Below, in pieces: positions 1 to 64,000 of a DNA stretch of 64,000 bases. The translations under genes and the position numbers were made by a program. Location of the stretch: assembly GCA_964627055.1 (NCBI GenBank), contig CAZVGV010000001.1, forward strand, positions 19,620 through 83,619. The letters are read 5' to 3'. Under the pieces are notes generated by a model. The model was not told the origin of the DNA. It did no database searches and worked only from the letters and a program-made list of their open reading frames with translations. How positions within the stretch are numbered: the first letter of the stretch is position 1; each line of letters opens with the position of its first letter. Source of the DNA: an uncultured Gammaproteobacteria bacterium. Its GTDB lineage: Bacteria > Patescibacteriota > Patescibacteriia > Magasanikbacterales > JBBTQS01.

Positions 1-112
1 AACGCCGCCTGCTGCTGAGACGTGACAACCGATATATGACATATGGAGAGAGTATAGCGTGTAGTGGGAAAAAAGGAACAGGTGTTAGTGTATAGTGCTA
101 TACTGTTGGTGT

Positions 113-685
113 ATGAATAAAGTTTTTGCATTGTCGACTTTACTCTGCCTTGTGGCAGTCGGTGTTGTTTGCTCATATGTATTTGGCATTCCACGTGTAG
201 CTGATGGGGTGGTTGAACCAGATGAGACTGCGCAGATTCGCTACGAAGCCCAAGCGCTGGCAGCGGCGGGTGAGCCTGCTCGCACTGTTTTCGATGAGGA
301 GACAGAGGAAACGTATGTGTCATTTGTTGTGCCAGCTGGAGAGCAGCGCATGGAGCTTACTGAGGAAGCAGCAAGCTTCAAGCGTGGTGGTGGCGATGAT
401 TCTGAAATGATCATGTTTGCCGACGTGAACTTCGACGGTGTACTGGATGTGGGAGTGCTCACATCGATTGGGTATATGGGTGTGAATTTGTTTCATACGT
501 ACTACACATTCAACAATATGACCAAGCAGTACGAGGAAGTGCCTGATCTAGGTGAAGTACCATATGGTGTGGAGATTGATGCGGCCACGAGAACAATGGT
601 TGCTCGCATGAAGGACGGTCCGACATGGGTAGAGGAGATCATTACCTACGATGGAACGACCTATACGCGTACTCGCTCTAAGTAA
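113..685 (+). CDS. Hypothetical lipoprotein/secreted protein with an FG-GAP-like Ca-binding loop
   Basis: ORF 95..685; likely ATG at 113 (MNKVFALSTLLCLVAVGVVCS is signal/lipobox-like). Motif DVNFDGVLD matches the DxNxDGxxD FG-GAP loop. No wider homology recognised. Confidence 0.5.
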   Translation: MNKVFALSTLLCLVAVGVVCSYVFGIPRVADGVVEPDETAQIRYEAQALAAAGEPARTVFDEETEETYVSFVVPAGEQRMELTEEAASFKRGGGDDSEMIMFADVNFDGVLDVGVLTSIGYMGVNLFHTYYTFNNMTKQYEEVPDLGEVPYGVEIDAATRTMVARMKDGPTWVEEIITYDGTTYTRTRSK

Positions 686-697
686 TGAACAGAAAAG

Positions 698-734
698 AAA
701 TACCCCGGGCACACGTGCGCGGGGTATTTCTTTC
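698..734. terminator. Bidirectional intrinsic terminator between the convergent lipoprotein gene and tig
   Basis: Inverted repeat AAATACCCC...GGGGTATTT with a GC-rich inner palindrome, flanked by an A-tract upstream and TTTCTTTC downstream. Confidence 0.5.
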
Positions 735-749
735 GATGACTCGGCTTTC

Positions 750-2031
750 TTACTTAATCAGTTTTTCTTTGAGCTCGCGCAATGCCTTGCGGTTGCGTAG
801 CATTCCTGCGAGTGACTCGCGCGTGTCGACGGTGTCGAGTTGTGCGAGGATTTCCTTGTCGTTCTTGTAGTGCTCTTTCATGTTGTCGATCTCCTTCTGT
901 ACTTCGGCAGCGTCGACGTCGATCTTTTCGCGCTCAATGTATGCGCGCAACGCGAGTGTAGACTTCACACGCTTCTCCGCTTGCTCTGCATAGCCTGCAC
1001 CGAATTCCTCGGCAGTCTTGTTCACGGATGCGAGGTAATCTTCCATGGTAAGGCCCTGAGACTCTACGCGCTGCTTGAGCTCGCCGAAGATGCGGCGCTT
1101 CTCTGCATCGAGGAGTACCTCTGGGATCTCGTCGAACTTGGACTTCGCGATGATCTGCTCGAGAAGTTCAGATTCCTGACGTTCTTCTTCCTTCTGCGTT
1201 GCTTCGGTCTGCAAGTTGGTCTTGAGAAGCTCGCGCAATTTCTCCATCGACTCCTGGCCAAATCCCTTCGCAAACTCTTCATTCAACTCTGGGAACTGGC
1301 GCTCGAACACATCCTTCACCTTCACGGAGAACTGTACGTCCTTACCAGCGAGGTGCTTCTGGTAGTGTTCCTTGGGGAAGGTGAGAGTGAATTTCTTTTC
1401 GTCATCTTTCTTGAGGCCGAGGAGTTCTGCAGGAAGACCTGGAACATAGTAGTCCTCGCTCAAGTACACGCCATGGTCCTTGGTCTGACCACCTTCTACC
1501 GGCACGTTGTCGACGGAGAGCTCCATGTCTACAACGACCTTATCCTCCTTGCCTGCAGCGCCAGCCTTCGCAACTTCAGTACCGCGCATTTTGCGAAGCG
1601 ACTCCATGGTTTCGTCGACTTGCTTGTCTTCGACAGTTGCGTCTTTCTTCTCAACCTTGATTTTCGAAAGGTCTGGGAGCTCAACATTTGGAAGTACAGC
1701 AACCGTTGCAGTGAACTCGCAGTTGTTGCCTGGGGCGAGCTTCTTCACATTCACCTGTGGCATGCCAATGGTCTTGAGGTTCTTCTCCTTCACGGCTGCG
1801 TAGTAGCTGCTCTGCACCGCACGCTCAAGTGAGGCTTCGTAGATTGCCATTTCGCCGACCTCTGCCTTTACCTTCTCGTATGGCGCATGACCACGGCGGA
1901 ATCCCTTGATATCACGGTGTTCTGAAATGTGCTTTGCAGCGCGTTCAACGTGGGGGCGCATTTCGGCGTCCGTGAGTGTAACGGTGATTTCAACTTGCGA
2001 CTTTGGGAGATTTTTTACCTCAATTTGCATA
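750..2031 (-). CDS. tig: Trigger factor (ribosome-associated peptidyl-prolyl isomerase chaperone)
   Basis: Translation starts MQIEVKNLPKSQVEITVTLT, a typical trigger-factor N-terminus, with conserved length and domain order. The ORF extends upstream to 2147, but the conserved start is the ATG at 2031. Confidence 0.9.
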
Positions 2032-2173
2032 GCATTCCATGAATAGATAACGCGGTAAGTGTAGAAAATATTAGCAAAAACGTCAATGTTTTCATTGACA
2101 TATTCGGTAATCTGATTAAAATGGCCAGACGCGAGCTCCAACAACACATCTGCTCGCGTTCGGAGGGTTACTC

Positions 2174-2530
2174 GTGAAGCATGAATTCCGGATCGTACTT
2201 CCTAAGGAGGTGACCAAACCCAGAGTGGAGGACGTCACGAATGCTCGGCTCGTCCTTCTCCGCGATGGGAGGCAAATCGCGCACGAATCGTTTTCAACCG
2301 AAGGAGAGATGCCTCGCGCGAACCTTACGAGGTGGATGACTGACATGGTGCCTCCGGGTGAGCATGTGCATCTGATGGATCAGGTCTATCGGGAGTTCGT
2401 TCAACTCTTTGCACAAACGGAGGCGAACGGCGTCAGCATGGAGCTGTCCAATGGTGTGCTCAAGTTGCGCCCCATCGTCTGTGCTCGGCAGCCGAACGAG
2501 GCGAGTAATCACCCTGACCACATCGACTGA
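2174..2530 (+). CDS. Hypothetical protein (118 aa)
   Basis: Intact ORF between the tig promoter region and a strong terminator; no recognisable motif. Confidence 0.4.
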   Translation: MKHEFRIVLPKEVTKPRVEDVTNARLVLLRDGRQIAHESFSTEGEMPRANLTRWMTDMVPPGEHVHLMDQVYREFVQLFAQTEANGVSMELSNGVLKLRPIVCARQPNEASNHPDHID

Positions 2531-2544
2531 CAACAACACAAACG

Positions 2545-2580
2545 AAAAACCGACGTCCCGGAGGCACGTCGGTTTTTCGT
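2545..2580. terminator. Bidirectional intrinsic terminator (A-tract, CCGACGT, loop, ACGTCGG, TTTTT)
   Basis: Perfect 7-bp GC-rich stem with flanking A- and T-tracts between the convergent 2174..2530 (+) and hppA (-). Confidence 0.6.
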
Positions 2581-2597
2581 TTGTCCAAGTGAGTTGC

Positions 2598-4619
2598 TTA
2601 CACCAACATCGAGACGATGAGCAGAGCGACGATGTTGAGAATCTTGATCATTGGGTTCACAGCTGGACCAGCAGTGTCCTTGTATGGGTCACCAACAGTG
2701 TCACCAGTAACAGCTGCTTGGTGCGCGATCGAACCCTTGCCGCCGTAGTTACCCTGTTCGATGAACTTCTTCGCGTTGTCCCAAGCGCCACCACCAGAGG
2801 TCATGGAGATTGCAACAAAGAGACCTGTTACGATCGAACCAACAAGGAGGCCACCAAGTGCTTCAGGTCCAAGCAAGAAACCAACAACGATTGGCACTAC
2901 TACTGGAATAAGAGCTGGGACAACCATTTCAGAGATTGCGCCCTTCGTAACAATGTCTACTGTACGTGCGTAGTCAGGCTTCGCCTTACCTTCCATGATG
3001 CCTGCGATTTCGCGGAACTGGCGTCGTACTTCCTCAACAACCTTACCAGCAACCTTACCTACAGCCTGCATTGCGTATGCTGCAAAGAGGTATGGGAGGA
3101 GTCCACCCAAGAACAAACCAACGAGTACGTATGGGTCACCGAGCTCGAACGAAAGTTCGTGTCCGAGATTTGCGAACTCTTGGGTGTATGCAGCAAAGAG
3201 AACGATTGAAGCAAGACCTGCAGATGCAATTGCGTAGCCCTTCGTAACTGCCTTGGTTGTGTTACCAACAGCGTCGAGAGGGTCTGTAATGTTGCGAACT
3301 GACTCATCGAGCTCAGCCATTTCTGCAATACCACCAGCGTTGTCTGTGATAGGGCCGTATGCATCAATTGCAATCACGATGCCTGCCATAGAGAGCATGG
3401 ACATAGCGGCAATTGCAACACCATAGATACCTTCAAGTTGGAATGCCCCAAGGATACCAGCGGCGATCACGATTACTGGAAGTGCTGTCGCCTTCATGGA
3501 TACCGCAAGACCAGTGATCACGTTCGTGCCATGACCAGTTTCGCTTGCCTTTGCGATAGAGCGAACTGGCTCATACTTGGTCGAGGTGTAGTACTCAGTG
3601 ATTACTACCATGAGTGCAGTCACCACAAGACCAATGAGCGCTGCGCCGTACATGCTTCCTGTGCTATTTGGGAAGAAGTGCGCTGTTGCTGGGTAGAAGA
3701 GAATTGCTGCGAGAAGGCCAGAAACTCCAAGGCCCTTGTACAGTGCATTCATGATGTTCTTCGAAGGACCAAGCTTGAAGAAGAACGTGCCAACAATCGA
3801 TGTAAGAATTGAGATTGCACCGAGGAAAAGTGGGAATACTACTGCAGCCTCACCACCTGCCTTGAATACGATTGATGCGAGAAGCATCGCGGATACTGAA
3901 GTAACCGCGTAGGTTTCGAACAAGTCTGCTGCCATACCTGCACAATCACCAACGTTGTCACCAACGTTGTCGGCGATTACTGCAGGGTTGCGTGGGTCAT
4001 CTTCTGGGATACCTTTTTCAACTTTACCTACGAGGTCTGCGCCCACATCAGCTGCCTTGGTGTAAATACCACCACCCAAGCGAGCGAACACGGAGATAAG
4101 TGATCCACCAAATCCGAGACCAACAAGCGCAGTCGTATCACGGGTGATCCAGTAGAAAACAGTCACACCGAGAAGCGCGAGACCAACAACGAGCAAACCA
4201 GTCACAGAGCCGCCCTTTACAGCGACGTCGAGTGCCTGTTGCATGCCAGACTTTGCCGCTTCAGTTGTGCGGACGTTTGCGCGTACCGACACAATCATGC
4301 CGATGACTCCGGCGATAGCGGAGAGTACAGCTCCAACGAGGAAGCCGAAGGCAACGCTCCAACCTAGTGAGCTAATACCCACGAGAATAAACACGACAAG
4401 ACCGATCCATGCGACCGTCTTATACTGGCGAACCATATAGGCGTTAGCGCCTTCTTGGATCGCACGTGCGATCGCCATCATTTTTTCGCTACCGGTTGGG
4501 CGCTGCATAACCCAGCGCGCGAGCCACAATCCATACGCGATTGCGACCAGGGACGCGACGAGCGCTGCCCACAAGTACATTGATACGTCTTGCATAAATA
4601 AGGACGTGAGTAAACGCAT
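2598..4619 (-). CDS. hppA: Membrane-bound proton/sodium-translocating pyrophosphatase
   Basis: 673 aa, multi-TM. Conserved H+-PPase motifs are visible ([56 protein letters not shown]). True start may be an internal Met (4595 or 4580). Confidence 0.92.
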
Positions 4620-4783
4620 TAAAAACTAGCGTTACTGTAAGGCAATTCCGATCAAACGTCAATAAATATCGAGAACCCCGCCGGCAGTACTGCTAGCGGG
4701 GCTCAAATCGTTCGAACCATGTGAAATCTTTCTCGGCTTGCGGCTATGCGCCGGGCCGGGGTGGGAGAGGTGCTGGCGCAGCC

Positions 4784-5434
4784 TCAGTAGACTCGGGTGT
4801 CCGCGAGGAGCGGTTGCGCCTGACGGAGAACTGCGTCGCCGGGACGGCTGTCTGGCTTCGGGAAGTCCCGGACCAGAACTTGGCATCGTAACGCGAGCGC
4901 GATGTACGGGCGTGTTGCCTGCGCATCGAACTCTGGCCGATTGCTCAAGTACGACCAGTCGTCGAGCATCGGTAGAACGATGCGCTGACATGCGCGTACC
5001 AGCCGATGCAGGTCGTCTGGAGCACCACCGGAACGCATCATGATCGTGAAGGCGTCCGTGATGATCGGTGTCTTTGTCGCGAGATTCGCAGCGAAGTCGC
5101 ACTGGGAGATGTCCTGAGTGCCAGGAATCGCCGTGATGAGCCCAGAAGGCTGGTATGCGTACTCGCGACACGCTTGGAACGAGCGCCACCGCTCGGTGTT
5201 GGAAGGAACCCAGTCACCGCCAATCGCAGTGATCGTGGGCTCTTCCGTGCGAGACTCAGCAGGCTTGACCTTCGCCGGCTTCGGCTGATCCTCGAGCTTC
5301 GGCCGCTCCGATTCTTGCGGCCACCAGAAGTAGAACGCGATGATCAGCAACGCGCCGATCAGCGCAAACAGCAGTGCCTTGGTAAACGTTACTTCCTCGT
5401 GTTGAGGGCCTCCTGCCCCAATGTGCGAGACCAT
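4784..5434 (-). CDS. Hypothetical membrane-anchored protein, GC-rich
   Basis: N-terminal TM helix (ALLFALIGALLIIAFYFWW) followed by a soluble domain. About 60% GC with strong GC3 bias against a ~55% background. Several overlapping ORFs exist in other frames; this frame is preferred because of the TM helix and a downstream hairpin (4676..4703). Confidence 0.4.
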   Translation of the reverse strand: MVSHIGAGGPQHEEVTFTKALLFALIGALLIIAFYFWWPQESERPKLEDQPKPAKVKPAESRTEEPTITAIGGDWVPSNTERWRSFQACREYAYQPSGLITAIPGTQDISQCDFAANLATKTPIITDAFTIMMRSGGAPDDLHRLVRACQRIVLPMLDDWSYLSNRPEFDAQATRPYIALALRCQVLVRDFPKPDSRPGDAVLRQAQPLLADTRVY

Positions 5435-5843
5435 GGAACACACATCCTTGGGCGCGGTGGTTGTTTGATCCGCCCCGAGGCCGCTCCTTTACGGCTTCGG
5501 GATGGACCAACAGACGCCACAATATCCCATAGTGTACCACAATTGTCAAGCTGTGGCTGGTCACAATGAGTCTGGTACGGTATAGTTGGTAGAGCTTTAT
5601 ATGAAGAGATTCATATACAAGCTCCATCTAGAGTTCCTCAAACTACTTGTAGAAACAAAGCGTTTTTTTGTAGCAGTGGGGCGCTGGAGCTGGGGAAAGG
5701 TGCGTAAGTACACACGGATAACAGCCCGGGTGTTGCTTTTTGGCGTATACAAGTCGTATGTCTCTTGGCGCATGCGGCTTGAGAGTAATCTTGAGACCAC
5801 CCAGGAACGAGTGTATCTCGTGACCAGTAACAAATTTTTTATC

Positions 5844-7055
5844 ATGGGTGTGGCGTCTGTGACTGTACTGCTCATTGGCTTGCCGCACATGAGATTTATT
5901 ACGCCCCCGGCGTATGGCGCCGGGTCAACAAGTCTGTTGTTAGCAATTGTGGGACCCAGTGATGAAGAATCAGCGTACGAGGAAGAGACAGCAGACGCAT
6001 ATGATACGAGTACTCCTGTTGAATATGGATACGGAGCTCAACCTAATGACGCTCATCTTCCGAATGAGGAATATGGCATTGATTATGATCTGGGGTATGA
6101 CAGCGCTAGTGTCTACGCACCAGTGGTAGCACCGGGTGGCACATTACTTCCTTCTGGTTCAGTTGCGACAACGGTACAACCAACGGCACCGTCTCAGGGA
6201 TTTGAAATTAAGAAATACACGGTCGAGAGTGGTGATACGATTTCGAGTATTGCCAAGAAGTTTGGTATTACTCAACAAACAGTCATGGGCGAGAACTCCC
6301 TCACCTCCCGGTCTACATTGCGGGTAGGTCAGGTGCTTACGATTTTGCCAGTTGATGGTGTTGTACACACGGTGAAGCGTGGGGACACGTTGGCAGCAAT
6401 CGCGCGTCAATACGGACTCAAGGCGACTGATGAATTACAGCGTGTAAACCAGCTGAACAGCAGGAGTACGCTTTCGATTGGTCAGTCATTGGTTGTTCCT
6501 GGTGGTGTGAGAACGGTTGCAGTTGCACCAAAGCCTGTGGCAAATGCTGGTTCGAGCGCGAACACCAAGCTACCTCCTCCTGTTACTGGTACGTATGTTC
6601 CAACAAATTCTGGTGAGGATCATACAGATGAATATTACGGTCCAGCCAAATTCCGCAACCAGGCGAAACCAGCGCCAAGTCCGAATGCAAATGCAGCTGG
6701 CATGATTTGGCCAACAACAAGCAAGCGCATCAACCAGTATTTCAGTGGACGCCATTCCGGTCTTGATGTGCATGGATACTATGATAGTCCGTTGTACGCA
6801 TCAGATGATGGTGTGGTGAAGGTGGCAAACTGGCGCACGAATGGATATGGGTTCGGCGTCGACATTGATCATGAAAACGGCATTGTCACTCGATATGGTC
6901 ACGCAAGTCGTCTTTTCGTTCACATTGGTCAGCGCGTGAAGAAGGGTGATGTTATCGGATTTATTGGAACAACAGGTAAATCAACAGGCCCTCACTTGCA
7001 CTTTGAGGTTATTGTGCGCGGCGTGCGCGTGAACCCGTTCACGTATACGCGTTAA
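5844..7055 (+). CDS. LysM-domain M23 family metallopeptidase (peptidoglycan hydrolase)
   Basis: Two LysM repeats (YTVESGDTISSIAKKFGI; HTVKRGDTLAAIARQYGL) and a C-terminal M23 core (HSGLDVHG...HLHFEV). N-terminal TM/signal. Start chosen at MGVASVTVLL; the ORF extends to 5586. Confidence 0.85.
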   Translation: MGVASVTVLLIGLPHMRFITPPAYGAGSTSLLLAIVGPSDEESAYEEETADAYDTSTPVEYGYGAQPNDAHLPNEEYGIDYDLGYDSASVYAPVVAPGGTLLPSGSVATTVQPTAPSQGFEIKKYTVESGDTISSIAKKFGITQQTVMGENSLTSRSTLRVGQVLTILPVDGVVHTVKRGDTLAAIARQYGLKATDELQRVNQLNSRSTLSIGQSLVVPGGVRTVAVAPKPVANAGSSANTKLPPPVTGTYVPTNSGEDHTDEYYGPAKFRNQAKPAPSPNANAAGMIWPTTSKRINQYFSGRHSGLDVHGYYDSPLYASDDGVVKVANWRTNGYGFGVDIDHENGIVTRYGHASRLFVHIGQRVKKGDVIGFIGTTGKSTGPHLHFEVIVRGVRVNPFTYTR

Positions 7056-8518
7056 GTGATGGTATTGGGCATTCGTAGTTGCACAGCTTCGAGCATGTGC
7101 TCTTCAGTAATATCTGGTGATGCTGCTAGGTCAGCAATGGTCCGGGCGATACGCATGATGCGATAATGCGCGCGAAATGAAAGATGGAACATGTCTGTCG
7201 TACGATCAAGAAGTATTTGTGCAGCAGGGGTAGTCGCAGCGCGATCAGATCGCATTGCGCGAAAAGCTCGAGCAGCAGATACGCGTTCACGGACACACTG
7301 ACTAGATTCTGACTCCTGTACACGGTTCTGAGAATGCAGCCGGACCACGCGCACGTGCATGTCGAAGCGATCAAGGAGCGGCCCAGAAATTTTTTTTCTG
7401 TACGCATCAATGCGTGCGGCCGAACAGGTGCACGCAGTGTCCGGATCATCGGCGTACCCACACGGGCAAGGGTTTTGCGCGGCAATCACCATACACGCCG
7501 CAGGATACGTGCGTGTAGTATGTGAGCGGGCGATTGTGATGGTGCCATCCTCCATGGGCTGACGTAGGACTTCAAGTACGTTGCGATTGAATTCGGGTAG
7601 CTCATCGAGGAACAAAACGCCGCGGTGCGCAAGTGCAATCTCGCCAGGGCGTAGATGTTGTCCGCCGCCCAAGAGTGCCGCAGTAGACGCGCTGTGGTGC
7701 GGTGCGCGGAACGGTGGTTGTGTGATAATTGGCGCCTCTTGGGAAGTGAGACCAGCAAGAGCGTGGAGTTGGGTGACTTCAAGTGCTTCGTCGTGTGAGA
7801 GAGGGGGGAGAACCGTCGCTAGAGCGCGCACCAGTGTGGTTTTGCCGGTGCCGGGTGGACCGCTCATAAACAGGTTGTGCTTGCCGACTGCAGCAATCTC
7901 GAGCGCGCGTTTTGCTGTATATTGTCCGTGGATCATTGAGATGTCCAAGCTGGGGGTGTATAGGTTCGGCTGGGGAGGGGTGTGAGGAATGGGGGAGATC
8001 GTTCGCTTTCCTGCAAGGTGTTCCATCAATTGACCTATTCCAGACACTGGCAAGATGCTCATATCTGGAATGTAGGCTGCTTCTGTGCGGTTTGCTGCTG
8101 GGATATAGGCTGTGTGGATTCCTTGTGCCCGTGCCCCGATGAGGGCAGGAAGAATGCCGTCGGTGTACCGTGTCGACCCGTCAAGTGCGAGTTCTCCAAG
8201 AAAAATAGAATCTCCCGTGTCTCGATAGGGTATTCCCATAGCTGGAAGCAGAATACTAACGGCTATAGGTAGATCATAGAGGGGGCCAGCCTTGCGAATA
8301 GTTGCAGGAGCAAGGTTCACGGTGATTCGGTATGTTGAAGGAAAAGGAAGGTCAGCATTTTTGCATGCAGATCTGATACGTTCTTTGGCTTCCTGCACGC
8401 CTGTGTCGGCAAGTCCAACGATTGTGAAGCCGGGGAATCCTCCTCTGAGGTCTGTTTCGACTGTAATTTTAGTTACAACAAGACCAGTATTTGCAACGGT
8501 GGTGGTTCGAGAGATCAT
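7052..8518 (-). CDS. comM: YifB/ComM family Mg-chelatase-like AAA+ ATPase
   Basis: N-terminal MISRTTTVANTGLVVTKITVETDLRGGFPGFTIVGLADTG, Walker A GPPGTGKTTL, C-terminal ChlI-like region. Conserved start at 8518; the ORF runs to 8731. Confidence 0.85.
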   Translation of the reverse strand: MISRTTTVANTGLVVTKITVETDLRGGFPGFTIVGLADTGVQEAKERIRSACKNADLPFPSTYRITVNLAPATIRKAGPLYDLPIAVSILLPAMGIPYRDTGDSIFLGELALDGSTRYTDGILPALIGARAQGIHTAYIPAANRTEAAYIPDMSILPVSGIGQLMEHLAGKRTISPIPHTPPQPNLYTPSLDISMIHGQYTAKRALEIAAVGKHNLFMSGPPGTGKTTLVRALATVLPPLSHDEALEVTQLHALAGLTSQEAPIITQPPFRAPHHSASTAALLGGGQHLRPGEIALAHRGVLFLDELPEFNRNVLEVLRQPMEDGTITIARSHTTRTYPAACMVIAAQNPCPCGYADDPDTACTCSAARIDAYRKKISGPLLDRFDMHVRVVRLHSQNRVQESESSQCVRERVSAARAFRAMRSDRAATTPAAQILLDRTTDMFHLSFRAHYRIMRIARTIADLAASPDITEEHMLEAVQLRMPNTIT

Positions 8519-8593
8519 ACGGTGCGGCGCTCTTGCGCCCTTAAGAATAGTGTGGTAGTGTACAGCAACAGTAAGGATTTTGGCTATACATCT

Positions 8594-9067
8594 ATGCAGA
8601 CATACGAAGTATTGGTTGTGCTTCCAGGTACGCTTACAGCTGAAGAAGTACAGGCAAAACAGCAAGAAATTACAAAGCTCTGCACCGAACACGGGGCTGA
8701 GCATGTTCATGTCAATGACATGGGCAAGCATCGCCTCGCGTACGAAATCCGCAAGGCTCGCTTCGGCTGGTTCACACAGGTTGTGTTGCAGCTTGAGCCT
8801 GCTCGTGTGAAGGAAGTACAGATGGTATTGCAGCGTTCATCGGGCTTGTTGCGCTTTGCAATCCGTTCGATTACGCCAGAGACCAAGCGCGAGTTCTCGT
8901 TCTTTACTGGATTGTTCTCCGAAACAGGGGACAAGCGCACACAGGGTACAACCACTTCCACCTTTAATCAGAAGGTAGAAGCGGCTCCAGCACCTGTAAA
9001 CATGGAAGAATTGGACAAGAAACTTGAAGATATCATCAAAGGCGAGACGGTGAACGAAAAACTCTAA
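8594..9067 (+). CDS. rpsF: 30S ribosomal protein S6
   Basis: MQTYEVLVVLPGTLTAEEV start with conserved rpsF-ssb-rpsR synteny. C-terminal extension present. Confidence 0.85.
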   Translation: MQTYEVLVVLPGTLTAEEVQAKQQEITKLCTEHGAEHVHVNDMGKHRLAYEIRKARFGWFTQVVLQLEPARVKEVQMVLQRSSGLLRFAIRSITPETKREFSFFTGLFSETGDKRTQGTTTSTFNQKVEAAPAPVNMEELDKKLEDIIKGETVNEKL

Positions 9068-9079
9068 TTCGAATCACCT

Positions 9080-9547
9080 ATGGATCTCAACAAGGTCATG
9101 CTCCTCGGACGCCTTACCCGCGACCCTGAGGTGCGAACGACCACGAGCGGCACGATGGTAGCGACACTTGGGCTAGCGACGAACTCATCCTATAAGGATA
9201 GCTCGGGGCAGCGTCAGGAGAAGGCCGAGTACCACGATGTCGTAGTCTGGAGTAAATTGGCAGAAATTGCTCAGCAATATCTGTCCAAGGGACGCCGAGT
9301 GTTCGTGGAAGGTCGCTTGCAGACTCGAGACTGGACAGGAACAGATGGGGTACGCAAGTTCAAGACCGAAATTGTTGCAGAGAACCTCATCATGCTTGAC
9401 GGACCTAAGGGAAATGAGGCAGGATATAGCGCAGCAGGAAATTCTGGTGCGTCACGACCTGCAGGACAACCCCCACGCCCGGCTCAAGCAGCATCAGCTG
9501 CACCGGTAGATGAAGAAGAAATTCGCGTTGAAGACATCCCATTCTAA
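9080..9547 (+). CDS. ssb: Single-stranded DNA-binding protein
   Basis: OB-fold N-terminus (MLLGRLTRDPEVRTT...VVWSKLAEIAQQYLSKGRRVFVEGRLQTRDW), Gly/Pro/Ala-rich linker, acidic tail ending DIPF. Confidence 0.9.
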   Translation: MDLNKVMLLGRLTRDPEVRTTTSGTMVATLGLATNSSYKDSSGQRQEKAEYHDVVVWSKLAEIAQQYLSKGRRVFVEGRLQTRDWTGTDGVRKFKTEIVAENLIMLDGPKGNEAGYSAAGNSGASRPAGQPPRPAQAASAAPVDEEEIRVEDIPF

Positions 9548-9553
9548 AGGCAT

Positions 9554-9778
9554 ATGCCAAAGCAAAAATCGACAAAACAGAAAATGTGCTACTTCTGCGT
9601 GAATAACAACACTGCAGTTGACTACACAGCGACCAACACCTTGCGCCGTTTCCTTTCTTCATACATGAAGATTGCTCCACGTCGCCGTTCTGGTCTCTGT
9701 GCTCTTCATCAGCGCAAGGTTGCAACCGCAGTAAAGCAGGCTCGCCAGATGTCGATTTTGCCTTACATGCCTCAGTAA
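9554..9778 (+). CDS. rpsR: 30S ribosomal protein S18
   Basis: 74 aa containing CYFC...RRFLS...G and a basic C-terminus, in conserved position after ssb. Confidence 0.9.
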   Translation: MPKQKSTKQKMCYFCVNNNTAVDYTATNTLRRFLSSYMKIAPRRRSGLCALHQRKVATAVKQARQMSILPYMPQ

Positions 9779-9810
9779 GAGCTGGATTCATCTCGTAATA
9801 AACACAAAAC

Positions 9811-9841
9811 AAACAGACCCCGGCAACGGGGTCTGTTTGTT
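9811..9841. terminator. Bidirectional intrinsic terminator (CAGACCCCG, GCAA loop, CGGGGTCTG)
   Basis: 9-bp GC stem with an A-tract upstream and a T-rich run downstream, between rpsR (+) and recA (-). Confidence 0.6.
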
Positions 9842-9869
9842 ACGCCAATAGGAGATAGTACGTAAAGCT

Positions 9870-10946
9870 CTAGGCCTCCTCCTCCTCAGGAGTTTCTTCA
9901 ATATCAGCAGCAGCTGCAAAGCGTGTGGTGACAGTACCCGCTTCACGCTCCTGGCGGACTTTCTCGAGGACTTGCTTGCGTGCTTCCTGGATGATAGATG
10001 GATTCTCATTGAGGAACTGCTTTGCCTTTTCACGGCCAAGGCCAAGCTTCACTTCACCATAGGCATAGCTGTTACCCATCTTGGTGATGACCTTATATTC
10101 TGTACCAGTATCGAGCAAGTCACCTGCGATGGAGATACCTTCGTTATACATGATATCGAATTCAGTCGTCATGAACGGCGCAGCAACTTTGTTCTTCACG
10201 ATTTTCGCCTTCACGCGGTTACCGATAATCTTCTCGCCCTGCTTGATCTGCGCACTGCGTCGCACCTCGATGCGCTGTGACGCATAGAACTTGAGCGCGG
10301 TACCACCGGTGGTAGTCTCTGGGTTGCCGTAGAAGACGCCAATCTTGAGACGGGTTTGGTTGATGAAGATACAAATGGTCTTGCTTTTGTTCACGATACC
10401 TGCGAGTTTGCGCAATGCCTGAGACATGAGACGAGCCTGAAGACCTACATGCTGATCGCCCATATCACCCTCAATTTCCGCCTTTGGTACAAGGGCAGCT
10501 ACAGAGTCGACAACGATTACATCCACTGCATTGGAGCGAACGAGTGTTTCGACGATATCGAGGGCTTGTTCTCCGGTATCTGGTTGAGAAATGAGGAGCT
10601 GATCGACATTCACTCCAATGCGACGTGCATAGTCAGGATCAAGCGCGTGTTCTGCATCAACAAAAGCTGCGATACCGCCTGCCTTCTGTACTTCAGCCAC
10701 AATATGCTGCGCAAGCGTGGTCTTACCAGACGCTTCAGGACCATAAATCTCGATAATTCGACCGCGTGGGACGCCACCAACACCAAGTGCAATATCGAGG
10801 GATAAACATCCGGTTGAAACGGCATCAACCTCAGAGTGCTTGGCTTCACCGAAGCGCATAATTGCGCCGTCGCCGAATCGCTCCTTGATTTGCTCGATGG
10901 CGAGCTCTGCAGCCTGGTTCTTTTCATTCACTTCATTCTTTGCCAT
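9870..10946 (-). CDS. recA: Recombinase RecA
   Basis: Conserved start [27 protein letters not shown], Walker [13 protein letters not shown]1/L2 loop regions. The ORF extends upstream to 11033. Confidence 0.93.
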
Positions 10947-11016
10947 ACAGCTGAAACTAAATAATGAGGGCGCCAAATCCCTCCGTTCTTCGGCGCTAGA
11001 TTCATTGTAGTCTGTG

Positions 11017-11736
11017 TTACGGTGCAGGTGCAAGCACGATCGGTGTGGATGTCGTGGTTGCGGGTGCGTCAGCAGGGGATGTTGGTGTATTTTGTGGCAA
11101 GAACACGGTCATTCGCTCTGTTGTTGATCCTCCGAACTTCTTTTTTGCTTGGATAATGAGGGTGTTCATTCCCGTGCGCAACGGAACTTCCTGACGAAAG
11201 TCGCCTTGCGAGTCTGCTAATACGGTAATCCCATTAATTTGGAGTGTTGCGGTTGTATCGGTGAGTCCAGAGATTGTAACACGTGACTCTGCAACGGTAG
11301 ATCCAGATTCCGGGGAAAGTATTGTGAGCATCGGTGGGCGAACAAGTGCATAAACTTGAAACCCGAGGTAGCCAACAATGGCAGCGCATCCGATTGTAAG
11401 CGCGGCGAACCGAGGTGAAAAACCAGAGGCCTTATGTCCAACTTCGCACTCCTTCCACTGCCCAGGTGTTGCATCAATAATGAGTGCCGTATCTGTTTCG
11501 TAGTCGCTAAGTGGAGCTCCAAGAACAGTGAGGATCTTCTGTACGATCGCACGGCGATACATGCCTTCAGGGAGTCGATCGTACTCGCAGGCTTCTAGTG
11601 CACGCAAATGATGGAGCGGTACGTGAGTAGCCCGCGCCAATTCTTCTAATGTATATCGAGATTCTTTACGAAGCGCCTGTATTCGGATACACAATGCGCC
11701 CTCACGCGGAAGTTGCTTCTTTTGAAGCGTTGTCAT
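11017..11736 (-). CDS. RodZ-like protein (N-terminal Cro/XRE-type HTH, one TM segment, extracellular C-terminal domain)
   Basis: HTH region [34 protein letters not shown], followed by a hydrophobic segment and a Thr/Pro-rich tail. Start is uncertain and overlaps the ftsK 3' end. Confidence 0.5.
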
Positions 11737-14092
11737 ACGGTGGTTCGTCGTCGACCGTCGATGCCTCGTCTTCCTCATCTTCCACAATCACGTCATCGCC
11801 ATCTTCCTCAATCATGTCCATAGATGGCGCATGCAAATCGGAGGTTGGAATGGAAGAGAGTGGAGCATCAGTTGCATCCATTGTAGCAAGTTCCTTCGCT
11901 GTGATCAAAATTTCACGTGGTTTTGCACCATCACCCGGCCCAATAATGCTGGCCTCCTCGAGTTCGTCCAGAACGCGAGCAGCACGTGCATACCCAAGTT
12001 TGAGTCTGCGCTGCAACAGTGAAGCAGAGGCTTTGCCCTCGCGCACCACGAGATCGCGTGCCTCATCAAAGAGTGGATCGTGATCATCATCCTGGCTGCC
12101 AAAAATAGTAGATCCTGTGCCGCCACTGCTTGGACCCTTTTCTGCGATGCTTAAATCGTATTGAGGTGGTTCGTCTTCCTTCACGTAGTTTGCAACCGCC
12201 TTGAGTTCAGTGTCACTGATGTACGCACCCTGGAGACGCTTTGGTTTTCCGAGGTTAGGACTGAGGAATAACATGTCACCACGGCCAAGGAGCTTTTCTG
12301 CACCAGAGATATCGAGAATAGTTCGTGAGTCTACGAGAGAAGCTACCGAGAAGGCAACACGACCCGGGATGTTGGCCTTGATAAGACCTGTGATAACGTC
12401 GACACTTGGTCGTTGTGTCGCGAGAATCAAGTGGATACCGACGGCGCGTGCCATTTGTGCGAGGCGCACAATGCCGGCTTCAACCTCTTTGGGAGACGTG
12501 GTCATGAGGTCAGCCAACTCGTCGATTACGAACACAATGTATGGAAGTTTTTCCTTAGAATCTGCGTTATAGGAAGCAATGTCTCGCTTGCGTGCTGCTG
12601 CAAGCAGATCGAAGCGACGTTCCATTTCTGCAATCGCCCAGCGTAACGCGTTAATGGTCTTCTTTACATCGGTGATAACCGGTGTGAGCAAGTGTGGAAT
12701 TCCGTTGTAGAGTGTCAGTTCAACACGCTTCGGATCTACGAAGATGAAGCGCAGGGTTTCCGGAGTGTTCTGATAGATAAGACTCAAAATAATGGAGTTG
12801 ATGCACACCGTCTTACCAGAACCAGTTGCACCTGCAACGAGCATGTGTGGCATCTTTGTCAGCTCTGCAAACCATACGTGGCCTCCAACATCCTTACCGA
12901 GCGCGATCATCATGTTGTTGTCGCGATTGCGGTATACGTCAGACTCGAAGAGCTCTTTGAGCGTGACCATGGCAATACGCTGGTTTGGTACTTCAATACC
13001 AACGTACGATTCACCAGGAATTGGTGCTTCGATACGGATTGGATGTGCCGCCAATTCGAGTGCCAAGTCGTTCGAAAGTGCCGTGATGCGCGAGAGCTTG
13101 ATACCGCGCATTGGCTTCACTGCGTACTGCGTAATTGTTGGACCAACGCGGACGTCACCCAATTCAACATCCACACCAAATTGTGCAAGAGTGTCTTTGA
13201 TTGCCTGTGCATTTTTCTTAATATCGCCGGCAGTTGGCTTGCTGGAGTTCGTGGTCAGAATAGAAACAGGTGGAAGACCTTTGGTGCTCACCACAGAATA
13301 AGGGTTTGCGCGCAGAGTGCCCGTCTTGGCTGTTGCAGGCGCCAGGCGAGCTGGTTCGTCATGGGTTTCCTCTGCATCGTCCTCTTCCTCTTCTTCCTCA
13401 CCGTCAGGTTCCTCAGCAGCAGCTTTCTTACTGGCTGCATCACCCAGCTTCTTGTTCTGGAATGCAGGTGCTTCTGCGTCATCATCACCTTCGAAGGCAC
13501 CGATAACGCGAACACGTTCTACTTTGCTAGGCTGTAGTGCCGATCCGAAGAAACGGAATGGTGCGGTAAGAAAACGAAACACGCCGTAGAAAAACTGTGC
13601 AATAGCCGAGAGTGTTGTGTTGAACAAGAAAAGCAGGGCGACGAGGGGCAAAATAATGAGGACAATAAGTGACACCCAAAAATCAAATGCCCGCATGAGC
13701 GGGTAACTGAGCACGAGTCCCACGAGACCACCTCCTTCGCCGCGTAAAGCAGCAGCCACCATGTCTGGATCTGCAAGGAAAAGGTGGATGAGCCCAGAAA
13801 GCGAAAGGGTCATGAGTGCAACGCCGATAATGTGGGTTGCACGATATCCATTCGCATCTTCACGCTCGATAAGTACTGCCCACACCACAAGTAAGAGAGG
13901 CATGATGTACTTTGCAATTCCGAAGAAGAGCGAAAAGAATGAATCTACAAATGTTCCGAGCATGCCTGCGCGACCGAAAAAGCTGAGCGCAGCAAGAATT
14001 GCAATAAGAAAGAGAAAAACCGCGAGAATACCCCGCTTGATTTCCGGATTGAGCGTAATGTTCCATCCAGAAGAAGATCGACGATGTGCCAT
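11702..14092 (-). CDS. ftsK: DNA translocase FtsK/SpoIIIE
   Basis: 796 aa with N-terminal TM helices, an acidic linker, a motor domain with Walker A GATGSGKT and a C-terminal winged-helix gamma domain. Confidence 0.9.
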   Translation of the reverse strand: MAHRRSSSGWNITLNPEIKRGILAVFLFLIAILAALSFFGRAGMLGTFVDSFFSLFFGIAKYIMPLLLVVWAVLIEREDANGYRATHIIGVALMTLSLSGLIHLFLADPDMVAAALRGEGGGLVGLVLSYPLMRAFDFWVSLIVLIILPLVALLFLFNTTLSAIAQFFYGVFRFLTAPFRFFGSALQPSKVERVRVIGAFEGDDDAEAPAFQNKKLGDAASKKAAAEEPDGEEEEEEDDAEETHDEPARLAPATAKTGTLRANPYSVVSTKGLPPVSILTTNSSKPTAGDIKKNAQAIKDTLAQFGVDVELGDVRVGPTITQYAVKPMRGIKLSRITALSNDLALELAAHPIRIEAPIPGESYVGIEVPNQRIAMVTLKELFESDVYRNRDNNMMIALGKDVGGHVWFAELTKMPHMLVAGATGSGKTVCINSIILSLIYQNTPETLRFIFVDPKRVELTLYNGIPHLLTPVITDVKKTINALRWAIAEMERRFDLLAAARKRDIASYNADSKEKLPYIVFVIDELADLMTTSPKEVEAGIVRLAQMARAVGIHLILATQRPSVDVITGLIKANIPGRVAFSVASLVDSRTILDISGAEKLLGRGDMLFLSPNLGKPKRLQGAYISDTELKAVANYVKEDEPPQYDLSIAEKGPSSGGTGSTIFGSQDDDHDPLFDEARDLVVREGKASASLLQRRLKLGYARAARVLDELEEASIIGPGDGAKPREILITAKELATMDATDAPLSSIPTSDLHAPSMDMIEEDGDDVIVEDEEDEASTVDDEPPYDNASKEATSA

Positions 14093-14728
14093 AGGCGAAA
14101 ATGTACGCCCAGTATAGCAAAAAGTAATAAAAAAATCTCCTCCTTTGGGCTGCGAGTCGCTACCACACCAAGTTGAATCACACGAAAGGAGAAAGTGACT
14201 ACATACCCGTCAGGGTGTGTAGCGAGGAGAGAGTTGTACTTTCTCGTCTCTCACGTAATGCGGTGTATAGAGAATCGCAGCCCAAAAAAGAAGATCAAAT
14301 TGCATCCATATTCTACCGCGCACACCAACGATGTCAAGCAAACAAAAAGTGCCACCAAGGCGCAAGGCAGATGGGCATTGAATGGAGGATGTAAGGACCA
14401 AGACAGATGCCCGGGGGTGCCCTGCGCCCTAGCGGCACAGGCTTGTGGTGATTGTCCATCGAGAAATGTGCGGAGAGGAAACGATGGTGAGCAGCAACGC
14501 TACTCCCTGTCGCATCAGCGCCCTCAGCAGGTGATGTACAGCCGGAGCCGTTCATTCCTACGTCAGTTGCTACACACGTTCCATTTCGTGGTCCGTGCGC
14601 CCCTCTCCCCGCACCTTTCTCCATGGGATGAAAAGAACGTCGGAATATACCACGCCCCTTGAGCCTTGTCAAGTACCCAGTGGACATTACAAACTGTGGA
14701 TAAATACTAGGTTATCCCATTTGACAGG

Positions 14729-14757
14729 GACAAATCAGTGCCGTATAGTAGTGCTCG
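14729..14757 (+). promoter_or_regulatory. Predicted sigma70-type promoter for rpoBC (TTGACA-17 bp-TATAGT)
   Basis: Consensus -35 TTGACA at 14729..14734 and -10 TATAGT at 14752..14757, about 135 bp upstream of the rpoB start. Confidence 0.4.
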
Positions 14758-14891
14758 ACTCGCGGAGGAGCCTTTGGAACCTCTGCGTGCAAGGAAAATT
14801 CCATGTCAACCTTGCAGAAATTTGTCCAAAATTTGCGAGAATTTTAGAAAGAGCCCGATCGGTCGTCGGGTGATTTTTCGTATTTACCCCC

Positions 14892-17800
14892 TTGCCTATG
14901 CAGTACAAGCGCAACCGCAACATGGCGGCAGAGCGGAAGTATTTCACCTCCGTTCTCCCAGCGATGGAGACACCGGATCTGATTCAGATCCAAAACACGT
15001 CGTACAAGTGGTTCTTCGACAAGGGGATCCGCGAATTGTTCGAGGAAATTTCCCCGATCAAGGATTTCACAGGCCGTGACCTGGCGCTTTCGTTTGAGGA
15101 TTACTACCTCGACGAGCCGAAGTTCGACGAAATGCAGTGCCGAAAGAAGAACATCACGTTCGAGGCACCACTTCGCGTCAAGACACGTCTTGTGAACAAC
15201 CGCACCAAGGACGAGAAGGTGCAGGAAGTGTATTTGGGCGATGTACCTATCATGACTGACCGCGGTACCTTCATTGTGAACGGTATCGAACGTGTCATTG
15301 TTTCGCAGCTTATTCGCTCCCCAGGTGCGTTCTTCACCTCTGAGAACGTACGTGGACGCAAGTTCTACGGCGCAAAAATCATCCCAAACCGCGGTGCTTG
15401 GATCGAAATCGAAACCGACAGCAACAACGTACTTTGGGTAAAGGTAGACCGTAAGCGTAAGGTGGCTGCAACCACGCTCTTGCGTGCGTTTGGCTACTCG
15501 GAATCTGAAGAAATCCGCAAGCTCCTCAAGGACGTTAACACCCACCCACAGATTGACTACGTCGAGGCAACGCTCAAGAAGGACTCTGCAAGCAACGAAG
15601 ATGAAGGTCTCCAGGAAGTATACAAGCGTATTCGTCCAGGTGATCTCGCAACCGTAGACAACGCACGCTCGCTCATCCACGCGATGTTCTTCAACTTCGA
15701 TCGCTACGATCTCGGTCGCGTGGGTCGCTACAAGATGAATGAGCGCTTCTCCATGCCAACAGTTGAGGCAGACCTCGAAGGCAAGGCAGCGCGCACGACC
15801 CGTATTCTCACTAAGGAAGATATTCTTCGTATCATTCGCGAAGTGATCCGTCTCAATGTGAGCCAGGAAGAAGCGGATGATATTGACCACCTGGGCAACC
15901 GTCGCATCCGTGCGATTGGTGAGCTTGTACAGAACCGTTTCCGTATCGGTCTCTCTCGCATGGAGCGCATTGTGAAGGATCGCATGAGCACCTACGAGAT
16001 TGAAGGACTCACTCCAAGCAAACTTATCAACGCTCGCCCAGTGATCGGCGCAGTGCGTGAGTTCTTTATGAGCTCGCAGCTTTCGCAGTTCATGGACCAG
16101 ACCAACCCACTTGCAGAACTTGAACATAAGCGCCGTCTTTCGGCTCTTGGGCCTGGTGGTCTCTCCCGCGATCGTGCAGGGTTCGATGTTCGTGACGTGC
16201 ACCCAACGCACTACGGACGTATTTGTCCTATTGCAACTCCTGAAGGACCGAACATTGGTCTTGTAGGTCACCTTGCTTCATATGCAATCGTGAATGACTA
16301 CGGATTCATTGAGACTCCGTACCGTAAGGTAGTACAAGAGAAGGGTCGCGCACGCGTGACCGATGAAATCGTATACCTCAACGCATTCCAGGAAGAGAAG
16401 TCGGTAACCACTATTGCAACGACACCAGTAGATGAAAAGGGATACTTCATTGATACAAAGGCCCCAGTTCGCCGTCACGGTGAGCCAGGGTTCGAAGATG
16501 TGACCAACATCGACTACATGGATGTAGCAAGCAACCAGATTATCTCGATTGCTACCTCCATGATTCCGTTCCTTGAGCACGACGATGCAACGCGTGCGCT
16601 CATGGGAACGAACATGCAACGTCAGGCAGTACCATGTATCACACCAGACGCTCCATTTGTTGGAACGGGTGTAGAAAAGACTGCTGCGCGCTACTCTGGC
16701 CACGTACTCTTTGCAGAGGAAGATGGTGAAGTGGTGTCGGTAGATGGTACGCAGGTAACGATCAAGTACAAGAAGAAGGGTGAGAAGAAGATCGTGCTTA
16801 ACAAGTACTTGCGCAGCAACCACTCCACCGCAATCAACCAGCGTCCTATTGTACGCCCTGGTCAGAAGGTGAAGGCGGGTGACGCACTTGTAGATGGACC
16901 ATCCACAGAGAACGGTGAACTTGCTCTTGGTCAGAACGTACTTGTGGCATACATGGTTTGGGATGGCTTCAACTACGAAGACGCTGTCATTATTTCTGAG
17001 CGTCTCGTACACAACGATCGATTCACCTCGATTCACATCGAGGACTACATGGTCGATGTGCGCGAAACCAAGCTCGGGCCTGAAATGGTTACCTCTGATA
17101 TCCCGAACGTTTCGGAAGAGAAGCTGAAGAACCTCGACTCCGAAGGTGTTGTCCGCATCGGTGCAGAAGTGAAGTCCGGCGACATCCTCGTAGGTAAGAT
17201 CACACCAAAGGGCGAAACCGAACTTTCTGCGGAAGAAAAGCTACTTCGCGCGATCTTCGGTGAAAAGGCACGTGATGTACGTGACTCTTCGAAGTACCTC
17301 GAACACGGTGAACACGGTAAGGTAATCGAGATCAAGACCTTCAGTGCAGACGACGGCGACAAATTGCAGCCAGGTGTTATCAAGCAGCTCCAGGTTACGG
17401 TTGCTGACATGCGTAAGGTGCAGGTAGGTGACAAGGTTGCAGGTCGCCACGGTAACAAGGGTGTTATTTCCCGCGTTGTTCCAGTGGAAGACATGCCATT
17501 CCTTCCAGATGGTACACCTGTAGACATTATTCTCTCGCCGCTGGGTGTCATCTCGCGTATGAACCTCGGTCAGATTCTCGAGAACCATGCAGGTCTTGCA
17601 GCAAATGCGCATGGTCATCGCGTAGCTACGCCACCACTTAACGGTCTTACTGAAGAGCAGATCAAGGAGTTGCTTGAGAAGGCAGGCTTGCCAGTAAATG
17701 GTCAGGCGCAGCTTCTCGACGGCCGCACCGGTGAACCGTTTGATCACAAGACAACGGTTGGATACACGTACGTGCTCAAGCTCAACCACATGGTTGAAGA

Positions 17801-18176
17801 CAAGATTCACCAGCGTTCTATCGGACCATACTCGCTCGTATCGCAGCAGCCACTTGGTGGTAAGGCACAGTTTGGTGGTCAGCGCTTCGGAGAAATGGAA
17901 GTGTGGGCACTTGAAGCGTACGGTGCTGCAAATACCTTGCAGGAAATTCTTACGATCAAGTCAGACGATGTTCCAGGCCGCAGCAAGGCATACGAATCAA
18001 TTATCAAGGGCGAATCCATCACGCGCATCAACATTCCAGAATCCTTCCACGTACTTACACGTGAATTGAAGGGTCTCTGTCTCGATGTTGAATTGCTCAA
18101 GCGCGATGGCGACACGTATACCCCGCTCACCGAAGAGGAAGAGATGGGTGCATACGATGAAGATCGTTCACGCTAA
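14892..18176 (+). CDS. rpoB: DNA-directed RNA polymerase subunit beta
   Basis: 1094 aa with unmistakable beta-subunit blocks (RSPGAFF, GNRRIR, NMQRQAVP, the GDKVAGRHGNKGV region, etc.). Short form without lineage-specific insertions. Confidence 0.95.
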   Translation: MPMQYKRNRNMAAERKYFTSVLPAMETPDLIQIQNTSYKWFFDKGIRELFEEISPIKDFTGRDLALSFEDYYLDEPKFDEMQCRKKNITFEAPLRVKTRLVNNRTKDEKVQEVYLGDVPIMTDRGTFIVNGIERVIVSQLIRSPGAFFTSENVRGRKFYGAKIIPNRGAWIEIETDSNNVLWVKVDRKRKVAATTLLRAFGYSESEEIRKLLKDVNTHPQIDYVEATLKKDSASNEDEGLQEVYKRIRPGDLATVDNARSLIHAMFFNFDRYDLGRVGRYKMNERFSMPTVEADLEGKAARTTRILTKEDILRIIREVIRLNVSQEEADDIDHLGNRRIRAIGELVQNRFRIGLSRMERIVKDRMSTYEIEGLTPSKLINARPVIGAVREFFMSSQLSQFMDQTNPLAELEHKRRLSALGPGGLSRDRAGFDVRDVHPTHYGRICPIATPEGPNIGLVGHLASYAIVNDYGFIETPYRKVVQEKGRARVTDEIVYLNAFQEEKSVTTIATTPVDEKGYFIDTKAPVRRHGEPGFEDVTNIDYMDVASNQIISIATSMIPFLEHDDATRALMGTNMQRQAVPCITPDAPFVGTGVEKTAARYSGHVLFAEEDGEVVSVDGTQVTIKYKKKGEKKIVLNKYLRSNHSTAINQRPIVRPGQKVKAGDALVDGPSTENGELALGQNVLVAYMVWDGFNYEDAVIISERLVHNDRFTSIHIEDYMVDVRETKLGPEMVTSDIPNVSEEKLKNLDSEGVVRIGAEVKSGDILVGKITPKGETELSAEEKLLRAIFGEKARDVRDSSKYLEHGEHGKVIEIKTFSADDGDKLQPGVIKQLQVTVADMRKVQVGDKVAGRHGNKGVISRVVPVEDMPFLPDGTPVDIILSPLGVISRMNLGQILENHAGLAANAHGHRVATPPLNGLTEEQIKELLEKAGLPVNGQAQLLDGRTGEPFDHKTTVGYTYVLKLNHMVEDKIHQRSIGPYSLVSQQPLGGKAQFGGQRFGEMEVWALEAYGAANTLQEILTIKSDDVPGRSKAYESIIKGESITRINIPESFHVLTRELKGLCLDVELLKRDGDTYTPLTEEEEMGAYDEDRSR

Positions 18177-18187
18177 CGCTCACCACT

Positions 18188-21100
18188 ATGATGCATACCG
18201 ATACAATGCACACCATGGAATTTGACGCGATTCGCTTGCGCGTCGCTTCCCCCGAAGTTATTCGCGGTTGGAGCAGTGGTGAAGTTGCAAAGCCAGAAAC
18301 CATCAACTACCGCACCCAGAAGCCAGAAAAGGGCGGTCTCTTCGCCGAAGAAATCTTCGGACCAACGAAGGATTGGGAGTGTTACTGTGGTAAGTACAAG
18401 AAGATCCGCTACAAGGGGATTGTGTGTGACAAGTGTGGTGTAGAAGTGACGCACTCGTTGGTTCGCCGCGAGCGCATGGGCCACATCGAACTTGCTGCAC
18501 CAGTGGCACATATCTGGTTCCTCCGCTCGATTCCGTCGAAGATTGGTACTATTTTGGATCTCTCTATTCAGACATTGGAGAAGGTGATTTACTTCGCCAA
18601 CTTCATCGTGACTGATGTAGATACAAAGTTGCAGGAGGAGACGCTTGAGATGCTCAAGGAAGAATACAAGAGCAAGCGCAAGCAGATCATGGGCGAGTTC
18701 AAGCAGAAGGCAGATGCAGCGCGCGAGAAGAAGGGCGACGTAACAGCGGTAGAGAAGGAAGGCGAAGAAACGCTTGCAGCACTTGAAGAGGATTACGTGC
18801 TCACGGAGCGCGAAATCAAAGAGCTTGCTCCATTGCGCATTCTCTCCGAGACAGACTACCAGGAGTTGTCCATGCGTTATGGTCATATCTTTGATGCACA
18901 GATCGGTGCAGATGCAATTCAGTATCTCTTGAAGCGTCTCGACATTCCGAAGACCATTGAAGCACTTGAAGTAGAAGTGAAGGAGAACAAGACAGCAAAG
19001 CGCGATAAGTTGATCCGCCGTCTCAAGCTCCTCAAGTCACTTCACATCAACGAGATCTCTCCTTGGTGGATGATCCTCAACGTGATTCCGGTGATCCCAC
19101 CAGACTTGCGTCCGATGGTTGCGCTCGACGGTGGACGATTTGCTACGTCTGACCTTAACGATCTCTATCGCCGTGTAATCAACCGCAACAATCGTCTCAA
19201 GCGCTTGCTCGAACTCAATGCGCCAGAAGTTATTGTGCGCAACGAAAAGCGCATGTTGCAGGAGGCTATCGACGCGCTCATCGACAACGATGCACGTCGC
19301 AGCAAGACCGTTACAGCGTCGACCGGTCAGCGCCGCAAGCTTCGCTCCATTGCTGACCTTCTCAAGGGTAAGCAGGGACGCTTCCGCCAGAACTTGCTTG
19401 GTAAGCGTACTGACTACTCTGGACGTTCGGTAATCGTTGTAGGTCCGAACATGCAGATGAATGAGTGTGGTATTCCAAAGCGCATGGCATTGGAACTCTT
19501 CAAGCCATTCGTGATGAGTGAAATCATCAAGCGCGGTCATGCACACAACGTTCGCTCTGCATCACGATTTATCGAGGCAGATCACGATGAAGTGTGGGAC
19601 ATTCTTGAAGAAGTGACAGCGAATACGCGCGTACTTCTCAACCGTGCTCCGACCCTTCACCGTCTCGGTATCCAGGCATTCAAGCCACGTCTCATTGAAG
19701 GTAAGGCAATTCGTATCCATCCGCTCGTATGTACTGCGTTCAACGCTGACTTCGACGGTGACCAAATGGCTGTGCACGTACCACTTACCGAACAGGCAAA
19801 GTGGGAAGCGGAGCATCTCATGGCAGCAGAGCGCAACATTTTGAAGCCTGCAACTGGTCAGCCAATTGCAACACCAAAGCAGGACATCGTGCTCGGTGCA
19901 TTCTACATGACCACTATGCGCCCTGTAGAAGCTGATGTGCCGAAGGAAAAGATGAAGCGTTTTTCCTCTGTGCAGGAAGCCCGCCTCGCATACAAGATGC
20001 GCATTATCGCACTCCAGCAGCCTATCGAAGTGTACTTCGACGGCGCTGATTGCAAGCGCATTGGTGAAGGTGTGCCAACACGCATGGTGACCACGATTGG
20101 TCGCGTTGCGTTCAACGATGTGTTGCCAGCATCCCTTCCTTGGTACAACGAAGTAGTTACTGCAAAGAAGCTTGGTACGATCGTTCGTCTCGTGCTCGAA
20201 AAGGAAGGTGTAGAGAACACCGCACGCATGCTCGACGGTATTAAGGATCTTGGGTTCAAGTATGTAACCAAGTCTGGATACTCGCTCGGTATGGACGACT
20301 TCCCACGTGTTCCAGAAAAGCAGGCGTTGCTCGACGAAGGTGACAACTCCGTTGCCGAGATCGAAGAGCAGTACCAGGATGGTCTTCTCACCCAGAACGA
20401 ACGCTACACGAAGATCATCGGTGTTTGGACAGATATCAAGGATCGCGTTTTGAAGCACAACCGTAACTCGCTCCACCCATTTGGACCAGTATTTGCCATG
20501 ATTGAATCAGGTGCTCGTGGTTCATGGGGACAGCTGGGTCAGGTGATTGGTATGAAGGGTCTCGTAAGTAACCCAGCTGGTGACATTATCGAACTTCCAG
20601 TAAAGGGTAACTTCAAAGAAGGCTTCTCGGTACTTGAGTTCTTCATCTCGTCCCACGGTGTACGTAAGGGTCTTACTGATACTGCGCTTCGTACCGCTAA
20701 CGCTGGATACCTCACACGCCGTCTCGTAGACGTTGCACAGGATGTAGTGGTATTGGCTGAGGACTGCGGCACACTCGAGGGAGTTATCGTGACTCGCGAA
20801 GAGTCTGAGCGCGAAATGGGTGAAACACTCTCCGAGCGTGTACAGGGACGCTATACCATGTCTGATGTCGTGAACCCACAGACGAAGCAGCTCATTGTTG
20901 CAGGTGGCGAGATGATTCTCGAACCACATGCACGTGAACTCGAAGCGTCTGGTGTACAGGAAGTACACGTACGCACTGTCTTCAAGTGTCTCTTGCCTAA
21001 GGGTGTGTGCTCGCGTTGCTACGGCGTGGATATGGCGCATAACAAGCCAGCACAGATGGGTACCGCTGTTGGTATCATCGCTGCGCAGTCAATCGGTGAA

Positions 21101-22168
21101 CCTGGTACACAGCTCACCATGCGTACCTTCCATACTGGTGGTGTCGCAGGACAGGACATTACACAGGGTCTTCCACGTGTAGACGAACTCTTCGAAGCTC
21201 GCTCACCGAAGAAGAAGGCATTTGTGGCAGAAGTTGGTGGTATCGCACACATTGAATCTGCAGAAGGCAAGATCATCGAGCATAATGGAAAGCGTATCTT
21301 CGAAGGCCGCCGTGGTCAGAAGATCGTGAACATTGCGTACGATGGTGTGCGCGAAGATTCATTCCCAGTTACAGACAAGGATACGATCCATGCTATTGAT
21401 GGTAAGGGTGTTGCCGCAGGCGATCTTCTCATCGAGAAGGCTGATGGTACCAAGATCGTGGCTCCAATCGCAGGGATGATCCGCGTGCAGAAGAAGGCGG
21501 TTACGCTTTCAGGAACTGGTTCGACCAGCAAGGAGTACATCATCCCATTGGGATTCAAGATTCTTGTGTCCGAGGGTGACATGGTGAACGTCGGTGATGC
21601 ACTTACCGAAGGTCACATGGATCTCCAGCAGCTCTTCGAACTCAAGGGCAAGGAAGCAGTCCAGCGCTACATCCTCAAGGAAATTCAGGACATCTACGCT
21701 TCGCAGGGTCAGAAGCTCAATGACAAGCACATTGAGATCATTATCCGCTCGATGTTCTCCCGCGTACTTGTTGAAGACGCTGGTGACACCGATCTTATCC
21801 CAGGTGAAGTGGTAGAAAAGGCACAGTGGTCTGCAGCAAACGCAGAGCTCGAGAAGGGACAGAAGAAGGCAGTAGTGAAGGAATTGTTCCTCGGTATCTC
21901 TCGTGTTTCGCTCTCGACCCAGAGCTTCCTCTCATCCGCATCATTCCAGGAGACTGCAAAGGTGCTCATCAATGCAGCAGTTACCGGAAAGGTGGACTAC
22001 CTCGAAGGTCTCAAGGAAAACGTTATCATCGGTCGTAAGATCCCAGCTGGTACTGGTTTCTCCGGTGGCATCAGTGCGCAAGAACTTGCAACCGCAGCTC
22101 GCGGATTCAAGTCTGCAGCAGCGATGGCCTACGCAGAAGCAGCCCCAGAGGCACCTGCAGCCGAATAA
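18188..22168 (+). CDS. rpoC: DNA-directed RNA polymerase subunit beta-prime
   Basis: 1326 aa with the Zn-ribbon CYCGKYKK...CDKCGVEV, catalytic NADFDGDQMAVH, bridge helix and trigger loop. Confidence 0.95.
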   Translation: MMHTDTMHTMEFDAIRLRVASPEVIRGWSSGEVAKPETINYRTQKPEKGGLFAEEIFGPTKDWECYCGKYKKIRYKGIVCDKCGVEVTHSLVRRERMGHIELAAPVAHIWFLRSIPSKIGTILDLSIQTLEKVIYFANFIVTDVDTKLQEETLEMLKEEYKSKRKQIMGEFKQKADAAREKKGDVTAVEKEGEETLAALEEDYVLTEREIKELAPLRILSETDYQELSMRYGHIFDAQIGADAIQYLLKRLDIPKTIEALEVEVKENKTAKRDKLIRRLKLLKSLHINEISPWWMILNVIPVIPPDLRPMVALDGGRFATSDLNDLYRRVINRNNRLKRLLELNAPEVIVRNEKRMLQEAIDALIDNDARRSKTVTASTGQRRKLRSIADLLKGKQGRFRQNLLGKRTDYSGRSVIVVGPNMQMNECGIPKRMALELFKPFVMSEIIKRGHAHNVRSASRFIEADHDEVWDILEEVTANTRVLLNRAPTLHRLGIQAFKPRLIEGKAIRIHPLVCTAFNADFDGDQMAVHVPLTEQAKWEAEHLMAAERNILKPATGQPIATPKQDIVLGAFYMTTMRPVEADVPKEKMKRFSSVQEARLAYKMRIIALQQPIEVYFDGADCKRIGEGVPTRMVTTIGRVAFNDVLPASLPWYNEVVTAKKLGTIVRLVLEKEGVENTARMLDGIKDLGFKYVTKSGYSLGMDDFPRVPEKQALLDEGDNSVAEIEEQYQDGLLTQNERYTKIIGVWTDIKDRVLKHNRNSLHPFGPVFAMIESGARGSWGQLGQVIGMKGLVSNPAGDIIELPVKGNFKEGFSVLEFFISSHGVRKGLTDTALRTANAGYLTRRLVDVAQDVVVLAEDCGTLEGVIVTREESEREMGETLSERVQGRYTMSDVVNPQTKQLIVAGGEMILEPHARELEASGVQEVHVRTVFKCLLPKGVCSRCYGVDMAHNKPAQMGTAVGIIAAQSIGEPGTQLTMRTFHTGGVAGQDITQGLPRVDELFEARSPKKKAFVAEVGGIAHIESAEGKIIEHNGKRIFEGRRGQKIVNIAYDGVREDSFPVTDKDTIHAIDGKGVAAGDLLIEKADGTKIVAPIAGMIRVQKKAVTLSGTGSTSKEYIIPLGFKILVSEGDMVNVGDALTEGHMDLQQLFELKGKEAVQRYILKEIQDIYASQGQKLNDKHIEIIIRSMFSRVLVEDAGDTDLIPGEVVEKAQWSAANAELEKGQKKAVVKELFLGISRVSLSTQSFLSSASFQETAKVLINAAVTGKVDYLEGLKENVIIGRKIPAGTGFSGGISAQELATAARGFKSAAAMAYAEAAPEAPAAE

Positions 22169-22187
22169 ACAAAACGTGCTATATACC

Positions 22188-22220
22188 AACACCCGCCCAC
22201 AAGGCGGGTGTTGGCGTTTT
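22188..22220 (+). terminator. Intrinsic terminator after rpoC
   Basis: Stem CAACACCCGCC, loop CACAA, stem GGCGGGTGTTG, followed by GCGTTTT. Confidence 0.6.
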
Positions 22221-22257
22221 GCCTCCGAATTGCTAAGGTGTGGGTGAACCAAAAACT

Positions 22258-22989
22258 ATGTCAGGACACTCGAAGTGGCACAACATTCAGGGACGTAAGG
22301 GCGCGCAGGACAAGCGTAAGGCTGCGGCGTTCACACGCGTGGCACGCGCAATCACGCTTGCAGCACGACAGGGTGGAGGATCGATGGATACGAATTTTGC
22401 CCTGCGACTTGCCGTAGAGCAAGGACGAGAGGTGAACATGCCGAAGGACAATATTGATCGAGCTATTCGTAAGGGTACTGGTGAAGACAAGGACGGCGCC
22501 GTGCTTGAATCTGTCACGTACGAAGGATTTGGACCTGCGAAAGTTGCGGTCATTGTGGAGACACTCACAGACAATCGCAATCGTACCGCGGCGGATGTGA
22601 AATCCATTTTCAATAAGGCTGGGGGAGCTGTGGGTGCACAGGGGAGTGTTTCGTGGCAGTTCCAGCATGTAGCGGTGGTGCGTGTGAGCGCAGAGAATAC
22701 AGCGAAGATCGCAGATCGCGATACTGCTGAGTTGGCGCTCATTGATGCAGGTGCAGAAGACGTAACGTGGAACGACGAAGGACTGACCGTACTCGGGCCG
22801 ATTGAATCGTTACATCGCATGACCGAGGCTGTGCGGGCACTTGGTGTGTCACCAGACGCCGCTGCAATTGAGTGGCGCGCGAAGGAGACGGCTGCTGTAC
22901 CAGAAGATTCGCGTGAAGCAGTGGAAGATTTTTTTGCTGCGCTGGATGAGTACGACGACGTGCAGGAGTGGTATACCAACGCTCAGTAG
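22258..22989 (+). CDS. yebC: YebC/PmpR family DNA-binding transcriptional regulator
   Basis: Starts MSGHSKWHNIQGRKGAQDKRK, the family hallmark, and lies immediately upstream of ruvC as in many bacteria. Confidence 0.85.
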   Translation: MSGHSKWHNIQGRKGAQDKRKAAAFTRVARAITLAARQGGGSMDTNFALRLAVEQGREVNMPKDNIDRAIRKGTGEDKDGAVLESVTYEGFGPAKVAVIVETLTDNRNRTAADVKSIFNKAGGAVGAQGSVSWQFQHVAVVRVSAENTAKIADRDTAELALIDAGAEDVTWNDEGLTVLGPIESLHRMTEAVRALGVSPDAAAIEWRAKETAAVPEDSREAVEDFFAALDEYDDVQEWYTNAQ

Positions 22990-22990
22990 T

Positions 22991-23470
22991 GTGGCACGAC
23001 GTATCCTCGGCATTGACCCTGGATTTGGCCGCATGGGCTATGCGGTAGTTGAGGAAGTAGGACGTGAACAGTTCTCGGTTCGCGCGTATGGCTGCATCGA
23101 GACGCAGAAGGAACAGCCGTTCCCACAGCGTCTCATTGAAATTGCCGATGCAACTGAGAAGCTGTTGGCTGAGTTCCAGCCAGAGTCTATGGCCATCGAG
23201 CAATTGTTCTTCAGCAAGAATGTTACGACAGGAATTAATGTAAGTCATGCACGTGGTGTAATCGTGTTGTGCGCAGCGCGTGCGGGTGTGAAGATTCTCG
23301 AATTTAACCCGCTACAAATCAAACAAATCATCACAGGCTACGGTGGTGCTAAGAAGGATCAGATGCAACGCATGGTGCAGGTGCTGCTGCGGCTCAAGGA
23401 GATGCCGAAGTCTGATGACGCGGCTGATGCGATTGCGGTAGCGCTTTGCGGATTTTTAGCGCGGGTGTAG
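22991..23470 (+). CDS. ruvC: Crossover junction endodeoxyribonuclease RuvC
   Basis: GTG start one nt after the yebC stop; N-terminal RILGIDPGFGRMGYAVVE; about 159 aa. The ORF extends upstream to 22841 in the same frame. Confidence 0.85.
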   Translation: MARRILGIDPGFGRMGYAVVEEVGREQFSVRAYGCIETQKEQPFPQRLIEIADATEKLLAEFQPESMAIEQLFFSKNVTTGINVSHARGVIVLCAARAGVKILEFNPLQIKQIITGYGGAKKDQMQRMVQVLLRLKEMPKSDDAADAIAVALCGFLARV

Positions 23471-23476
23471 AACCGT

Positions 23477-24130
23477 ATGTCAAAGGGCGATGCGAGAGTG
23501 CGAATTATAATCAGAAGCGGAAATAAGTATTTTCGAGCTGGAAAAGTCACGCTTTCGGCAAAGGGTGAAGTATTCTATGAACCACCACTAGAGTTGAAGT
23601 CTACTCTGAGCGAAGAAATTTTTGTTCATGTTGCATGGCATGCGAGTGGTTCTGTTTTGCTTAAGATAAAAACCTCTGCAGGAGATATACGCCACATCCC
23701 AATTGAAAATGGGGTTGGATTTGTTAAAGATCCAGGTGAACGGCAGGAAATTGTTGGGGTAGGTTTTCAGGTACTTTTTTACTTGCGAATTCCTGGTGTT
23801 ATTTTTTTGTCCGAATGCGACGAACTCAGGGTGAAAGATCTTGTGTTGGATCTCAATGGGTACCTAGGTGCTTTTGTGTTTGCAACAAGCCTCGTTTCAG
23901 GAACGTGCATTGTGGATGGAATCAGTAACATTGAGTCATCGGTTCGCATGGTGGATGGAATTCAGAACCCTAATCGTCTTGATAGTAAGTTTGGGTGCTT
24001 AGGAAGAATTTCTGGCAATGCAGATAAATTAGTACAATTTCATCTAGAAAAACTGAAATTTCAGTTGCCAAGTGGCAAATGTGAGTTGATAATACCGTCA
24101 GACAGTGCAATCTCAAAAGTTATTTTGTAG
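23477..24130 (+). CDS. Hypothetical protein (217 aa) in an AT-rich segment
   Basis: About 42% GC against ~55% flanks. No motif recognised. Occupies the position where ruvA/ruvB usually follow ruvC. Confidence 0.45.
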   Translation: MSKGDARVRIIIRSGNKYFRAGKVTLSAKGEVFYEPPLELKSTLSEEIFVHVAWHASGSVLLKIKTSAGDIRHIPIENGVGFVKDPGERQEIVGVGFQVLFYLRIPGVIFLSECDELRVKDLVLDLNGYLGAFVFATSLVSGTCIVDGISNIESSVRMVDGIQNPNRLDSKFGCLGRISGNADKLVQFHLEKLKFQLPSGKCELIIPSDSAISKVIL

Positions 24131-24140
24131 AAGAAACAAC

Positions 24141-24180
24141 GACGCCGCCAGTCCTCATGGAATGGCGGCGTCTGCGTTGT
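24141..24180. terminator. Hairpin between convergent genes (stems GACGCCGCCA / TGGCGGCGTC)
   Basis: 10-bp perfect stem with a 12-nt loop. The U-tract is weak, so this is more likely a stability element or factor-dependent site. Confidence 0.35.
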
Positions 24181-24195
24181 TGGGAATGTCAGCTC

Positions 24196-24909
24196 CTACT
24201 TGGGCGCGCGGGGCGCAGCAAGGACTTTCTGGACGATGTGTTCAGCGAGCTCTTCTGGTGTCTTGATGGCGCTTGCCGGTGCATCGCTAAAGTGCTTGGC
24301 TTGCAACGGTGTCGCCACGAGGCCTGGGTTGACTCTGCGAATGCGGAACTTTTTCGGCAGATCACGTTTGAGCATGCGATTGTAGCCGTCGACCGCTCGC
24401 ATGGAGTGGACGTAGCCACGCTCGTGATGCGTGCGTGCTGCGAAGGGGTGCTGTTCGTCGACCTCCTCGGGGAACTTCGATGCCTGCGATGAGACGTCGA
24501 GGATCACCGGGTGCTCTGCCTTCTCGAGAAGTTCGATGCAGGCGTTGAACATGAGGACCTTCGACAGGAAGTTCATTTGGACGTGCGCTGCGATGGACGC
24601 GAACGCATTGCCTTCGAACTTCGGATCATTGTCGAACGTGAGTCCACCTGCACACTGCACCAGGATGTCGAGGTGGTCATGTGCAGCCGAGAGGTCTTCG
24701 CTGAAGTGCCACACAGACTTGGGATCCGTGAGATCCACAGGGTGTTGGGAAGCATGACCTCCAGCTGCTTCGATTGCTTCGCGAACTGCCGTGAGACGTG
24801 TCTCGTCGCGGCCGATGAGAACAACGTGATCGACTTCTCGGGCCAATCGCTTCGCTACTGCCTCGCCGATGCCACTACTTGCGCCTGTGACGAGTGCAAT
24901 CTTTTGCAT
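24196..24909 (-). CDS. Short-chain dehydrogenase/reductase (SDR) family oxidoreductase
   Basis: Rossmann motif ALVTGASSGIGEAVAKRL near the N-terminus after MQKI. The ORF extends to 24966. Confidence 0.8.
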   Translation of the reverse strand: MQKIALVTGASSGIGEAVAKRLAREVDHVVLIGRDETRLTAVREAIEAAGGHASQHPVDLTDPKSVWHFSEDLSAAHDHLDILVQCAGGLTFDNDPKFEGNAFASIAAHVQMNFLSKVLMFNACIELLEKAEHPVILDVSSQASKFPEEVDEQHPFAARTHHERGYVHSMRAVDGYNRMLKRDLPKKFRIRRVNPGLVATPLQAKHFSDAPASAIKTPEELAEHIVQKVLAAPRAPK

Positions 24910-24983
24910 AGGTGACTCCTCTGTCATACGACTGATGTTACTGCGGCTTGCCACCGCCTGTAGCATGTAGCGTACCAGTCAAT

Positions 24984-25607
24984 CTAGCACTTGACCAGCA
25001 CTGTCCCACCTTGGAACGTGCCGAACTTTTGGACCCCGCACACCTCGAGAGAAGTGAACCGGAGTTCCTTGGACCAGGCATTCTCCATTTGGAACAACGT
25101 GGCGAGCTGTGCGACGCGTGGAGCATCCGTCGCATGGGTGAGTGTGATGTGTGGACGGAATACGTCACCGGTCGATGACCGGATCACGATGTCTTCTCGC
25201 CTTTTCTTCGACGCCGTAACTCGTCGCACGAGTATCTCGTGTATGGAGCGGATGGCATCGTGTGGCGTGTTGAGTTGCAGGTACCCGATGTCCTCGACCC
25301 ACTCCGTTTCGCGTGGATGTATCGAGATTGCATGGAGGAGCCCTGGGTGTATGCCCGGTGTTCCTGCGTGTCCTCGTTGCGCGTAGTTTTGGATTGCTTC
25401 AACGATGCCTCGCCATTTCTCCTTGACCTCAATGACGAGCACTGTGACGTGGGGAAGCGCCACGACAGCGCGCCTTCTCTTCGTCGAGGTCTCTCGTGTT
25501 GTGAGTATGAAGTCCGAGTGATTGATCTCCTTCGCTGCGCGAGCAGAAAGCTCGCGAAGACGAGCACAGGATTGTTCATCAGGGACAAGCGCGAAGTGAA
25601 GTTGCAT
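24984..25607 (-). CDS. 2H phosphoesterase superfamily protein (LigT/ThpR-like 2'-5' RNA ligase / cyclic phosphodiesterase)
   Basis: Two H-x-T-x motifs (PHVTVLV and PHITLTH) about 90 aa apart. Conserved start MQLHFALVP; the ORF runs on to 26012, overlapping the upstream GT2 gene in another frame. Confidence 0.65.
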   Translation of the reverse strand: MQLHFALVPDEQSCARLRELSARAAKEINHSDFILTTRETSTKRRRAVVALPHVTVLVIEVKEKWRGIVEAIQNYAQRGHAGTPGIHPGLLHAISIHPRETEWVEDIGYLQLNTPHDAIRSIHEILVRRVTASKKRREDIVIRSSTGDVFRPHITLTHATDAPRVAQLATLFQMENAWSKELRFTSLEVCGVQKFGTFQGGTVLVKC

Positions 25608-25668
25608 GTTCGTCTCTCCATTCTGCCACTGCGGCAGGGAGTGAATGTATAGTATTTGGAACGAACTG

Positions 25669-26403
25669 TCAACGGTTGTGATGTGCGATGCGTAGCAGCG
25701 ATCGCATGAATCGAATGCCATCGGCAATGCGAACAGACGAGCTGGAATGGTATCGGAAGGTGACGGGTATTCCTTGTATCTTGAGCCCCGCTCGGACAGA
25801 TTGCACAAGCAAATCAACATCGAACGCAAAACCGTCTTCTGTGGTCTTCGGAATAATGTCGGCCTGCACTTTTTTGGAAAACTGTTTGATGCCGCATTGG
25901 GTGTCGCGAACTGGTAGGCGCAGGAGTCCTGCAGTGATCCATTGCAGTGATTTGGAAACAACCCAGCGGATACGACGTTGTGAGGTGAGACGAACACGCT
26001 GTCCAGCAACAATGTCCGCTATATTTCGCATTGCGTACATTGTCGTTAGTGTCTCAAGAGGGAATGCTAAATCAGCATCGATGAAGGCGTAGGTGGATGC
26101 ATCAACTTGCTGCGAACCTTCGCGAATTGCAGCGCCCTTACCTCGGTTGATGGGGTAGCTTCTGGTGAAGACAGCGAACGGGGCGTGTTCGCTTGCGCCA
26201 GAGAGGTGTGTAAGCACGGTGTCTGTTGTATCCGTACTGCCATCGTTAACATACACGATGGCCACTCGGATTGAGCGCCATGCTTCTGTAGCAAAGAACG
26301 CACTGAGCTGTGCGTGTGTTGCGGGGAGTCTGTCCGCCTCATTGAAGCAAGGAATGATAAGCGCGTAGTCGTACATGGGGCAATTGTGACCGACTTGAGG
26401 CAA
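25669..26403 (-). CDS. Family 2 glycosyltransferase (dolichyl-phosphate sugar transferase-like)
   Basis: N-terminal YALIIPCFNEADRLP and DGSTD...D motifs typical of GT-A fold GT2 enzymes. Confidence 0.8.
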   Translation of the reverse strand: MPQVGHNCPMYDYALIIPCFNEADRLPATHAQLSAFFATEAWRSIRVAIVYVNDGSTDTTDTVLTHLSGASEHAPFAVFTRSYPINRGKGAAIREGSQQVDASTYAFIDADLAFPLETLTTMYAMRNIADIVAGQRVRLTSQRRIRWVVSKSLQWITAGLLRLPVRDTQCGIKQFSKKVQADIIPKTTEDGFAFDVDLLVQSVRAGLKIQGIPVTFRYHSSSSVRIADGIRFMRSLLRIAHHNR

Positions 26404-26447
26404 CAGCGCAAGACTGGTAAGGTGAGGATGCTATTTACCATGACAGT

Positions 26448-27374
26448 ATGTACGATCTCATTATTATTGGCGGTTCAGCAGCAGGCACAGCAGCGGCAGT
26501 GTATGCATCCAGACGCAAACTCAACTATCTAGTGATTGCGAAGGATCTATCTGGTGAAGTGGCTGTTGCAGGAGAGGTGGATAATTTTCCAGCCATCGTG
26601 CACACGACAGGTATTGCATTGTCCCAGATGTTCCAAGAGCAGCAGCGCGCTAACGAAGTGCCGACGCGTGTGGGTAGAATTGTAAGTGCAGTTGAGTTGC
26701 AGGACGGTGGGACGTTCCGCATTACTGCAAAGAATGAACAACAGGAAGAAGAAGTGTACGAAGCTCTCAGTGTGATCGTTGCGACAGGTTCACATCCGCG
26801 GTATCTTGGTGTGCCTGGCGAAGAGCAGCTCAATCATCGCGGCGTAACCTATTGTACGGTGTGCGACGGTCCGCTCTTCCGCAATCGTGTGACGGCGACA
26901 ATCGGCACCGGCAACTCCGCGCTCGAGTCTGCACTCATGATGGCGGAGATTGCGAAGAAGCATTACGTTCTCACGAAGTATCCGTCGTTCAAGGGTGAGA
27001 CAGTACTTATTGATAAGGTTCTCGCGCACCCGAATATTGAAATCCTCTCCGAAGCCATGACGCAGCGCATCGAAGGCGAGAACAAAGTTGAGGCGATCGT
27101 ATACAAGGACAAGACTGGCGAAGAGAAGCGACTCGAGGTGCAGGGAGTGTTCGTGCATATCGGTCTCATCCCACAGTCAGATTTCATCTTGTGTGTAGAG
27201 AAGTTGCCATCTGGGCATATTGTGGTAGACAAGCTTGGTCGAACTTCTGTGCCAGGCATCTTTGCAGCTGGGGACGTGACTGATATTCCGTATTACCAGA
27301 TCGGGATTGCGACGGGTATGGGCATCACTGCAGCACTTTCGGCAATTAGCTATCTCAATACTCGCGCAGCTTGA
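26448..27374 (+). CDS. trxB: Thioredoxin-disulfide reductase
   Basis: FAD motif YDLIIIGGSAAGTAAAVYA, redox-active CTVCDG, NADPH motif GTGNSALESA, C-terminal AAGDV. Confidence 0.88.
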   Translation: MYDLIIIGGSAAGTAAAVYASRRKLNYLVIAKDLSGEVAVAGEVDNFPAIVHTTGIALSQMFQEQQRANEVPTRVGRIVSAVELQDGGTFRITAKNEQQEEEVYEALSVIVATGSHPRYLGVPGEEQLNHRGVTYCTVCDGPLFRNRVTATIGTGNSALESALMMAEIAKKHYVLTKYPSFKGETVLIDKVLAHPNIEILSEAMTQRIEGENKVEAIVYKDKTGEEKRLEVQGVFVHIGLIPQSDFILCVEKLPSGHIVVDKLGRTSVPGIFAAGDVTDIPYYQIGIATGMGITAALSAISYLNTRAA

Positions 27375-27448
27375 CGAATACGAATACCGTTGATACCCTC
27401 ATACCTCCGCTCACTTTCGGGCGGAGGTAATGTGTGGAGGAAGCAGCG

Positions 27449-28210
27449 ATGCATTCGATGACGTGGAGAGATCGATTGGCGCAGCGTCGAGCGGCCTGCG
27501 AGGATTCAGCCGAAGTCGAGGATGTCGATACGCTCGTTCAAAACAGTGAGCAGCGCACGCTCTGGTACAAGGAAATCGGAACGGGGAACATCGTGAACTC
27601 CGGAGAGGTGTTCTTCGGCGTTCGTGCGTACCACTTCCGAATCTGGGTCGGCGGTACGTGGGTTGAGTACTTGCACCCCATGCTCGACTACCGGAAGCAG
27701 GACCCGGGCTACATCGTGCTGTTCACAGATTCCAGGATGGAACGCGTGATCGTCCAGGCCAAGTTCGGCGGGGGCAACCCCGGGGCTTCGCTGCTCGATC
27801 CTCTGCGGGAGTCCAAGAAGGGCATGCTCGTAGCGCCTACATTCGAGGCCAGCGCGTCCAATCTCAAGGCCGGCGTCACGGCGGTTGGGAACGCAGCCAT
27901 CGTCCATGAGGCCATTGCCCGAGGCGAACTGATGGGTCCAGAGATCATCCAGGACGAAAATCGGTTCTGTCTCAAGCGCAATGGTGAGCAGGTGCTCGTC
28001 TTGAATGATGAGCGCTGGGAGAAGGCTGTGCAAAGCCTCGCTCCGCGAGAATTTGTGGTAACGCTCGAAGAACTCATTGAGATCGTGTTCGACGGCGACT
28101 CTGGTGCCGGGCATGGCGGACGGGCACGTAGTGAAGCGAACGAGCATCTTGCGCAAGTGTTCGGGATCTTCATGGCAATTCGACATCGCCGCATGTTCGC
28201 AGCATCGTAA
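27449..28210 (+). CDS. Hypothetical protein (about 253 aa), GC3-rich
   Basis: Intact ORF (listed from 27434) with codon third positions strongly G/C relative to the genome. No recognisable domain and no TM segment. Confidence 0.45.
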   Translation: MHSMTWRDRLAQRRAACEDSAEVEDVDTLVQNSEQRTLWYKEIGTGNIVNSGEVFFGVRAYHFRIWVGGTWVEYLHPMLDYRKQDPGYIVLFTDSRMERVIVQAKFGGGNPGASLLDPLRESKKGMLVAPTFEASASNLKAGVTAVGNAAIVHEAIARGELMGPEIIQDENRFCLKRNGEQVLVLNDERWEKAVQSLAPREFVVTLEELIEIVFDGDSGAGHGGRARSEANEHLAQVFGIFMAIRHRRMFAAS

Positions 28211-28231
28211 TTTCTGAAGAGGAGAGGATCA

Positions 28232-28813
28232 ATGAAAGAACGATGGACAGCAACGGCGTACTTCTCCTACGGAGCAATTCAGGGAGGTGCGCCACATCCG
28301 GTGGGGAAGATCGACGTGATGATCGTGCCTCGAGAGCTGGTCGAGGGTGAAGAGCCCTTCGAGATCATCCGTTACTACCACGACAGCCTCGAAGAAAATC
28401 CGAACCGTGGCATGGTCAGCTACTACGAGATCATGGCGATGCTCTCGCCGTCTCAGTTGGCAGCGGCGCAGGTCAGGATCGACACTCGTGGGAGTGTGAC
28501 CGGGATTCGTCCTGACACGCAGCATGCAACGGCGGCGGCAAAGAAAGTCGTCGCTCTGCTGCTCACGCTGCGTAGCTCCTTCGATCACGAGGTCATGATC
28601 CTACATTCACGTGAACCTGGTGAGCTGGAAGGAGGCTATTTGCACCGGCTTACAGCGATTAACGGAAGTATCCCCAAGGACGTCAAGATCCTCTACGTAC
28701 CTCCGGGATGCCCGATCAAGCTGGCGAATGGCGCGCGTCCGTTGCGCCTTCATGTCGGAATCACGTGGGAGGAATTCCTGCAGGAGATCCGCACGATGCC
28801 AGCGTCGAGCTGA
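28232..28813 (+). CDS. Hypothetical protein (193 aa), GC3-rich, co-oriented 21 bp after the previous gene
   Basis: Same atypical composition as its upstream partner; no recognisable domain. Confidence 0.45.
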   Translation: MKERWTATAYFSYGAIQGGAPHPVGKIDVMIVPRELVEGEEPFEIIRYYHDSLEENPNRGMVSYYEIMAMLSPSQLAAAQVRIDTRGSVTGIRPDTQHATAAAKKVVALLLTLRSSFDHEVMILHSREPGELEGGYLHRLTAINGSIPKDVKILYVPPGCPIKLANGARPLRLHVGITWEEFLQEIRTMPASS

Positions 28814-28877
28814 TCGCAACGCAACAACCACGAGGCGTCCAAGGAACAAGAAGTTCTGCGGGCGCCTTTGTGTTATA

Positions 28878-29747
28878 ATGATGCAAGCTATGCCCATTCA
28901 CGACACCAAAGTGCAACAGCTCGAGCGAATCGCTACTGCGATCCGCAAGGATATTATTGAGATGCTTGTTGCAGCTGGTTCAGGTCATACAGCAGGACCG
29001 TTAGGGATGGCAGATATTTTTACGGCGTTGTACTTTCATATTTTGCATCACGATGCGAAGCAGCCGGAGTGGGAGGAACGCGATCGTGTAATCCTCAGCA
29101 ATGGGCATATTTGTCCGGTGTGGTATGCGACATTGGCGCATGCTGGCTATTTTGCAAAAAAAGAGTTGAAAACATTACGCCAACTTCATACGCGCCTGCA
29201 AGGACATCCCCATCGAGGATCATTGCCGGGAATTGAGAATACGAGTGGGCCATTGGGGCAGGGCGCATCAGTTGCTGTTGGTGTTGCGCTCGCTGGTCAA
29301 ATGCGCAAACGCACGTACGAAACATTTCTACTCACTTCAGACGGCGAAATTCAAGAAGGGCAATACTGGGAAGCGATGATGTTCGCGGGTAATCGTCCGC
29401 TGCATCGGCTTACAGTCATTGTTGATCGCAACAATATACAAATTGACGGGAACACGGAGACGGTTGCGCCGATTGAACCGCTCGCGGCGAAGTTTGCCGC
29501 GTTTAATTTCCATGTGATTGAGATTGACGGGCACAATATTCGACAGATTGTGGAGGCGTGTGACGAGGCACGGGCAATTTATGAGCGGCCAGTAGCAATT
29601 ATTGCGCATACAATTCCGGGGAAGGGAGTAGATTTCATGGAATTCGATTACAACTGGCATGGCAAGCCACCGGCAAAGGACGAAGCAAAGCGTGCACTCC
29701 ACCAGTTGCGCACGCTCGGCGGCAAAGTGAAAAGTGAGCACGAATAA
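28878..29747 (+). CDS. Transketolase, N-terminal (TPP-binding) subunit
   Basis: GSGHTAGPLGMADIF...GHPH...GPLGQG motifs. Separate ORF from the C-terminal subunit (split tkt). A TATAAT box at 28874..28879 directly abuts the start, suggesting a short or leaderless 5' end; alternative ATGs at 28881 and 28890. Confidence 0.88.
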   Translation: MMQAMPIHDTKVQQLERIATAIRKDIIEMLVAAGSGHTAGPLGMADIFTALYFHILHHDAKQPEWEERDRVILSNGHICPVWYATLAHAGYFAKKELKTLRQLHTRLQGHPHRGSLPGIENTSGPLGQGASVAVGVALAGQMRKRTYETFLLTSDGEIQEGQYWEAMMFAGNRPLHRLTVIVDRNNIQIDGNTETVAPIEPLAAKFAAFNFHVIEIDGHNIRQIVEACDEARAIYERPVAIIAHTIPGKGVDFMEFDYNWHGKPPAKDEAKRALHQLRTLGGKVKSEHE

Positions 29748-30732
29748 TATGGTCATTCAGCTCGCGAAACATCTCGCATCGAATCTCCTGAGCAAGCCAG
29801 AGTACGCACTAACACGTGATGGCTATGGTCATGGCGTGGTTGAGGCTGCAGAGAAAGATCCGCACATCGCGGTGTTGTGTTGTGATCTCACGGAGTCTAC
29901 GCGTTCGCACTGGTTCCGTGACAAATTTCCAGAACGATTTATTGAAGTGGGTGTAGCAGAGCAGAACATGGCTGGGATTGCTGCTGGAATGGCGGCGGAG
30001 GGCTACATTCCGTTCATTTCAAGTTATGCTGTATTCTCGCCGGGGCGTAATTGGGATCAGATTCGCGTATCACTCTGCTATTCCAATACCAATGTGAAGG
30101 TGATGGGCGCGCATGCGGGGATTTCGGTAGGACCAGACGGCGCCACGCACCAAGCGCTCGAGGATATGGCGATAATGCGCGTGCTGCCGAACATGGTTGT
30201 ACTTGCGCCGTGTGATATGGAAGAGACGCGCAAGGCGATTCATGCTGCAGCGCTCTACAATGGACCGGTGTATATTCGGTTTGCACGCGAGAAGACCGCA
30301 GTGATGACAACAGCAAAATCGCCGTTTGCCATCGGAAAGGCAGAAGTCTTTGCACAAGGTACAGATGTGACGATCGTGGCATGCGGACCGCTCTTGTACG
30401 AGGCGTTGCATGCAGCGCAATTGCTGTTGAAGCATGGAGTGCATGCGGAAGTAATTAACATGCCGTCGCTCAAGCCGTTTGATGAGAAGACATTGCTCAC
30501 ATCGGTCAAGAAAACTGGATGCGTCGTCACGGTTGAGGAGCATCAGATCATTGGGGGATTGTTCGGTGCGGTTGCTGAGACGCTTGCGCAGTCACATCCA
30601 GTACCGATTGTCCCGGTTGGTATGCATGATTCATTTGGACAATCCGGAACACCTGACGAACTTCTGGAATTGTACGGAATGCGCGCACAAAATATTGTTG
30701 CTGCTGCACGCGCTGCTATCAAGAAACGTTAG
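29734..30732 (+). CDS. Transketolase, C-terminal (pyrimidine-binding plus C-terminal domain) subunit
   Basis: FIEVGVAEQNMAGIAAGMA and later Tkt-C motifs. Overlaps the stop of the N-terminal subunit gene (GTG 29734 or ATG 29749). Confidence 0.88.
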   Translation: MSTNNMVIQLAKHLASNLLSKPEYALTRDGYGHGVVEAAEKDPHIAVLCCDLTESTRSHWFRDKFPERFIEVGVAEQNMAGIAAGMAAEGYIPFISSYAVFSPGRNWDQIRVSLCYSNTNVKVMGAHAGISVGPDGATHQALEDMAIMRVLPNMVVLAPCDMEETRKAIHAAALYNGPVYIRFAREKTAVMTTAKSPFAIGKAEVFAQGTDVTIVACGPLLYEALHAAQLLLKHGVHAEVINMPSLKPFDEKTLLTSVKKTGCVVTVEEHQIIGGLFGAVAETLAQSHPVPIVPVGMHDSFGQSGTPDELLELYGMRAQNIVAAARAAIKKR

Positions 30733-30741
30733 CCACATTGT

Positions 30742-31710
30742 ATGTTCGACATGATTACGTTGGGTGACGCTACGATCGATACCCTCATTGAGGTTGGTGA
30801 TGCGTCTGTTGCGTGTTCAGTGGATCGACGTAACTGCTTGTTGCAATTACGGTATGGAGACAAGTTACCAGTTGAGAACATGGCGCAAAAAGTGGCAGGG
30901 AACGCAGCGAATAATGCGGTTGGGTGCGCGCGATTAGGGATGCGAACTGCAATCCATACCATTCTTGGAGTCGATCAGAGTGGTGACGCAATTGTGCAGA
31001 CATTTGTAGAGAACAAAGTGTCACGAGAATTCGTTGAGCGCGATCGCAAACACGCTACCAATGCTTCGACGGTTATTAGATTCCAGGGAGATCGAACGAT
31101 TCTGGTGTATCACGCACCTCGCGCGTACAAATTGCCCAAGCTGCCGCGCTCGAAGTGGATCTACTTCACGAGTCTTGCTGCAGGGCACAAGGCGTACAAC
31201 GCGCAGGTTATCGCGCACACAGAACGCACTGGCACACGACTCGCGTATAATCCAGGTACGTACCAATTCCTCGAAGGCATCGATGAAGTAAAGAAGGTGA
31301 TTGCTGTGACACATGCACTCTTTGTGAACGTCGAGGAGGCACAACGTATTGTGGGAAAGAAGTCAGTGAATGAATGTCTGCGCGCATTGTATAAGCTCGG
31401 TGCTGCCATGGTTTTCATCACAGATGGCCCGAAGGGGGCAACGGCGTACGATGGTGAGGAGATGTACTTCATGCCGATCCTGCGTACGAAAGTGATAGAG
31501 CGTACCGGGGCAGGTGACTCATTCGCCGTCGGCGTAATTGCGGCGCTGAATGAAGGTGTCAGTATGGCAACAGCACTCACCTGGGGTGCGGCAAATAGTA
31601 GTAGTGTTATACTGCAAGTTGGGCCCCAAGACGGTTTGCTGTACCGCAACGAGATCGAAGCGTTCTACCGCAAATACGGCAAGGGGATTCGTCCGAAGAA
31701 GATTTCATAA
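30742..31710 (+). CDS. PfkB-family carbohydrate kinase (ribokinase/fructokinase-like)
   Basis: N-terminal GG-motif region (GGNAANNAVGCARLG) and C-terminal GAGDSFAVGVIAAL anion-hole/catalytic motif. Confidence 0.8.
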   Translation: MFDMITLGDATIDTLIEVGDASVACSVDRRNCLLQLRYGDKLPVENMAQKVAGNAANNAVGCARLGMRTAIHTILGVDQSGDAIVQTFVENKVSREFVERDRKHATNASTVIRFQGDRTILVYHAPRAYKLPKLPRSKWIYFTSLAAGHKAYNAQVIAHTERTGTRLAYNPGTYQFLEGIDEVKKVIAVTHALFVNVEEAQRIVGKKSVNECLRALYKLGAAMVFITDGPKGATAYDGEEMYFMPILRTKVIERTGAGDSFAVGVIAALNEGVSMATALTWGAANSSSVILQVGPQDGLLYRNEIEAFYRKYGKGIRPKKIS

Positions 31711-31720
31711 TTGGAGACGT

Positions 31721-32632
31721 ATGCGTGCAACACTTACCGATATTTTGCCCCACGCACAACTGCATGGGTATGCCGTTGGTGCATTTAATTTCAGTTCCAT
31801 GGAGACGGCGCAGGCAATTGTAGCTGCGGCGGAGCGTGCGAAGTCGCCTGTGGTGTTGCAGACGAGTGGCGGCGCAATTGAGTACGCCGGCATGGTGTAT
31901 CTGGGTGTGATCTCGTGGGTTGCATCGCAGTCAGTGAAGGTGCCAGTGGTAGTGCATTTGGATCACGGACATGATGTAAAGCTTGTTCGTGCAGCAATAC
32001 AGTCAGGTTACTACACAAGTGTCATGATTGATGCGTCGCATTTGCCATTCAAGGAGAATGTGAAGACGGTTAAGAAGATTGTGGACGAGGCACATGCTGC
32101 CGGAATCTCAGTGGAAGCAGAACTGGGCCCAATTCCAGGCAAGGAAGACAAGGTGAGTGTGAAGAATCGTGACGCGTTCTTTACAGACCCTGCGCAAGCC
32201 GCAGAGTTCGTGGAAATGACGGGGTGCGATGCGCTTGCTGTGTCAGTAGGAACAGCGCATGGTGCATTCAAGCATGCAGGGATTGCGGGGAAGGTGGATA
32301 TGAAACGTCTCGCAGCTATCGCGTCGGCAGTGAATGTGCCGTTGGTGTTGCATGGCGCGAGCAATGTGGATCCAAAGCTTGCAAAGAAAATGGGACTCGC
32401 AAAAGCAGAAGGTATGAGCGATAGCGATATCAAGAAGGCGATCAAGACTGGCATCACCAAAATTAATATTGATACAGATTTGCGATTGGCATATACAAGC
32501 GCATTACGCGCGGCGCTCACGAAGAATCCGCGTGAGTTCGATCCACGTGTGTACACTGATGTGGCACGCGATGCGGTACAGGGCGTGGTCGAGAAGAAGG
32601 TGCGCATGTTCGGTGGTGCGAGATCAGATTGA
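31721..32632 (+). CDS. fba: Class II fructose-1,6-bisphosphate aldolase
   Basis: Metal-binding HLDHG, GYTSVMIDASH, the EAELG and VLHGAS motifs. Conserved start MRATLTDIL; the ORF extends upstream to 31550. Confidence 0.88.
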   Translation: MRATLTDILPHAQLHGYAVGAFNFSSMETAQAIVAAAERAKSPVVLQTSGGAIEYAGMVYLGVISWVASQSVKVPVVVHLDHGHDVKLVRAAIQSGYYTSVMIDASHLPFKENVKTVKKIVDEAHAAGISVEAELGPIPGKEDKVSVKNRDAFFTDPAQAAEFVEMTGCDALAVSVGTAHGAFKHAGIAGKVDMKRLAAIASAVNVPLVLHGASNVDPKLAKKMGLAKAEGMSDSDIKKAIKTGITKINIDTDLRLAYTSALRAALTKNPREFDPRVYTDVARDAVQGVVEKKVRMFGGARSD

Positions 32633-32722
32633 ATTGCTTCGAAGCCTCACCCTGTTGGGTGGTTCTTTTGTTATTCTGGCGTTTTTGTCCCCATGTGCTA
32701 CACTTATAAAAACGTACTAAAT

Positions 32723-33466
32723 ATGAAAGATCTTGCTCCGCTTTTGCGCTCACTTGGCCTACTGGACAGTGAAATCAAAGTCTATGTTGCTGGCCTCACT
32801 CGAGGTGCCGGCACGATCCTGGATTTCACCAAGGCGACGCACTTGTCCCGCCAGGCAGTGTATACGGCGGTGGACGCACTTACTGACCGCGGCCTTTTTT
32901 CTAATGTAATGCGTGGGAAAAAGCGCTACTTCGCCGCAGAGCAACCCAACAAGCTCATTGCGTACGCGCATCGCTACCACCATGACGTGGCAACCAAGAT
33001 TGCAGACCTTGAACAGATGTTGCCAGAACTTACATTGCAAGCAGGTGGTGACAAGCCGATCGTTCGCCTCTTTGAGGGCAAGGAGGGGGTGCGTGCGATC
33101 ATGGAAGATTGGGCCAATACCGACTTCAAGGAAATGGATGAAATTGCGGACACGGACGCACTCTTCACAGTGTTAACACCGGAAGACCTTGCGCCTCTAC
33201 GCAAGATTCTTAAGAAGCGCGATGTGAAGGTTCGTGGGATGTACATGGGCAAGAAGCGGTCCGAAGGGACGGTTGGAGACTTGCATACCATCACGAGCAA
33301 AGAAGGGGAGTTCAAATCACATATTGGCGTGTACGGCGACAAGATTAACCTCGTCACGTTCGAGGGTAAGATGTATTCTGCAATTGTAGAAAGCAAACGA
33401 CTTGCTCAGGCAATGCGAACACTATTTCACCTCGCGATTGAGGGAGTGAAGGCTCAAAAAAAGTAG
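32723..33466 (+). CDS. TrmB-family (sugar-responsive) transcriptional regulator
   Basis: N-terminal winged helix (LGLLDSEIKVYVAGLTRGAGTILDFTKATHLSRQAVYTAVDALTDRGLF) plus a C-terminal effector domain. Sits directly downstream of the tkt-pfkB-fba operon. Confidence 0.7.
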   Translation: MKDLAPLLRSLGLLDSEIKVYVAGLTRGAGTILDFTKATHLSRQAVYTAVDALTDRGLFSNVMRGKKRYFAAEQPNKLIAYAHRYHHDVATKIADLEQMLPELTLQAGGDKPIVRLFEGKEGVRAIMEDWANTDFKEMDEIADTDALFTVLTPEDLAPLRKILKKRDVKVRGMYMGKKRSEGTVGDLHTITSKEGEFKSHIGVYGDKINLVTFEGKMYSAIVESKRLAQAMRTLFHLAIEGVKAQKK

Positions 33467-33476
33467 TAAAAAATGA

Positions 33477-33512
33477 GAAAGTCCAGTACGTTGTACGGGA
33501 CTTTCTTCGTTG
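33477..33512 (+). terminator. Intrinsic terminator after the trmB-family gene
   Basis: Stem GAAAGTCC / GGACTTTC with a 13-nt loop, followed by TTCGTT. Confidence 0.45.
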
Positions 33513-33722
33513 GAGTTGGAAGTGATGGTGATGGCGTACGCCGTGTTGTGTGGGGACACTACCCGCAGCCCATGACATTAGCCCTCCTCGTGCTGCAAAA
33601 ACGCTCCGGCAATATACCGTAAAAGCCGCGTGGACGCAGCTTCGGAAGCGCGCAACGTATGGCCGCACTTCATTACCCACGCTGGATCAACACTAGCATG
33701 CAATACAGGTGAGGTCAAGACG

Positions 33723-33746
33723 AAAAAACCGCGACAGACGTCGCGG
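33723..33746 (-). terminator. Minus-strand intrinsic terminator (CCGCGAC, AGAC loop, GTCGCGG, U-tract on the minus strand)
   Basis: Perfect 7-bp stem. Six A on the plus strand immediately 5' means six U follow the hairpin on the minus strand. Confidence 0.4.
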
Positions 33747-33772
33747 AAATAGGGGGGGTGAGCACGGGGTAT

Positions 33773-33820
33773 ATTTTTGTCAACTAAATACTTGACAAAA
33801 ATATATATTCTTGCTATAGT
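33773..33820 (+). promoter_or_regulatory. Consensus sigma70 promoter (TTGACA-17-TATAGT) inside an 11-bp perfect inverted-repeat operator (ATTTTTGTCAA-N8-TTGACAAAAAT)
   Basis: -35 TTGACA at 33792..33797 and -10 TATAGT at 33815..33820. The right palindrome arm overlaps the -35. Confidence 0.5.
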
Positions 33821-33969
33821 CGCTCTCGTACATATGAGGAGACGCGAGAATCCAGAGAAGGATTGTCGCGCGAGCATTCGATCCATGTTTCGTGGTGGTT
33901 ACGTGGTTCGGATGTTCACGCAACGATCGTATCTCATGCCCGGCGACCACGTGGTCGCTGGATTTTTTT
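33821..33969 (+). ncRNA. Candidate small transcript (~140 nt); alternatively a leaderless 45-aa ORF (33834..33971)
   Basis: Bounded by the consensus promoter above and an intrinsic terminator at 33942..33969 (GGCGACC, ACGT loop, GGTCGCT, then GGATTTTTTT). No Shine-Dalgarno before the ATG at 33834. Convergent with the spoU 3' end. Confidence 0.35.
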
Positions 33970-34432
33970 AGAAAAATCGAGCAATTGCGTATGCCAATCC
34001 GCCGAAGGCAACCGAGACATTGAGTGATTCCTTGGTGCCTAACATGGGCAGGTGCACCACGGTATCACACTGTGCAAGTTGTGGGCGGGTAACACCAGTG
34101 ACCTCGTTGCCAACCACGATTGCTAGTGGGAATTGAGGTGTCCAATTGCGATAGTCAATACTTGATTTTGTTTTCTCGAGTGCAACGAGAGTGTACCCGG
34201 CATTGCGTAGTTCGCGTAGGAGTGGCAAAGCAGTGGGGCGGTGTTCCCATGGGATAGTTCGTTCGGCACCAAGGGAGACCTTGTCAACGCGTGGGTGACC
34301 AGGGTGTGGGGTGTAGCCGGTTAGGTAGATTTTGCTGACTCCGATGGCATCAGCAGTACGAAAAAATGCACCGACATTGTGTGCGGAACGAATATTAGGA
34401 AGGATTAACACGATGGTGGGGTGGGGTGACAT
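33968..34432 (-). CDS. SpoU/TrmH-class RNA 2'-O-methyltransferase
   Basis: SPOUT motifs (VLILPNIRSAHNVGAFFRTADAIG; VVGNEVTGV; SLNVSVA). Confidence 0.8.
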   Translation of the reverse strand: MSPHPTIVLILPNIRSAHNVGAFFRTADAIGVSKIYLTGYTPHPGHPRVDKVSLGAERTIPWEHRPTALPLLRELRNAGYTLVALEKTKSSIDYRNWTPQFPLAIVVGNEVTGVTRPQLAQCDTVVHLPMLGTKESLNVSVAFGGLAYAIARFF

Positions 34433-34495
34433 GCATCAGTTGTACGCAATGTGCTCGTTGGTGTAAAGGGGGATGCGTGGTAGTATGTACTATGT

Positions 34496-35656
34496 ATGTT
34501 GTGGAAATCCGTAGTTCGAAAAGGAGTTGTGTCGGTGATGATGGTGTTTTGCATCACCTCTTCCGCTCTTGCACAAGCGCCAATAGATCCAAAGACGTAC
34601 GTGCCGAAGAATGATGTTTGGTATCGTGCTCAGGTACTTACTGTTGAAAATCAGACGGTAGAAAAGGAAGAGGATGGTACAGAGCGACTCATGCAGCGCG
34701 TGGAAGTGCAGATGAAAAGCGGTGATGAGTCTGGCCGTGTGCACGTGATCAATCATGGTGCAGACTTCGAGTTGCGCGAAGGAATACAGGTAACACCGGG
34801 TGAGTGGGTTGTGGTCATCAAGTCTGAAACATATGATGGCGCGAATCTCTCCGATGTATATCATATTTATGAGCCGTATCGACTGCCAGCGCTTCTTGTT
34901 GCTGGTGGTATTTTTCTCATTGCCGTGGTTTTTTTGGGGCGTTGGAAGGGACTCGGATCAATTGCAGGACTTGCGATTAGTCTTCTGGTATTAGTAAAGG
35001 GTGTTATTCCTTGGATTGTGCATGGAGGTAACCCACTTATCGCCTGTGTTGTGGGAGCTATTGTCATTGCGACCTGTGCACTTTTTGTTGCTCATGGATT
35101 CACGCGCCGTACTGCTATTGCGTGGGTGAGTACTGTTATAGCGTGTGTGCTGGCAGCTGGACTCGCGTACCTATTCATGTGGGCAGCACGCCTGTATGGC
35201 TATGGAAGTGAAGAGGCTTACTTTTTGAAGAGCGGTCTCCTTGCTACATTGGATCTGCGCGGGTTGCTCTTGGGGGGTATTCTCATTGGTTCACTTGGAA
35301 TTCTTGATGATATTACGACAGCGCAGGTTGCTGTAGTAGAGGAGTTACACCATGCAAATACTTCTCTCTCTCGTGCTGAATTGTATCGTCGGGGTCTGTC
35401 TGTGGGGCGTGAGCATATTGCGTCACTTGTGAATACACTTGCGCTTGCGTATACCGGCGCATCATTCCCGCTGATTTTGCTTACGGCAACAAATGAATAT
35501 CAACCGGTTTGGGCTGCGATGAATACAGAAGGTATCGCCGAGGAAATTATTCGAACACTTGTGGGTTCGTGCGCCCTCGTACTTGCAGTACCAATTACAA
35601 CCGCGTTAGCTGCTGGGTACTATGGCTCTCGAGCCATCGTCGAAGAAACGCACTAG
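34496..35656 (+). CDS. YibE/F-family integral membrane protein
   Basis: N-terminal signal and extracytoplasmic domain followed by about seven TM helices with the characteristic Gly-rich helices. Start may be the internal Met at 34538. Confidence 0.65.
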   Translation: MLWKSVVRKGVVSVMMVFCITSSALAQAPIDPKTYVPKNDVWYRAQVLTVENQTVEKEEDGTERLMQRVEVQMKSGDESGRVHVINHGADFELREGIQVTPGEWVVVIKSETYDGANLSDVYHIYEPYRLPALLVAGGIFLIAVVFLGRWKGLGSIAGLAISLLVLVKGVIPWIVHGGNPLIACVVGAIVIATCALFVAHGFTRRTAIAWVSTVIACVLAAGLAYLFMWAARLYGYGSEEAYFLKSGLLATLDLRGLLLGGILIGSLGILDDITTAQVAVVEELHHANTSLSRAELYRRGLSVGREHIASLVNTLALAYTGASFPLILLTATNEYQPVWAAMNTEGIAEEIIRTLVGSCALVLAVPITTALAAGYYGSRAIVEETH

Positions 35657-37022
35657 CACGCACATCGTCTTCGTTATATTGCAGTGCTGCATCGAGTGCA
35701 GCTCGATCGTTATTTTCAAGCCATTGTTCGTACCAAAAAATACTTTGGGTTCCACTGGATTGTGCGTTGCGCCATGAGAAGCCGAGGTACTTGCAAATGT
35801 CCTTGAGCGAGTAGAACGAGAGGGGAAAAATCACGCAGCGTTGTACTACTTCGAACAGATCGACGAGCCGTTCTTGGAATCGCTCGAGTGCAGGAGTTGA
35901 ACCATACTTTGCTGCGAGAAGCGCTACGTGGTGCTTTTCGTATGGCGCGTAATGAAAAATAGTGTAGGTGGCGGGCAGGGTCTCGATCCAGGCGAGGAAC
36001 TGCTTCCACATCATTGCTTCGTCACTGGGGTGCTCTGCAAGAAAGTGAATGTACTCGTCCTGTGTATCTCGTTCGATCAGGAAACCGAAGAGATATTCGG
36101 TATCAACGAGTGGGTCCGCTTCAATATCGAAATGAATGCGCAGCCCAGCATCAGCAACGTGTGGTTCGCGAACCATGTGTACACGCTGGTGGAGGAATGA
36201 CTCTGCTTGCAGTCGAATGTGCGCGAGTCGTTCGCGTGATACTCCTGGGATTGGTGAGATGAGCGCCGGGTCCATCATCGCTGCATCCTCGAGAGAATGA
36301 ATTGCATTACGTCGCAAGAGGTCGATAGAAAGTCGATCAATGTTGTAGAGCAGCGAAATATCTCGTGCCGTGGTGGCTCGAGACAGACACACCTGTGCCC
36401 ATGGTGATTGGAGGCAGCCGCGGGTGAGGGTAATGGGCGGTTCCTGGCCGTCAAGGATGCGTTCGATCTCTCGTCGTCGTGTGGTGAATCGGTCCATGGT
36501 ATCGCGTGGATCGAAGTACAGTCTTTCGCCTTGGATTGTGATAATGCCACCGCGAGGTGGTAGCGTTCCTTGCACCTCTTGCAACAGCAGTGCAAAAAAT
36601 GTGAGCTGGAGGCGTTGCACAGGCTTCATTTCGTGGCTGCTTTTGATCTCCACTGGCTCATAACAGTAGCGACCAAATGCAGAATCACCAGAACGACGGA
36701 GGAGGAGATCTGGTCGCCCGATCCACTCACGGTCTTCAATGGTCGCGGTAAGGACTGCTCCATGAATTGCCTCTACACCTGCGTACATCAGTGCGCGGGT
36801 CTCTTCGGCTGCTGCTGCGGTTGTAGTTGCAGTTACCTTTGTAGGCTGTAATTCACCAATGACCAGCTGCTCATGTACAACGCCTTGCTCGAGCAGTTTC
36901 TCCAAGAGTCCGCTCATCGGCGCACGATCCGCGTGGTTGCCATACACATCTAACCAAACCCAGTTCGGGCAGAATTCATAGTGGAGGAATTGGGACGCCG
37001 TGAGCGGGTGTCGAGGAGTCAT
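35595..37022 (-). CDS. TM0106-family RecB-like nuclease: N-terminal Cas4-like PD-(D/E)xK domain fused to a C-terminal RNase H-like 3'-5' exonuclease domain
   Basis: N-terminal YEFCPNWVWL Cys motif, GRPDLLL (motif II) and YEPVEIK (E-x-K). C-terminal IHFDIEADP DEDD-like motif. Confidence 0.65.
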   Translation of the reverse strand: MTPRHPLTASQFLHYEFCPNWVWLDVYGNHADRAPMSGLLEKLLEQGVVHEQLVIGELQPTKVTATTTAAAAEETRALMYAGVEAIHGAVLTATIEDREWIGRPDLLLRRSGDSAFGRYCYEPVEIKSSHEMKPVQRLQLTFFALLLQEVQGTLPPRGGIITIQGERLYFDPRDTMDRFTTRRREIERILDGQEPPITLTRGCLQSPWAQVCLSRATTARDISLLYNIDRLSIDLLRRNAIHSLEDAAMMDPALISPIPGVSRERLAHIRLQAESFLHQRVHMVREPHVADAGLRIHFDIEADPLVDTEYLFGFLIERDTQDEYIHFLAEHPSDEAMMWKQFLAWIETLPATYTIFHYAPYEKHHVALLAAKYGSTPALERFQERLVDLFEVVQRCVIFPLSFYSLKDICKYLGFSWRNAQSSGTQSIFWYEQWLENNDRAALDAALQYNEDDVRASAFLRRWLESHSTQQLTRL

Positions 37023-37026
37023 GGCA

Positions 37027-37695
37027 TTAGAACTTCAGGAGGTAATCCCATCGTTTCCAGAGTTCGGCTGTAGCGCGTACGTCGCGTAGGCAGTAGCGAG
37101 CAATATCGATGTATTTGCCGTCAGCATACATCGTACCAACTTGGTCGCCAGTTACACCTTCTTCCTTCGGGCTGCGGATGCCGAAGGCCCGTGCGTACAT
37201 GTCGAGATTGAATTTACGCGTGGCACCGTAGAACGTGAGCTGATCAAGCAGATCACAATGCATCTTGTAGTCGTAGCGGTAGGGAACAAGGTTGAGTGTT
37301 GGACGAACGTCGAGCATTGCGGAGCGCAGCATGAGCATTGGACCATCGAAAGATCTCCCGTTGAAGGTTACGATCGGAGCATAATGCTGCACGTCTTCCC
37401 AAAATTTTTCTAAGATAGTTTTTTCGTCTGCACAGATGTACTCTGCGCCATCTTCAACAAAGGAATCAATCTCTTTTCCTTCCGCACTGAAATACACTTT
37501 GCCCTTGTCTGAGAGTGGATTGAGCATGGCGATCGTGACAATGCGTGCGGTGGGTGCCCAGAGCGCAAGTGAGTCGCGGGTTCGATCGCGTGCCTCGTCA
37601 TCTTCGTCATGCTTGGTGAGATATTCCTGTTGGACCATTTCGAGGGATTCCCAGGGTACTCCGATGGTTTCGATATCAACAATAATGGGTTTCAT
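37027..37695 (-). CDS. DnaQ-like/PolB-exonuclease-like 3'-5' exonuclease (DEDD superfamily)
   Basis: N-terminal PIIVDIETIGVPW (Exo I D-x-E), FNGRSFDGPML (Exo II) and a C-terminal Y-x3-D-like region. Lies 4 bp from the upstream nuclease gene. Confidence 0.65.
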   Translation of the reverse strand: MKPIIVDIETIGVPWESLEMVQQEYLTKHDEDDEARDRTRDSLALWAPTARIVTIAMLNPLSDKGKVYFSAEGKEIDSFVEDGAEYICADEKTILEKFWEDVQHYAPIVTFNGRSFDGPMLMLRSAMLDVRPTLNLVPYRYDYKMHCDLLDQLTFYGATRKFNLDMYARAFGIRSPKEEGVTGDQVGTMYADGKYIDIARYCLRDVRATAELWKRWDYLLKF

Positions 37696-37756
37696 AGGGG
37701 TAGATTAGTGTGCGCTCCTCACTGGCATCCTAGCACTAGGACTTGCCAGATGAGAA

Positions 37757-38440
37757 GTGGTAGAGTGGGGACGTATGAAACTCGATCGAAGAGATAGAGC
37801 AAAACACGTGTTGAGCGTCCTCAAAAATGTGTATGCACAAGCGCGTGTTCCTGAGGCCTTCGTGCAGTGGTCCACACCGCTTGAACTTGTGGTGGCAACA
37901 ATGCTTTCTGCGCAGTGCACTGATGTGCGAGTAAATCTCGTGACGCGGGTGTTGTTCCAGAAGTATCGTACTGCTGCAGACTATGCGAACGCATCAGTAC
38001 CCGAGCTCGAACGCATCATTGGTTCGATTACATTCTTTCGTGCGAAGGCGCGGTATCTGCAAGGAATTGGACGTGTGTTGGTAGAGCAATACGGCGGAGA
38101 AGTTCCGAGTACTGTTGCAGCACTGATTACCTTGCCGGGTGTGGCGTATAAGTCAGCACATCTGATTATGGCCAAGGAGTTCGGTGTGCAAACAGGTGTT
38201 GCTGTAGATACGCATGTGACTCGTGTGGCGACACGTCTGGGGCTCTCACGAGGAAAGAACGCGATTGCAATCGCTGCTGACCTAGAGAAAATTTTTGGAA
38301 AAAATGATTGGCTCGACGTAAATGAGTTCATGATTCTGCATGGTCGAGCTGTGTGTCGAGCGCCCGTGCCGAAGTGTGGGGAATGCCCGGTGCGAGACGT
38401 ATGCCCAAGTGCACGACGCACCACTAAGAAGAAGTTGTGA
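37757..38440 (+). CDS. nth: Endonuclease III (DNA-(apurinic or apyrimidinic site) lyase / glycosylase)
   Basis: HhH-GPD motif (LPGVAYKSAHLIMAKEFG...VAVDTHVTRV) and a C-terminal 4Fe-4S cluster loop CRAPVPKCGECPVRDVC. Confidence 0.88.
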   Translation: MVEWGRMKLDRRDRAKHVLSVLKNVYAQARVPEAFVQWSTPLELVVATMLSAQCTDVRVNLVTRVLFQKYRTAADYANASVPELERIIGSITFFRAKARYLQGIGRVLVEQYGGEVPSTVAALITLPGVAYKSAHLIMAKEFGVQTGVAVDTHVTRVATRLGLSRGKNAIAIAADLEKIFGKNDWLDVNEFMILHGRAVCRAPVPKCGECPVRDVCPSARRTTKKKL

Positions 38441-39737
38441 GGCGTTCGAAGAACTGGTGTACGCGTGGATCCATCTTGATATCTGATGTGCGGATCGGTC
38501 TCAGGAGTGCGATTCCCTCAAGGCTCGTACATCGCGAAAGCGCAACATACACCTGACCGTGTGCGAACGCGCCACGGCCGAGGTCGATGACGACACGTTC
38601 GAATGTCTTGCCTTGGCTCTTGTGGATAGTGACAGCCCAGGCAAGACGCAGGGGGAACTGTCTGAATGAACCAACAGGCTCTGTCGTGAGTGCGCTGATG
38701 CTCGCATCGTAGGAGTAGCGGTGGATTTCCCAGCTATGCATAGATACAGTGACTTCATCACCCGTGGTGAGCTCAACGGTTACGGTGCTGGGTACGTGCT
38801 GGTCGTCTTCGCCAATTTTTTTTACGATACCGAGCGAGCCATTCACGTATCCCTCGCTTGCGTCGTTAACAAGTAACATGACTTGCGCACCTTTCTTGAG
38901 CGTGAGTGACTCAGCGGTTGGATACACGCGCGGGTCGAAGGTGCCACTCACTACGGCGCCGAACGTGTGTGCATCCTCATCAATTTCTGCGAGGCGAGCT
39001 GTGTTGATGGCATCAGCTGCAGCATTGGTTGCTGTGAGTACGATCGTGGTTTCATGTTCGGCAAGCGATCCATGATCTTCGATCCACTTGGCGTTGAGAG
39101 CCGCAAGATCTGCGTCAGTTGTGGTGTTGGTGCGAACGCGATTGAGGAGGTCGATGAATGTGGTATCGCGTTGGCGATAGATTTTTTCGAGCTGTACAAG
39201 TTCGAAATCCGTGCGTGCGAGTACATGCGCGTCGAAGAAGAATGGGCTCTTATATACCATGGTAAAGGTTTGCGCCTCCTCAGTACCGGAGACAACCGGC
39301 GGCAATTGGTACAAGTCGCCAATGAAAATCATTTGCACTCCGCCAAACGGCTCCTGCGAGCCGCGGTAGCGTCGCAGAAGTACATCTACGCAGTCGAGCA
39401 GCTCCGCACGCACCATCGACACTTCGTCGATAACAATGGTGTGCAATGCCTTGCAAAGAGATTTAAGATTCGAAGATAATTTTTCTTTGCCTGCCGAAAG
39501 CGGAGTAATGTGCGGAGGGATGCGGAAGAAGGAGTGGATTGTTTGGCCTTGTACATTGAGCGCGGCAACTCCAGTGGGCGCGAGGACAGCAACATTCTTT
39601 TTGGTGTGCAGGCGAAAATGCGTAAGCAGCGTAGATTTGCCGGTGCCTGCACGGCCGGTAATAAAGAGGTGTCGTGACGACGTCTCCATGAGATCGAGCG
39701 CGCGTTGGAATTGTGGATTGAAGTCGAGGGTAGGCAT
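38424..39737 (-). CDS. PIF1/RecD-like SF1B DNA helicase
   Basis: Walker A ITGRAGTGKSTLL, motif II IVIDEVSMV, AAA_30 plus UvrD_C-like organisation, C-terminal TIHKSQGKTF. Confidence 0.8.
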   Translation of the reverse strand: MPTLDFNPQFQRALDLMETSSRHLFITGRAGTGKSTLLTHFRLHTKKNVAVLAPTGVAALNVQGQTIHSFFRIPPHITPLSAGKEKLSSNLKSLCKALHTIVIDEVSMVRAELLDCVDVLLRRYRGSQEPFGGVQMIFIGDLYQLPPVVSGTEEAQTFTMVYKSPFFFDAHVLARTDFELVQLEKIYRQRDTTFIDLLNRVRTNTTTDADLAALNAKWIEDHGSLAEHETTIVLTATNAAADAINTARLAEIDEDAHTFGAVVSGTFDPRVYPTAESLTLKKGAQVMLLVNDASEGYVNGSLGIVKKIGEDDQHVPSTVTVELTTGDEVTVSMHSWEIHRYSYDASISALTTEPVGSFRQFPLRLAWAVTIHKSQGKTFERVVIDLGRGAFAHGQVYVALSRCTSLEGIALLRPIRTSDIKMDPRVHQFFERLTTSS

Positions 39738-39826
39738 AAAACACCGTGGTGGTTGGTGAGTATCAGCCTACCACGGGACAGGGTCTTGCGGAAGTCGTGT
39801 AGATTCGGTACAGTGTCCCCACAAAT

Positions 39827-39901
39827 CGCGGGTATTGTATAACGGCTATTATCTCAGTTTTCCAAACTGATGACGCGGGTTCGACTCCCGCTACCCGCTC
39901 C
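39827..39901 (+). tRNA. tRNA-Gly (anticodon UCC), CCA encoded
   Basis: Manual fold: acceptor GCGGGTA/TACCCGC, anticodon stem TCAGT/ACTGA, loop TTTCCAA (UCC), T-arm GCGGG-TTCGACT-CCCGC, discriminator U as in bacterial tRNA-Gly. Short, atypical D-arm. Confidence 0.75.
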
Positions 39902-40079
39902 AAACAGTATAAAATTTTGAGAAGTCCCGTTTCACTGCCCCGAGAACTTGAGGACAGTTACGAGATGGATAGAAAGTTGAAGGCACTGTCTGGCATGAGA
40001 TATGTGTTGTTTTTTGTGTTATGATGTTCAATGCATGGGGGAGCGTGATCCTAGGGTTACATTGTGAAAAAAGAATTCT

Positions 40080-41543
40080 ATGGAACGATTGTGCAAAATA
40101 TGTGGTGGCTACCATAGTCCAGGTCAGTGCACGAAGAAGGAAAATTCAGCGGAACTTAGTCCACTTGTCTTTGCCCCATTTGCCGAAAAGTATGCGGGTA
40201 AGGCTATTCTTGAATGTGTCCTCATGGCCGCTTCGGAGCTCGATGAGTATGAGTTACTAGTGAAGCAGAAGAGGCTGACCAATCATGAATTAGTTGAATA
40301 TCTTGGACTTATCGGATTTTTTGAAACCTATCCGGCAATATTGCAAGATGCAAACCAACAGTACAAAAAATACACAGAACAGCTAGACAAAGAATTGACT
40401 CGTAGTTATTCGGATCCGGCGGTTCGTAGAAGAAAAAAATACGACGGATTTGTGAGTGCGTTGTCGGCACCTGCAATCCTTGACCGCCCCGTTCTAAAAG
40501 AGGTCGTGGACGAACTTTTCTTTATCCAGAGAGATGAGATGGTGACAGCATGGCTCAATCAGATAGAACTTCCCAAACGAAGTATTTCTAAGGAAGGCGT
40601 CATCGATGTGACGCAGAAGGTTTTTCGTGAATGCGCCAAATGGTCGATCGCTTCGCAACAGAATAGAGATGATCTTTCGGCATATATTTTTCTCCGTAAG
40701 GTTGCCGAGGCATATGCATTTGCTTTAAATTTACAACAGAGCGGGGCGTACTCTGGAGAATTTGATACCGTAGCAGCGGAAGAAGCGAGCGATCTGCGAG
40801 TGGATGTTTTGAGTACAAGATTGCGGCCTGGCGTGTATGAATGTCAGGTGCCAGATGGAGTGCCTTGGATCACAGTCATGTATCTGGTGGTCCCCGAAGA
40901 GGGGAAGGAGCCATTTACTTGGGCTGGTGTAGAGGTAGAGTTAGCAGGTGACCCACAGGACAGTTCCAAGCTCACGCATACGTCTTGGCCTATTAGTGAA
41001 CTTACCAGAGAGTTGGGAGTCATGGGTTCTAAAATCACGACGTTGGGTTCGCTGTTTGAAAGGTATGGTCTAGAAAAAGAATATCAGCAATTTCAGCATG
41101 AAATATTTCGGTCGATTGCGTCCCTTATTGAATCATACCCAGAATGTATCTTAGATAGACAGCAAGAAACAGATGAATTGGAGAGAGCACTTGTTCAAGA
41201 ACCTGTACAGGAAGAAGATATGGATGCGCTACAGGTATCTCTTCCACGGGCTCAGTATAAAGAAGATGCGTTAGTGGCAGAGCGCCAACAGAAAAAGCAT
41301 GAGATCTTTCGTGAGATGCGAAACCTCTCTTTTGAGAGGACCATCAAAGCATTTCAGAGACTTGGAGTAGAAGTCAGGTACGGTGGCCGTCACATCAAGT
41401 TGGTGAAAATGGAAAACGGGCGAGAGCGTACCGTTCCGTTCATGAATCGTCATAGTAAGGGAATACATTATATGGCTCGTGTTGTGAGACAAGCCATCAA
41501 CATCTTGGGTCTGGATGAGCAGGAATTTGTTTCGGCGCTTTGA
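40080..41543 (+). CDS. Large hypothetical protein (487 aa) with an N-terminal CxxC...C zinc-ribbon-like motif and a C-terminal HicA/YcfA-like (mRNA interferase toxin fold) domain
   Basis: C-terminal 70 aa (SFERTIKAFQRLGVEVRYGGRHIKLVKMENGRERTVPFMNRHSKGIHYMARVVRQAINILGL) match the HicA pattern (K..L...G....R..GSHH......G....TVP.H...I....L..IL.Q.GL). Lower GC than flanks. An extended -10 TGTTATGAT lies upstream. Confidence 0.55.
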   Translation: MERLCKICGGYHSPGQCTKKENSAELSPLVFAPFAEKYAGKAILECVLMAASELDEYELLVKQKRLTNHELVEYLGLIGFFETYPAILQDANQQYKKYTEQLDKELTRSYSDPAVRRRKKYDGFVSALSAPAILDRPVLKEVVDELFFIQRDEMVTAWLNQIELPKRSISKEGVIDVTQKVFRECAKWSIASQQNRDDLSAYIFLRKVAEAYAFALNLQQSGAYSGEFDTVAAEEASDLRVDVLSTRLRPGVYECQVPDGVPWITVMYLVVPEEGKEPFTWAGVEVELAGDPQDSSKLTHTSWPISELTRELGVMGSKITTLGSLFERYGLEKEYQQFQHEIFRSIASLIESYPECILDRQQETDELERALVQEPVQEEDMDALQVSLPRAQYKEDALVAERQQKKHEIFREMRNLSFERTIKAFQRLGVEVRYGGRHIKLVKMENGRERTVPFMNRHSKGIHYMARVVRQAINILGLDEQEFVSAL

Positions 41544-41613
41544 AGATTTTTGGAACGTGGCAGAACGATCCTAGATGTCGGAAGTTTTGCAGCAAGTCGT
41601 GAAGGTATAATTT

Positions 41614-41656
41614 TTAAAAAAACAAGAGTGCGTCCCGTATGGACCGCACTCTTGTT
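41614..41656 (-). terminator. Minus-strand intrinsic terminator (12-bp stem AACAAGAGTGCG/CGCACTCTTGTT, U7 on the minus strand)
   Basis: Perfect stem with a 7-nt A-run on the plus-strand 5' side. Lies 3' of the decayed gene fragment. Confidence 0.5.
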
Positions 41657-41890
41657 GAATATCACGAGTTCCTCGAGCTGGATGTCACGCATGGTACCCG
41701 TGGAGTGCAAGTAGAACTGCGTACCAGGGAAGCACCCGCACAATAAGACGTTGATGTGATCGTCCTTGCTGGGTGTGGACGGCAGAGCCGTGCGGTGGCA
41801 CGTGATCAGCCGAGCCCATGGGGTGCGTCAGCGAGGAGTTGTAGTGTGGGTACAGAGATGGCAAGCCGAATTGTTTCGTGGTCATCACCT
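41640..41890 (-). pseudogene. Decayed fragment paralogous to the 3' half of the 42355..43023 gene
   Basis: About 80% nt identity over ~120 bp (41650..41770 versus 42373..42490). The minus-strand frame conserves GCFPGxQFxLxSxGxMRDIQxEExVxFNKS but the stop is lost and the upstream part is frameshifted. Confidence 0.45.
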
Positions 41891-41971
41891 AGGAGGGATT
41901 CAATTGCTGGGTCGAACTGTGGGGTGATGAAGTTTTGGATGTACTCACTCGGTACAGTGTCCCCACAAATC

Positions 41972-42043
41972 GCGGGTATTGTATAACGGCTATTATCTCA
42001 GTTTTCCAAACTGATGACGCGGGTTCGACTCCCGCTACCCGCT
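41972..42043 (+). tRNA. Second, identical copy of tRNA-Gly (UCC); CCA not encoded (CCG)
   Basis: 72-nt body identical to 39827..39898. Together with 22 bp of upstream sequence it forms a 97-bp perfect direct repeat (39804..39900 and 41949..42045). Confidence 0.7.
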
Positions 42044-42126
42044 CCGCTTCAAGAATACAGGTACAAGCCTTGCGTTATCCGTTCGCAGCGTGCATACTGC
42101 GCTTGTTAGTCATAATCCAAAAATAT

Positions 42127-42249
42127 ATGGATGGAGTAGTAGTAGAGCCTGAGGTACAGGAAGAGGAAGTAGCAGTGCCAGCAGAAATGCCAGCTGAAGA
42201 GACCGAAGAAGCTGCTGCCCCAGCAGCAGAGGAAGAAGCCGCAGCGTAA
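42127..42249 (+). CDS. Small highly acidic Glu/Ala-rich peptide (40 aa)
   Basis: MDGVVVEPEVQEEEVAVPAEMPAEETEEAAAPAAEEEAAA, immediately followed by a strong bidirectional terminator. The ORF is listed from 41935, but the upstream part crosses the tRNA. Confidence 0.3.
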   Translation: MDGVVVEPEVQEEEVAVPAEMPAEETEEAAAPAAEEEAAA

Positions 42250-42262
42250 GCTGACGCTAAAT

Positions 42263-42297
42263 AAAACAACCTTCATCAGAAGGTTGTTTTATTTTTC
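42263..42297. terminator. Bidirectional intrinsic terminator (12-bp stem AAAACAACCTTC/GAAGGTTGTTTT)
   Basis: A-tract upstream and ATTTTTC downstream, between the acidic peptide gene (+) and the 222-aa gene (-). Confidence 0.6.
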
Positions 42298-42354
42298 TTG
42301 GAAAGGACAACACACCACCGGTAGGTGATGCGTTGTGGGTAGGCTTGTGGATCA

Positions 42355-43023
42355 TCAGTAGCCGAAGTGGCTCTTGTTGAACATCACAAATTCCTCAGGT
42401 TGGATGTCGCGCATGACCCCCTTGGAGTTCAGGTCGAACTGCTTGCCAGGGAAGCACCCGCGCAAAAAGACGTTGATGTGTCCGTCTTTGCGGGTACAGA
42501 TTCGGAACACGAACGTGATCAGGTTCGTGCGCGGACTGGGGACACGTTCGTCGACGACGTAGTGCACGGTGGTGTGGTCGTTCACGTACACGATCTTCGT
42601 CTGAGTCCACGCAGGGAGAGGACGGTAGAGCCGTGCAGCCCGTGACCAGCCGACCCATTGTGTGGGATGTTTGATGGTCACACACCTCGTGGTTGATGTG
42701 GCGCCGGATTGTACATGACGCCGGACAATGCGTCCCACACTCCTGACCAGTTGTCGCTCGATTTCTGTATCGTCAAAAACATCTTCGGGGTGGCGCCAGA
42801 ATCGGAATGCTCCAGCTCGCATGTTTCGTCGGTAATTGAAACTCGATCGGCGCATCTTCATCGCGTTACGATATCGCACGACGATGTCGAATGGGACAGT
42901 GACTGGGATCGTGGAATCCTGGTTGTACGAACGTCGCATGACTGCACTCCTGCGGTTGATGTGGTGGTCTCCCCGAGAGCTCGGGAGAGGGAGTAGTACA
43001 TCAAAGATTGCTGGATTCGTCAA
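42355..43023 (-). CDS. Hypothetical protein (222 aa) with an Arg-rich basic N-terminal third
   Basis: Minus-strand frame supported by conservation with the paralog fragment at 41640..41890. N-terminus RRSAVMRRSYNQ...RYRNAMKMRRSSFNYRRNMRAGAFRFWRHP. No known domain. Confidence 0.45.
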   Translation of the reverse strand: MTNPAIFDVLLPLPSSRGDHHINRRSAVMRRSYNQDSTIPVTVPFDIVVRYRNAMKMRRSSFNYRRNMRAGAFRFWRHPEDVFDDTEIERQLVRSVGRIVRRHVQSGATSTTRCVTIKHPTQWVGWSRAARLYRPLPAWTQTKIVYVNDHTTVHYVVDERVPSPRTNLITFVFRICTRKDGHINVFLRGCFPGKQFDLNSKGVMRDIQPEEFVMFNKSHFGY

Positions 43024-43084
43024 TACGCACTATAAAATAGTCGCATTGTTCTTGAGCCATGAAAAATGGTATTTTAGAAAAAAG

Positions 43085-43846
43085 ATGAATGATATGGAAC
43101 AAGAACGAAAAGCAGCAGCCGAGCAGCAATGGATGGAAAGGGAACTAGGGGTAATTGTGCAAGCGACACAAGAAGTGCAAGATCGTGTAGTATCTACAAA
43201 AGAAATATCCGCTGGGCAACTGATGCATGAGGCGTGTGTGTCTGAAGTGTACGTAGGGGAGTTTATGGATTGTACGGATGGTGCGCTGCGTGTGTGGTCG
43301 GCGATGCCGCAGGAGGTGCGGGGAAAGAAAATCTATGTCCTCGAACAAGGTGCTATGATTTTTGTCCCCAGAACAGTGGGGGGTGACTCAGTACTTGTTT
43401 CCAATCACTTTTCTCGGTGTGCGGCGATTATAGTGAATGAAGCGCGTGGCACACTTTTTGGTCATGCCACTGAATCTGATCGAGAGAGTATAGAGAAATT
43501 GCTAGAGGGTATTGAGGGCGTAGTTGACGGGGAGCACACGGTTCTCTTGGTTCTGGCGGTGGCCGAAGCGCGAGACATGATGTATCTGTCAGATCCAACA
43601 GGTGCATGGACACAAGAGCGTGTGGCACAATTGCAGCAAGCACATCCGACAATGAGGATCTCTACGTATAGGAATACAGATTTTGCACCAACGTACATAG
43701 AGCAATACATTGCGAACGAAGGACTTCCAGAAACTGCCGTCATTGTGAAGGGGCAAGAACTCTATATGATCGGGACAGCATTAACGGATGAAGACGGGGT
43801 AGTACAGCAGACCTGTACAAGTGGAGCAATTACAAGAATAGCGTAG
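43085..43846 (+). CDS. Hypothetical protein (about 253 aa)
   Basis: Start at MNDMEQERK, preceded by an AT-rich promoter region; the ORF extends to 42836. No recognisable domain. Confidence 0.45.
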   Translation: MNDMEQERKAAAEQQWMERELGVIVQATQEVQDRVVSTKEISAGQLMHEACVSEVYVGEFMDCTDGALRVWSAMPQEVRGKKIYVLEQGAMIFVPRTVGGDSVLVSNHFSRCAAIIVNEARGTLFGHATESDRESIEKLLEGIEGVVDGEHTVLLVLAVAEARDMMYLSDPTGAWTQERVAQLQQAHPTMRISTYRNTDFAPTYIEQYIANEGLPETAVIVKGQELYMIGTALTDEDGVVQQTCTSGAITRIA

Positions 43847-43855
43847 TGGGAATCT

Positions 43856-44245
43856 ATGTATGGATCTAAGCCGCAGATTATTCTAGATGTTGGTTTTGAT
43901 TTTAGTTGGTCGTCACGTAAGGTTTGGGCACTAGATCTTCCTGTTGAGACGATGGCTATCACAGAACTTATTTGGCATTTCGGCATTCCATTCTGGGATA
44001 GCGAAGGAACTGACGAATATAATCTTACGCCGAACGACGTGCTAGCACATCCCGAAAAAGAGCCAACTCATTTCAGTAAAATTCAACACGCCGATCTCGC
44101 ATTCCCAATCGATATCATGGAGAATAAAGGCCGGTGGCTTATTCTCGACGGCCTCCATCGTCTCGCCAAGGCGTACATGCTTGGCATGACCGAGGTGCAG
44201 GTGCGCAAAGTACCGCGTGAGTTGATTCCTCTAATTGTAAAATAA
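43856..44245 (+). CDS. Small ParB/Sulfiredoxin-fold (ParB-like nuclease domain) protein
   Basis: Motif RWLILDGLHRLAKAYMLGMTEVQVRKVP matches the ParB N-terminal domain signature DGxHR...G...IPV. 129 aa, 9 bp after the previous gene. Confidence 0.45.
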   Translation: MYGSKPQIILDVGFDFSWSSRKVWALDLPVETMAITELIWHFGIPFWDSEGTDEYNLTPNDVLAHPEKEPTHFSKIQHADLAFPIDIMENKGRWLILDGLHRLAKAYMLGMTEVQVRKVPRELIPLIVK

Positions 44246-44324
44246 ATCGATACTCCGATGCGATACCGCGCAAAACGTCAAACATTCTTGTGGTTTTGAT
44301 GCATAGGCGCTAGGATCAGGGCAT

Positions 44325-44981
44325 ATGGATTACGCCTCAGTCGATCACTTTTTCGAACAAAAATTGCTGGCTAACGACGGTATTCCCGCACAAGTTACAG
44401 CTGCATGTGCTATCGCGGGATTGCCACCCTTTTGTGTGACACCAACACAAGGCAAATTTCTGCGTTTGCTCGCGCAGCTCAGCGGAGCGCGACGCATACT
44501 CGAACTCGGGACGCTTGGCGGGTATAGCACTGCGTGGCTTGCGTCTGCACTTCCAGTTGATGGACAACTCATCACGCTCGAGATTGATTCTGCGCGCGCT
44601 GCGATTGCGCGTGCGAATCTTGACGCAGTGGGGTTGGGCGATCGCGTGGAAATTCGTGTCGGATCGGCGATGGATACTATGCCGCAGCTCGTTGCAGAAG
44701 CTGGTGCGAAGTTCGATTTGATTTTTGTTGATGCGGACAAGCAGCACACACTGGATTATTTCCAGTGGGCAATACAACTCTCTCGGCCTGGAACGGTTAT
44801 TGTGGTGGACAATGTGGTACGTGATGGCGAGGTGCTCAACGCTGCAACCGAGGACAAGCACGTGCGCGGCATGCAACGATTTTTTGAGTACGTTGCAACT
44901 GAATTGCGCGTGGATGTGACGGCACTGCAGACCGTGGGTGCAAAGGGATGGGATGGGTTTGTGATTGGGGTGGTACGGTAG
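44325..44981 (+). CDS. Class I SAM-dependent O-methyltransferase (family 3, catechol/caffeoyl-CoA OMT-like)
   Basis: SAM motif ILELGTLGGYSTAWLA, DLIFVDADK, VVDNVV. 218 aa. Confidence 0.75.
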   Translation: MDYASVDHFFEQKLLANDGIPAQVTAACAIAGLPPFCVTPTQGKFLRLLAQLSGARRILELGTLGGYSTAWLASALPVDGQLITLEIDSARAAIARANLDAVGLGDRVEIRVGSAMDTMPQLVAEAGAKFDLIFVDADKQHTLDYFQWAIQLSRPGTVIVVDNVVRDGEVLNAATEDKHVRGMQRFFEYVATELRVDVTALQTVGAKGWDGFVIGVVR

Positions 44982-45046
44982 CGTCGCTTGCTACATGGAT
45001 CCATCTTTTGTAGGGTGTGGTTGGATGCTAACCAGGAGGAACGACA

Positions 45047-45670
45047 ATGGAGAGAATGATCGGACTGTCCCGTATTCACACGATCACCTGTAATCTCAAG
45101 CGAACGCGACGCACAGGGTGGAACATCCTCGGCCGCCGCGTGCCGTACCCTGAATCAGTTGCAGCGCACGTCCTGGGGGTGGTACGCATCGCGATGGAAC
45201 TACCGCAGGAATACTTGGACGAGGTTGATGTTGATCGGTATGGCTTGGTGGAGATGCTTGCCATGCATGACGACACGGAGCATGTCCCGCCAGGAGATGT
45301 GGTCGCACAGCGGATCAAGGACCCGGATAAACGCGCGGCGTTCACGAGGAAGAAGCACGCGTGGGAATTGTACGTTCTTGCTGAGGAGCGTGCCAACATC
45401 GGCGGCGAACGAGGTGACCGGTACTGGGATCTCGGTGTCGAGTACATGGAGAAGAAGACGCCACGCGCCAAACTCGCAAAACAGATCGACATGTTCGAGC
45501 TCATGCGCACCGCTGTGCACGTCTATCGCTGGGGCCGGCAGTCGCGACGTGCACGAGTAATCGCTGATCCCCGTGATTTCTGGCCCGAGGTGAACGCAGT
45601 TGTCACTGCCTGGCCATTGCGGCAGATTCTCGATGCGGAGGTGCTCCCGATCATCGAATCGTTGAGCTAA
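45047..45670 (+). CDS. HD-domain phosphohydrolase (YfbR-like 5'-deoxynucleotidase family)
   Basis: Metal ligands in VAAHVLGVVRIAMEL (H) and LAMHDDTEH (HD), in a helical HD fold of about 200 aa. Confidence 0.65.
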   Translation: MERMIGLSRIHTITCNLKRTRRTGWNILGRRVPYPESVAAHVLGVVRIAMELPQEYLDEVDVDRYGLVEMLAMHDDTEHVPPGDVVAQRIKDPDKRAAFTRKKHAWELYVLAEERANIGGERGDRYWDLGVEYMEKKTPRAKLAKQIDMFELMRTAVHVYRWGRQSRRARVIADPRDFWPEVNAVVTAWPLRQILDAEVLPIIESLS

Positions 45671-45748
45671 CCAACACCAATTGTGAACAACGGCGCCGCT
45701 CTGTACGAGTGGTGCTTTTGTTTTGGGGGGTGATACACTTACGAATAT

Positions 45749-46219
45749 ATGTACGAACTCGTGATTCAGGTTGTCTTTGGTCTTATTCTCGCGACGCTTT
45801 TTGTGTACGATGCGCGTCGTGGAATTCTCCCTGATTTCATAACACTGCCGGCAATTGTGGTAGTTGCTGTGTTGCACATGGTTACTGGTGCTGTTACGTG
45901 GACAGCTATGGTGTGGGGTGCGTTGGTTGTCGGGGGATTTTTTGCGGTCCAATTCGCGGTGTCGCGTGGTCGATGGATCGGTGATGGCGATATTCGGATG
46001 GGAGTCCTCATGGGTGTCATGTTAGGACTGTGGCCTGCAGTGATTGCAATGTTCATTGCGTATGTGCTCGGTGCTACGGTTGGCGGGATGCTGGTGTTGT
46101 TTGGAAAAAAGGACCGTGGCGCAGCGGTACCATTTGGAACATTTCTCGCTGTTGGTACGGCGGGTATGTTGATGTGGGGAGAGCGGGTTGTAGCATGGTA
46201 TGCACAATGGCTTCGTTGA
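45749..46219 (+). CDS. A24-family prepilin peptidase, short form (membrane domain only)
   Basis: Multi-TM protein with the conserved Asp in DARRGILPD and the GDGDIRMGVLMGVMLG motif, as in PilD/CpaA/TadV. Confidence 0.65.
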   Translation: MYELVIQVVFGLILATLFVYDARRGILPDFITLPAIVVVAVLHMVTGAVTWTAMVWGALVVGGFFAVQFAVSRGRWIGDGDIRMGVLMGVMLGLWPAVIAMFIAYVLGATVGGMLVLFGKKDRGAAVPFGTFLAVGTAGMLMWGERVVAWYAQWLR

Positions 46220-46285
46220 CGGGGCAAACGGTTTTGCTAGAGTACTGGTGGTCTGATCAACAACAACAGACCCAAAGGAGCAATC

Positions 46286-47239
46286 GTGGCACGGTACGTA
46301 CCGATCGTGAATCTCAGTGCGCGCGACGGGAAGTCTCAGCGCAATCGACTCGCAACGGAGCTGGGTGATGCATTCAGCAACGTCGGGTTCGCTGTGATTG
46401 AAGGTCACGACATTCCAGCGGAGTGGATGGAGGAGTCGTACCAGATTTCCAGGGCGTTCTTCGATCTGCCACTCGCAACGAAGCGCTACTACGAGACGCC
46501 GACGCGCTTCACGGGGTACATCCCAATCAACTCCGAAACCGCGCGCGGTGCGACGGTTCCCGACTACAAGGAGATCTTCGACATCCGACGTCCGCTGCAT
46601 CGCAAGCATCCGAGGTTCGGAACCTCGGGATACGAGGCCAACGTGTGGCCGACCTGCCATGTGTCCAACTTCCGCAACATCGCGTTGCGTATGTGGCGGG
46701 CACAGGACCAACTCGGAGGGAGGTTGCTGGGGCTCCTCGAAACCTATCTCGGGTATCCACGGGGGACACTTCTGGAGTTCACCCGTGATGGTGAATCGCT
46801 CGGACGGATGATTCATTACCCAGCACGCGACGAGCATGTGCTGGGGGAGCGTTCGGCAGAGCATGAGGATTCATCAGTTCTTTCGCTGCTGCGCGCGGCG
46901 ACAGGACCAGGACTGGATGTGCTGGCGCAGACAGCATCAGGTCATGTGTGGATGCCGGTCGAAGAGACGCCTCGTTCCATCGTCGCAAACATTGGTGACA
47001 CGCTGCAGGCGTACACGCGCGGACGTCTGCGCTCGACCACGCATCGTGTGGGACCTGGCGATCGTGGTGCACGCTACGCTGACCCGTTCTTCGTTCAGGC
47101 GAATCCTGACGCAGATGTCAATCCGCCAGGTCTCGAGGGCGACACGACGTACCCCAAGGCCGGCGTATTGTTACGTCAGATGCTCAGTCGGACCGGAATG
47201 TACATGAGTGTCAGGCCGACAGTTCCGAACTGTTCCTGA
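46286..47239 (+). CDS. 2-oxoglutarate/Fe(II)-dependent oxygenase (isopenicillin-N-synthase-like family)
   Basis: N-terminal DIOX_N-like region and a jelly-roll with HYPARDEH...D facial-triad residues, a distal His (TTHRV) and the 2OG-binding R-x-S. Confidence 0.7.
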   Translation: MARYVPIVNLSARDGKSQRNRLATELGDAFSNVGFAVIEGHDIPAEWMEESYQISRAFFDLPLATKRYYETPTRFTGYIPINSETARGATVPDYKEIFDIRRPLHRKHPRFGTSGYEANVWPTCHVSNFRNIALRMWRAQDQLGGRLLGLLETYLGYPRGTLLEFTRDGESLGRMIHYPARDEHVLGERSAEHEDSSVLSLLRAATGPGLDVLAQTASGHVWMPVEETPRSIVANIGDTLQAYTRGRLRSTTHRVGPGDRGARYADPFFVQANPDADVNPPGLEGDTTYPKAGVLLRQMLSRTGMYMSVRPTVPNCS

Positions 47240-47355
47240 GCTACAACAACAGTGACAACGAGCACGACGATGTCTGTCACTCCTGCACCGCTTGAAGCGG
47301 ACGAGGAACAGTGAATAAGACTTTGTCGTGTTTGTTTTTAGGTGATGAAAAGTTG

Positions 47356-47973
47356 CTATGGAACGTATACCTCTTTGACCTGCACCACAGAGCCACGGAG
47401 CAACGTTAATCTGACAGGCATGATGCCATGCTTTTGGCGTATTGCCGGATCAGTGGAGATGTCGATAAAAAAATCCAGATCAGATTGGTCGAACATTCGC
47501 TTCGGAAGCGTGCCAGCGTAGAGCTCGGTCTCTATAAATCGCATTCCGCTTGCCAAGGGAAGCTCAATAGTCGCTGGGCTGTTATTGCGAATGTAGAAAC
47601 CACTTGGCGCACAAGAAAGTGGCTCAGGCGTACCTGCGGTTTCACACACGCCGTCTTCGATCATGGCAGTATCTGCCGTGTCTCCATCAAACCACTGAGC
47701 TACATCCAAGATAAGATGTGGTTGACCAGTACTTGTGCTTACTCCCATAACAAAACCAAAAGGTGCTGTAGAATCAAATGTCTCGATTACGCCTGCCACC
47801 TCTTCGGTTTCAACTGATGACTCTTCTATGACAATGGGCACGGTCGTTGTTGAGGTTGTACTCGCAGACGGGGTCGTTGTCACTGTACCCGTATGTTTCA
47901 ATGAAATGATGGCGCCGGTAAGGACAAACGTGAGGAAAAGACAGAGCACTACAAGGAGTTGAGTAGGTTTCAT
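47356..47973 (-). CDS. Hypothetical secreted/membrane-anchored protein
   Basis: N-terminal signal/TM MKPTQLLVVLCLFLTFVLTGAIISL and a Thr-rich linker. No known domain. Confidence 0.45.
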   Translation of the reverse strand: MKPTQLLVVLCLFLTFVLTGAIISLKHTGTVTTTPSASTTSTTTVPIVIEESSVETEEVAGVIETFDSTAPFGFVMGVSTSTGQPHLILDVAQWFDGDTADTAMIEDGVCETAGTPEPLSCAPSGFYIRNNSPATIELPLASGMRFIETELYAGTLPKRMFDQSDLDFFIDISTDPAIRQKHGIMPVRLTLLRGSVVQVKEVYVP

Positions 47974-47985
47974 ACGTTGCGTAAA

Positions 47986-48501
47986 CTAGTGCATCTCAGT
48001 GTTTTTGATTTTGGTAATGAGTGGCTCTTGTTCGATGCGCAACATGAACTGCTCAGTGAGTCTGGTATCAAAAGTCATGTGGTGCGGACGGTGTGATGAT
48101 GCGATCGCAATACCGCGAGCTTCGAGTGCTGCGACAATTCGCGGTACATTTCCGTCAGATGGATACACTTCAACGTGATCGAAGCCTCGTAACTGGCTGA
48201 GATCTGGTTTCTGATCAGACAATTCGATGTATTCTATTGGTCCGCATGCAGATTGCAGCGGAATAGTCAGCCTGCAAATCGCGATTCGACGTTGCGAGAT
48301 GATGGATTGATAGAGAAATGCTGAACGACCCTCTAGAAGTGTGCGCATTGCCTCAAATTCTGCCGTGGTTGAACACTTGAATCCAAGATGGTCGGCTCGG
48401 ACATCTTGCGTTGTGTTGTTTGTAATGACGAACCTGTCTAATTCCTGCAGAACCTCTTGTGCATCTTGGAGAATGTCAGTCCATGAAGGGGTATAGAGCA
48501 T
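47986..48501 (-). CDS. VOC (glyoxalase/bleomycin-resistance/dioxygenase) superfamily protein
   Basis: Paired beta-alpha-beta-beta-beta modules with candidate metal ligands in ADHLGFKC and FDHVEVY. Confidence 0.4.
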   Translation of the reverse strand: MLYTPSWTDILQDAQEVLQELDRFVITNNTTQDVRADHLGFKCSTTAEFEAMRTLLEGRSAFLYQSIISQRRIAICRLTIPLQSACGPIEYIELSDQKPDLSQLRGFDHVEVYPSDGNVPRIVAALEARGIAIASSHRPHHMTFDTRLTEQFMLRIEQEPLITKIKNTEMH

Positions 48502-48529
48502 ATGCCTCTAGTGTAGCACGCACAGAGAA

Positions 48530-49018
48530 CTATTGCTCAGTTGGTTGTTCAGAAATTGTAAGGATTTTGCCGCTGGTATCGAGGGAGAGAATAACTTCAA
48601 GGGTATAAGGTGATGAGGTGCGATATACAAGATCGCGAAATGATTGGAGCGTCATTGATTCGTCGAAGTGTGGTCCGTGATCAGGAGTGGTTGCGTAGCT
48701 GCCGTCCGGGGAGCGTTCATAGATTTGCAGGTCCACAGAAGAGGCGAGGGGGTACCATACTACAGCACGAGTCCCGTCAGTGGGTTCGATACCCAATTGT
48801 AGGACATCTCCAACTTCTTGTATCTCGTAAACAAAGCCACGCACGGAACTGAGCTGCACAAGTGTGCTTGTGGACTGTGTTGTTGTTTGTGGTAGTTCTG
48901 CCAGCGTCATTTGCTGTCTGGTTTGTGGAGAATCAAACCGTGGCGTGGAGATCCCGAAGTACACTCCAACTCCAACGAGCAAAAACAAAAGAGATATCGT
49001 AATCATTCGTATAACCAT
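48530..49018 (-). CDS. Hypothetical membrane-anchored protein (162 aa)
   Basis: N-terminal TM MVIRMITISLLFLLVGVGVYF. No known domain. Confidence 0.4.
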   Translation of the reverse strand: MVIRMITISLLFLLVGVGVYFGISTPRFDSPQTRQQMTLAELPQTTTQSTSTLVQLSSVRGFVYEIQEVGDVLQLGIEPTDGTRAVVWYPLASSVDLQIYERSPDGSYATTPDHGPHFDESMTLQSFRDLVYRTSSPYTLEVILSLDTSGKILTISEQPTEQ

Positions 49019-49058
49019 AGTACGGCCAGTATAGCGTATTCGTGGTAAGGCCGCACTG

Positions 49059-49182
49059 TTGACAGTGCAAATGATTTGCAGTAGTATCTATTTGCAGTTC
49101 AGTTGCAATACAGTTTCCGCTGTGAAAGCGGGGCTGCAATGGTTCGTAAAGATATTCTATTCGTGATATGCAAATTGCATTT
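49059..49182 (+). promoter_or_regulatory. Consensus promoter (TTGACA-17-TAGTAT) with Fur-family-like 7-1-7 operator TGCAAAT-G-ATTTGCA in the spacer, plus further ATTTGCA/TGCAAAT heptamers at 49090..49110 and over the start codon (49169..49182)
   Basis: -35 at 49059..49064 and -10 at 49082..49087. Perfect palindrome at 49066..49080 with the same 7-1-7 architecture as Fur/Zur/PerR boxes. At least four copies of the heptamer lie within about 115 bp. Confidence 0.5.
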
Positions 49183-50139
49183 GTAGGTAAGGGTGGTTCG
49201 GGTAAGACGACGCTTTGTACGTTGTTTATTCGATCGCTATTGGCAACAGGGAAGCAGGTGCTGGCACTTGATGCGGATATTAACATGCATCTCGCCCAGG
49301 CCTTGGGCGTTCCAGGTACGTCGAGCAAAGCATTGTCTTCACCGGACAATGCAGTCTTCGTGCGGGAGTATCTTCGGGGTACCAATCCGCGCATTCCATC
49401 AGCAGAAGCCTTCCTCAAGACGACGCCTCCAGGTCGAGGGTCGCGGAGTGTTCGTGTAGAAGGCGCACACCCGATTATTCTTGCGCTTGGTACCGCATTT
49501 GACTCCAATGGCTGGCTGTTGCATGTAGGTACATACGAAAAAGAGGATATTGGCACAAGTTGTTACCACGGAAATCTATCGGTGGCAGAAAATCTGTTGT
49601 CGCATGCGGTGACCGATGCCGAACACTGGGTGGTCACTGATATGGTTGCTGGCACTGATGCGTTTTCAAATACGCTTCATGCACAATTTGACCATATTTT
49701 CCTGGTAGTTGAGCCAACCCCAGAAGGCGTTGGGGTGTTTCGGCAATATAAGGAATTGGCAATGGAGGCGCAGGTTTGGGATCGAATCTCAGTTATTGGC
49801 AACAAGATAGAGACACCAGAAGATGCAGCGTATCTCAAGCAACATGTTGGTGATGCGCTTGTTGCATGTGTGCCGGCACTTCGTGCAATTCGGAGTGCTC
49901 GGCAAAATGATGAACTGCTCTTTCCAGAAGCACTTGGCTTGTTAGGATTGTACGCAGATCTTATTGCACGTGTTGCAGCTACGGCAACACATAAGGATAG
50001 TAAGCTGCCACGCCTTTATGAACTCCATCGTGCATACGCGAGCCAACCGTACGCGCAAAAAATGTTTGGAGACCTCGTGGGGCAGATCGATGACGCGTTC
50101 TCGTACGACTCCTTTGCTCCGTACTATGCTACGCGTTAG
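49168..50139 (+). CDS. MinD/ParA-superfamily P-loop ATPase of the CooC-like metallochaperone type
   Basis: N-terminal IAFVGKGGSGKTTL...VLALDADIN, then DMVAGTDAFS...FLVVEPTPEGV resembling CooC. Candidate metal-binding C-Y-H (GTSCYHGN) where CooC carries CxC. Confidence 0.55.
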   Translation: MQIAFVGKGGSGKTTLCTLFIRSLLATGKQVLALDADINMHLAQALGVPGTSSKALSSPDNAVFVREYLRGTNPRIPSAEAFLKTTPPGRGSRSVRVEGAHPIILALGTAFDSNGWLLHVGTYEKEDIGTSCYHGNLSVAENLLSHAVTDAEHWVVTDMVAGTDAFSNTLHAQFDHIFLVVEPTPEGVGVFRQYKELAMEAQVWDRISVIGNKIETPEDAAYLKQHVGDALVACVPALRAIRSARQNDELLFPEALGLLGLYADLIARVAATATHKDSKLPRLYELHRAYASQPYAQKMFGDLVGQIDDAFSYDSFAPYYATR

Positions 50140-51556
50140 ACCGGCACTTCACACACATGTCTCGACACTACTAGCTCAGCAGCCATCATTGTTGGAGGAG
50201 TTGGTTCATGGGATGGGTTCGCCATTGAATGTGGTTTTTCCTACCCACGTACAACAGACAGTCGCATCGTTTGATTCGGTACTCCGAGAAGAGGGTGTGG
50301 AAGGTGCGGTGTATGTTTCACACAAGCCGAATCGCTCAGTAGCAGTGAAGCGACAGCTCGCAACAATACATGCCGGTGCTGACGTGTCATCGCATGAGGA
50401 GTTGGTACAAGCGTTGGCGGCGGGGTATACAGGAGATCGTATTATCGCAACCGGGATCAAGAACGCCTCGTACATTCGATTAGCACTCGAGCATCGTGTA
50501 ACACTTATTGCGGATAGTATTGATGAGATTGTGCGTATTGCAGCAGCTGCGCGGGAGCGTGAATATGTGGGGTCTGTGTTGATTCGGTTGAATCATTTCT
50601 CCTCACCTCATGTTCGAATGCAGTCCCAGGAAACGCGATTCGGTATACGTGTGGAGGAAGTCACATCGGCGATTGCTGTATTGGTTAGGGAGCAGCGGTA
50701 CGTACGATTTGTTGGTTTTGCATTTCATTTCTCCAAACCAACCGCACAGGAGCGTATCGCTGCAGTAGAGCAAACTCTTGCGGCGCATATGGAGGCGGTT
50801 GCGGAAGGGTTGAGTCCGACAGTTATCGATATTGGTGGAGGTTTTCCAGTGGCGATGGCTGCTTCTGTTGAGGAATGGAATACGTATACCACTGCACTCA
50901 AACAGTCGGTCATACGTCCAGAGATCTCATTGACGTGGAATGATCATGGATTGGGGTATCGTCGTGATGCATCGGGCGCACTGGCAGGCGGTCCTGTGTT
51001 TGAAGAACAAGTGCCAGATCGGATTGGAGCAGAGGATTTGCGAGCAACATTGCGCTTGGCATTACCGTCATTTCAAGAGCAATCTGTAGCAGATGTCCTG
51101 CGAGATTTGATGCTCACGATTTGGGTTGAACCAGGTCGTGCAATATTCGATCAAGTGGGTTGTACTGTTGCACGAGTTTTGGATGTGAAGCATTCCGCGC
51201 ATGGTGAAACAGTCGTGGTATTGGATATGAATTATTCGAATCTGAATGCGACTGAATTTACGTATATGGTTGATCCATTGTTTGTTGGATCTCAATCATC
51301 GGATCAGACGGATGCGCCAACAGGCATGTACTTCGCGGGCAATTTATGTCTGAGTGACATGATCATTCGGCGTAAGGTATTTATGTCACGCGTGCCGAGA
51401 CCGGGGGAGCTCATGCTGTTTGCTAACACTGCAGCGTATCGTATGGACTTTGTGGAGAGCTCTGTGTTGCTACAACCTACTGCAGCAAAGGTTGCGATGT
51501 GGCCTGACGGCACACAGTGGCGATGGTGCATAGATAGTAAGTATGAACCGAAATAA
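50128..51556 (+). CDS. Fold-type III PLP-dependent decarboxylase (Orn/DAP/Arg decarboxylase family, LysA/SbnH-like)
   Basis: Alanine-racemase-like TIM barrel plus beta-sandwich; HVSHKPNR contains the candidate PLP lysine region, and GGGFPV and EPGRAIF motifs are present. Start overlaps the upstream gene's stop (ATG 50128); the ORF extends to 49964. Confidence 0.65.
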
Positions 51557-51561
51557 CAGGT

Positions 51562-52887
51562 ATGATCTATCGAAAAATTACCGAGGGAATAGGGAACACA
51601 CCACTCTTGTGGATTGATCCAGCAGTTCATGGGTTGCGTAACGTAGATGTGTACGCGAAGTTGGAGTACATGAATCCTTTTGGTTCTGTAAAGGATCGAA
51701 TTGCTTGGGGAATCGTGGCGCCAGACATTGCATCAATACAGGAAAAGAAACAGACAATTATTGAGATGTCGAGTGGCAACACAGCGAAGGCGCTTCAGGC
51801 GGTTGCGTCCATTCATGGTGTTTCGTTCAAGACCATTACAAATCGCATTAAGGTGCCTGAGCAGAAGGCGATTCTTCGTATGCTTGGTGCACACATCGAA
51901 GAATTGCCCGGGACAACTGACTGCTATGATCCTTCAGATCCCAATGATCCGTACGTGTATATCCAGCGCGAGATTGCGAGTGCAGGGGATGCTGCGTACT
52001 TTACGTCGCAATACACCAATGAACGGAATTTGGAGACGCACTACGCAACTACAGGCGAAGAGATTCTGCGTGACGTCCCTGTGGTGGATTATTTTTTTGG
52101 TGGTGTTGGAACCAGCGGATCTACGCGCGGTGTAGCACAGAAGCTACTGGAGCGAAATCCAAACCTCAAGACTGTTGGTATCGCAGCATCCAAACACGAC
52201 TTCATCCCCGGGATTCGAAATCAGGACGAACTCATGGAAGTGGGGCTGTTTGATCCGGCATTCTACGCACAAATGCAAATGGTTCGCTCGTCAGATGCTG
52301 TCGATCGAACTCTTGAATTGGTCCGAGGTACCGGTATGATGTGCGGCCCAACCACTGGAGCGTGCTATGAAGGCATGCTTTCCTATCTGCGTCCGATTGA
52401 TGCAACGCTGACGGAGCGAAAGGTGGCGGTGTTCATTGCGTGTGACCGATTGGAGTGGTATGTCTCGTATGTGAGAGAGCGCCGACCGGATATCTTTCAG
52501 GAAGCAGCACCAAAACAAAGTATCCATGCACTTTCAGATGAACAAATCGCGGGAGCAAATGTGCTCATGCCAGAACAGGCGCTTGAGTGGATCGGGACAC
52601 ACCATCCATTGATCATCGATATTCGAGGGCACCAAGCGTACCATTTACTGCATATTCGGGATTCGTTGAACTTGCCAGATGCTCATCTGCGGCCGCTTAT
52701 TGAGAATGGTGATCCGTTCCCGAAGGAGCGTCCGTTGTTGTTGGTATGCCCACGTGGTGAACGATCGCGTGTGTATGCTGCGTATCTTGCTACGCGAGGG
52801 TACAATGCATTCTCGCTACAGGGCGGCTTGTATGGGTGGAAAGATACAGGATTGCCACTACACACGCTTACCTATTGTGCCGTATAG
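51562..52887 (+). CDS. Fold-type II PLP enzyme (cysteine synthase CysK/SbnA-like) fused to a C-terminal rhodanese domain
   Basis: AKLEYMNPFGSVKDR (PLP-Lys), SSGNTAKALQ and the GVGTSGST glycine loop. C-terminal ~110 aa rhodanese with active-site loop LLVCPRGERSRV. Confidence 0.7.
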   Translation: MIYRKITEGIGNTPLLWIDPAVHGLRNVDVYAKLEYMNPFGSVKDRIAWGIVAPDIASIQEKKQTIIEMSSGNTAKALQAVASIHGVSFKTITNRIKVPEQKAILRMLGAHIEELPGTTDCYDPSDPNDPYVYIQREIASAGDAAYFTSQYTNERNLETHYATTGEEILRDVPVVDYFFGGVGTSGSTRGVAQKLLERNPNLKTVGIAASKHDFIPGIRNQDELMEVGLFDPAFYAQMQMVRSSDAVDRTLELVRGTGMMCGPTTGACYEGMLSYLRPIDATLTERKVAVFIACDRLEWYVSYVRERRPDIFQEAAPKQSIHALSDEQIAGANVLMPEQALEWIGTHHPLIIDIRGHQAYHLLHIRDSLNLPDAHLRPLIENGDPFPKERPLLLVCPRGERSRVYAAYLATRGYNAFSLQGGLYGWKDTGLPLHTLTYCAV

Positions 52888-52925
52888 GTGGACGTACCAG
52901 AGCACTCAGGGTATACTGGCGCCGT

Positions 52926-53309
52926 ATGGCAAGCATTATTGAGCATGTGAAGGAGTCCGGTGCCAAGCTCACTGGTCCACGCCGTGAGATTATCGAGTAC
53001 ATCGAGAATCTCGACGGCATTTTTGCTGCTGCGCAGATCGCGAAGGCGCTCAAGCCGATCGATACGGTTTCGGTGTACCGCACACTGCAGTTGCTCAAGG
53101 ACATCGACATGATCCACCCGAGCATTGTATTCGAAGGCGAACAGTATTATGAATTGCACGGACACGAAGATCATCATCATCACGCCGTATGCACGAGCTG
53201 CCGCGAGGCGCGGTGTGTTGAATGCAAGATCTCTGTTTCCAAATTAAGAGGGTTTACGGTAAACGACCACAATCTGGTGCTCACTGGATTGTGCAATTCC
53301 TGCAAATAG
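52926..53309 (+). CDS. Fur-family metalloregulator
   Basis: N-terminal winged helix (LTGPRREIIEYIENL...) and a C-terminal metal-binding HxH...CxxC...CxxC region (HEDHHHHAVCTSCREARCVEC). Confidence 0.75.
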   Translation: MASIIEHVKESGAKLTGPRREIIEYIENLDGIFAAAQIAKALKPIDTVSVYRTLQLLKDIDMIHPSIVFEGEQYYELHGHEDHHHHAVCTSCREARCVECKISVSKLRGFTVNDHNLVLTGLCNSCK

Positions 53310-53379
53310 TTGCAGATTCCGGTAGGTGTGGTAGAGTCGTCGCGGTTTCGGCATGCAACGCCGAAAAAGGAGAACCACC

Positions 53380-53601
53380 ATGGTATTCAAACAAGGAAAT
53401 CGGGTCAAGGTTCAGCCGAGGTGCTGCTTCGATGGACCGCCTGGTCTCGATCCGGTTCTGGTCAGGAACCGTGACCTTGGTGACGTTGAGGGCAACTACC
53501 TCGATCGTCTCAGCACCGCACCCGACTACCACATCGTGATCACCGTCGGTGGGAAACGCGCGGTATATCACACGACGGAACTCACGCACGCACACCCATG
53601 A
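53380..53601 (+). CDS. Small hypothetical protein (73 aa), GC3-rich
   Basis: Strong Shine-Dalgarno AAAGGAG 8 nt upstream of the ATG; followed by a terminator. Possibly a small beta-barrel protein; no firm family. Confidence 0.4.
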   Translation: MVFKQGNRVKVQPRCCFDGPPGLDPVLVRNRDLGDVEGNYLDRLSTAPDYHIVITVGGKRAVYHTTELTHAHP

Positions 53602-53633
53602 CAACTGGGCGTGAGTCGGCAGACACACGAAAC

Positions 53634-53672
53634 GGCCTGCAGCGGTAAACCCACTGCAGGCCGTCGTCTTTT
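53634..53672. terminator. Bidirectional intrinsic terminator (GGCCTGCAG/CTGCAGGCC stem)
   Basis: 9-bp stem, 12-nt loop, then GTCGTCTTTTC; A-rich on the other side. Confidence 0.5.
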
Positions 53673-53688
53673 CAAATGGAAATAAGAA

Positions 53689-54888
53689 CTACTTGATCAC
53701 GACTTTGCCCAAGAACTGTTCGATGAATGGAACGCTTGGGAATTTGCCCATATCGATTTCATCCTTGTCAGCCTTGCGGATGGAATGTGGTGTATGGAAG
53801 TAGAATCCAACAAGGTTGTTCGAAGAAGGTGACTTCGTGAATGCGAAGGAGAGTAACTTCCATTCAACGGTCTTGCCCTTATTCCCAGTGCAGGACCGAT
53901 AGAACGTCAGGAACGTGTATGCCTGGCCATTGTAGGTTGCTTCGTTGACAGTTGGCTCGCTCACCCCGCAAACACGATCACGATACTTCTTGAATGCGCC
54001 TTCTGACTCTGTCTTCATGTTCTTGTAGAAGAGATCAGCGAATTCAGCCGCGGTCATTGCGCGGTCGTCTTCGTCTGCACTTTCGAATCCTTCAATGTGC
54101 TTGATGTTCACCGTCTGTGCCTTGGGGTTTGCGGTTTCGATCTCACGAGTTTTGCCACCACTGCTCAATGCTGCAACCCAAGCATTAGGGATCTTGAGGA
54201 GCCCCTTGCCGTTGTCGTCGAGTACGCCAAACGGTCGAACGGGGAGGGAGACTGATGCGATGCTTGGTGTGCGCTTCGCAATGAAGGCTGCATTCTTTTC
54301 GTCGTAGAACATCCATCCGTCAGCGTCTACGCGAGTGATATCTTGCATTTCTTTGCGGCAATTGTAACGAGCAGATGCCTCGTAGGATCCGTTAAATGAG
54401 TATGTATACCCGGCACGGAATCCTTCGTCGTAGAATTTATTGCCTGCACCAGCTCCGCGAGGCTTGTCATTGAAAATCTGAATGATCTGTGCGAGGTCGT
54501 TCTTGGCAATGTCATAGCCAGTGAACCAGCCGCGATCATAGTTCTTGCCTTTGCTGCCGATGATAATGCGAGAATTGTCGAGGCAGGCAAGTGGGAGCTT
54601 CGCATCTGTCATGACACGGAATCGATAGGCTCCTGTGCCAGTAGGTTCTTTAAACTTATCTGCGCCGTAGTAGCCTTGTAGCACGATTCCTTCTGGTGCT
54701 GGAAACTTGCCTTTGTAATTCGCTTCCTTGAATGATTTGACAGTGATGCCTTTGTTGAGGACGCGCGCTTCTCCTGGCCGAACCGGATTAGGTGCTGCAG
54801 CTGGTGCGGCGAACGCAACCATCGATGGAGCCATGAGCGCAACGGTAAGTGCACCAACAGCAATCACCGAAGCTGATCGTGTATGCAT
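53689..54888 (-). CDS. Secreted hypothetical protein (399 aa), Lys-rich
   Basis: Clear signal peptide MHTRSASVIAVGALTVALMAPSMVAFAAPAAAP. No recognisable domain. Slightly AT-richer than the flanks. Confidence 0.5.
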   Translation of the reverse strand: MHTRSASVIAVGALTVALMAPSMVAFAAPAAAPNPVRPGEARVLNKGITVKSFKEANYKGKFPAPEGIVLQGYYGADKFKEPTGTGAYRFRVMTDAKLPLACLDNSRIIIGSKGKNYDRGWFTGYDIAKNDLAQIIQIFNDKPRGAGAGNKFYDEGFRAGYTYSFNGSYEASARYNCRKEMQDITRVDADGWMFYDEKNAAFIAKRTPSIASVSLPVRPFGVLDDNGKGLLKIPNAWVAALSSGGKTREIETANPKAQTVNIKHIEGFESADEDDRAMTAAEFADLFYKNMKTESEGAFKKYRDRVCGVSEPTVNEATYNGQAYTFLTFYRSCTGNKGKTVEWKLLSFAFTKSPSSNNLVGFYFHTPHSIRKADKDEIDMGKFPSVPFIEQFLGKVVIK

Positions 54889-54898
54889 AGAAAAAAAG

Positions 54899-55423
54899 TT
54901 ATGCGTTTAGTATAGCACGTGGTGCTGTTTCGACTCTATATTCTGCGATGCGATGTTGATCATCAAAACCAAAATCGTACCACAGTGGCTCGTGTGAGCT
55001 CCGCATGCCGGTGAAAAAGTACGGGATGTTCTCGACGATAGTTGTGTTGGTATGGTCCATTGCGAAGCTCACGGGGTGCCACTGCAATTTGCCCTCGCGC
55101 ATGTCGTGTGATTCGAACGGTCGCTGCCATGTGTCTGGGAAGGTAAACGCAAACACGTGCATGCCACCTTCAGGCTGCGCATCTTTTGGGTGCCATGTCA
55201 CGATACCCAGTTCGCGACAGTGTGCTTGGGCGGTGTCGAACCCGGTCTCTTCACAGGTTTCGCGCTGTGCGCATTGTGCAGGTGTCTCGCCAGGTTCGAT
55301 TTTGCCACCGACGCCGTTCCAATGATTGAGATTTGGCTCTTTTGCACGCAATAACAAGAGGATGTCACCGCGGTGGAGGCAAAAGCAAAGGGTGTATTTG
55401 CGTGCGGGGAGCGGGGTACTCAT
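54899..55423 (-). CDS. NUDIX hydrolase
   Basis: Nudix box GVGGKIEPGETPAQCAQRETCEETG. Conserved start MSTPLPARK; the ORF extends to 55537. Confidence 0.8.
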   Translation of the reverse strand: MSTPLPARKYTLCFCLHRGDILLLLRAKEPNLNHWNGVGGKIEPGETPAQCAQRETCEETGFDTAQAHCRELGIVTWHPKDAQPEGGMHVFAFTFPDTWQRPFESHDMREGKLQWHPVSFAMDHTNTTIVENIPYFFTGMRSSHEPLWYDFGFDDQHRIAEYRVETAPRAILNA

Positions 55424-55424
55424 G

Positions 55425-55949
55425 TTATCCAAGCTTTTGTGCGAACCAGATGAGTTCATCTGCAAACTCGGTGATGCGCTTGTGGTAGCGGTCGGCATCT
55501 GCGGGGAGTCCAGCCTCGTCGAAGAGGGTTTCGACATTCGGGAACTGCACTGCTTTTTTGATCACAACCATGCCGAGGTCGATGAGTACTGGCTTGATGT
55601 GATCAGCCATGCGCACGCCTCCGAAGGAGCCACTGGATACACTGCAGATGCCGACAGGTTTGTGTCGATATTCTTCATCGAGCGAGTCAATGAGAATTTT
55701 GAGTTCGCCTGGGAAGCTGTGGTTATATTCGGGACTCACAATAATGAAGCCGTCAGCCTTGGCAGCGATGGATTGCCATGGTGCAACGTCGCCACCTTCA
55801 GTTGCACCAAAGAGGTGATCGCGCACATCGACAAATTCGACAGTGAGGTCGGATCGGTTTTGGAGGTGCGCAAAAACGAATTTCGCTACTTTTTCGGACT
55901 GTCTGCCGACACGGGCTGTGCCGAGCACGAGTGCTAGGTGTGGTGTCAT
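55425..55949 (-). CDS. NADPH-dependent FMN reductase (flavodoxin-like, SsuE/YieF family)
   Basis: LALVLGTARVGRQSEKVAKFV N-terminus and IIVSPEYNHSFPGELK motif. Conserved start MTPHLALVLG; the ORF extends to 56096. Confidence 0.75.
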   Translation of the reverse strand: MTPHLALVLGTARVGRQSEKVAKFVFAHLQNRSDLTVEFVDVRDHLFGATEGGDVAPWQSIAAKADGFIIVSPEYNHSFPGELKILIDSLDEEYRHKPVGICSVSSGSFGGVRMADHIKPVLIDLGMVVIKKAVQFPNVETLFDEAGLPADADRYHKRITEFADELIWFAQKLG

Positions 55950-56002
55950 AGAATAATATGGAGAGTTGCTCGTGTATTGAGCATATAGTAGTGTACCATT
56001 AT

Positions 56003-56419
56003 ATGAAAATAGCACTCTGTCACAGCATGCAGTACGCGGAGAAAGCGCTCGAAGTCGCTGACTGGTTCGCAAGCCAGGGGCACGAGGCATTCCCATCCAG
56101 CTTTTCTACACAATACGTGGGGCTTACGGATGAGGAAAAGGAAGTTCTCAAGCTTGAACATAAGTACCATCATGACGCGATGCGTGAGCATTGGAACGTC
56201 ATTGAGAAGTGTGATCGTGTGTTGGTCCTCAATTACGAGAAGCATGGCATCGCGGGGTATATTGGGGGTAATGCATTTTTGGAGATGGGGTTTGCGTATA
56301 TTCTGCGCAAGCCGATGTACCTCTTCAATCGTATTCCAGAAATGCCGTATTATCAGACTGAGATTATCGCCATGGCACCGATCGTAGTGCATGGAGACCT
56401 TGCTAAAGTACTGCAGTAG
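56003..56419 (+). CDS. Nucleoside 2-deoxyribosyltransferase-like (Rossmann-like) protein
   Basis: Motif GIAGYIGGNAFLEMGFAYILRKPMYL matches the PF05014-type D/NxGTxxExGyAxaxgKP signature. Confidence 0.5.
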   Translation: MKIALCHSMQYAEKALEVADWFASQGHEAFPSSFSTQYVGLTDEEKEVLKLEHKYHHDAMREHWNVIEKCDRVLVLNYEKHGIAGYIGGNAFLEMGFAYILRKPMYLFNRIPEMPYYQTEIIAMAPIVVHGDLAKVLQ

Positions 56420-56420
56420 T

Positions 56421-57038
56421 ATGCCGACGAAAGCAATTCTTTTTGATGCCGATGGCGTGACCATTCTCGGCGACCGGTTTAGTGTGCAGTATGCGCGTGA
56501 TTTCGGTGTGCCTACGACCACACTTGATGCGTTTTTTAAGACTGAAGCGTTTGCGCAGTGCTTGCTAGGACATGGGGACTTGAAGGAAATCATCGCGCCG
56601 TATCTCGACTCCTGGCAGTGGAAGGGAAGTGTGGATGAACTCCTCGCGTATTGGTTCCGTGCGGAGAGCGGCGTTGATCAACAGCTTGTAGCGTGGGTAC
56701 GCGAACTTCGCGCACGTGGTGTGCGTTGCTACCTCGCGACCAACAATGAACCGTATCGCACGCAGTATTTGCGCGAGCATGTTGGCCTTGGCGAGGTATT
56801 CGACGGCATCTACTCGTCCGGCGAAATCGGGGTCAAAAAACACGATCCGAAGTATTTCGAAATTGTGTACGCGTCACTGATAGAACTCGGCGTCGAAAAG
56901 TCAGAAGTAGTGCTTTTCGACGATTTGCAGGCGAACATTGATTGCGCGCAGCAGTTTGGTTTTGAGGCGCATTTTTACACCACGCTTGAGGACGCGCAGG
57001 CATGGTTGACGGCACAAGAGACCATTGCTAGTCTCTAA
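56421..57038 (+). CDS. HAD-superfamily hydrolase (beta-phosphoglucomutase/phosphatase-like)
   Basis: Motif I ILFDADGV, motif II LATNN, motif III K and motif IV FDDLQAN. Confidence 0.75.
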   Translation: MPTKAILFDADGVTILGDRFSVQYARDFGVPTTTLDAFFKTEAFAQCLLGHGDLKEIIAPYLDSWQWKGSVDELLAYWFRAESGVDQQLVAWVRELRARGVRCYLATNNEPYRTQYLREHVGLGEVFDGIYSSGEIGVKKHDPKYFEIVYASLIELGVEKSEVVLFDDLQANIDCAQQFGFEAHFYTTLEDAQAWLTAQETIASL

Positions 57039-57070
57039 AAGGCCTGCACCACCGGCCAGGAGGAAACCGC

Positions 57071-57490
57071 ATGAGCCCGTATGAGATTCCGGGTGCGTAT
57101 GTTGCATTGTTTACGCACGACAGGGTGGAGTATGTCACGGTGGATTACTACCACCGTGGACAAAGCGGGCTGAAAATTATCCGACCAGACCTTGTCTTTC
57201 CCGAGTGGGAAGATCGAGGACTGGTGGGTGTTGCGCCCAGCACCATGCGCACGTTGCACGCTGATCTGGCGGTGCTCCATCGGCGACGCGTGATCGTCTG
57301 CGTCACACAGTGCCAAGTCCAAGCAGGAGAGAGCATGCTTCCTGGTTGGAGGATCGCAAGATTGCGCTTCAAGATGAAACGTATTAACGACCTCCCTACG
57401 GCACTCCGGCCGACAATCAGTGTCACGGACGAACCTGTGGGGGTGGGTTTGCCAATCCGACGCGTCGTCTTTCTCCTCCGCGTGTCGTGA
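57071..57490 (+). CDS. Hypothetical protein (139 aa), GC-rich
   Basis: Consensus SD AGGAGG 11 nt upstream. Preferred over the overlapping 223-aa minus-strand ORF, which lacks signals and is Cys/Arg-rich. Confidence 0.45.
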   Translation: MSPYEIPGAYVALFTHDRVEYVTVDYYHRGQSGLKIIRPDLVFPEWEDRGLVGVAPSTMRTLHADLAVLHRRRVIVCVTQCQVQAGESMLPGWRIARLRFKMKRINDLPTALRPTISVTDEPVGVGLPIRRVVFLLRVS

Positions 57491-57551
57491 AGAACGTAGA
57501 AGACACTGGAGCACCCGCCTCACCGTTACGGTAGAGCGCGGGTCTTCTTTT

Positions 57552-57809
57552 TTATAAAAATTCTTTAAGGTCGAAGTCGCGCAGATAGAGGATGACGAAT
57601 CCGATAAGAATACAAACAGCAGCACTTGCGACATCCTGGTTGGGGAAGATGTAAATATCTGCGAGGTGCCACACGCCGCGCCACAGCAACACAATTGCGG
57701 TGCCAACGAGCATCGCAGCGAGAATATGGTGCTGGCGTTCGAACCGTCTCACTCTGCGTTGATATTTTTCGATAACTTCGTTTTCGTTTTTGCGTTGGCG
57801 CTTGGGCAT
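57552..57809 (-). CDS. Small membrane protein (85 aa, two TM segments)
   Basis: Basic N-terminus MPKRQRKNENEV then two hydrophobic helices. Start chosen at the internal Met. Confidence 0.4.
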   Translation of the reverse strand: MPKRQRKNENEVIEKYQRRVRRFERQHHILAAMLVGTAIVLLWRGVWHLADIYIFPNQDVASAAVCILIGFVILYLRDFDLKEFL

Positions 57810-57886
57810 AGAACAAAAATTGTATGCTAAGTATAGCACGAGCGAATCTTGTTGTGAGATGGAACCAATGGTACGGTGAGAATACT

Positions 57887-58135
57887 ATGGATCAACAAAA
57901 AACAACGGCGCAATTGCGCTCAGCAGTGCGTAAACAAACGATTGGATTCATGACCGCAGGTTTCAGCCTTGTGGCTGGTCTTGCGTGGAATGATGCGATT
58001 CAATCTATGATCAAGTGGATCTGGCCAGCAGAAGAGGGTGGCAGTATTGCTGCGAAGTTTTTGTACGCAGCTATTGTGACCTGTGTGATTGTTATCATCA
58101 CGGTTCAGCTGCAAAAATTAGCGGAAAAGGAATAG
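57887..58135 (+). CDS. Small membrane protein (82 aa, two TM segments)
   Basis: MDQQKTTAQLRSAVRKQTIGFMTAGFSLVAGLAWNDAI... with two TM segments. The ORF extends to 57824. Confidence 0.4.
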   Translation: MDQQKTTAQLRSAVRKQTIGFMTAGFSLVAGLAWNDAIQSMIKWIWPAEEGGSIAAKFLYAAIVTCVIVIITVQLQKLAEKE

Positions 58136-58216
58136 ATGAAATACGCGTCATGCAATTGCTGTAGTACTGAAGTGGAAACTCTGGCCAGAGTTCATTTACT
58201 TTTAATCTGAGATTGT

Positions 58217-58741
58217 ATGAAAAAATCAGTACTCGCTATTGCGCTCCCTGCGATATTGGGATTGAGCGTACTTGTATCCGGTAGCGCGTCAGCAATGACG
58301 ATGGGTATGGGTGGTGGTGCACACGCAATGCTGTGGGCACAGAATCCAGATCAGGCTGCTGCACAATTGCAGACACGCTTCGAAAGCGCTGCAAAGATGC
58401 TTGGTATCAGCGTTGAAGATGTGAAGGCGGCGTGGGCAGAAGGTACGTCCATGCAGCAGCTCGCAAAGGACAAGGGAGTAACTGCAGATCAGCTTCGTGC
58501 GCGTGCACTTGAACAGCATCGTGTCGAAGCAAAGGCACAATTGCAATCGCTTGTGACCAAGGGTATTATTACGCAAGCACAGGCTGACGCTCGTCTGAAG
58601 TTCATGGAGACGCAATGGAAGAAGATGGACACTACTTTCCAAGGACAGAAGGACAAGAAAGGTAAAAAAGTGAAGAGCGAAGAGTCTCGCAAGGAGGGTG
58701 CTCGTGGAGGGTTCGGCATGTTTGGTGGAATGCACTTCTAG
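58217..58741 (+). CDS. Secreted hypothetical protein (174 aa)
   Basis: Signal peptide MKKSVLAIALPAILGLSVLVSGSASA, then a helical Lys/Gln-rich body with a Gly/Met-rich C-terminus. Confidence 0.5.
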   Translation: MKKSVLAIALPAILGLSVLVSGSASAMTMGMGGGAHAMLWAQNPDQAAAQLQTRFESAAKMLGISVEDVKAAWAEGTSMQQLAKDKGVTADQLRARALEQHRVEAKAQLQSLVTKGIITQAQADARLKFMETQWKKMDTTFQGQKDKKGKKVKSEESRKEGARGGFGMFGGMHF

Positions 58742-58775
58742 AAAGATATCTGAAAATTCGTAACGTATAAGAACT

Positions 58776-59309
58776 ATGGAGCAAAAGTCGTGGATCGCAG
58801 TTGGTGTATTGGCGGCCATCATCATTATTGGTGTGGCGATCGTCAGTAGCACTGGGGATAAAGAGGAGATAGTAGAACAGCCAGTGAACACCGACCGCAG
58901 TCTTATTGTAGAGGAACAGCCTGCGGTTGAACCGACACAAGTTGAATCTGAGATTGTCGCGACCACGACACCTCCAGCGGCTGTTGTCCCGGCATCTGCA
59001 CCTAGTATCGCTACTTCGTCACCAAGCAAGCCAACAACCGCAAACACTCCCACAACGAATGCGCCAGTAGTTGCTTCGTATACACTTGCTCAAGTGAGTG
59101 TTCATGCATCAGCAAATGATTGCTGGACGGTAGTTCGAGGGAATGTTTACAACGTAACGTCGTTTGTACGTCGTCACCCGGGTGGAGTCGAATCAATCTC
59201 CCAGGTATGCGGCCGTGATGGCACTGCGTTCTTCGAAGATCAGCATGGAGGTCAGAAGTCCCCTGAGTCTGTGCTCGCTTCCTTGAAGGTTGGTGTGCTC
59301 GTACGATAA
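58776..59309 (+). CDS. Membrane-anchored cytochrome b5-like heme-binding domain protein
   Basis: N-terminal TM, Pro/Thr/Ala-rich linker, and a C-terminal cyt-b5 domain with HPGG (LAQVSVHASANDCWTVVRGNVYNVTSFVRRHPGG). Confidence 0.7.
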   Translation: MEQKSWIAVGVLAAIIIIGVAIVSSTGDKEEIVEQPVNTDRSLIVEEQPAVEPTQVESEIVATTTPPAAVVPASAPSIATSSPSKPTTANTPTTNAPVVASYTLAQVSVHASANDCWTVVRGNVYNVTSFVRRHPGGVESISQVCGRDGTAFFEDQHGGQKSPESVLASLKVGVLVR

Positions 59310-59343
59310 TACGGAAAGAGGATTCATTCCTGTAAGACACGAA

Positions 59344-59385
59344 GACAAACCCCGACGCGCGTAAAGCGGTCGGGGTTTGTTGTGT
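59344..59385. terminator. Bidirectional intrinsic terminator (AAACCCCGAC/GTCGGGGTTT)
   Basis: 10-bp stem with a 12-nt loop, then GTTGTGTT; A-rich on the opposite side. Lies between the cyt-b5 gene (+) and the MFS gene (-). Confidence 0.55.
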
Positions 59386-59388
59386 TGG

Positions 59389-60591
59389 TTACTTCTGGAT
59401 CGGCACACGAAGTGCAATCCCAGCGAGCAGCGTACCTGCTATTAGCCAAGCGGCTGCTGCAGAGTACGAGCCGATGAGACCAAAGCAGAGTAGTCCGACG
59501 CCTCCACCGATATGATGCGAGAGCGAAGCGATGGAAAGCAATGTGGCGCGATACTTCGGTGGGAAATGATGGGAGTAGAACCCGTCGCGCAGAGGCGCAA
59601 TGGCACCTCTGCAGGCTTCATGTGCAAGGAATCCACCGATGCTCATAACGGTGCAGAGCCACCCATCAAGGAACCAGAGCGCTACTCCAATTGCTGTGAT
59701 AACGACACCCGTGCTGCTGTACAGCAGGCGTAATGCGTGTTCGTCGCTGCCTGCGAAGACGAGCGCGCGCGGCACTACTACCTTCAGCCCAAACATGATA
59801 CAGAGCGTGATTGCGACATAGAATGCCCCATTCCACTGTTCTCCTCCGAGAGCCTCTTGTACAAGTGGTACCCATTGAATATTAGGAACTGCGATTGCTG
59901 CAGTGAACACCGTTGTGACGATGAACATGTACTTGAGTTGCGTATTCTGCAAACTCCATCGTAGTGCCCCCAACATCGAATCGGCGGGGTGAACTGGGGT
60001 TCCCATATCATGTGCGTTTGCTCTGTAGCCAAGGTCTTCGTGCATCATGTACGAAGCAACTCCAGTTGCAGTGAAGGTTGCGCACGCGGAAAGAATCCAC
60101 GGCGCCTGAGGAGACCACTGGAGGAGCAAGGCACCAATGGGTGCGCCTACGCAGATTGCCAGCGCTTCGATGAATCGAGACTTGGCGAACAGCTTCGACA
60201 TACGCTCGCTGTGTCCAAGCGAACGAAGCTGGTCAGTGATCCAGGCGTCAAAGGCTCCCGAAGCGAAGGTGCATCCGACTGCGTCGATGAGTTCTGCAGC
60301 CATGAACCATGGCATGGATCCGCTGAATCCGAACAGGAGCATGCTGATGGAGTTCATCATCCAGGCGGTCAGTACAGAGCCTCTGCGTCCGAACTTGTCC
60401 GCCAGAATGCCTGTTGGTATCTCGAAGAGGAATTGCCCCCAGAAGAAGACGGAGTTCACAAGGCTCACCTCGAAGATGGTGAGACCGTTGTGCAGCAAGT
60501 AAGGAACGTAGACAGGGAAAATCATCCCAGCCCCGAACGCCCGAAGGAACGTAAGCAGCAGAAAGAGTCGAATGGTCGTGTGAATTGTCAT
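59389..60591 (-). CDS. MFS-family transporter
   Basis: 12 predicted TM segments, a 6+6 repeat and the MFS motif-A-like G-x-L-x-D-K/R-x-G-R-R region (GILADKFGRRG). Confidence 0.8.
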   Translation of the reverse strand: MTIHTTIRLFLLLTFLRAFGAGMIFPVYVPYLLHNGLTIFEVSLVNSVFFWGQFLFEIPTGILADKFGRRGSVLTAWMMNSISMLLFGFSGSMPWFMAAELIDAVGCTFASGAFDAWITDQLRSLGHSERMSKLFAKSRFIEALAICVGAPIGALLLQWSPQAPWILSACATFTATGVASYMMHEDLGYRANAHDMGTPVHPADSMLGALRWSLQNTQLKYMFIVTTVFTAAIAVPNIQWVPLVQEALGGEQWNGAFYVAITLCIMFGLKVVVPRALVFAGSDEHALRLLYSSTGVVITAIGVALWFLDGWLCTVMSIGGFLAHEACRGAIAPLRDGFYSHHFPPKYRATLLSIASLSHHIGGGVGLLCFGLIGSYSAAAAWLIAGTLLAGIALRVPIQK

Positions 60592-60908
60592 GGAACGCCT
60601 CCTTGGTGGTTGTTGGTGTGGCGGAATCCTGATACCCAGACGAAAACGAAAACGCCTCGGTATCTGGCCGAGACGTTCTTCGTGGAAAATGATGAAAATG
60701 CAATTATGCAGTCATTTCACGAACACAATCCCGGCCAACGCGGAAACCGCGTGACGCGACAAGAACACCAGCAAACTGCGGGGTATCCTTGCGATAAATT
60801 GTGTAGATGTGACCACACATAGTATTGAAATTTCTTCTTTTAGTTGATCACGATTGCACGAATCTGTCAAGTTCGGTACTCTGGGTGTCATAAATACCTC
60901 GAAACGGC

Positions 60909-61601
60909 ATGGGTATGCGTGAACACTATTTCATTACCGACCTCGCAGCACATCAAGGTACAATTCATCTCCAAGACCGCGCGGTTTGCAAGCAAATCAC
61001 GTCAGTATTGCGATTGGGGGTAGGTGACACCATTGTGTTGGGTGATGGGAATGGGACACGCGCAGTCTGCACGATCAGTGCCATCGAGCGAACACAAATA
61101 GTGTGCACCGTCATCAACGAGGTACGTGTGCTAGCGCCGACTCGCGCCATCCGTATTGCGGCTGCTATTACCAAGCGCGACACGTTCGAATGGATGGTCC
61201 AAAAAGTCACAGAAATTGGTGTCACACGAATTACTCCATTGCGCACAGATCGCACGGTGAAGCTCGGTGCCAATCTTGATAGACTCAGCTCGATTGCTCG
61301 CGAAGCAGTTGAACAAAGTGGTCAGGCCTTCCTTCCTGTGATTGATGAGCCCATGACGCTTGATGACCTTCTGCGAGAAGAGCCATCAGGATTTTGGTGT
61401 GAACTTGATGCAACGACATCGAGCGTTGTTCTGGCTAACGCGCCGCACTGTGTTATTGCGATTGGTCCGGAAGGTGGGTGGTCAGAGGAGGAGCGCACAC
61501 AACTACGTCGTGCTTCATGGGAGCCTATACTGTTGGCACACGCGACCCTTCGCGCTGAGACTGCTGCAATCGTTGCAGCTGCCCGCGCACTGCAGGTTTG
61601 A
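60909..61601 (+). CDS. rsmE: 16S rRNA (uracil1498-N3)-methyltransferase RsmE
   Basis: PUA-like N-terminal region and a SPOUT domain with the C-terminal IAIGPEGGWSEEE motif. Confidence 0.8.
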   Translation: MGMREHYFITDLAAHQGTIHLQDRAVCKQITSVLRLGVGDTIVLGDGNGTRAVCTISAIERTQIVCTVINEVRVLAPTRAIRIAAAITKRDTFEWMVQKVTEIGVTRITPLRTDRTVKLGANLDRLSSIAREAVEQSGQAFLPVIDEPMTLDDLLREEPSGFWCELDATTSSVVLANAPHCVIAIGPEGGWSEEERTQLRRASWEPILLAHATLRAETAAIVAAARALQV

Positions 61602-61626
61602 CAGGTAAGGGTGCCTACGCTACACT
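61598..61626 (+). promoter_or_regulatory. Consensus promoter for tRNA-fMet (TTGACA-17-TACACT)
   Basis: -35 at 61598..61603 overlaps the rsmE stop; -10 at 61621..61626; TSS about 25 nt upstream of the tRNA 5' end. Confidence 0.45.
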
Positions 61627-61651
61627 AGAGCTGCTTGAGAAATACATAAAT

Positions 61652-61724
61652 CGCGGGGTAGAGCAATTGGCAGCTCGCCAGGCCCATAACCTGGAGGTTG
61701 GCGGTTCAAGTCCGCCCCCCGCAA
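61652..61724 (+). tRNA. Initiator tRNA-fMet (anticodon CAU); CCA not encoded
   Basis: Near-identical to E. coli tRNAfMet: CGCGGGG acceptor with the C1 x A72 mismatch, anticodon loop CCCAUAA, T-arm GGCGG-UUCAAGU-CCGCC, discriminator A. The 3' flank is CAC rather than CCA. Confidence 0.85.
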
Positions 61725-61732
61725 CACTCCTT

Positions 61733-61770
61733 AAACAAACGCCGCCCCTTTGGGCGGCGTTTGTTTATTT
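61733..61770 (+). terminator. Intrinsic terminator after tRNA-fMet
   Basis: Stem AAACAAACGCCGCCC, loop CTTT, stem GGGCGGCGTTTGTTT, then ATTTC. Confidence 0.6.
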
Positions 61771-62532
61771 CACAAACTCAATGATATTAGGCACGGGCGT
61801 AATCGAGTCGTACGTCAGTGACTTCTTGCCGTCCGGGAATGTCATGTCGCGAATCACGAGGCCAGTTGAAGGACCGCCGTCGAGATTAAGTGCGATACGT
61901 ACTTGCTGGTCACCGCTGAGAGCGCCAGCGATTTCGCGTGCGAATTGGTAGAGCGTGATCTGTCCGAAATAATTGATGATAAGGAGTTGGTTATCCCGGG
62001 TGATCGCGAGAGCGGTTCGGCGAGCGCGTTTGCCACTGTCTTCCTTTACTGCTGGTTCGTAGTTCTTTACGAGGATGGGGTAACTCTGGAGACCGTCCTT
62101 TGTCGCTAGCAACGAATCGATAGATACCTTCGCGAGATCTTCAATCCTCACAGTACCTTGCGCATCAATGCGAATGAGGCCACTGCGGTCGAGATCATAG
62201 GCACTTGATCCTGTGCGTACGCCACCGACAGAGAAATAGCCGGTTGGCAGGTTATTCTCGTCGAAGTAGGATCCATTGATCACCATGCATTGTGTGCACT
62301 GCGCAGCCCACTGGGAAAGAAACATCGATTCTGAGCTCGTGCGCAATCGTGCGCGAGCTCCTTCAGGTACTGGTGTAACCACGAGACCAGAAATATGCGT
62401 CGGATCTGGAGGAAGTGAGTTGCGCGACCCCGAGCTCTCTGGTGCGTGTACAGGGTTCGCCATGATAACCCAAGTGAGCCCCCCAAGGATGCATACGAAA
62501 ACGAGAATAGCGCGTAGAGTCCGAACAAACAT
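61765..62532 (-). CDS. Phosphodiester glycosidase family protein (DUF2233/NAGPA-like), secreted
   Basis: N-terminal TM/signal MFVRTLRAILVFVCILGGLTWVI and the conserved IALNLDGGPSTG motif near the C-terminus. The ORF extends to 62562. Confidence 0.6.
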   Translation of the reverse strand: MFVRTLRAILVFVCILGGLTWVIMANPVHAPESSGSRNSLPPDPTHISGLVVTPVPEGARARLRTSSESMFLSQWAAQCTQCMVINGSYFDENNLPTGYFSVGGVRTGSSAYDLDRSGLIRIDAQGTVRIEDLAKVSIDSLLATKDGLQSYPILVKNYEPAVKEDSGKRARRTALAITRDNQLLIINYFGQITLYQFAREIAGALSGDQQVRIALNLDGGPSTGLVIRDMTFPDGKKSLTYDSITPVPNIIEFVK

Positions 62533-62567
62533 AGATGGTGAGAGTATACCTGTCTCAAACAAAAATC

Positions 62568-62598
62568 GCCACTCAATTTGGGAGGCGATTTTTGTATT
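62568..62598. terminator. Bidirectional intrinsic terminator (AAATCGCC/GGCGATTT)
   Basis: 8-bp stem flanked by A5 and T5. It sits at the 3' end of tRNA-Gly(GCC) on the minus strand. Confidence 0.5.
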
Positions 62599-62602
62599 GC
62601 TG

Positions 62603-62675
62603 AGCGGTAGACCGGATTCGAACCGGCGACCTTTTCCTTGGCAAGGAAACGTTCTACCAACTGAACTACTACCGC
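62603..62675 (-). tRNA. tRNA-Gly (anticodon GCC); CCA not encoded
   Basis: Reverse complement folds as acceptor GCGGTAG/CTACCGC, D-arm GTTC-AGTTGGTA-GAAC, anticodon stem TTTCC/GGAAA with loop TTGCCAA, T-arm GCCGG-TTCGAAT-CCGGT, discriminator U. Confidence 0.85.
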
Positions 62676-62797
62676 AGATAACGCTGCTATGCTACCAGAG
62701 GCCCGGGAAAAACGCAAGACCCAAAACCCGTATAAAAGTCGAGCCTCCAGCGCGGTTGCGGAGGAGGCTCTGGGGGTGGTGATTGGTGTCGGAAGGA

Positions 62798-63556
62798 CTA
62801 CTGGAGCATCGAGGAAGGAGTCTGTGTCGAGAGCCGTTGATGTCCGATCACGCTGGCCTGTGCGTTGTAGAGCAGCACGTCATTGTGTGTACGGAGTCGT
62901 GGCAGCCCGCTCTTGGGTAGCATCGCCAGGATCTGGTTGATCCCGGCAGGATCGATGTGGTTCTCGATGCCCCAGAAGGTGATGACATAGACCAGCGGGT
63001 GGCCGTTATCGTCGCAAAGACGCATGGCACCTGGGAGACTCTCTACCCCCGCAGGTGTGAGTTTCGCCATAGACTCCGGAAGTGCGAAGCTTGCGATTGC
63101 CTCGAGGCATGGTTGTGCACTGTACTGCACAAGAGCGACATCGAACGACAGCATGGAACGGAGCACGCAACGTGCATGCGCCCGCGTGAGCGAAACAGAT
63201 GGGAGATCGTCGCCATCGAGCAACGGTTCGCCGTCGGCGTTGACGAAGAGCAGTTGCGCGGGTTGATCTGCGTCGGCAGGGATGAATGTGGCATGCCAGA
63301 ACGGTGCGGTGTCGAGGTTGCAAGATGTGACACTGTTGCGCAGGATCTCCGCAGAGGTGGGGCACAGTGCAACGTTACCGTTCTCATCGGCCGTGCTGAG
63401 CTGTGTGATCGCCATGAGCACTTGTTCTTCGTGCGTTACTACAGCGATGTTGTCCGCGTTGTCATCAACGAGGACGTAGATGCACAGACCAGTTGCTTCC
63501 TTACGTCCCGCGTAGATCAGTCGCGCCTGTGTATCTCCATTCTCGAATGTTTGCAT
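62798..63556 (-). CDS. Hypothetical protein (about 252 aa), GC3-rich
   Basis: Intact ORF (listed to 63586) with start at MQTFENGDT. About 60% GC. No recognisable domain. Adjacent to tRNA-Gly(GCC). Confidence 0.45.
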   Translation of the reverse strand: MQTFENGDTQARLIYAGRKEATGLCIYVLVDDNADNIAVVTHEEQVLMAITQLSTADENGNVALCPTSAEILRNSVTSCNLDTAPFWHATFIPADADQPAQLLFVNADGEPLLDGDDLPSVSLTRAHARCVLRSMLSFDVALVQYSAQPCLEAIASFALPESMAKLTPAGVESLPGAMRLCDDNGHPLVYVITFWGIENHIDPAGINQILAMLPKSGLPRLRTHNDVLLYNAQASVIGHQRLSTQTPSSMLQ

Positions 63557-63690
63557 CGCAGGGTCTCCTTTTCGATTTCGTACCAAACGATTCGGTACGA
63601 ACCCATCCTATCTCATCCTTTCTTGAAAAGGCAAACACGTCACACCATTTCATTCTTTATATCTGGATTGGTTGCAAATATGTACAAAAA

Positions 63691-63719
63691 CAGTACGACG
63701 CTTAGATCGTCGTACTGAA
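63691..63719 (-). terminator. Minus-strand intrinsic terminator (10-bp stem CAGTACGACG/CGTCGTACTG)
   Basis: Perfect stem with a 7-nt loop; AAAAA on the plus-strand 5' side gives a U-tract on the minus strand. Lies 3' of the partial ORF at the window edge. Confidence 0.5.
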
Positions 63720-63732
63720 TCGGGAGCAGCGC

Positions 63733-64000
63733 TATTTTACGGTCGTCTGGCCACTCTTCACTAGTGGTTTCTCTGCACGAGTTTTTGTGTCTGCTTTTGT
63801 CTGATCGTATGCCGAGTACGTGATGGTATCTTCGGACTCCCATTTAATTGAATAGTTCAGACTAGGGTAGGTGTAGAGTGCGTTCAATGTTTGCCCCTCG
63901 TCGAGAGTAATTGCAGCTGGCTTGAATATTCCACTGACAACGTTAAGAAGGCTGACATGACGAGACGACCCAGAACCAGTTCCTTCTTCATCCAGATTCA
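63733..64000 (-). CDS. Partial ORF (C-terminal about 88 aa) running off the window end
   Basis: Minus-strand frame open from the window edge to the stop at 63733..63735; Ser/Thr-rich. Not in the supplied ORF track because its start lies outside the window. Confidence 0.3.

Follow-up and report, generated by a model that had tools for sequence, protein, structure and literature searches.

Organization of the locus

The window, a stretch of 64,000 nucleotides from a contig of the Patescibacteria (CPR), has the gene order PfkB, aldolase, TrmB-family regulator, an intergenic region of ~500 bp, a convergent SpoU gene, and YibE/F. Two small predicted units, designated here RNA-1 and RNA-2, lie between the TrmB-like gene and spoU, each running toward a protein gene that is transcribed in the opposite direction. 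The features referred to below are as follows, with + and - denoting the strand.

32723 to 33466, +, TrmB-family winged-helix regulator (Pfam PF01978), 247 aa from the ATG at 32723
33468 to 33718, -, RNA-2, a second conserved small unit, back-to-back with RNA-1
33770 to 33783, no strand assigned, left arm of the putative operator, TATATTTTTGTCAA, whose core TTTGTCAA is invariant in six lineages
33792 to 33805, no strand assigned, right arm of the putative operator, TTGACAAAAATATA, which includes the -35 hexamer and has the invariant core TTGACAAA
33792 to 33820, +, sigma-70-type promoter: TTGACA (33792-33797), 17-nt spacer, TG (33812-33813), TATAGT (33815-33820)
33827 to 33969, +, predicted RNA-1 transcript of ~140 nt, its start placed from the -10 element and its end from the U-tract
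33834 to 33971, +, open reading frame of 45 aa, present in the window and rejected as a gene
33836 to 33841, +, purine motif GAGGAG, directly 5' of hairpin P1
33843 to 33870, +, hairpin P1: 5' strand 33843-33853, loop 33854-33859, 3' strand 33860-33870
33872 to 33917, +, 46-nt core of hairpin P2: stems of 9 bp and 6 bp, a small internal loop and a 12-nt apical loop
33919 to 33928, +, 3' strand of the P2 extension, which pairs with 33861-33870 and excludes P1
33940 to 33969, +, intrinsic terminator: stem-loop 33940-33961 and T7 33963-33969
33968 to 34432, -, SpoU/TrmH-family methyltransferase gene (PF00588), 154 aa, convergent with RNA-1

RNA-1 is intergenic and has its own promoter and its own Rho-independent terminator, as expected of a stand-alone sRNA gene, and both of these are conserved in relatives. 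The promoter matches the consensus at 11 of 12 positions and has an extended -10 element (TG) as well; among the five sites that score 11/12 in a promoter scan of the 64-kb window, TG is found in just two. The terminator, CCGGCGACC-ACGT-GGTCGCTGG, has a 9-bp stem with 7 GC pairs. The promoter is overlapped by an inverted repeat with perfect arms of 14 nt, or 17 nt if 94% identity is accepted, and this repeat is single-copy in the window even when up to two mismatches are allowed. The sequence-only reading of this DNA had described an 11-bp inverted repeat over a TTGACA-17-TATAGT promoter, with an intrinsic terminator about 140 nt downstream. All three elements are present, the promoter being additionally TG-extended and the repeat longer than had been described.

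Distribution among relatives

Homologs of RNA-1 were sought at the loci of neighbouring genes. When GTDB species genomes were scanned with the SpoU protein encoded next to RNA-1, 20 loci were obtained, among which a homolog was present only in the closest, L004 (85% SpoU identity), at the same position. A large protein collection was also searched with SpoU and the corresponding contigs were looked up, which gave L034, L035, L036 and L037, whose SpoU proteins are 84-94% identical. A covariance model (R1), built from the window and L004 sequences, finds RNA-1 beside SpoU in all four of these, with scores of 62-92 bits. The model did not find RNA-1 at 18 distant loci beside SpoU homologs of 73% identity or less, nor at 9 loci of TrmB-like homologs with 55-60% identity. 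Near-identical contigs from two sequencing runs do not differ from the window in the intergenic region and are therefore uninformative.

The sample for RNA-1 conservation is therefore six lineages from one narrow clade. Their spoU genes share 73-85% DNA identity and 43-60% identity at third codon positions, i.e. near saturation. The order TrmB-like gene, RNA-1, convergent spoU is maintained, the TrmB-like gene being seen wherever the contig reaches that far (the window, L004 and L034-L036). A pattern scan of JGI metagenomes with YYRYGTTTCGTGGTGGTTACRYRR recovered only the L004 species (Hainich H41) and chance matches; the latter were L030 and a gut Bacteroidales locus that appeared seven times. 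The reading MFRGGY that is common to the matches is imposed by the pattern itself. Phage records and viral contigs contained no RNA-1 match.

Conservation of the promoter, putative operator and terminator

The position of the RNA-1 promoter is occupied in all six lineages. The -35 element is TTGACA in every one, and a TG-extended -10 element (TATAGT, TAAAGT, TAGACT or TAGAGT) is present in five; L037 has TATGAT without TG. The terminator differs in this respect: in four of the five relatives the sequence of its stem is unlike that of the window, while a GC-rich hairpin and a U-tract are retained. L037 has no separate terminator hairpin, and a long P2 hairpin followed by U6 serves instead.

Alignment of the six lineages gives TTTTGTCAA(C/G)T-N4-ACTTGACAAAA as the consensus of the inverted repeat. 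Its central 4 nt differ in each lineage and the arms are kept; in L037 the arms are 11 nt long with perfect symmetry. Conserved arms around a free centre are the pattern that would be expected if a dimeric protein bound the DNA here, and the repeat is thus a putative operator. A dimeric repressor bound there would occlude the -35 element and block RNA polymerase. An operator scan found no second copy in the window or in any retrieved relative locus. The left arm was also considered as part of a divergent promoter, which was rejected since no lineage has an opposite-strand -10 element at a fixed distance from it.

Absence of a conserved protein-coding gene

One of the proposals made from the sequence alone was that the unit encodes a leaderless micro-protein, a basic peptide of 45 aa starting 13-18 nt from the predicted transcription start. 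The ORF exists, and in the window it runs from the ATG at 33834 to a TAG in the terminator tail; the distance from the predicted start to the ATG is ~5-8 nt instead of 13-18 nt. If the unit were an mRNA, leaderless or with a short leader, that encodes a small basic protein, start, frame and stop should be conserved, and none of these is common to the six lineages. The ATG is missing in L004, L034, L035, L036 and L037, and the frame is broken by indels of 10, 2 and 1 nt. The 1-nt indel falls inside P2 (GGTTCGG vs GG-TCGG), so that the lineages differ in all three frames beyond the invariant block, and several candidate ORFs run into the terminator without a stop codon. No SD sequence is properly spaced from any start codon. 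The GAGGAG motif is found in the window, L034 and L035, with one-base variants in L004 (GGGGAG) and L036 (GAGGAA), and is missing in L037; no lineage has a start codon at SD distance from it. We regard the mRNA explanation as extremely unlikely. The comparison of ORF and structure among relatives, which had been put forward as a way to distinguish the two proposals, goes against the peptide: the structure is kept and the ORF is not. The absence of a conserved ORF, the tolerance of indels and the continued pairing of the stems are the features of an sRNA.

Predicted structure of RNA-1

The predicted 145-nt transcript folds with -64 kcal/mol, which corresponds to z = -4.7 against dinucleotide shuffles, and z = -4.7 is obtained in two lineages. 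The opinion of the sequence-only reading that such a unit is unlikely to be accidental is borne out by this score and by the preservation of the whole unit in five other lineages.

Conservation is distributed very unevenly along the RNA. The 5' leader varies in length and sequence, with an indel of 10-11 nt in the six-lineage alignment, and the linker has diverged among the lineages. In P1, 8 of the 11 pairs are changed on one side only and still pair (96.7% of cells paired), and the hairpin is missing in L037. P2 is the same in all six lineages except for one G-U/G-C change and variation of the internal loop, which is AU/UU, AU/U or UA/U. Its apical loop, UUCGUGGUGGUU (33889-33900, 12 nt), is G/U-rich. 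Two U-G wobbles in P2 are constant, though a single transition in each would give a Watson-Crick pair. Because P2 never varies, its structure rests on thermodynamics and not on covariation.

The segment GGAUUGUCGCG (33860-33870) can pair either upstream, forming P1, or downstream with 33919-33928, forming the P2 extension, and RNA-1 is therefore predicted to have two alternative folds. The extended P2 is a hairpin of about 27 bp, and the minimum-energy fold selects P1 or the extension depending on the lineage. In P2 with its extension, 6 pairs are changed on both sides, a number reached in 0 of 500 shuffles and compared with at most 3 in slid controls; all of the both-sided changes in the extension come from a single lineage, L037. 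Comparison of the lineages supports two helices in addition to the invariant hairpin, all of them on the promoter strand.

The invariance of both strands of the P2 stem is also what would be seen in a DNA site, and a DNA-level element (a protein-binding palindrome, a recombination or integration site, or the relic of a mobile element) might resemble an RNA gene. The three G-U pairs of the hairpin, however, are C-A mismatches on the other strand, and because of these pairs the hairpin is strand-specific and lies on the strand of the promoter. A conserved promoter and covarying terminators lie on either side of it, and it is single-copy at the same syntenic position in six lineages, with no match in phage or viral sequence. 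A DNA-level element is thus a very improbable explanation.

Comparison with known RNA families

Covariance searches of Rfam had been named in the sequence-only reading as a check, and they give no family match for the unit. At the gathering threshold, Rfam 15 identifies only four tRNAs in the whole window. With relaxed filters and E values up to 10, the matches to 33700-34050 are at chance level, 13.6-18.3 bits against thresholds of at least 33. It could still be supposed that RNA-1 is a diverged form of a known RNA (6S, SRP/4.5S, Y RNA, T-box or other riboswitch) which in CPR escapes the standard models. The strong promoter and the rod-like long hairpin of P2 and its extension, with a highly conserved apical part, would be consistent with this, and the alternative pairing of P1 and the P2 extension recalls a switch. 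Housekeeping RNAs, however, would be expected in more distant relatives too, and RNA-1 is confined to one narrow clade; together with the lack of any Rfam match even at E values up to 10, this makes a diverged known RNA improbable.

Particular families were considered individually. 6S RNA is a rod of about 150-200 nt whose large central bubble resembles an open promoter. RNA-1 is predicted to be a nearly continuous helix with internal loops of 1-2 nt, lacks a large central bubble, and has no match to the Rfam 6S models. Domain IV of SRP RNA has a GNRA tetraloop together with symmetric and asymmetric internal loops; the apical loop of RNA-1 has 12 nt, and there is no GNRA tetraloop, SRP-type internal loop or match to the SRP (4.5S) model. 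A T-loop or tRNA mimic was rejected since four of six lineages lack a U in the T-loop-like GGUUCGGAU. A riboswitch or T-box leader would require a downstream gene in the same orientation, and the gene present, spoU, is convergent; no Rfam match was found for this class either. GGA is not enriched, as it would be in a CsrA sponge, and pairing of the GUCGCG segment with the terminator, as in an antiterminator, is limited to 5 bp at most and is not conserved.

Among the closest known parallels are sRNA genes of the RyhB type, which have a sigma-70 promoter under a palindromic operator (a Fur box at ryhB); a LexA box is similarly located at the tisB promoter, divergent from istR. Like the RyhB type, RNA-1 is an intergenic unit complete in itself, in the size range of about 90-140 nt, with an operator-overlapped promoter and an intrinsic terminator; it has no conserved ORF, and variable sequence surrounds its short invariant module. 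It differs in that its operator is unlike a Fur or LexA box, in having no sequence or Rfam relationship to these RNAs, and in its module, which is an entire 46-nt hairpin where those RNAs have a short single-stranded seed; nor is Hfq known in this case. CopA, RNAI and Sok also have a strong promoter and a long near-perfect hairpin with an exposed loop that could initiate pairing, but they are encoded opposite their targets, whereas opposite RNA-1 there is only a possible 3' tail of spoU mRNA, and their kissing loops are typically smaller than the 12-nt loop of RNA-1. 6S RNA, CsrB/RsmZ and bacterial Y RNA resemble RNA-1 in being highly structured, with sequence-conserved helices and strong expression (predicted for RNA-1), but RNA-1 has no central bubble, GGA-loop enrichment, tRNA-like module or linked gene for a partner protein.

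Relationship to spoU

The spoU stop codon (33968-33970) touches the U-tract of RNA-1, and the convergent overlap is at most 3 nt unless there is read-through. A regulatory RNA convergent with spoU and potentially antisense to its 3' end had been the second proposal made from the sequence alone. The convergent arrangement is as described; an antisense contact would be possible only by read-through, given this small overlap and a gap of ~45 nt in L037.

Such read-through could nevertheless make RNA-1 a cis-antisense or transcriptional-interference element that tunes spoU by duplex formation or polymerase collision. In five of six lineages the two genes converge in this way, the U-tract being in contact with the stop codon of spoU. 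On the minus strand no U-run follows the terminator hairpin, so the spoU mRNA may cross the RNA-1 gene, and in the window a minus-strand terminator lies beyond that gene (33746-33729), between the RNA-1 and RNA-2 promoters, where it would stop read-through from spoU. This terminator is not conserved in the relatives, however, and in L037 RNA-1 ends ~45 nt short of spoU. Synteny in such close relatives carries little weight, and RNA-1 is absent beside SpoU homologs at 73% identity or less. Moreover, interference with spoU leaves the invariant 46-nt hairpin unexplained, since any transcribed sequence would serve. On balance we consider this role for RNA-1 unlikely.

The TrmB-like gene, RNA-2 and more distant loci

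The adjacent TrmB-family protein would be the obvious candidate to bind the RNA-1 operator. The promoter of the TrmB-like gene, which has an extended -10 element, is flanked by an inverted repeat of another sequence, CGTTTTTGT-N17-ATAAAAACG (32680-32688 and 32706-32714), which is kept in L004 and L035; RNA-1 may therefore be regulated by a protein other than the TrmB-like one.

RNA-2 is predicted to be transcribed from a minus-strand promoter with TTGACC (33718-33713), a 17-nt spacer and TGcTAGTGT (-10 element 33695-33690), which is kept in five lineages as TTGACC/G-17-TGcTAGTGT/TAGGCT. Its body is ~215 nt in the window and 215-250 nt overall, and its terminator (stem 33506-33476, T6 33473-33468) abuts the stop codon of the TrmB-like gene. 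RNA-2 contains a conserved SD-like GAGGG and a mini-ORF of 4 codons (33573-33559), in which the position of the stop is kept with a varying codon (TAG, TAA or TGA) and codon 2 is always GGN. A search of 33440-33760 at E values up to 10 gave no Rfam match. RNA-1 and RNA-2 were considered as a type I toxin-antitoxin pair and this was rejected: neither unit has a conserved ORF of more than 4 codons, and the loop is only partly complementary to the SD region, a match that manual comparison shows to be disrupted in L004 and L035.

At TrmB-like homologs of 55-60% identity in other CPR genomes, neither RNA-1, RNA-2 nor the operator was found. These distant loci have a minus-strand unit that ends at the stop codon of the regulator, followed by a strong plus-strand promoter, ACTTGACA-17-TGTGGTATTGT. 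At L042 the unit downstream of it (3549-3690, +) resembles RNA-1 in its position beyond the minus-strand unit downstream of the TrmB-like gene, in a similar promoter, in its length of ~140 nt, in its own terminator and in a GAGGAG-rich 5' part (a GGAG-rich RNA), but it lacks the P2 hairpin and the palindromic operator, and its homology lacks statistical support. At L045 and L047 the promoter precedes long stretches without credible ORFs or Rfam matches. With the promoter and leader of RNA-1 as query, nhmmer did not match L042, and its only outside matches were to L045, with E of about 0.5; homology of RNA-1 to the L045 and L047 RNAs, suggestive by eye, is not significant and is not claimed. 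RNA-1 and RNA-2 could conceivably be the local form of a fast-evolving, Patescibacteria-wide TrmB-associated non-coding RNA locus, with the 140-nt RNA of L042 and the stretch of more than 2 kb at L047 as other forms, and P2 could then be the ligand or RNA subunit of a CPR-specific protein-RNA system under a dedicated repressor. We mention this as a speculation that we do not expect to hold.

Possible function and significance of RNA-1

The promoter, operator arms, hairpin core and terminator are conserved across six diverged lineages, in agreement with the earlier suggestion of a regulatory RNA. We estimate a probability of roughly 60% that RNA-1 is an independently transcribed, lineage-specific, repressor-controlled non-coding sRNA with the invariant P2 as its functional module. 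Its expression would be driven by the strong sigma-70-type extended -10 promoter, whose -35 element is the right half of the operator, and the transcript would consist, in order, of a variable leader, a variable P1, the invariant P2 and the intrinsic terminator. P1 and the terminator have been rewritten and synonymous sites are saturated, while the stems and wobbles of P2 are invariant, a pattern that points to a partner recognizing the entire hairpin in a sequence-specific way. P2 would be the working part of the RNA, most likely acting in trans as a specific binding platform.

Two modes of action may be envisaged. Tentatively, P2 may bind or sequester a protein, since sequence-invariant stems and retained U-G wobbles fit specific recognition. 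Almost as probably, it may act by loop-initiated pairing of UUCGUGGUGGUU with an RNA that contains AACCACCACGAA, possibly spreading into the stems. Searches for complements of the loop, exact and with 2 mismatches, gave only chance-level matches in the window and the retrieved loci, and in a scan of the window for duplexes with the P2 apex the sole outlier was its own antisense strand. Whole-RNA duplexfold comparisons with neighbouring start regions were uninformative. One match of 11 nt, at 41880 on the minus strand, is in a non-coding stretch close to a tRNA. With regard to partner proteins, tblastn gave no match to Hfq, CsrA, ProQ or FliW in the window and the retrieved loci, which represent less than 10% of the genome.

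From its sequence characteristics, RNA-1 thus appears to be a new sRNA family of narrow distribution. Its general kind is known, its hairpin is unusually invariant, and it has no match in Rfam. Patescibacteria have genomes of roughly 1 Mb and few regulators and are mostly uncultured, and to our knowledge almost nothing is known of RNA-based regulation in them. As a cleanly bounded predicted sRNA gene, RNA-1 would provide a testable entry point into this subject. Several promoter/terminator units of this lineage appear to have escaped both standard annotation and Rfam, and the significance of RNA-1 would be greater if the CPR-wide link to TrmB-like-associated loci proved true.

A second transcription unit beside RNA-1

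RNA-1, the predicted sRNA encoded between the TrmB-like gene and spoU, has a back-to-back neighbour, the second small transcription unit RNA-2.

33468-33718, minus strand: RNA-2, conserved small transcription unit
33729-33746, minus strand: intrinsic terminator CCGCGACGTCTGTCGCGG + T6, between the two divergent sRNA promoters

RNA-2 is found in all five of the relative lineages that carry RNA-1 (L004, L034, L035, L036 and L037). It has the promoter TTGACC-17-TGcTAGTGT and a body of ~215 nt, and its terminator (33506-33476 followed by T6) adjoins the stop codon of the TrmB-like gene. An SD-like GAGGG is kept, as is a mini-ORF of 4 codons (33573-33559), whose peptide reads MGCG, MGNA, MGDA or MGNG and whose stop is maintained as TAG, TAA or TGA. 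RNA-2 has no match in Rfam. The terminator between the two promoters would halt read-through from spoU after its antisense passage through RNA-1; this terminator is not conserved in the relatives.

Promoter and start of the TrmB-like gene

The promoter of the TrmB-like gene has a palindromic element of its own, which differs from the RNA-1 operator.

32680-32714: inverted repeat CGTTTTTGT-N17-ATAAAAACG, with the TrmB-like gene's extended -10 (TGcTACACT) between its arms

L004 and L035 retain the repeat, a candidate operator for autoregulation of the gene. Translation of the TrmB-like gene probably starts at the ATG at 32723, which gives a leader of ~12 nt with no SD.

Loci beside TrmB-like genes in other CPR genomes, and a metagenome scan

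Some CPR loci that have TrmB-like homologs and no RNA-1 carry candidate small or non-coding units.

L042, 3549-3690, plus strand: self-contained unit of ~140 nt
L047, 4326-6660 (also L045, 4457-5137): strong promoter downstream of the TrmB-like gene, then ~2.3 kb of GC-rich DNA

The L042 unit resembles RNA-1 in its position relative to the TrmB-like gene. It has the promoter TTGACA-17-TGGTATTGT and the terminator AAAAACCGCCTTTTGGGCGGTTTTT, and its 9-bp hairpin (11-nt loop) is surrounded by abundant GAGGAG/GGAGG motifs. Repeats of 25 nt are dispersed through the ~2.3-kb stretch of L047, which runs as far as a Ro60/TROVE gene; the stretch holds no credible ORF and has no Rfam match even at E values up to 1. 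A 205-nt block is common to L047 and L045 (78% identity). The DNA could encode one large non-coding RNA, or else an array of RNAs.

A metagenome scan with an RNA-1 sequence pattern returned one AT-rich locus repeatedly (L024, L026, L028, L029, L031, L032 and L033), mostly on human-gut contigs. All copies have one 22-mer in common, CATGTTTCGTGGTGGTTACATG, and 70 nt beyond it stands the partial complement, GTAAACCACCAC. Outside the pattern the locus is unrelated to RNA-1, and it is probably a chance match of the scan.

Other features of the window

39805-39901 and 41949-42045: tRNA-Gly(TCC), present twice with identical sequence
14093-14890: 800-nt region without genes, upstream of rpoB

Each tRNA copy is ~97 nt, including 23 nt upstream, and the ~2.1 kb between them contains a 487-aa ORF (40080-41543); an insert bracketed by a duplicated tRNA is the hallmark of integrated elements. 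The region upstream of rpoB, which has no Rfam match, contains back-to-back near-consensus promoters at 14672 (minus strand, with TG) and 14721 (plus strand), and a third at 14337 (minus strand). A minus-strand unit of ~300 nt ends there in the terminator-like GGTGGCAC and a T-run. This region may harbour additional unannotated RNA units.

Follow-up and report, generated by a model that had tools for sequence, protein, structure and literature searches.

A low-GC insert between two tRNA-Gly(UCC) genes of a Patescibacteria genome carries a single-chain protein with a predicted HicA-type C-terminal domain

A segment of about 2 kb lies between two copies of a tRNA-Gly(UCC) gene in the DNA of a Patescibacteria lineage (the window, i.e. 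the whole stretch analysed, is 64,000 nucleotides long). How did this segment come to be there, and what is the role of p487, the 487-aa product of its one intact gene? Few defence or toxin systems have been recognised in Patescibacteria, whose genomes are tiny; a HicA system encoded by one gene and equipped with a new regulatory module would, if real, be one more for this group, and p487 would then offer a tractable way to test how HicA RNases can be controlled without HicB. We put at roughly 0.55 the probability of the explanation as a whole, namely that recombination in the tRNA region added an islet whose cargo is a cis-regulated single-chain protein with a HicA domain. The features of the locus are given below, where L005 designates a Patescibacteria MAG from groundwater, the closest relative found, whose helicase is 86% identical at the amino acid level.

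39805..39901, plus strand: direct repeat copy 1, the 23-bp native tRNA leader and tRNA-Gly(UCC) to C75 (97 nt at 100%)
39828..39902, plus strand: tRNA-Gly(UCC) copy 1 with encoded CCA end (ARAGORN; Rfam RF00005, 58.6 bits; fold with a 7-bp acceptor stem, U73 and CCA)
39902..41948: insert, 2,047 bp at 46.3% GC, the lowest-GC 2-kb stretch of the 64 kb window, without counterpart in L005
40080..41543, plus strand: intact p487 gene, 487 aa (ORF list; family alignment; AF2 model)
41621..41656: strong hairpin between the p487 stop codon and the pseudogene 3′ end (-22.6 kcal/mol, z -6.1)
41649..41825, minus strand: X′, pseudogene remnant of the 3′ part of ORF 42355-43023, with an internal deletion of ~110 bp
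41949..42045, plus strand: direct repeat copy 2, the 23-bp leader and tRNA-Gly(UCC) at 41972-42045 (repeat search, ARAGORN, Rfam)
42127..42249, plus strand: conserved small acidic ORF of 40 aa (blastn to L005rc 13352-13544; alignment)
42355..43023, minus strand: orphan ORF X, 222 aa as the longest ORF and 194 aa as called (ORF list)

The segments 39805-39901 and 41949-42045 form a perfect direct repeat (97 bp, 100% identity in a repeat search), each copy consisting of 23 bp of upstream flank followed by the tRNA up to C75. The preliminary description had correctly recognised a perfect 97-bp repeat but had placed copy 1 at 39804-39900, with a flank of 22 bp; position 39804 is a T and position 41948 a C. 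Its statement that identity ends at the tRNA 3′ end is accurate. Identity stops after ..GCTCC, at C75, the next base being A in copy 1, where it leads to the encoded CCA, and G in copy 2. ARAGORN and Rfam alike identify tRNA-Gly(UCC) genes at 39828-39902 and 41972-42045, both of them intact. Neither half of the repeat recurs a third time in the window at up to 3 mismatches (chance expectation 0). A conserved TACAGT in the leader of copy 1 may be its -10 box.

The insert is AT-richer than its surroundings, as first proposed, with a GC content of 46.3% compared to an average of 51.7% over the 2,047-bp segments of the window (sd 1.8; 0.5% of these segments are equally low). The p487 gene has a GC3 of 0.43, against 0.48-0.69 in five annotated genes (helicase, HhH-GPD, exonuclease, methyltransferase, HD). 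The content had been described as one intact gene plus a decayed fragment, and this proved right: ORF 40080-41543 is intact, the pseudogene remnant is real, and the insert holds nothing else. The reported absence of an integrase was likewise confirmed, since no integrase or transposase domain was detected among the ORFs from 35.6 to 44.2 kb. The repeat search found no inverted repeats at the insert.

The repeats also bear on how the islet is physically arranged. Assembly with k=31 is interrupted exactly at the repeat, and an independent Logan contig of 2,107 bp consists of the insert with 30 nt of repeat at each end (k-1 overlaps). The assembly graph is alike for integrated and circular forms, so that the chromosome might have a single tRNA gene and the 2,144-bp unit might be a circle, or a strain variant, joined to it via the 97-bp repeat. 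However, both outer junctions have orthologous counterparts in L005, and the submitted contig reads across each of the repeats; the gene is also on record for two contigs of 50-200 kb, and the longest recorded contig of its cluster measures 483,558 bp. Moreover, a 2.1-kb circle would be devoid of a replication gene, and the p487 homologues are chromosomal. We consider an assembly artefact or a free episome very improbable.

The locus was compared with that of L005. Upstream of copy 1, positions 39700-39804 have their orthologue in the flank of the L005 locus; from 3 bp past the end of copy 2 (TCAAGAAT...), the DNA is the orthologue of sequence that in L005 lies distal to the insert which L005 itself carries. 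L005 has a single tRNA-Gly, and at the same 3′ boundary of this tRNA it carries an unrelated insert of 1.87 kb; the insert 39902..41948 has no counterpart, and p487 is absent from the syntenic locus. The single tRNA and the different insert at the same boundary indicate that the tRNA 3′ site is variable. L104 and L105, which together with L005 represent one related lineage, also have a single tRNA and another insert at this boundary. The 23-bp leader is present in L005, where it differs at 4-5 of 23 positions (~20%). Judged from this comparison, the leader inside the repeat is native chromosomal sequence and not a foreign attP. A tRNA-core scan of metagenomes returned 15 loci, none with p487; the helicase flank was common to only two of them, both of the L005 lineage. 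No same-species empty site was found, the species-specific leader-tRNA 26-mer having 0 matches in JGI metagenomes. The preliminary description had proposed a mobile islet and a search for relatives lacking it, in which a clean empty site with one tRNA would prove mobility. The first part of this expectation holds, in that the site is variable and the L005 lineage lacks the insert and has one tRNA. As to the second, the L005 site is occupied by another insert, no clean empty site was found, and the islet tail is paralogous to the DNA beyond copy 2.

This paralogy involves the remnant X′. Segment 41649-41772 is 82% identical to 42371-42494 over 124 nt (73% in amino acids over 40 codons), and a second block, 41777-41825, pairs with 42620-42664 with a score of 25 against a shuffle maximum of 18. 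The decayed gene fragment noted earlier can thus be specified as the 3′ part of the minus-strand ORF 42355-43023, and ORF X is, on the strength of these alignments, the parent or a paralogue of X′. ORF X is an orphan whose only match in 5.8 billion proteins is itself, and it has no match in Pfam, PADLOC or NCBIfam. Because the islet tail is paralogous to the DNA past tRNA copy 2, an old local tandem duplication also fits. The unit duplicated in this way would have comprised the leader, the tRNA, a short spacer and the 3′ portion of ORF X, after which the upstream X decayed while selection and gene conversion kept the tRNA segment identical; p487 would have arrived later at the 3′ end of the first tRNA copy, either by insertion or in place of the spacer. 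The order of elements is indeed equal in both copies (leader-tRNA, variable DNA, X 3′ end, X middle), the leader is native sequence and, since no other organism was found to have X, an origin of X′ inside the lineage is probable. Such a duplication is harder to reconcile with the fact that the 23-bp leader is identical in both copies whereas X′ and X have diverged by 18%. The leader is not under strong constraint, as it differs by ~20% between this genome and L005, and we calculate that, at 18% divergence, 22-23 bp would stay unchanged with a probability of ~1%. Tandem duplication therefore needs a gene conversion tract that ends exactly at the tRNA end. It still requires that p487 entered at the 3′ end of the tRNA in an event of its own, and copy 1 contains no trace of the small acidic ORF 42127..42249, which is ancestral flank outside the insert. 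We regard this alternative as possible but somewhat unlikely.

Recombination within the tRNA region is the route that we prefer, and we infer it from sequence comparison. The tRNA-Gly(UCC) 3′ end would be a recombination hotspot in this Patescibacteria lineage. A unit of ~2.14 kb, made of the insert, one tRNA and the 23-bp leader, would have been added by recombination within the tRNA region, so that one copy of the tRNA now stands at either side of a low-GC cargo. As no recombinase gene remains, the islet would now be fixed cargo, not an active element. The locus resembles tRNA-targeted islands in its direct repeat reaching the tRNA 3′ end, in the deviant composition of the insert and in the presence of other DNA at the site in a relative. 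It differs from them in that it has no integrase, in that the repeat comprises the whole tRNA and 23 bp of native leader and not just a 3′ segment, and in that part of the insert 39902..41948 is paralogous to neighbouring chromosomal DNA. The lack of an integrase, of inverted repeats and of a same-species empty site counts against the explanation as a whole. The native upstream sequence in the repeat and the paralogy of the insert tail to its downstream neighbour count against integration, and with them the event could be a local duplication instead. That the tRNA-Gly 3′ end takes different cargo in sister lineages, with no recombinase gene nearby, bears on gene flux in reduced genomes.

The second question concerns the cargo itself. 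Three segments of the p487 gene correspond to the conserved or distinctive parts of the protein.

40815..41153, plus strand: conserved α/β middle domain, aa 246-358, with the family motifs ISRxTGxL and FxxYG
41154..41321, plus strand: acidic-rich linker block, aa 359-414 (D+E 0.27; mean pairwise identity 14%)
41322..41540, plus strand: predicted C-terminal HicA-type domain, aa 415-487, with a GGRH motif (His438 in 21 of 21 relatives, His458 in 18 of 21)

The Pfam profile PF07927 gives p487 alone a sub-threshold score (E 0.036, 14.6 bits for a cutoff of 27), and Pfam HicA matches occur in 5 of the 21 family members, with a best E of 5.1e-5. Alignment of the p487 family to HicA sequences with hhalign gave a probability of 94.4% and an E of 9.1e-8 over 68 columns, and one fragment of a p487 relative is annotated as YcfA/HicA-like by IMG. 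In the predicted structure, the C-terminal domain adopts a dsRBD-like α-β-β-β-α fold, and the GGRH stretch with His438 aligns to the GSNH motif of E. coli HicA. Based on family profiles and this model, p487 ends in a HicA domain, and its C-terminal 73 aa appear to be a HicA-type RNase domain that keeps the catalytic histidine. The HicA-like C-terminus put forward in the preliminary description is thus supported by the hhalign result, the fold and the invariant His438; of the two checks suggested there for this region, the structure prediction returned the fold and the Pfam search on p487 alone stayed below its threshold. The fold is shared with the HicA of canonical HicAB systems (E. coli HicA, 6hpb; T. 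thermophilus TTHA1913, 1whz), as are the G-x-H catalytic histidine motif and a C-terminal 'LGI/L..eF' helix. However, canonical HicA is a free protein of ~60 aa beside hicB, whereas that of p487 is the tail of a 487-aa chain with no detectable HicB gene or domain. Neither an adjacent hicB nor a fused partial RNase H-like HicB domain, which define type II HicAB, was found for p487.

The AF2 model of p487 built from the family alignment has a pLDDT of 75.6 and a pTM of 0.66, while the model from the single sequence is poor outside the C-terminus (pLDDT 41.8). It predicts a helical region at about aa 35-244 and, in the linker, a pLDDT below 50 for aa 361-394 followed by a helix at 394-415. For comparison of identities the protein was divided into five blocks (aa 1-24, a variable N-terminal tail, 25-245, 246-358, 359-414 and 415-487). 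The HicA block is the best conserved, with a mean pairwise identity of 32% versus 14-19% in the other blocks. The N-terminal 390 aa match no known family, HicB included, in agreement with the earlier remark that this region has no recognisable family. No match to p487 was obtained in PADLOC, PHROGs or NCBIfam, and a Foldseek search of the full model against PDB and viral structures returned nothing at E≤0.001. The N-terminal CxxC...C motif pointed out previously does exist in p487 but in none of the aligned relatives, and is not a family feature. A hidden HicB in the middle domain was also considered and rejected, as profile searches against PDB, E. coli HicB and a six-sequence HicB alignment were negative at the sensitivity of those tools.

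An exhaustive phmmer search identified ~23 p487 relatives among 1.84 billion cluster representatives; a word-indexed protein search, even with the family profile, had retrieved only two proteins. Most relatives are near full length (419-542 aa) with a common layout, and the few shorter entries are fragments. Two have a source name, one being labelled Patescibacteria and the other, a MAG bin, Zetaproteobacteria. No relative was found in phage, plasmid and IMG/VR searches, and in none of 10 homologue contexts was there a HicB gene or any neighbour common to the family. In two different species the homologue lies 4 bp downstream of valS in conserved synteny; others are located beside murB, near dnaG-rpoD and, in one case, divergently from the gene of a CCA-adding enzyme. 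Such placement looks like stable chromosomal content, not defence islands; like the lack of PADLOC, PHROG, phage and plasmid matches and the sub-threshold Pfam score of p487, it counts against the explanation as a whole.

Such housekeeping neighbourhoods (valS synteny in two species, CCA-adding enzyme, murB, dnaG-rpoD), together with the absence of defence or mobile-element matches, would suit a lineage-specific RNA-binding or RNA-processing factor whose dsRBD-like HicA domain serves in ordinary RNA metabolism and not as a toxin or in defence. A factor of this kind would hardly be expected to have so sparse a distribution (23 clusters in 1.84 billion representatives), to be missing at the syntenic locus in the closest relative, to evolve as fast in its N-terminal region (14-19% identity) or to sit in a compositionally deviant insert. 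Nor would it explain the histidine kept at the catalytic position in every member. We judge this role rather unlikely.

The preliminary description had presented a HicA in this arrangement as previously undescribed. This is not the case: monocistronic fused HicA classes are listed by Gerdes 2024 (mBio 15:e03293-23, PMC10865869), among them Class 13 (340-440 aa, an α-helical N-terminus and a C-terminal HicA; example WP_067334119.1) and Class 14, or SMC-HicA, and a CapRel-like sensor/antitoxin idea for fused HicA has already been proposed there. According to the AF2 model and the family alignment, p487 fits the Class 13 architecture, although its 487 aa fall outside the 340-440 range. Both are monocistronic, without a separate antitoxin gene, both have a large, mostly helical N-terminus followed by a C-terminal HicA, and the proposed logic of a cis-acting antitoxin or sensor is common to them. 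Unlike Class 13, p487 and its full-length relatives are longer (419-542 versus 340-440 aa) and possess an α/β middle domain and an acidic disordered linker, and their named sources are MAGs labelled Patescibacteria and, once, Zetaproteobacteria. Beyond the HicA domain, p487 is unlikely to be homologous to Class 13, because the 23 relatives at E≤1e-3 include no RefSeq protein. We read p487 as a new variant of the fused HicA kind, in which the N-terminal part is new while large single-gene HicA fusions are known. Since the general architecture is already catalogued (PMC10865869), it is an extension and not a surprise.

As to how the RNase would be controlled, CapRel(SJ46) and EzeT offer a parallel. 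According to literature cited in PMC10865869, both are single polypeptides in which a non-toxin domain silences a toxin domain, and CapRel senses phage. Their toxin folds, a RelA/SpoT-like pyrophosphokinase and a zeta kinase, are unrelated to HicA, and they have no sequence relationship with p487; the analogy is purely inferential. The cargo gene would encode a rare-family single-chain HicA protein composed of a fast-evolving helical region, the α/β domain, the acidic flexible linker and HicA. Cis-regulation is the most likely mode, in which the RNase would be kept silent by the N-terminal 390 aa, acting in place of the missing HicB antitoxin. A signal such as infection could then release the RNase, leading to RNA cleavage and growth arrest. 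The RNase activity, the autoinhibition and any defence role of p487 are putative. A bolder and distinctly unlikely extension is that the whole family constitutes a single-gene abortive-infection or immunity system of CPR/Patescibacteria, in which a new sensor/antitoxin fold (helical plus ISRxTGxL α/β) gates the HicA RNase via an acidic tether, and which travels as integrase-free cargo, entering by recombination within a tRNA gene carried along with it.

Some minor observations were made on the surrounding sequences. A DGR lies next to the homologue P0002; diversification of P0002 by this element was ruled out, as its VR is in another gene. A sigma-70 consensus scan gave no promoter for p487. 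The hairpin at 41621..41656 is flanked by an A-run on the plus strand (a T-run on the minus strand) and looks like a terminator for the minus-strand remnant X′. A strong terminator hairpin is also located 3′ of the small acidic ORF, at ~42259-42294 (-19.3 kcal/mol, z -6.2).

A tRNA-bounded islet with a HicA-fusion gene is a real feature of the window. The 2,047 bp between its two tRNA-Gly(UCC) copies (the insert, 39902-41948) have a GC content of 46.3%, compared with a mean of 51.7% (sd 1.8) for windows of the same size. Only 0.5% of such windows have GC this low, and the GC minimum of the 64 kb falls on the insert. Reading of 39500-42400 and a repeat search located a perfect direct repeat of 97 nt at 39805-39901 and 41949-42045. 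Each repeat consists of a 23-nt upstream leader followed by the tRNA up to C75; the next base is A in copy 1, giving an encoded CCA, and G in copy 2. No third copy of either repeat half was detected in the 64-kb window with 3 mismatches allowed. The features are as follows.

39828-39902: tRNA-Gly(UCC) copy 1, intact (ARAGORN and Rfam)
40080-41543: p487 gene, intact ORF of 487 aa (ORF list)
41621-41656: strong hairpin between p487 and the remnant X' (-22.6 kcal/mol, z -6.1)
41972-42045: tRNA-Gly(UCC) copy 2, intact (ARAGORN and Rfam)
42127-42249: small ORF of 40 aa, highly acidic (MDGVVVEPEVQEEE...AAEEEAAA), conserved in the comparison locus L005
~42259-42294: strong terminator hairpin after the acidic ORF

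The AT-richer enclosed DNA, the single intact 487-aa gene, the decayed gene fragment and the complete tRNA-Gly(UCC) within each repeat, all reported in the preliminary description, were recovered here. Its perfect 97-nt repeat also stands, but the first copy had been placed one base off. As it had stated, no integrase is present in the insert or in nearby ORFs, and no transposase was found there either.

The decayed fragment (X') is a partial copy of the 3′ part of X, a minus-strand orphan ORF (42355-43023) just past tRNA copy 2. Positions 41649-41772 match 42371-42494 with 82% nucleotide identity (73% amino acid identity over 40 codons) and, beyond a ~110-bp deletion, 41777-41825 match 42620-42664. 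X' and X thus constitute a second, diverged repeat, missed previously. It follows from this match that each tRNA copy precedes, in the same order, variable DNA and then X sequence. ORF X has no family match, and no relatives besides its own shorter gene call among 5.8 billion proteins.

p487 is encoded on NCBI contig JACCDM010272542.1 (GCA_013565575.1) and also on a 2,107-bp Logan contig whose sequence is exactly the insert with 30 nt of repeat on either side. The neighbouring Pif1-type helicase was used as a probe to search for the nearest genome. The closest one found was a Patescibacteria MAG from Hainich groundwater (JBBTQS010000003.1; L005), whose helicase is 86% identical at the protein level. 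Window positions 29580-39901 are collinear with L005 at 74-79% nucleotide identity, and L005 has one tRNA-Gly(UCC). The upstream flank of tRNA copy 1 is orthologous to that of L005; copy 2 has only the 23-nt leader in common with it. Conservation of this leader (GGTACAGTGTC..CACAAA) in L005 marks it as native sequence, not a foreign attP. From 3 bp past tRNA copy 2 (TCAAGAAT...), the window is again orthologous to L005, including the acidic ORF and its terminator, and in L005 this DNA sits 1.87 kb downstream of the tRNA. The intervening 1.87 kb is unrelated to the window insert, and its ORFs received no family assignment. Unrelated DNA between orthologous flanks indicates that the two genomes bear different DNA exactly at the tRNA 3′ end. 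Two metagenome contigs (L104 and L105) show the same state as L005. In 13 more distant loci the same tRNA core occurs in different surroundings; none of these loci or contigs carries a p487 relative. No same-species empty site was found, a species-specific 26-mer being without match in JGI metagenomes.

From these alignments, the outer junctions are ancestral and the added unit would be the insert plus one repeat. One crossover inside the tRNA region, whether site-specific or homologous, would be expected to yield such a product if the chromosome recombined with X'-leader-tRNA-p487 on a circular or related DNA. In a rival scenario, a unit of the form leader-tRNA...X was tandemly duplicated long ago and p487 arrived afterwards, joining tRNA copy 1 at its 3′ end; this would explain why X' is present and why the leader is native. 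However, X' and X are 18% diverged, yet there is no difference between the two copies of the 23-nt leader, a stretch under no strong constraint between species; the duplication model therefore requires gene conversion. That the arrangement is an assembly artefact is unlikely, as the region is spanned by long contigs and both outer junctions agree with L005.

An encoded CCA end is found in tRNA copy 1 and in the 13 more distant relatives sharing its core; CCG occupies this place in tRNA copy 2 and in the tRNA of the L005 lineage. The repeat start falls between conserved TTGCGG and TACAGT motifs (spacer 17 nt). If these are −35 and −10 boxes, copy 2 would retain the −10 only. The L005 insert begins right after tRNA-Gly (~9560-9821, reverse strand) with a long inverted repeat, AAAAAGAATTCTCCCTCGGAG ... 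CTCCGAGGGAGAATTCTTTTT, bearing at both ends the 7-mer AAGAATT, which could be a target-site duplication.

L005 likewise lacks window segment 42296-44322, which holds X together with ORFs of 253/336 aa and 129 aa. This second lineage-specific segment lies between the acidic ORF and a conserved methyltransferase gene (44325-44981), and its L005 counterpart is only ~630 bp. The 253/336-aa ORF has no family; the 129-aa ORF matches phrog_17560 (E 1.5e-10) and contains a LILDGLHR motif, in our reading resembling ParB/sulfiredoxin-type proteins. The acidic ORF is probably a real small-protein gene because it is conserved in L005. The block 35595-39737, conserved with L005, encodes a 475-aa Cas4-like/RNase H-like protein, a 222-aa PolB-exonuclease-like protein, an HhH-GPD glycosylase and the Pif1-type helicase.

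A word-indexed protein search returned one p487 relative, and an exhaustive search of 1.84 billion cluster representatives returned 23 at E<=1e-3 (9 at E<=1e-10). They align with p487 end to end and are mostly near full length (419-542 aa), the few shorter entries being fragments. All come from metagenomes or MAGs; where a source is named, one is from Patescibacteria and another (P0002) from a MAG binned as Zetaproteobacteria. The parts of p487 preceding its C-terminal HicA-type domain are listed below.

aa ~35-244: helical region
aa ~250-355: alpha/beta domain with motifs ISRxTGxL and FxxYG
linker block with many acidic residues (aa 361-394 of low confidence)

The proposed HicA assignment fared unevenly with the Pfam HicA_toxin model, which is sub-threshold for p487 alone (E 0.036) but matches 5/21 family members (best E 5.1e-5). 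Profile and structural comparisons uphold a HicA-type C-terminus. The best match of the C-terminal profile among PDB sequences was E. coli HicA (6hpb, E 0.025), and one relative's fragment is labelled YcfA/HicA-like by IMG. With hhalign, E was 1e-5 against an E. coli HicA sequence, and 9.1e-8 (94.4% probability, 68 columns) against a six-sequence alignment of that same sequence and five from Gerdes Table S1. The AF2 model from a 21-sequence alignment (pLDDT 75.6, pTM 0.66) has an alpha-beta-beta-beta-alpha-alpha C-terminal domain. The GGRH histidine, His438, is conserved in 21/21 relatives, and 18/21 have a further histidine, H458. The N-terminal region indeed has no recognisable family: its helical, alpha/beta and linker parts gave no PDB match by sequence or structure and no HicB match, and a HicB hidden in the alpha/beta domain is rejected at the sensitivity of these searches. 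The N-terminal CxxC...C motif noted earlier exists in p487 but is not shared by its relatives. Mean pairwise identity is highest in the HicA block (32%), compared with 14-19% in the other parts. By these comparisons p487 is a single-gene unit, having a HicA-type domain with the predicted catalytic histidine and no HicB, and combining a divergent N-terminus with a conserved effector.

A large single-chain protein with HicA at its end had been presented as undescribed. This was wrong, since the 14 HicA contexts of Gerdes 2024 (PMC10865869) include monocistronic fusions (Classes 11-13) and SMC-HicA (Class 14). Class 13 proteins measure 340-440 aa and join a C-terminal HicA domain to an N-terminus that is mostly helical; the p487 family is set against them at the level of this description. 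What is new is a distinct family, from Patescibacteria where named, whose N-terminal region lacks a recognisable fold, and the presence of one member in an insert bounded by a tRNA duplication.

Ten genomic contexts of relatives were read, and none contained a HicB gene, an integrase or a recurrent partner gene. The family gene is therefore stand-alone, mostly chromosomal and sporadic, and the closest relative lacks it at the syntenic locus. In two MAG species (L090, 3525-7515; L094, 3516-7524) it begins 4 bp past the valS stop codon within a conserved HD-valS-p50x-T2SSE neighbourhood, which suggests co-transcription with valyl-tRNA synthetase. Other relatives are divergent from a CCA-adding enzyme gene, adjoin murB (with tRNA-Thr 104 bp downstream), lie near dnaG-rpoD, or lie ~2.3 kb from an AbiEii gene. 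The housekeeping contexts would fit a non-toxin role in RNA metabolism, which we regard as less likely. We favour, with a probability of about 0.55, p487 being a cis-regulated toxin. Its N-terminal 390 aa would serve as antitoxin or sensor in cis, holding the putative RNase off until triggered; PMC10865869 put this idea forward for fused HicA classes, drawing on CapRel and EzeT as analogues.

P0002 is encoded 0.9 kb from a DGR located upstream (bAvd and reverse transcriptase; L003, 237-2805). Targeting of this HicA-fusion gene by the DGR was rejected, as its variable repeat belongs to another gene. Of the repeat pair, 780-892 lies in the 3′ end of a 221-aa gene and is presumably the VR, the presumed TR being 1269-1381. 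The L003 contig derives from a sponge-microbiome MAG labelled Zetaproteobacteria.

Follow-up and report, generated by a model that had tools for sequence, protein, structure and literature searches.

The window, a stretch of DNA of 64,000 nucleotides, contains an operon in the order CooC-like ATPase, fold-III PLP decarboxylase, PALP–rhodanese fusion, fur, a small open reading frame (ORF) and a terminator (Table 1). The gene set given in the preliminary description holds: the proteins are a CbiA/MinD-fold ATPase, an Orn/DAP-type fold-III decarboxylase, a PALP domain fused to a rhodanese and a FUR-family protein. N-terminal alignment places the decarboxylase start at the ATG at 50126 and not further downstream, giving a 14-nt overlap with the end of the ATPase gene; the start of fur is confirmed by orthologues that are 93–95% identical. 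fur had been taken for the last gene of the operon and does lie near its end, but a 73-aa ORF intervenes before the terminator hairpin. This ORF, which has no family match and is not homologous to the equivalently placed ORFs in the related loci L090–L092, may be the last cistron. The terminator folds with −35.5 kcal/mol for a 91-nt stretch (z = −4.3). The operon encodes neither an exporter nor an importer that could serve a secreted chelator.

Table 1 Features of the operon, in window positions
Feature	Position	Strand	Remarks
-35 hexamer TTGACA	49059..49064	+	read from sequence; 17-nt spacer to -10
Operator box 1 (predicted), TGCAAATGATTTGCA	49066..49080	.	within the -35/-10 spacer
-10 hexamer TAGTAT	49082..49087	+	consensus match
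Operator box 2 (predicted), TGCAGTTCAGTTGCA	49093..49107	.	immediately 3' of -10; degenerate
Small leader hairpin CCGCT-GTGAA-AGCGG	49117..49131	+	read from sequence
CooC-like deviant-Walker-A ATPase, 323 aa	49168..50139	+	
Fold-III PLP decarboxylase, 476 aa	50126..51556	+	
PALP (CysM/SbnA-like) domain + rhodanese domain fusion, 441 aa	51562..52887	+	
Fur-family regulator, 127 aa	52926..53309	+	
73-aa ORF	53380..53601	+	AAGGAG ribosome-binding site in front
Intrinsic terminator	53632..53675	+	11-bp G+C-rich stem (hairpin 53632-53664), then GUCGUCUUUUC

The promoter claimed for this operon, TTGACA-17-TAGTAT, matches the consensus at 10 of 12 positions and is the top sigma-70-like match within 48500–54000. 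Its spacer does carry the perfect palindrome described earlier, TGCAAATGATTTGCA, of which this is the sole exact copy in the window. Chance alone could account for such a palindrome: perfect 7-1-7 palindromes number six in the window where about 4 are expected, and heptamers (TGCAAAT or ATTTGCA) number 19 where 13.1 are expected, an enrichment that is not significant. The operator owes its significance to promoter position and cross-genome conservation, not to palindrome statistics. Where at least three further heptamers had been counted, we found only two exact ones, ATTTGCA at 49090 and TGCAAAT at 49169. The latter covers the start codon as described, but it is missing from the nearest relatives, which start ATGAAAAT, and is therefore probably a coding coincidence. 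The true second element is the degenerate box 2, which is kept at the equivalent place in syntenic relatives as TGCAAACAATTTGCA in L090 and TGCAAATAAGTTGCA in L091. The leader hairpin sits within a leader insertion of ~46 nt, is not present in L090 or L091 and gave no match in an Rfam search; it is probably non-functional.

The conserved core of the predicted operator is TGCAA-N5-TTGCA, which fits the proposed 7-1-7 geometry of Fur, Zur and PerR boxes but reads equally well as a 6-5-6 motif like the Streptomyces Nur box. The actinobacterial Zur box has a different consensus. Enrichment, not seen for the heptamers in the window, is found across genomes: TGC[AG]A-N5-T[TC]GCA occurs 15 times in 11.8 kb 5' of homologous ATPase genes as against 3 times in the other 377 kb, and two of those three occurrences precede fur genes (L020, L005). 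Homologous boxes were detected in L090, L091, L092, L005 (two), L007, L011, L020–L024, L026, L027, L038, L044 and L087. The box lies between TTGACA and the -10 hexamer in seven promoters from six genomes; besides the window's own, six boxed promoters of related genomes have TTGACA or TTGACT at this place. Because of this conservation we regard the operator as convincing, and phylogenetic footprinting strongly backs the suggestion that it would serve the operon's own Fur homologue.

A cassette composed of the ATPase, the decarboxylase and the PALP–rhodanese protein, usually joined by a cysteine desulfurase, is carried by Patescibacteria, DPANN archaea, Micavibrio, Actinobacteria, Clostridia and cyanobacteria. 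This widely conserved cassette is uncharacterised, and our literature search found no paper describing it. The ATPase and PALP–rhodanese genes are an invariant pair across subtypes. The fourth place is taken by non-orthologous SufS-type or IscS-type desulfurases, for which AMA- or EDDS-type C–N chemistry has no need; the window, L004, L011 and L029 are without one. Across many phyla the cassette usually adjoins metal regulators and transporters, and 18 of 30 distinct related loci (those that carry the ATPase together with either a PALP–rhodanese gene or a box) have a neighbouring Fur-family gene. In L005 a second boxed promoter stands in front of fur-adcA-adcC-adcB-yibEF, whose binding protein matches the zinc proteins YcdH/AdcA (E 1e-62, 1e-54) far better than manganese proteins (~1e-31). 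The archaeal cassette adjoins a COG0523 cobW gene, and NikR is encoded nearby in two archaeal loci. In Alkaliphilus the cassette is followed by CbiMQO with a near-box and lies beside MntR and a Mn-type ABC system. In Micromonospora and in a cyanobacterium the cassette is flanked by genes for MFS exporters; Natranaerovirga has a MATE exporter gene on the opposite strand, two genes downstream of the cassette. None of the loci examined encodes the nickel enzymes CODH, urease or hydrogenase.

The best match of the ATPase is CooC1, both by profile (E 1e-20) and by fold. Sequence and fold alike bear out its CooC-like character, with the reported replacement of the CxC motif: a family-invariant C-Y-H aligns on the C-Y-C of CooC1 (PDB 3KJE); such a C-x-H would make a Cys2His2 site in the dimer. 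The invariant residues of the ATPase are C132-Y-H134, H41, H146 and H287. The decarboxylase keeps the full set of catalytic motifs and, to judge by its sequence, belongs to a family distinct from LysA, SpeA and ODC. In agreement with the preliminary description, both PLP enzymes differ from the housekeeping LysA, CysK and CysM: every NCBIfam score falls far under the curated cut-offs, and the fusion enzyme scores equally as cysKM (150.6 bits) and SbnA (148.9 bits) where the cut-offs for these families are 344–394 bits. Its PALP domain conserves the PLP lysine and the SSGNT loop and has M. tuberculosis CysM as its best sequence match (E 7e-29). By fold, the fusion enzyme is matched best by the AMA synthase structures 8H4Q and 8H4H (E 1e-27), although identity to AMA synthase is only 22–23% and CysM is equally close; a sister PALP–rhodanese subtype in the same ATPase and fur context matches AMA synthase with E 4e-89. 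Invariant in the fusion enzyme are K44, C121 (in a DPxDPNDP loop), C294 and the rhodanese cysteine C396, which lies within a six-residue CxxGxR loop, the sulfurtransferase type within the rhodanese/Cdc25 superfamily. A single synthase makes AMA, with O-phosphoserine and aspartate as precursors, and the only metals bound by AMA are Zn, Ni and Co (PMC8319579); the fungal PALP–rhodanese enzyme Fda4 performs C–N β-substitution (PMC12751119).

We favour, with a probability of about 0.55, a Zur-like, autoregulated metal-starvation operon for the synthesis of a small nitrogen- or sulfur-containing metal ligand, together with a Cys/His metallochaperone of the CooC type. The metal-loaded dimer of the regulator would occupy the two TGCAA-N5-TTGCA boxes and, because these take up the spacer and the site just past the -10 hexamer, would shut out RNA polymerase; metal scarcity would then allow transcription of the operon including fur (negative autoregulation). 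The cassette enzymes would build the ligand. The PALP domain may catalyse β-replacement on an activated serine (O-phosphoserine), as do CysM, SbnA and AMA synthase, the nucleophile being nitrogen, or sulfur relayed via the invariant rhodanese cysteine. Loss of the α-carboxylate, catalysed by the decarboxylase, would follow and leave a 2-aminoethyl unit. The same has been proposed for EDDS-type chelators, for whose biosynthesis a CysK/SbnA-like enzyme and a DAP-decarboxylase-like enzyme are the proposed catalysts. The ATPase would dimerise in an ATP-dependent manner, its Cys2His2 site passing metal to or from a partner, but its role is a guess because AMA synthesis needs no ATPase.

Chelator chemistry is suggested, by analogy, by the AMA synthase fold matches, the Fda4 precedent, the decarboxylase motifs and the neighbouring exporters. 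Against it count the low identity of the fusion enzyme to AMA synthase and its equal closeness to the sulfhydrylase CysM, the desulfurase as the usual fourth gene, and the lack of an exporter or importer gene in the window operon. The earlier idea of a metallophore or metal cofactor gains support from the AMA synthase fold match and from the metal-related neighbours of the cassette in many phyla. AMA synthase, with its PALP and rhodanese domains, or EDDS-type chemistry is a closer precedent than the SbnA/SbnH pair offered for it. The cognate metal is most likely zinc, with nickel and cobalt as alternatives: the box on the AdcA-type importer operon of L005, the archaeal cobW neighbour and the CxH in place of CxC all suggest zinc. 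The Nur-like box geometry, the archaeal NikR genes and, in Alkaliphilus, CbiMQO with its near-box and MntR with the Mn-type ABC system speak against it. The enzyme set most likely helps microbes with very small genomes under zinc (or nickel/cobalt) shortage.

It is conceivable, though unlikely, that the regulator instead senses nickel or cobalt in the manner of Nur and that the cassette serves the acquisition or insertion of these metals, with the ATPase as a nickel chaperone. The core equals the S. coelicolor Nur box, tTGCaa-N5-ttGCAA, a 6-5-6 motif (PMC2691836), of which L022 has two exact copies (TTGCAA-N5-TTGCAA), and the window regulator has Nur among its best PDB hits. CooC1, the best match of the ATPase, is a nickel chaperone; NikR and CbiMQO genes lie close to archaeal and Alkaliphilus cassettes, respectively; and AMA-type ligands also bind Ni and Co. 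However, alignment shows no conservation of the Nur nickel site (His70, His72, His126) in the window regulator, the same box controls a zinc importer operon of the AdcA/YcdH type in L005, the CxC of CooC is replaced by CxH, and the nickel enzymes sought are absent from the loci examined. Two CxxC motifs occur in the regulator, one of them within HHHH-x2-CxxC. When 14 homologues linked to the cassette were made into a profile, the structures of Fur, PerR, Zur and Nur all scored 68–111 bits without separation, so that sequence does not assign the regulator to one of these classes.

We are more doubtful that the operon serves sulfur amino-acid or low-molecular-weight thiol metabolism and not a chelator pathway. 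The fusion enzyme would then be a CysM-like O-phosphoserine sulfhydrylase that takes sulfur from a persulfide on its own rhodanese domain, which the desulfurase would load; the decarboxylase would yield a cysteamine-, taurine- or thialysine-type amine, and the Fur homologue would be a PerR- or Fur-like stress regulator. Consistent with such a scheme, M. tuberculosis CysM draws its sulfur from a protein carrier, the rhodanese cysteine is invariant and its loop is of the sulfurtransferase type, two non-orthologous kinds of desulfurase fill the fourth cassette place, and the decarboxylase is related to DAP decarboxylase, lanthionine being an isostere of DAP. Using cysteine sulfur to remake cysteine would be futile, however, four loci including the window have no desulfurase, and the sister subtype is clearly homologous to AMA synthase. 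The constant pairing with the CooC-like ATPase, metal regulators and metal transporters would also be left unexplained.

Quite improbable is a machine for the maturation of a metal–sulfur cofactor or metalloenzyme, comparable to CooC–CODH or the LarC/LarE nickel-pincer cofactor, in which desulfurase and rhodanese supply sulfur, the ATPase inserts metal and the PLP enzymes build the client or are themselves the client. In the cassette a rhodanese and a cysteine desulfurase do accompany a metallochaperone-type ATPase, the ATPase and fusion enzyme are an invariant pair, and C121, in its Asp/Pro-rich loop, and C294 could bind metal; but no candidate client metalloenzyme is encoded nearby, such PLP folds are not known to require these cofactors, and the exporter genes adjoining several cassettes suggest a secreted product. 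Finally, a chance palindrome in the strong promoter of a constitutive operon, to which the window counts of palindromes and heptamers would be congenial, is refuted as far as sequence evidence goes by a box density ~160 times higher 5' of orthologous genes than elsewhere (>12 genomes), by the conserved placement inside promoters and by the survival of both boxes in L090 and L091, whose enzymes are only 45–66% identical.

Several known systems resemble parts of the metal-starvation operon that we favour. CooC1, 21% identical to the window ATPase, shares with it the deviant Walker A motif GKGGxGKT and the position of the metal motif, but inserts nickel for CO dehydrogenase, which the loci examined do not encode, and is without the ~70 additional C-terminal residues that include invariant His287. 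The AMA synthase of Aspergillus oryzae, which makes a Zn/Ni/Co-selective aminopolycarboxylate from O-phosphoserine, has the same fold-II PALP domain and C-terminal rhodanese-like domain with a loop cysteine; a (D/E)C-x-DP-x-DP loop with an invariant Cys sets the bacterial enzymes apart from this fungal one, as does their pairing with a decarboxylase and an ATPase and, in many cases, a desulfurase. M. tuberculosis CysM, an O-phosphoserine sulfhydrylase that uses CysO thiocarboxylate, and S. aureus SbnA differ from the window protein in having no fused rhodanese, and their partners CysO and SbnB are absent from the operon. The nickel-responsive Nur has the same operator geometry, but differs in its metal-site histidines and in the zinc-type importer found under the window's box type. 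Zur regulons comprise zinc importers, COG0523 proteins and chelator biosynthesis, controlled via promoter-overlapping palindromes that sometimes occur twice per promoter (PMC6103462). Compared with the Zur-controlled metallophore clusters for EDDS (Amycolatopsis japonicum), coelibactin and the Cnt/Zrm opine zincophores, the cassette has no SbnB-like enzyme and contains an ATPase, a rhodanese and usually a desulfurase; what it appears to share with them is a candidate Fur-family repressor and palindromic boxes that overlap the promoter.

The promoter TTGACA-17-TAGTAT was the top sigma-70-like site in the range scanned (48500-54000), and its spacer holds a perfect palindrome, TGCAAATGATTTGCA, as the preliminary description had proposed. 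Taken alone this palindrome is unremarkable, because the window contains six perfect 7-1-7 palindromes versus about four expected. At least three further heptamers had been claimed, but we found just two exact ones downstream, at 49090 and 49169. The heptamer at the start codon is missing from L090 and L091, two syntenic relatives in other genomes, and we therefore treat it as a coding coincidence. Near-boxes at 17927 and 39323 were taken as chance matches since both sit inside long ORFs. The second of these, TGAAAATCATTTGCA (39323-39337), differs from box 1 by one mismatch and is probably fortuitous because it falls within a minus-strand ORF (38424-39737); its left half resembles the actinobacterial Zur half-site. 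A box-like palindrome with a spacer of 4 nt instead of 5, TGCAAATAGTTGCA (53301-53314), covers the fur stop codon and can also fold as a CTGCAA/TTGCAG hairpin; it could be a weak binding site, an attenuator or a fortuitous match.

Features of the operon and its surroundings in the window, and genes neighbouring the cassette in related loci fetched from other genomes (L numbers)
Feature	Location	Remark
-35 hexamer TTGACA	49059-49064	spacing to -10, 17 nt
Box 1, perfect palindrome TGCAAATGATTTGCA	49066-49080	inside promoter spacer; single exact copy in window
-10 hexamer TAGTAT	49082-49087
Box 2, degenerate, TGCAGTTCAGTTGCA	49093-49107
Near-boxes elsewhere in window	17927 and 39323	both within long ORFs
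ATPase	49168-50139
Decarboxylase	50126-51556	start set by N-terminal alignment of 7 homologues; 14-nt overlap with ATPase stop
PALP-rhodanese	51562-52887
fur	52926-53309	start backed by orthologues 93-95% identical
73-aa ORF	53380-53601	good ribosome-binding site; no family match
Terminator	53632-53675	strong hairpin then T-run, z = -4.3
fur	many loci	neighbour
AdcA/YcdH-type zinc ABC importer	L005	neighbour
COG0523 cobW and NikR	L004	neighbours
NikR and ZnuA-like ABC system	L029	neighbours
MntR with Mn-type ABC system, and CbiMQO	L087	neighbours
MerC-like proteins	L011 and L088	neighbours
YibE/F	L005, L020, L038, L044	neighbour of cassette or fur
ArsP_1 with DUF1980	L007 and L025	neighbours
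MFS or MATE exporters and DdaF-like ATP-grasp ligase	L003, L088, L089	neighbours

For comparison with the window we fetched loci that code for relatives of the ATPase and the PALP-rhodanese fusion enzyme. Within the zone of up to 530 bp before the ATPase genes of 23 loci (11.8 kb in total), the pattern TGC[AG]A-N5-T[TC]GCA occurred 15 times, versus 3 in the 377 kb outside that zone, and two of these three outside matches precede fur genes (L020 and L005). The box lies exactly between a TTGACA-like -35 and a -10 hexamer in seven promoters from six genomes. L090 and L091, whose enzymes are 45-66% identical to those of the window, retain both boxes with the same spacing. In the clostridial Firmicute Alkaliphilus metalliredigens (CP000724; L087), a box, TGCAAATTACTTGCA, stands 53 nt before the ATPase gene (6530-6544) and a near-box, TGCAACTCATATGCA (~11753-11767), lies ahead of the transporter genes cbiM-cbiQ-cbiO further downstream. 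These matches suggest that the regulator-operator pair is old, and it may there also cover a Ni/Co importer. Of the 30 distinct related loci in which the ATPase is accompanied by a PALP-rhodanese gene or by a box, 18 have an adjacent Fur-family gene. Box conservation and adjacent fur genes together make it a well-supported model, drawn from comparative sequence, that the operon-encoded regulator would occlude RNA polymerase, with negative autoregulation. A scan of the actinobacterial loci for the actinobacterial Zur box gave weak three-mismatch matches (L008) or none. Against its counterparts in L090 and L091 (7353-7736 in each), the Fur homologue shows 93-95% protein and 82-86% DNA identity, versus 53-56% protein identity for the ATPase, 45-46% for the decarboxylase and 64-66% for PALP-rhodanese; it appears either far more constrained than its targets or recently exchanged.

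The last gene of the operon had been described as a Fur-family regulator. The family assignment held (PF01475, 58.4 bits against a gathering cut-off of 23.1), but the 73-aa ORF follows fur before the terminator. No riboswitch or leader family was found in an Rfam E-value scan of 48900-53800. The leader (49108-49167) is about 46 nt longer in the window than in L090 and L091, a lineage-specific extension that carries a CTGCAAT and a hairpin, CCGCT-GTGAA-AGCGG (49117-49131); we set the hairpin aside as an element because it is not conserved in that comparison and has no Rfam match. On the opposite strand, the gene of a 162-aa membrane-anchored protein (48530-49018, minus strand) diverges from the operon, with its start 41 nt away from the -35 hexamer, and its transcript could also be governed by the operator. 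L090 has a 162-aa gene without a Pfam match at the same position and strand; beyond the divergent gene in the window lie a YecM-like gene and one more (47986-48501 and 47356-47973). A foreign origin of the operon was rejected, as G+C is flat (0.47-0.58 over 44-58 kb). Elsewhere in the window, two tRNA genes with identical Rfam scores of 58.6 bits (39828-39899 and 41972-42043) flank an ORF (40080-41543) and may represent a duplicated tRNA around an inserted gene. A gene for a YibE/F-family membrane protein (34496-35656) lies 13.5 kb from the operon; we looked for a box upstream of it and found none.

The ATPase has a MinD/NifH-type deviant Walker A motif, with GKGGSGKT invariant, and its best match both by profile (E 1e-20) and by fold was CooC1 (3KJE). 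This agrees with the proposal of a CooC/MinD-type enzyme carrying C-Y-H in place of CxC: C132-Y-H134 aligns on the nickel motif of CooC1, which reads C-Y-C. C132-Y-H134, H41, H146 and H287 are invariant in 86 of 86 fetched homologues, the window's included, and by analogy with CooC the C-Y-H of a dimer would form a Cys2His2 site. An assignment as a BioD/CobQ-like ligase was rejected, given the MinD/NifH-type signature lysine and the match to CooC. Stand-alone paralogues, about 40% identical, occur among loci L031-L086 (Streptomyces, Kitasatospora, Amycolatopsis and others) in unrelated but conserved neighbourhoods, in S. griseus near acetyl-CoA synthetase. Those of Streptomyces and Kitasatospora were set aside for their different signature residues and unrelated neighbours. 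Since the stand-alone paralogues retain the GCYH, TPPG and His residues that are invariant, the family of Cys/His ATPases extends beyond the cassette.

Neither PLP enzyme reached the curated cut-offs of its housekeeping counterparts. The decarboxylase keeps every fold-III catalytic motif (the PLP lysine, GGG loop, EPG, C-terminal Cys-x-x-Asp and NTAxY), with HKxNxS, IGGG, EPG, GNLCLxxD and NTAxYxMDF conserved in 16 homologues. It reached 113.4 bits against the LysA model TIGR01048, versus a cut-off of 297.9, and the best-scoring PDB entries, BtrK and DAP decarboxylases, came at just E 1e-11. The fusion enzyme, with Pfam domains PALP and Rhodanese, fell well below the equivalog cut-offs of the NCBIfam models for cysK (117.6 versus 350.95 bits), cysM (135.6 versus 394.2) and cysKM (150.6 versus 344.15), and scored much as for cysKM against the SbnA family TIGR03945 (148.9 versus 349.95). 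Its best sequence match was M. tuberculosis CysM. The top Foldseek matches of its AlphaFold model (pLDDT 87) were 8H4Q and 8H4H, identified by their entry titles as aspergillomarasmine A (AMA) synthase; a full-text literature search for the two PDB codes found nothing. This synthase alone builds AMA from O-phosphoserine plus aspartate, and the only metals that AMA binds are Zn, Ni and Co (PMC8319579). Another fungal PALP-rhodanese enzyme, Fda4, couples O-phosphoserine with alanine (PMC12751119).

The ATPase, fold-III decarboxylase and PALP-rhodanese genes are co-linear in Patescibacteria, Nanohaloarchaea, Woesearchaeota, Micavibrio, Micromonospora, Jiangellaceae, Kineosporiaceae, Alkaliphilus, Natranaerovirga and one cyanobacterium. 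The usual fourth gene of this cassette, absent from the window, encodes a cysteine desulfurase, of the SufS type in most loci and of the IscS/DndA type in the cyanobacterium. Because this Aminotran_5 gene scores as a SufS- or IscS-type desulfurase, we rejected it as a phosphoserine aminotransferase supplying O-phosphoserine. A second subtype combines the ATPase with a divergent PALP-rhodanese and lacks the decarboxylase, again with fur and the box; the PALP-rhodanese of this sister subtype matched AMA synthase 8H4Q at E 4e-89. Clear homologues of the fungal AMA synthase occur in Patescibacteria and one Iainarchaeum MAG (L020-L027, L038 and L076; for example L025 8963-10417), directly after a CooC-like ATPase in all ten loci and with a Fur homologue or box in eight, and are candidates for making AMA-like chelators in prokaryotes. 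Two cysteines are invariant across both bacterial subtypes, one within a (D/E)C-x-DP-x-DP loop and the other in the rhodanese domain, where its loop has sulfurtransferase length. The frequency of the desulfurase and the invariant Cys lead us to argue that sulfur matters, at least for the canonical cassette. Genes around the cassettes of related loci are mostly metal-related.

The regulator has HHHH-x2-CxxC and a second CxxC, both invariant in 14 cassette-linked Fur homologues, and neither single-sequence nor NCBIfam nor profile searches could assign it to Zur, Fur, PerR or Nur. Profile searches placed Fur, PerR, Zur and Nur structures all at 68-111 bits (characterised Zur at 71-96), and no Zur model was matched in the NCBIfam search. 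For the cognate metal we lean towards zinc. In the related genome of L005, zinc-uptake genes are preceded by this box, placed within their promoter as it is in that of the window operon: TTGACT-box-TATAAT drives fur-adcA-adcC-adcB-yibEF, whose AdcA matches YcdH at E 1e-62 and AdcA at E 1e-54. Zinc is further favoured by a COG0523 gene next to an archaeal cassette, by a regulator that has no His where Fur has His32, PerR His37 and Nur His33, by the Cys/His nature of the putative ATPase site and by AMA, a known zinc metallophore. Nickel or cobalt, which we regard as doubtful, would fit NikR near two archaeal cassettes, the CbiMQO genes with their near-box after the Alkaliphilus cassette, and CooC, a nickel chaperone. 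The geometry of the operator points the same way, as the Streptomyces coelicolor Nur box is 6-5-6 (TTGCAA-N5-TTGCAA type; PMC2691836), a geometry shared by the window box gTGCAA-ATGAT-TTGCAg, and L022 carries TTGCAA-CAAAA-TTGCAA twice. However, the nickel site of Nur (His70/His72/His126; PMC2691836) is not conserved: in an alignment with 3EYY the window regulator has Pro65, Ile67 and Asn, with histidines at neighbouring positions only. Any other metal is unlikelier still.

We put at 0.3 the probability that the cassette is an unrecognised, very widespread metal-trafficking system, in which a Cys/His CooC-type ATPase, an AMA-synthase-like PALP-rhodanese, a dedicated decarboxylase and a cysteine desulfurase jointly make and metal-load or unload a new S- or N-containing aminoethyl ligand, governed by a Fur-family lineage of ancient origin whose 6-5-6 operator is Nur-like. 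In the mechanism that we propose for the operon, the regulator would leave both boxes under metal shortage and the operon would be transcribed. The PALP domain would convert activated serine to aminoacrylate. This could capture an amine, the chemistry of AMA synthase, SbnA and Fda4, or else sulfur from a rhodanese persulfide. The decarboxylase would then yield a 2-aminoethyl group and hence a ligand of N,N or N,S type, while the ATPase would deliver metal to a partner or receive it from one. Strong support, from comparative sequence, exists for the regulatory part of this scheme only; every chemical step is one that we infer.

A trafficking system of the kind given a probability of 0.3 would span DPANN archaea, Patescibacteria, Actinobacteria, Clostridia and cyanobacteria. 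Its ligand would open a new class of Zn/Ni/Co metallophores or metallocofactors, and ultra-small episymbiotic microbes would for the first time be credited with such a pathway. Patescibacteria, DPANN archaea and the predatory Micavibrio have a stripped-down metabolism, and to our knowledge essentially nothing is known of how they acquire trace metals. A dedicated biosynthetic operon, predicted to be tightly repressed, that such genomes retain and have in common with free-living phyla points to an important function. Were the product an AMA/EDDS-like or thio-amine chelator, chemistry of clinical interest, because AMA reverses metallo-beta-lactamase resistance, would extend from fungi to many prokaryotes, and the Cys/His site of the ATPase would set it apart as a new, client-specific branch among CooC-type metallochaperones. 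With the operator motif, regulons could readily be predicted in hundreds of uncultured genomes, and the culturable carriers Micavibrio aeruginosavorus, Alkaliphilus metalliredigens and Micromonospora nigra make the idea directly testable.

Full-text literature searches for the gene combination returned no description of the cassette. CooC is associated genomically with CO dehydrogenase/acetyl-CoA synthase (CODH/ACS), whereas no CODH/ACS gene was present in any locus examined. The staphyloferrin B pathway has SbnB and NIS synthetases beside SbnA and SbnH; SbnB-type dehydrogenases and NIS synthetases are absent from the operon, as had been noted, and from the gene-listed related loci. The fungal AMA synthase and the window fusion enzyme share a PALP plus rhodanese-like architecture. 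As far as the literature searches show, the gene combination, the Cys/His ATPase, the spread over prokaryotic phyla and the presence in minimal-genome episymbionts have not been described; the parts themselves belong to known kinds, namely an operator of the Fur family, a chaperone resembling CooC and PLP chemistry of the AMA/SbnA/CysM type.
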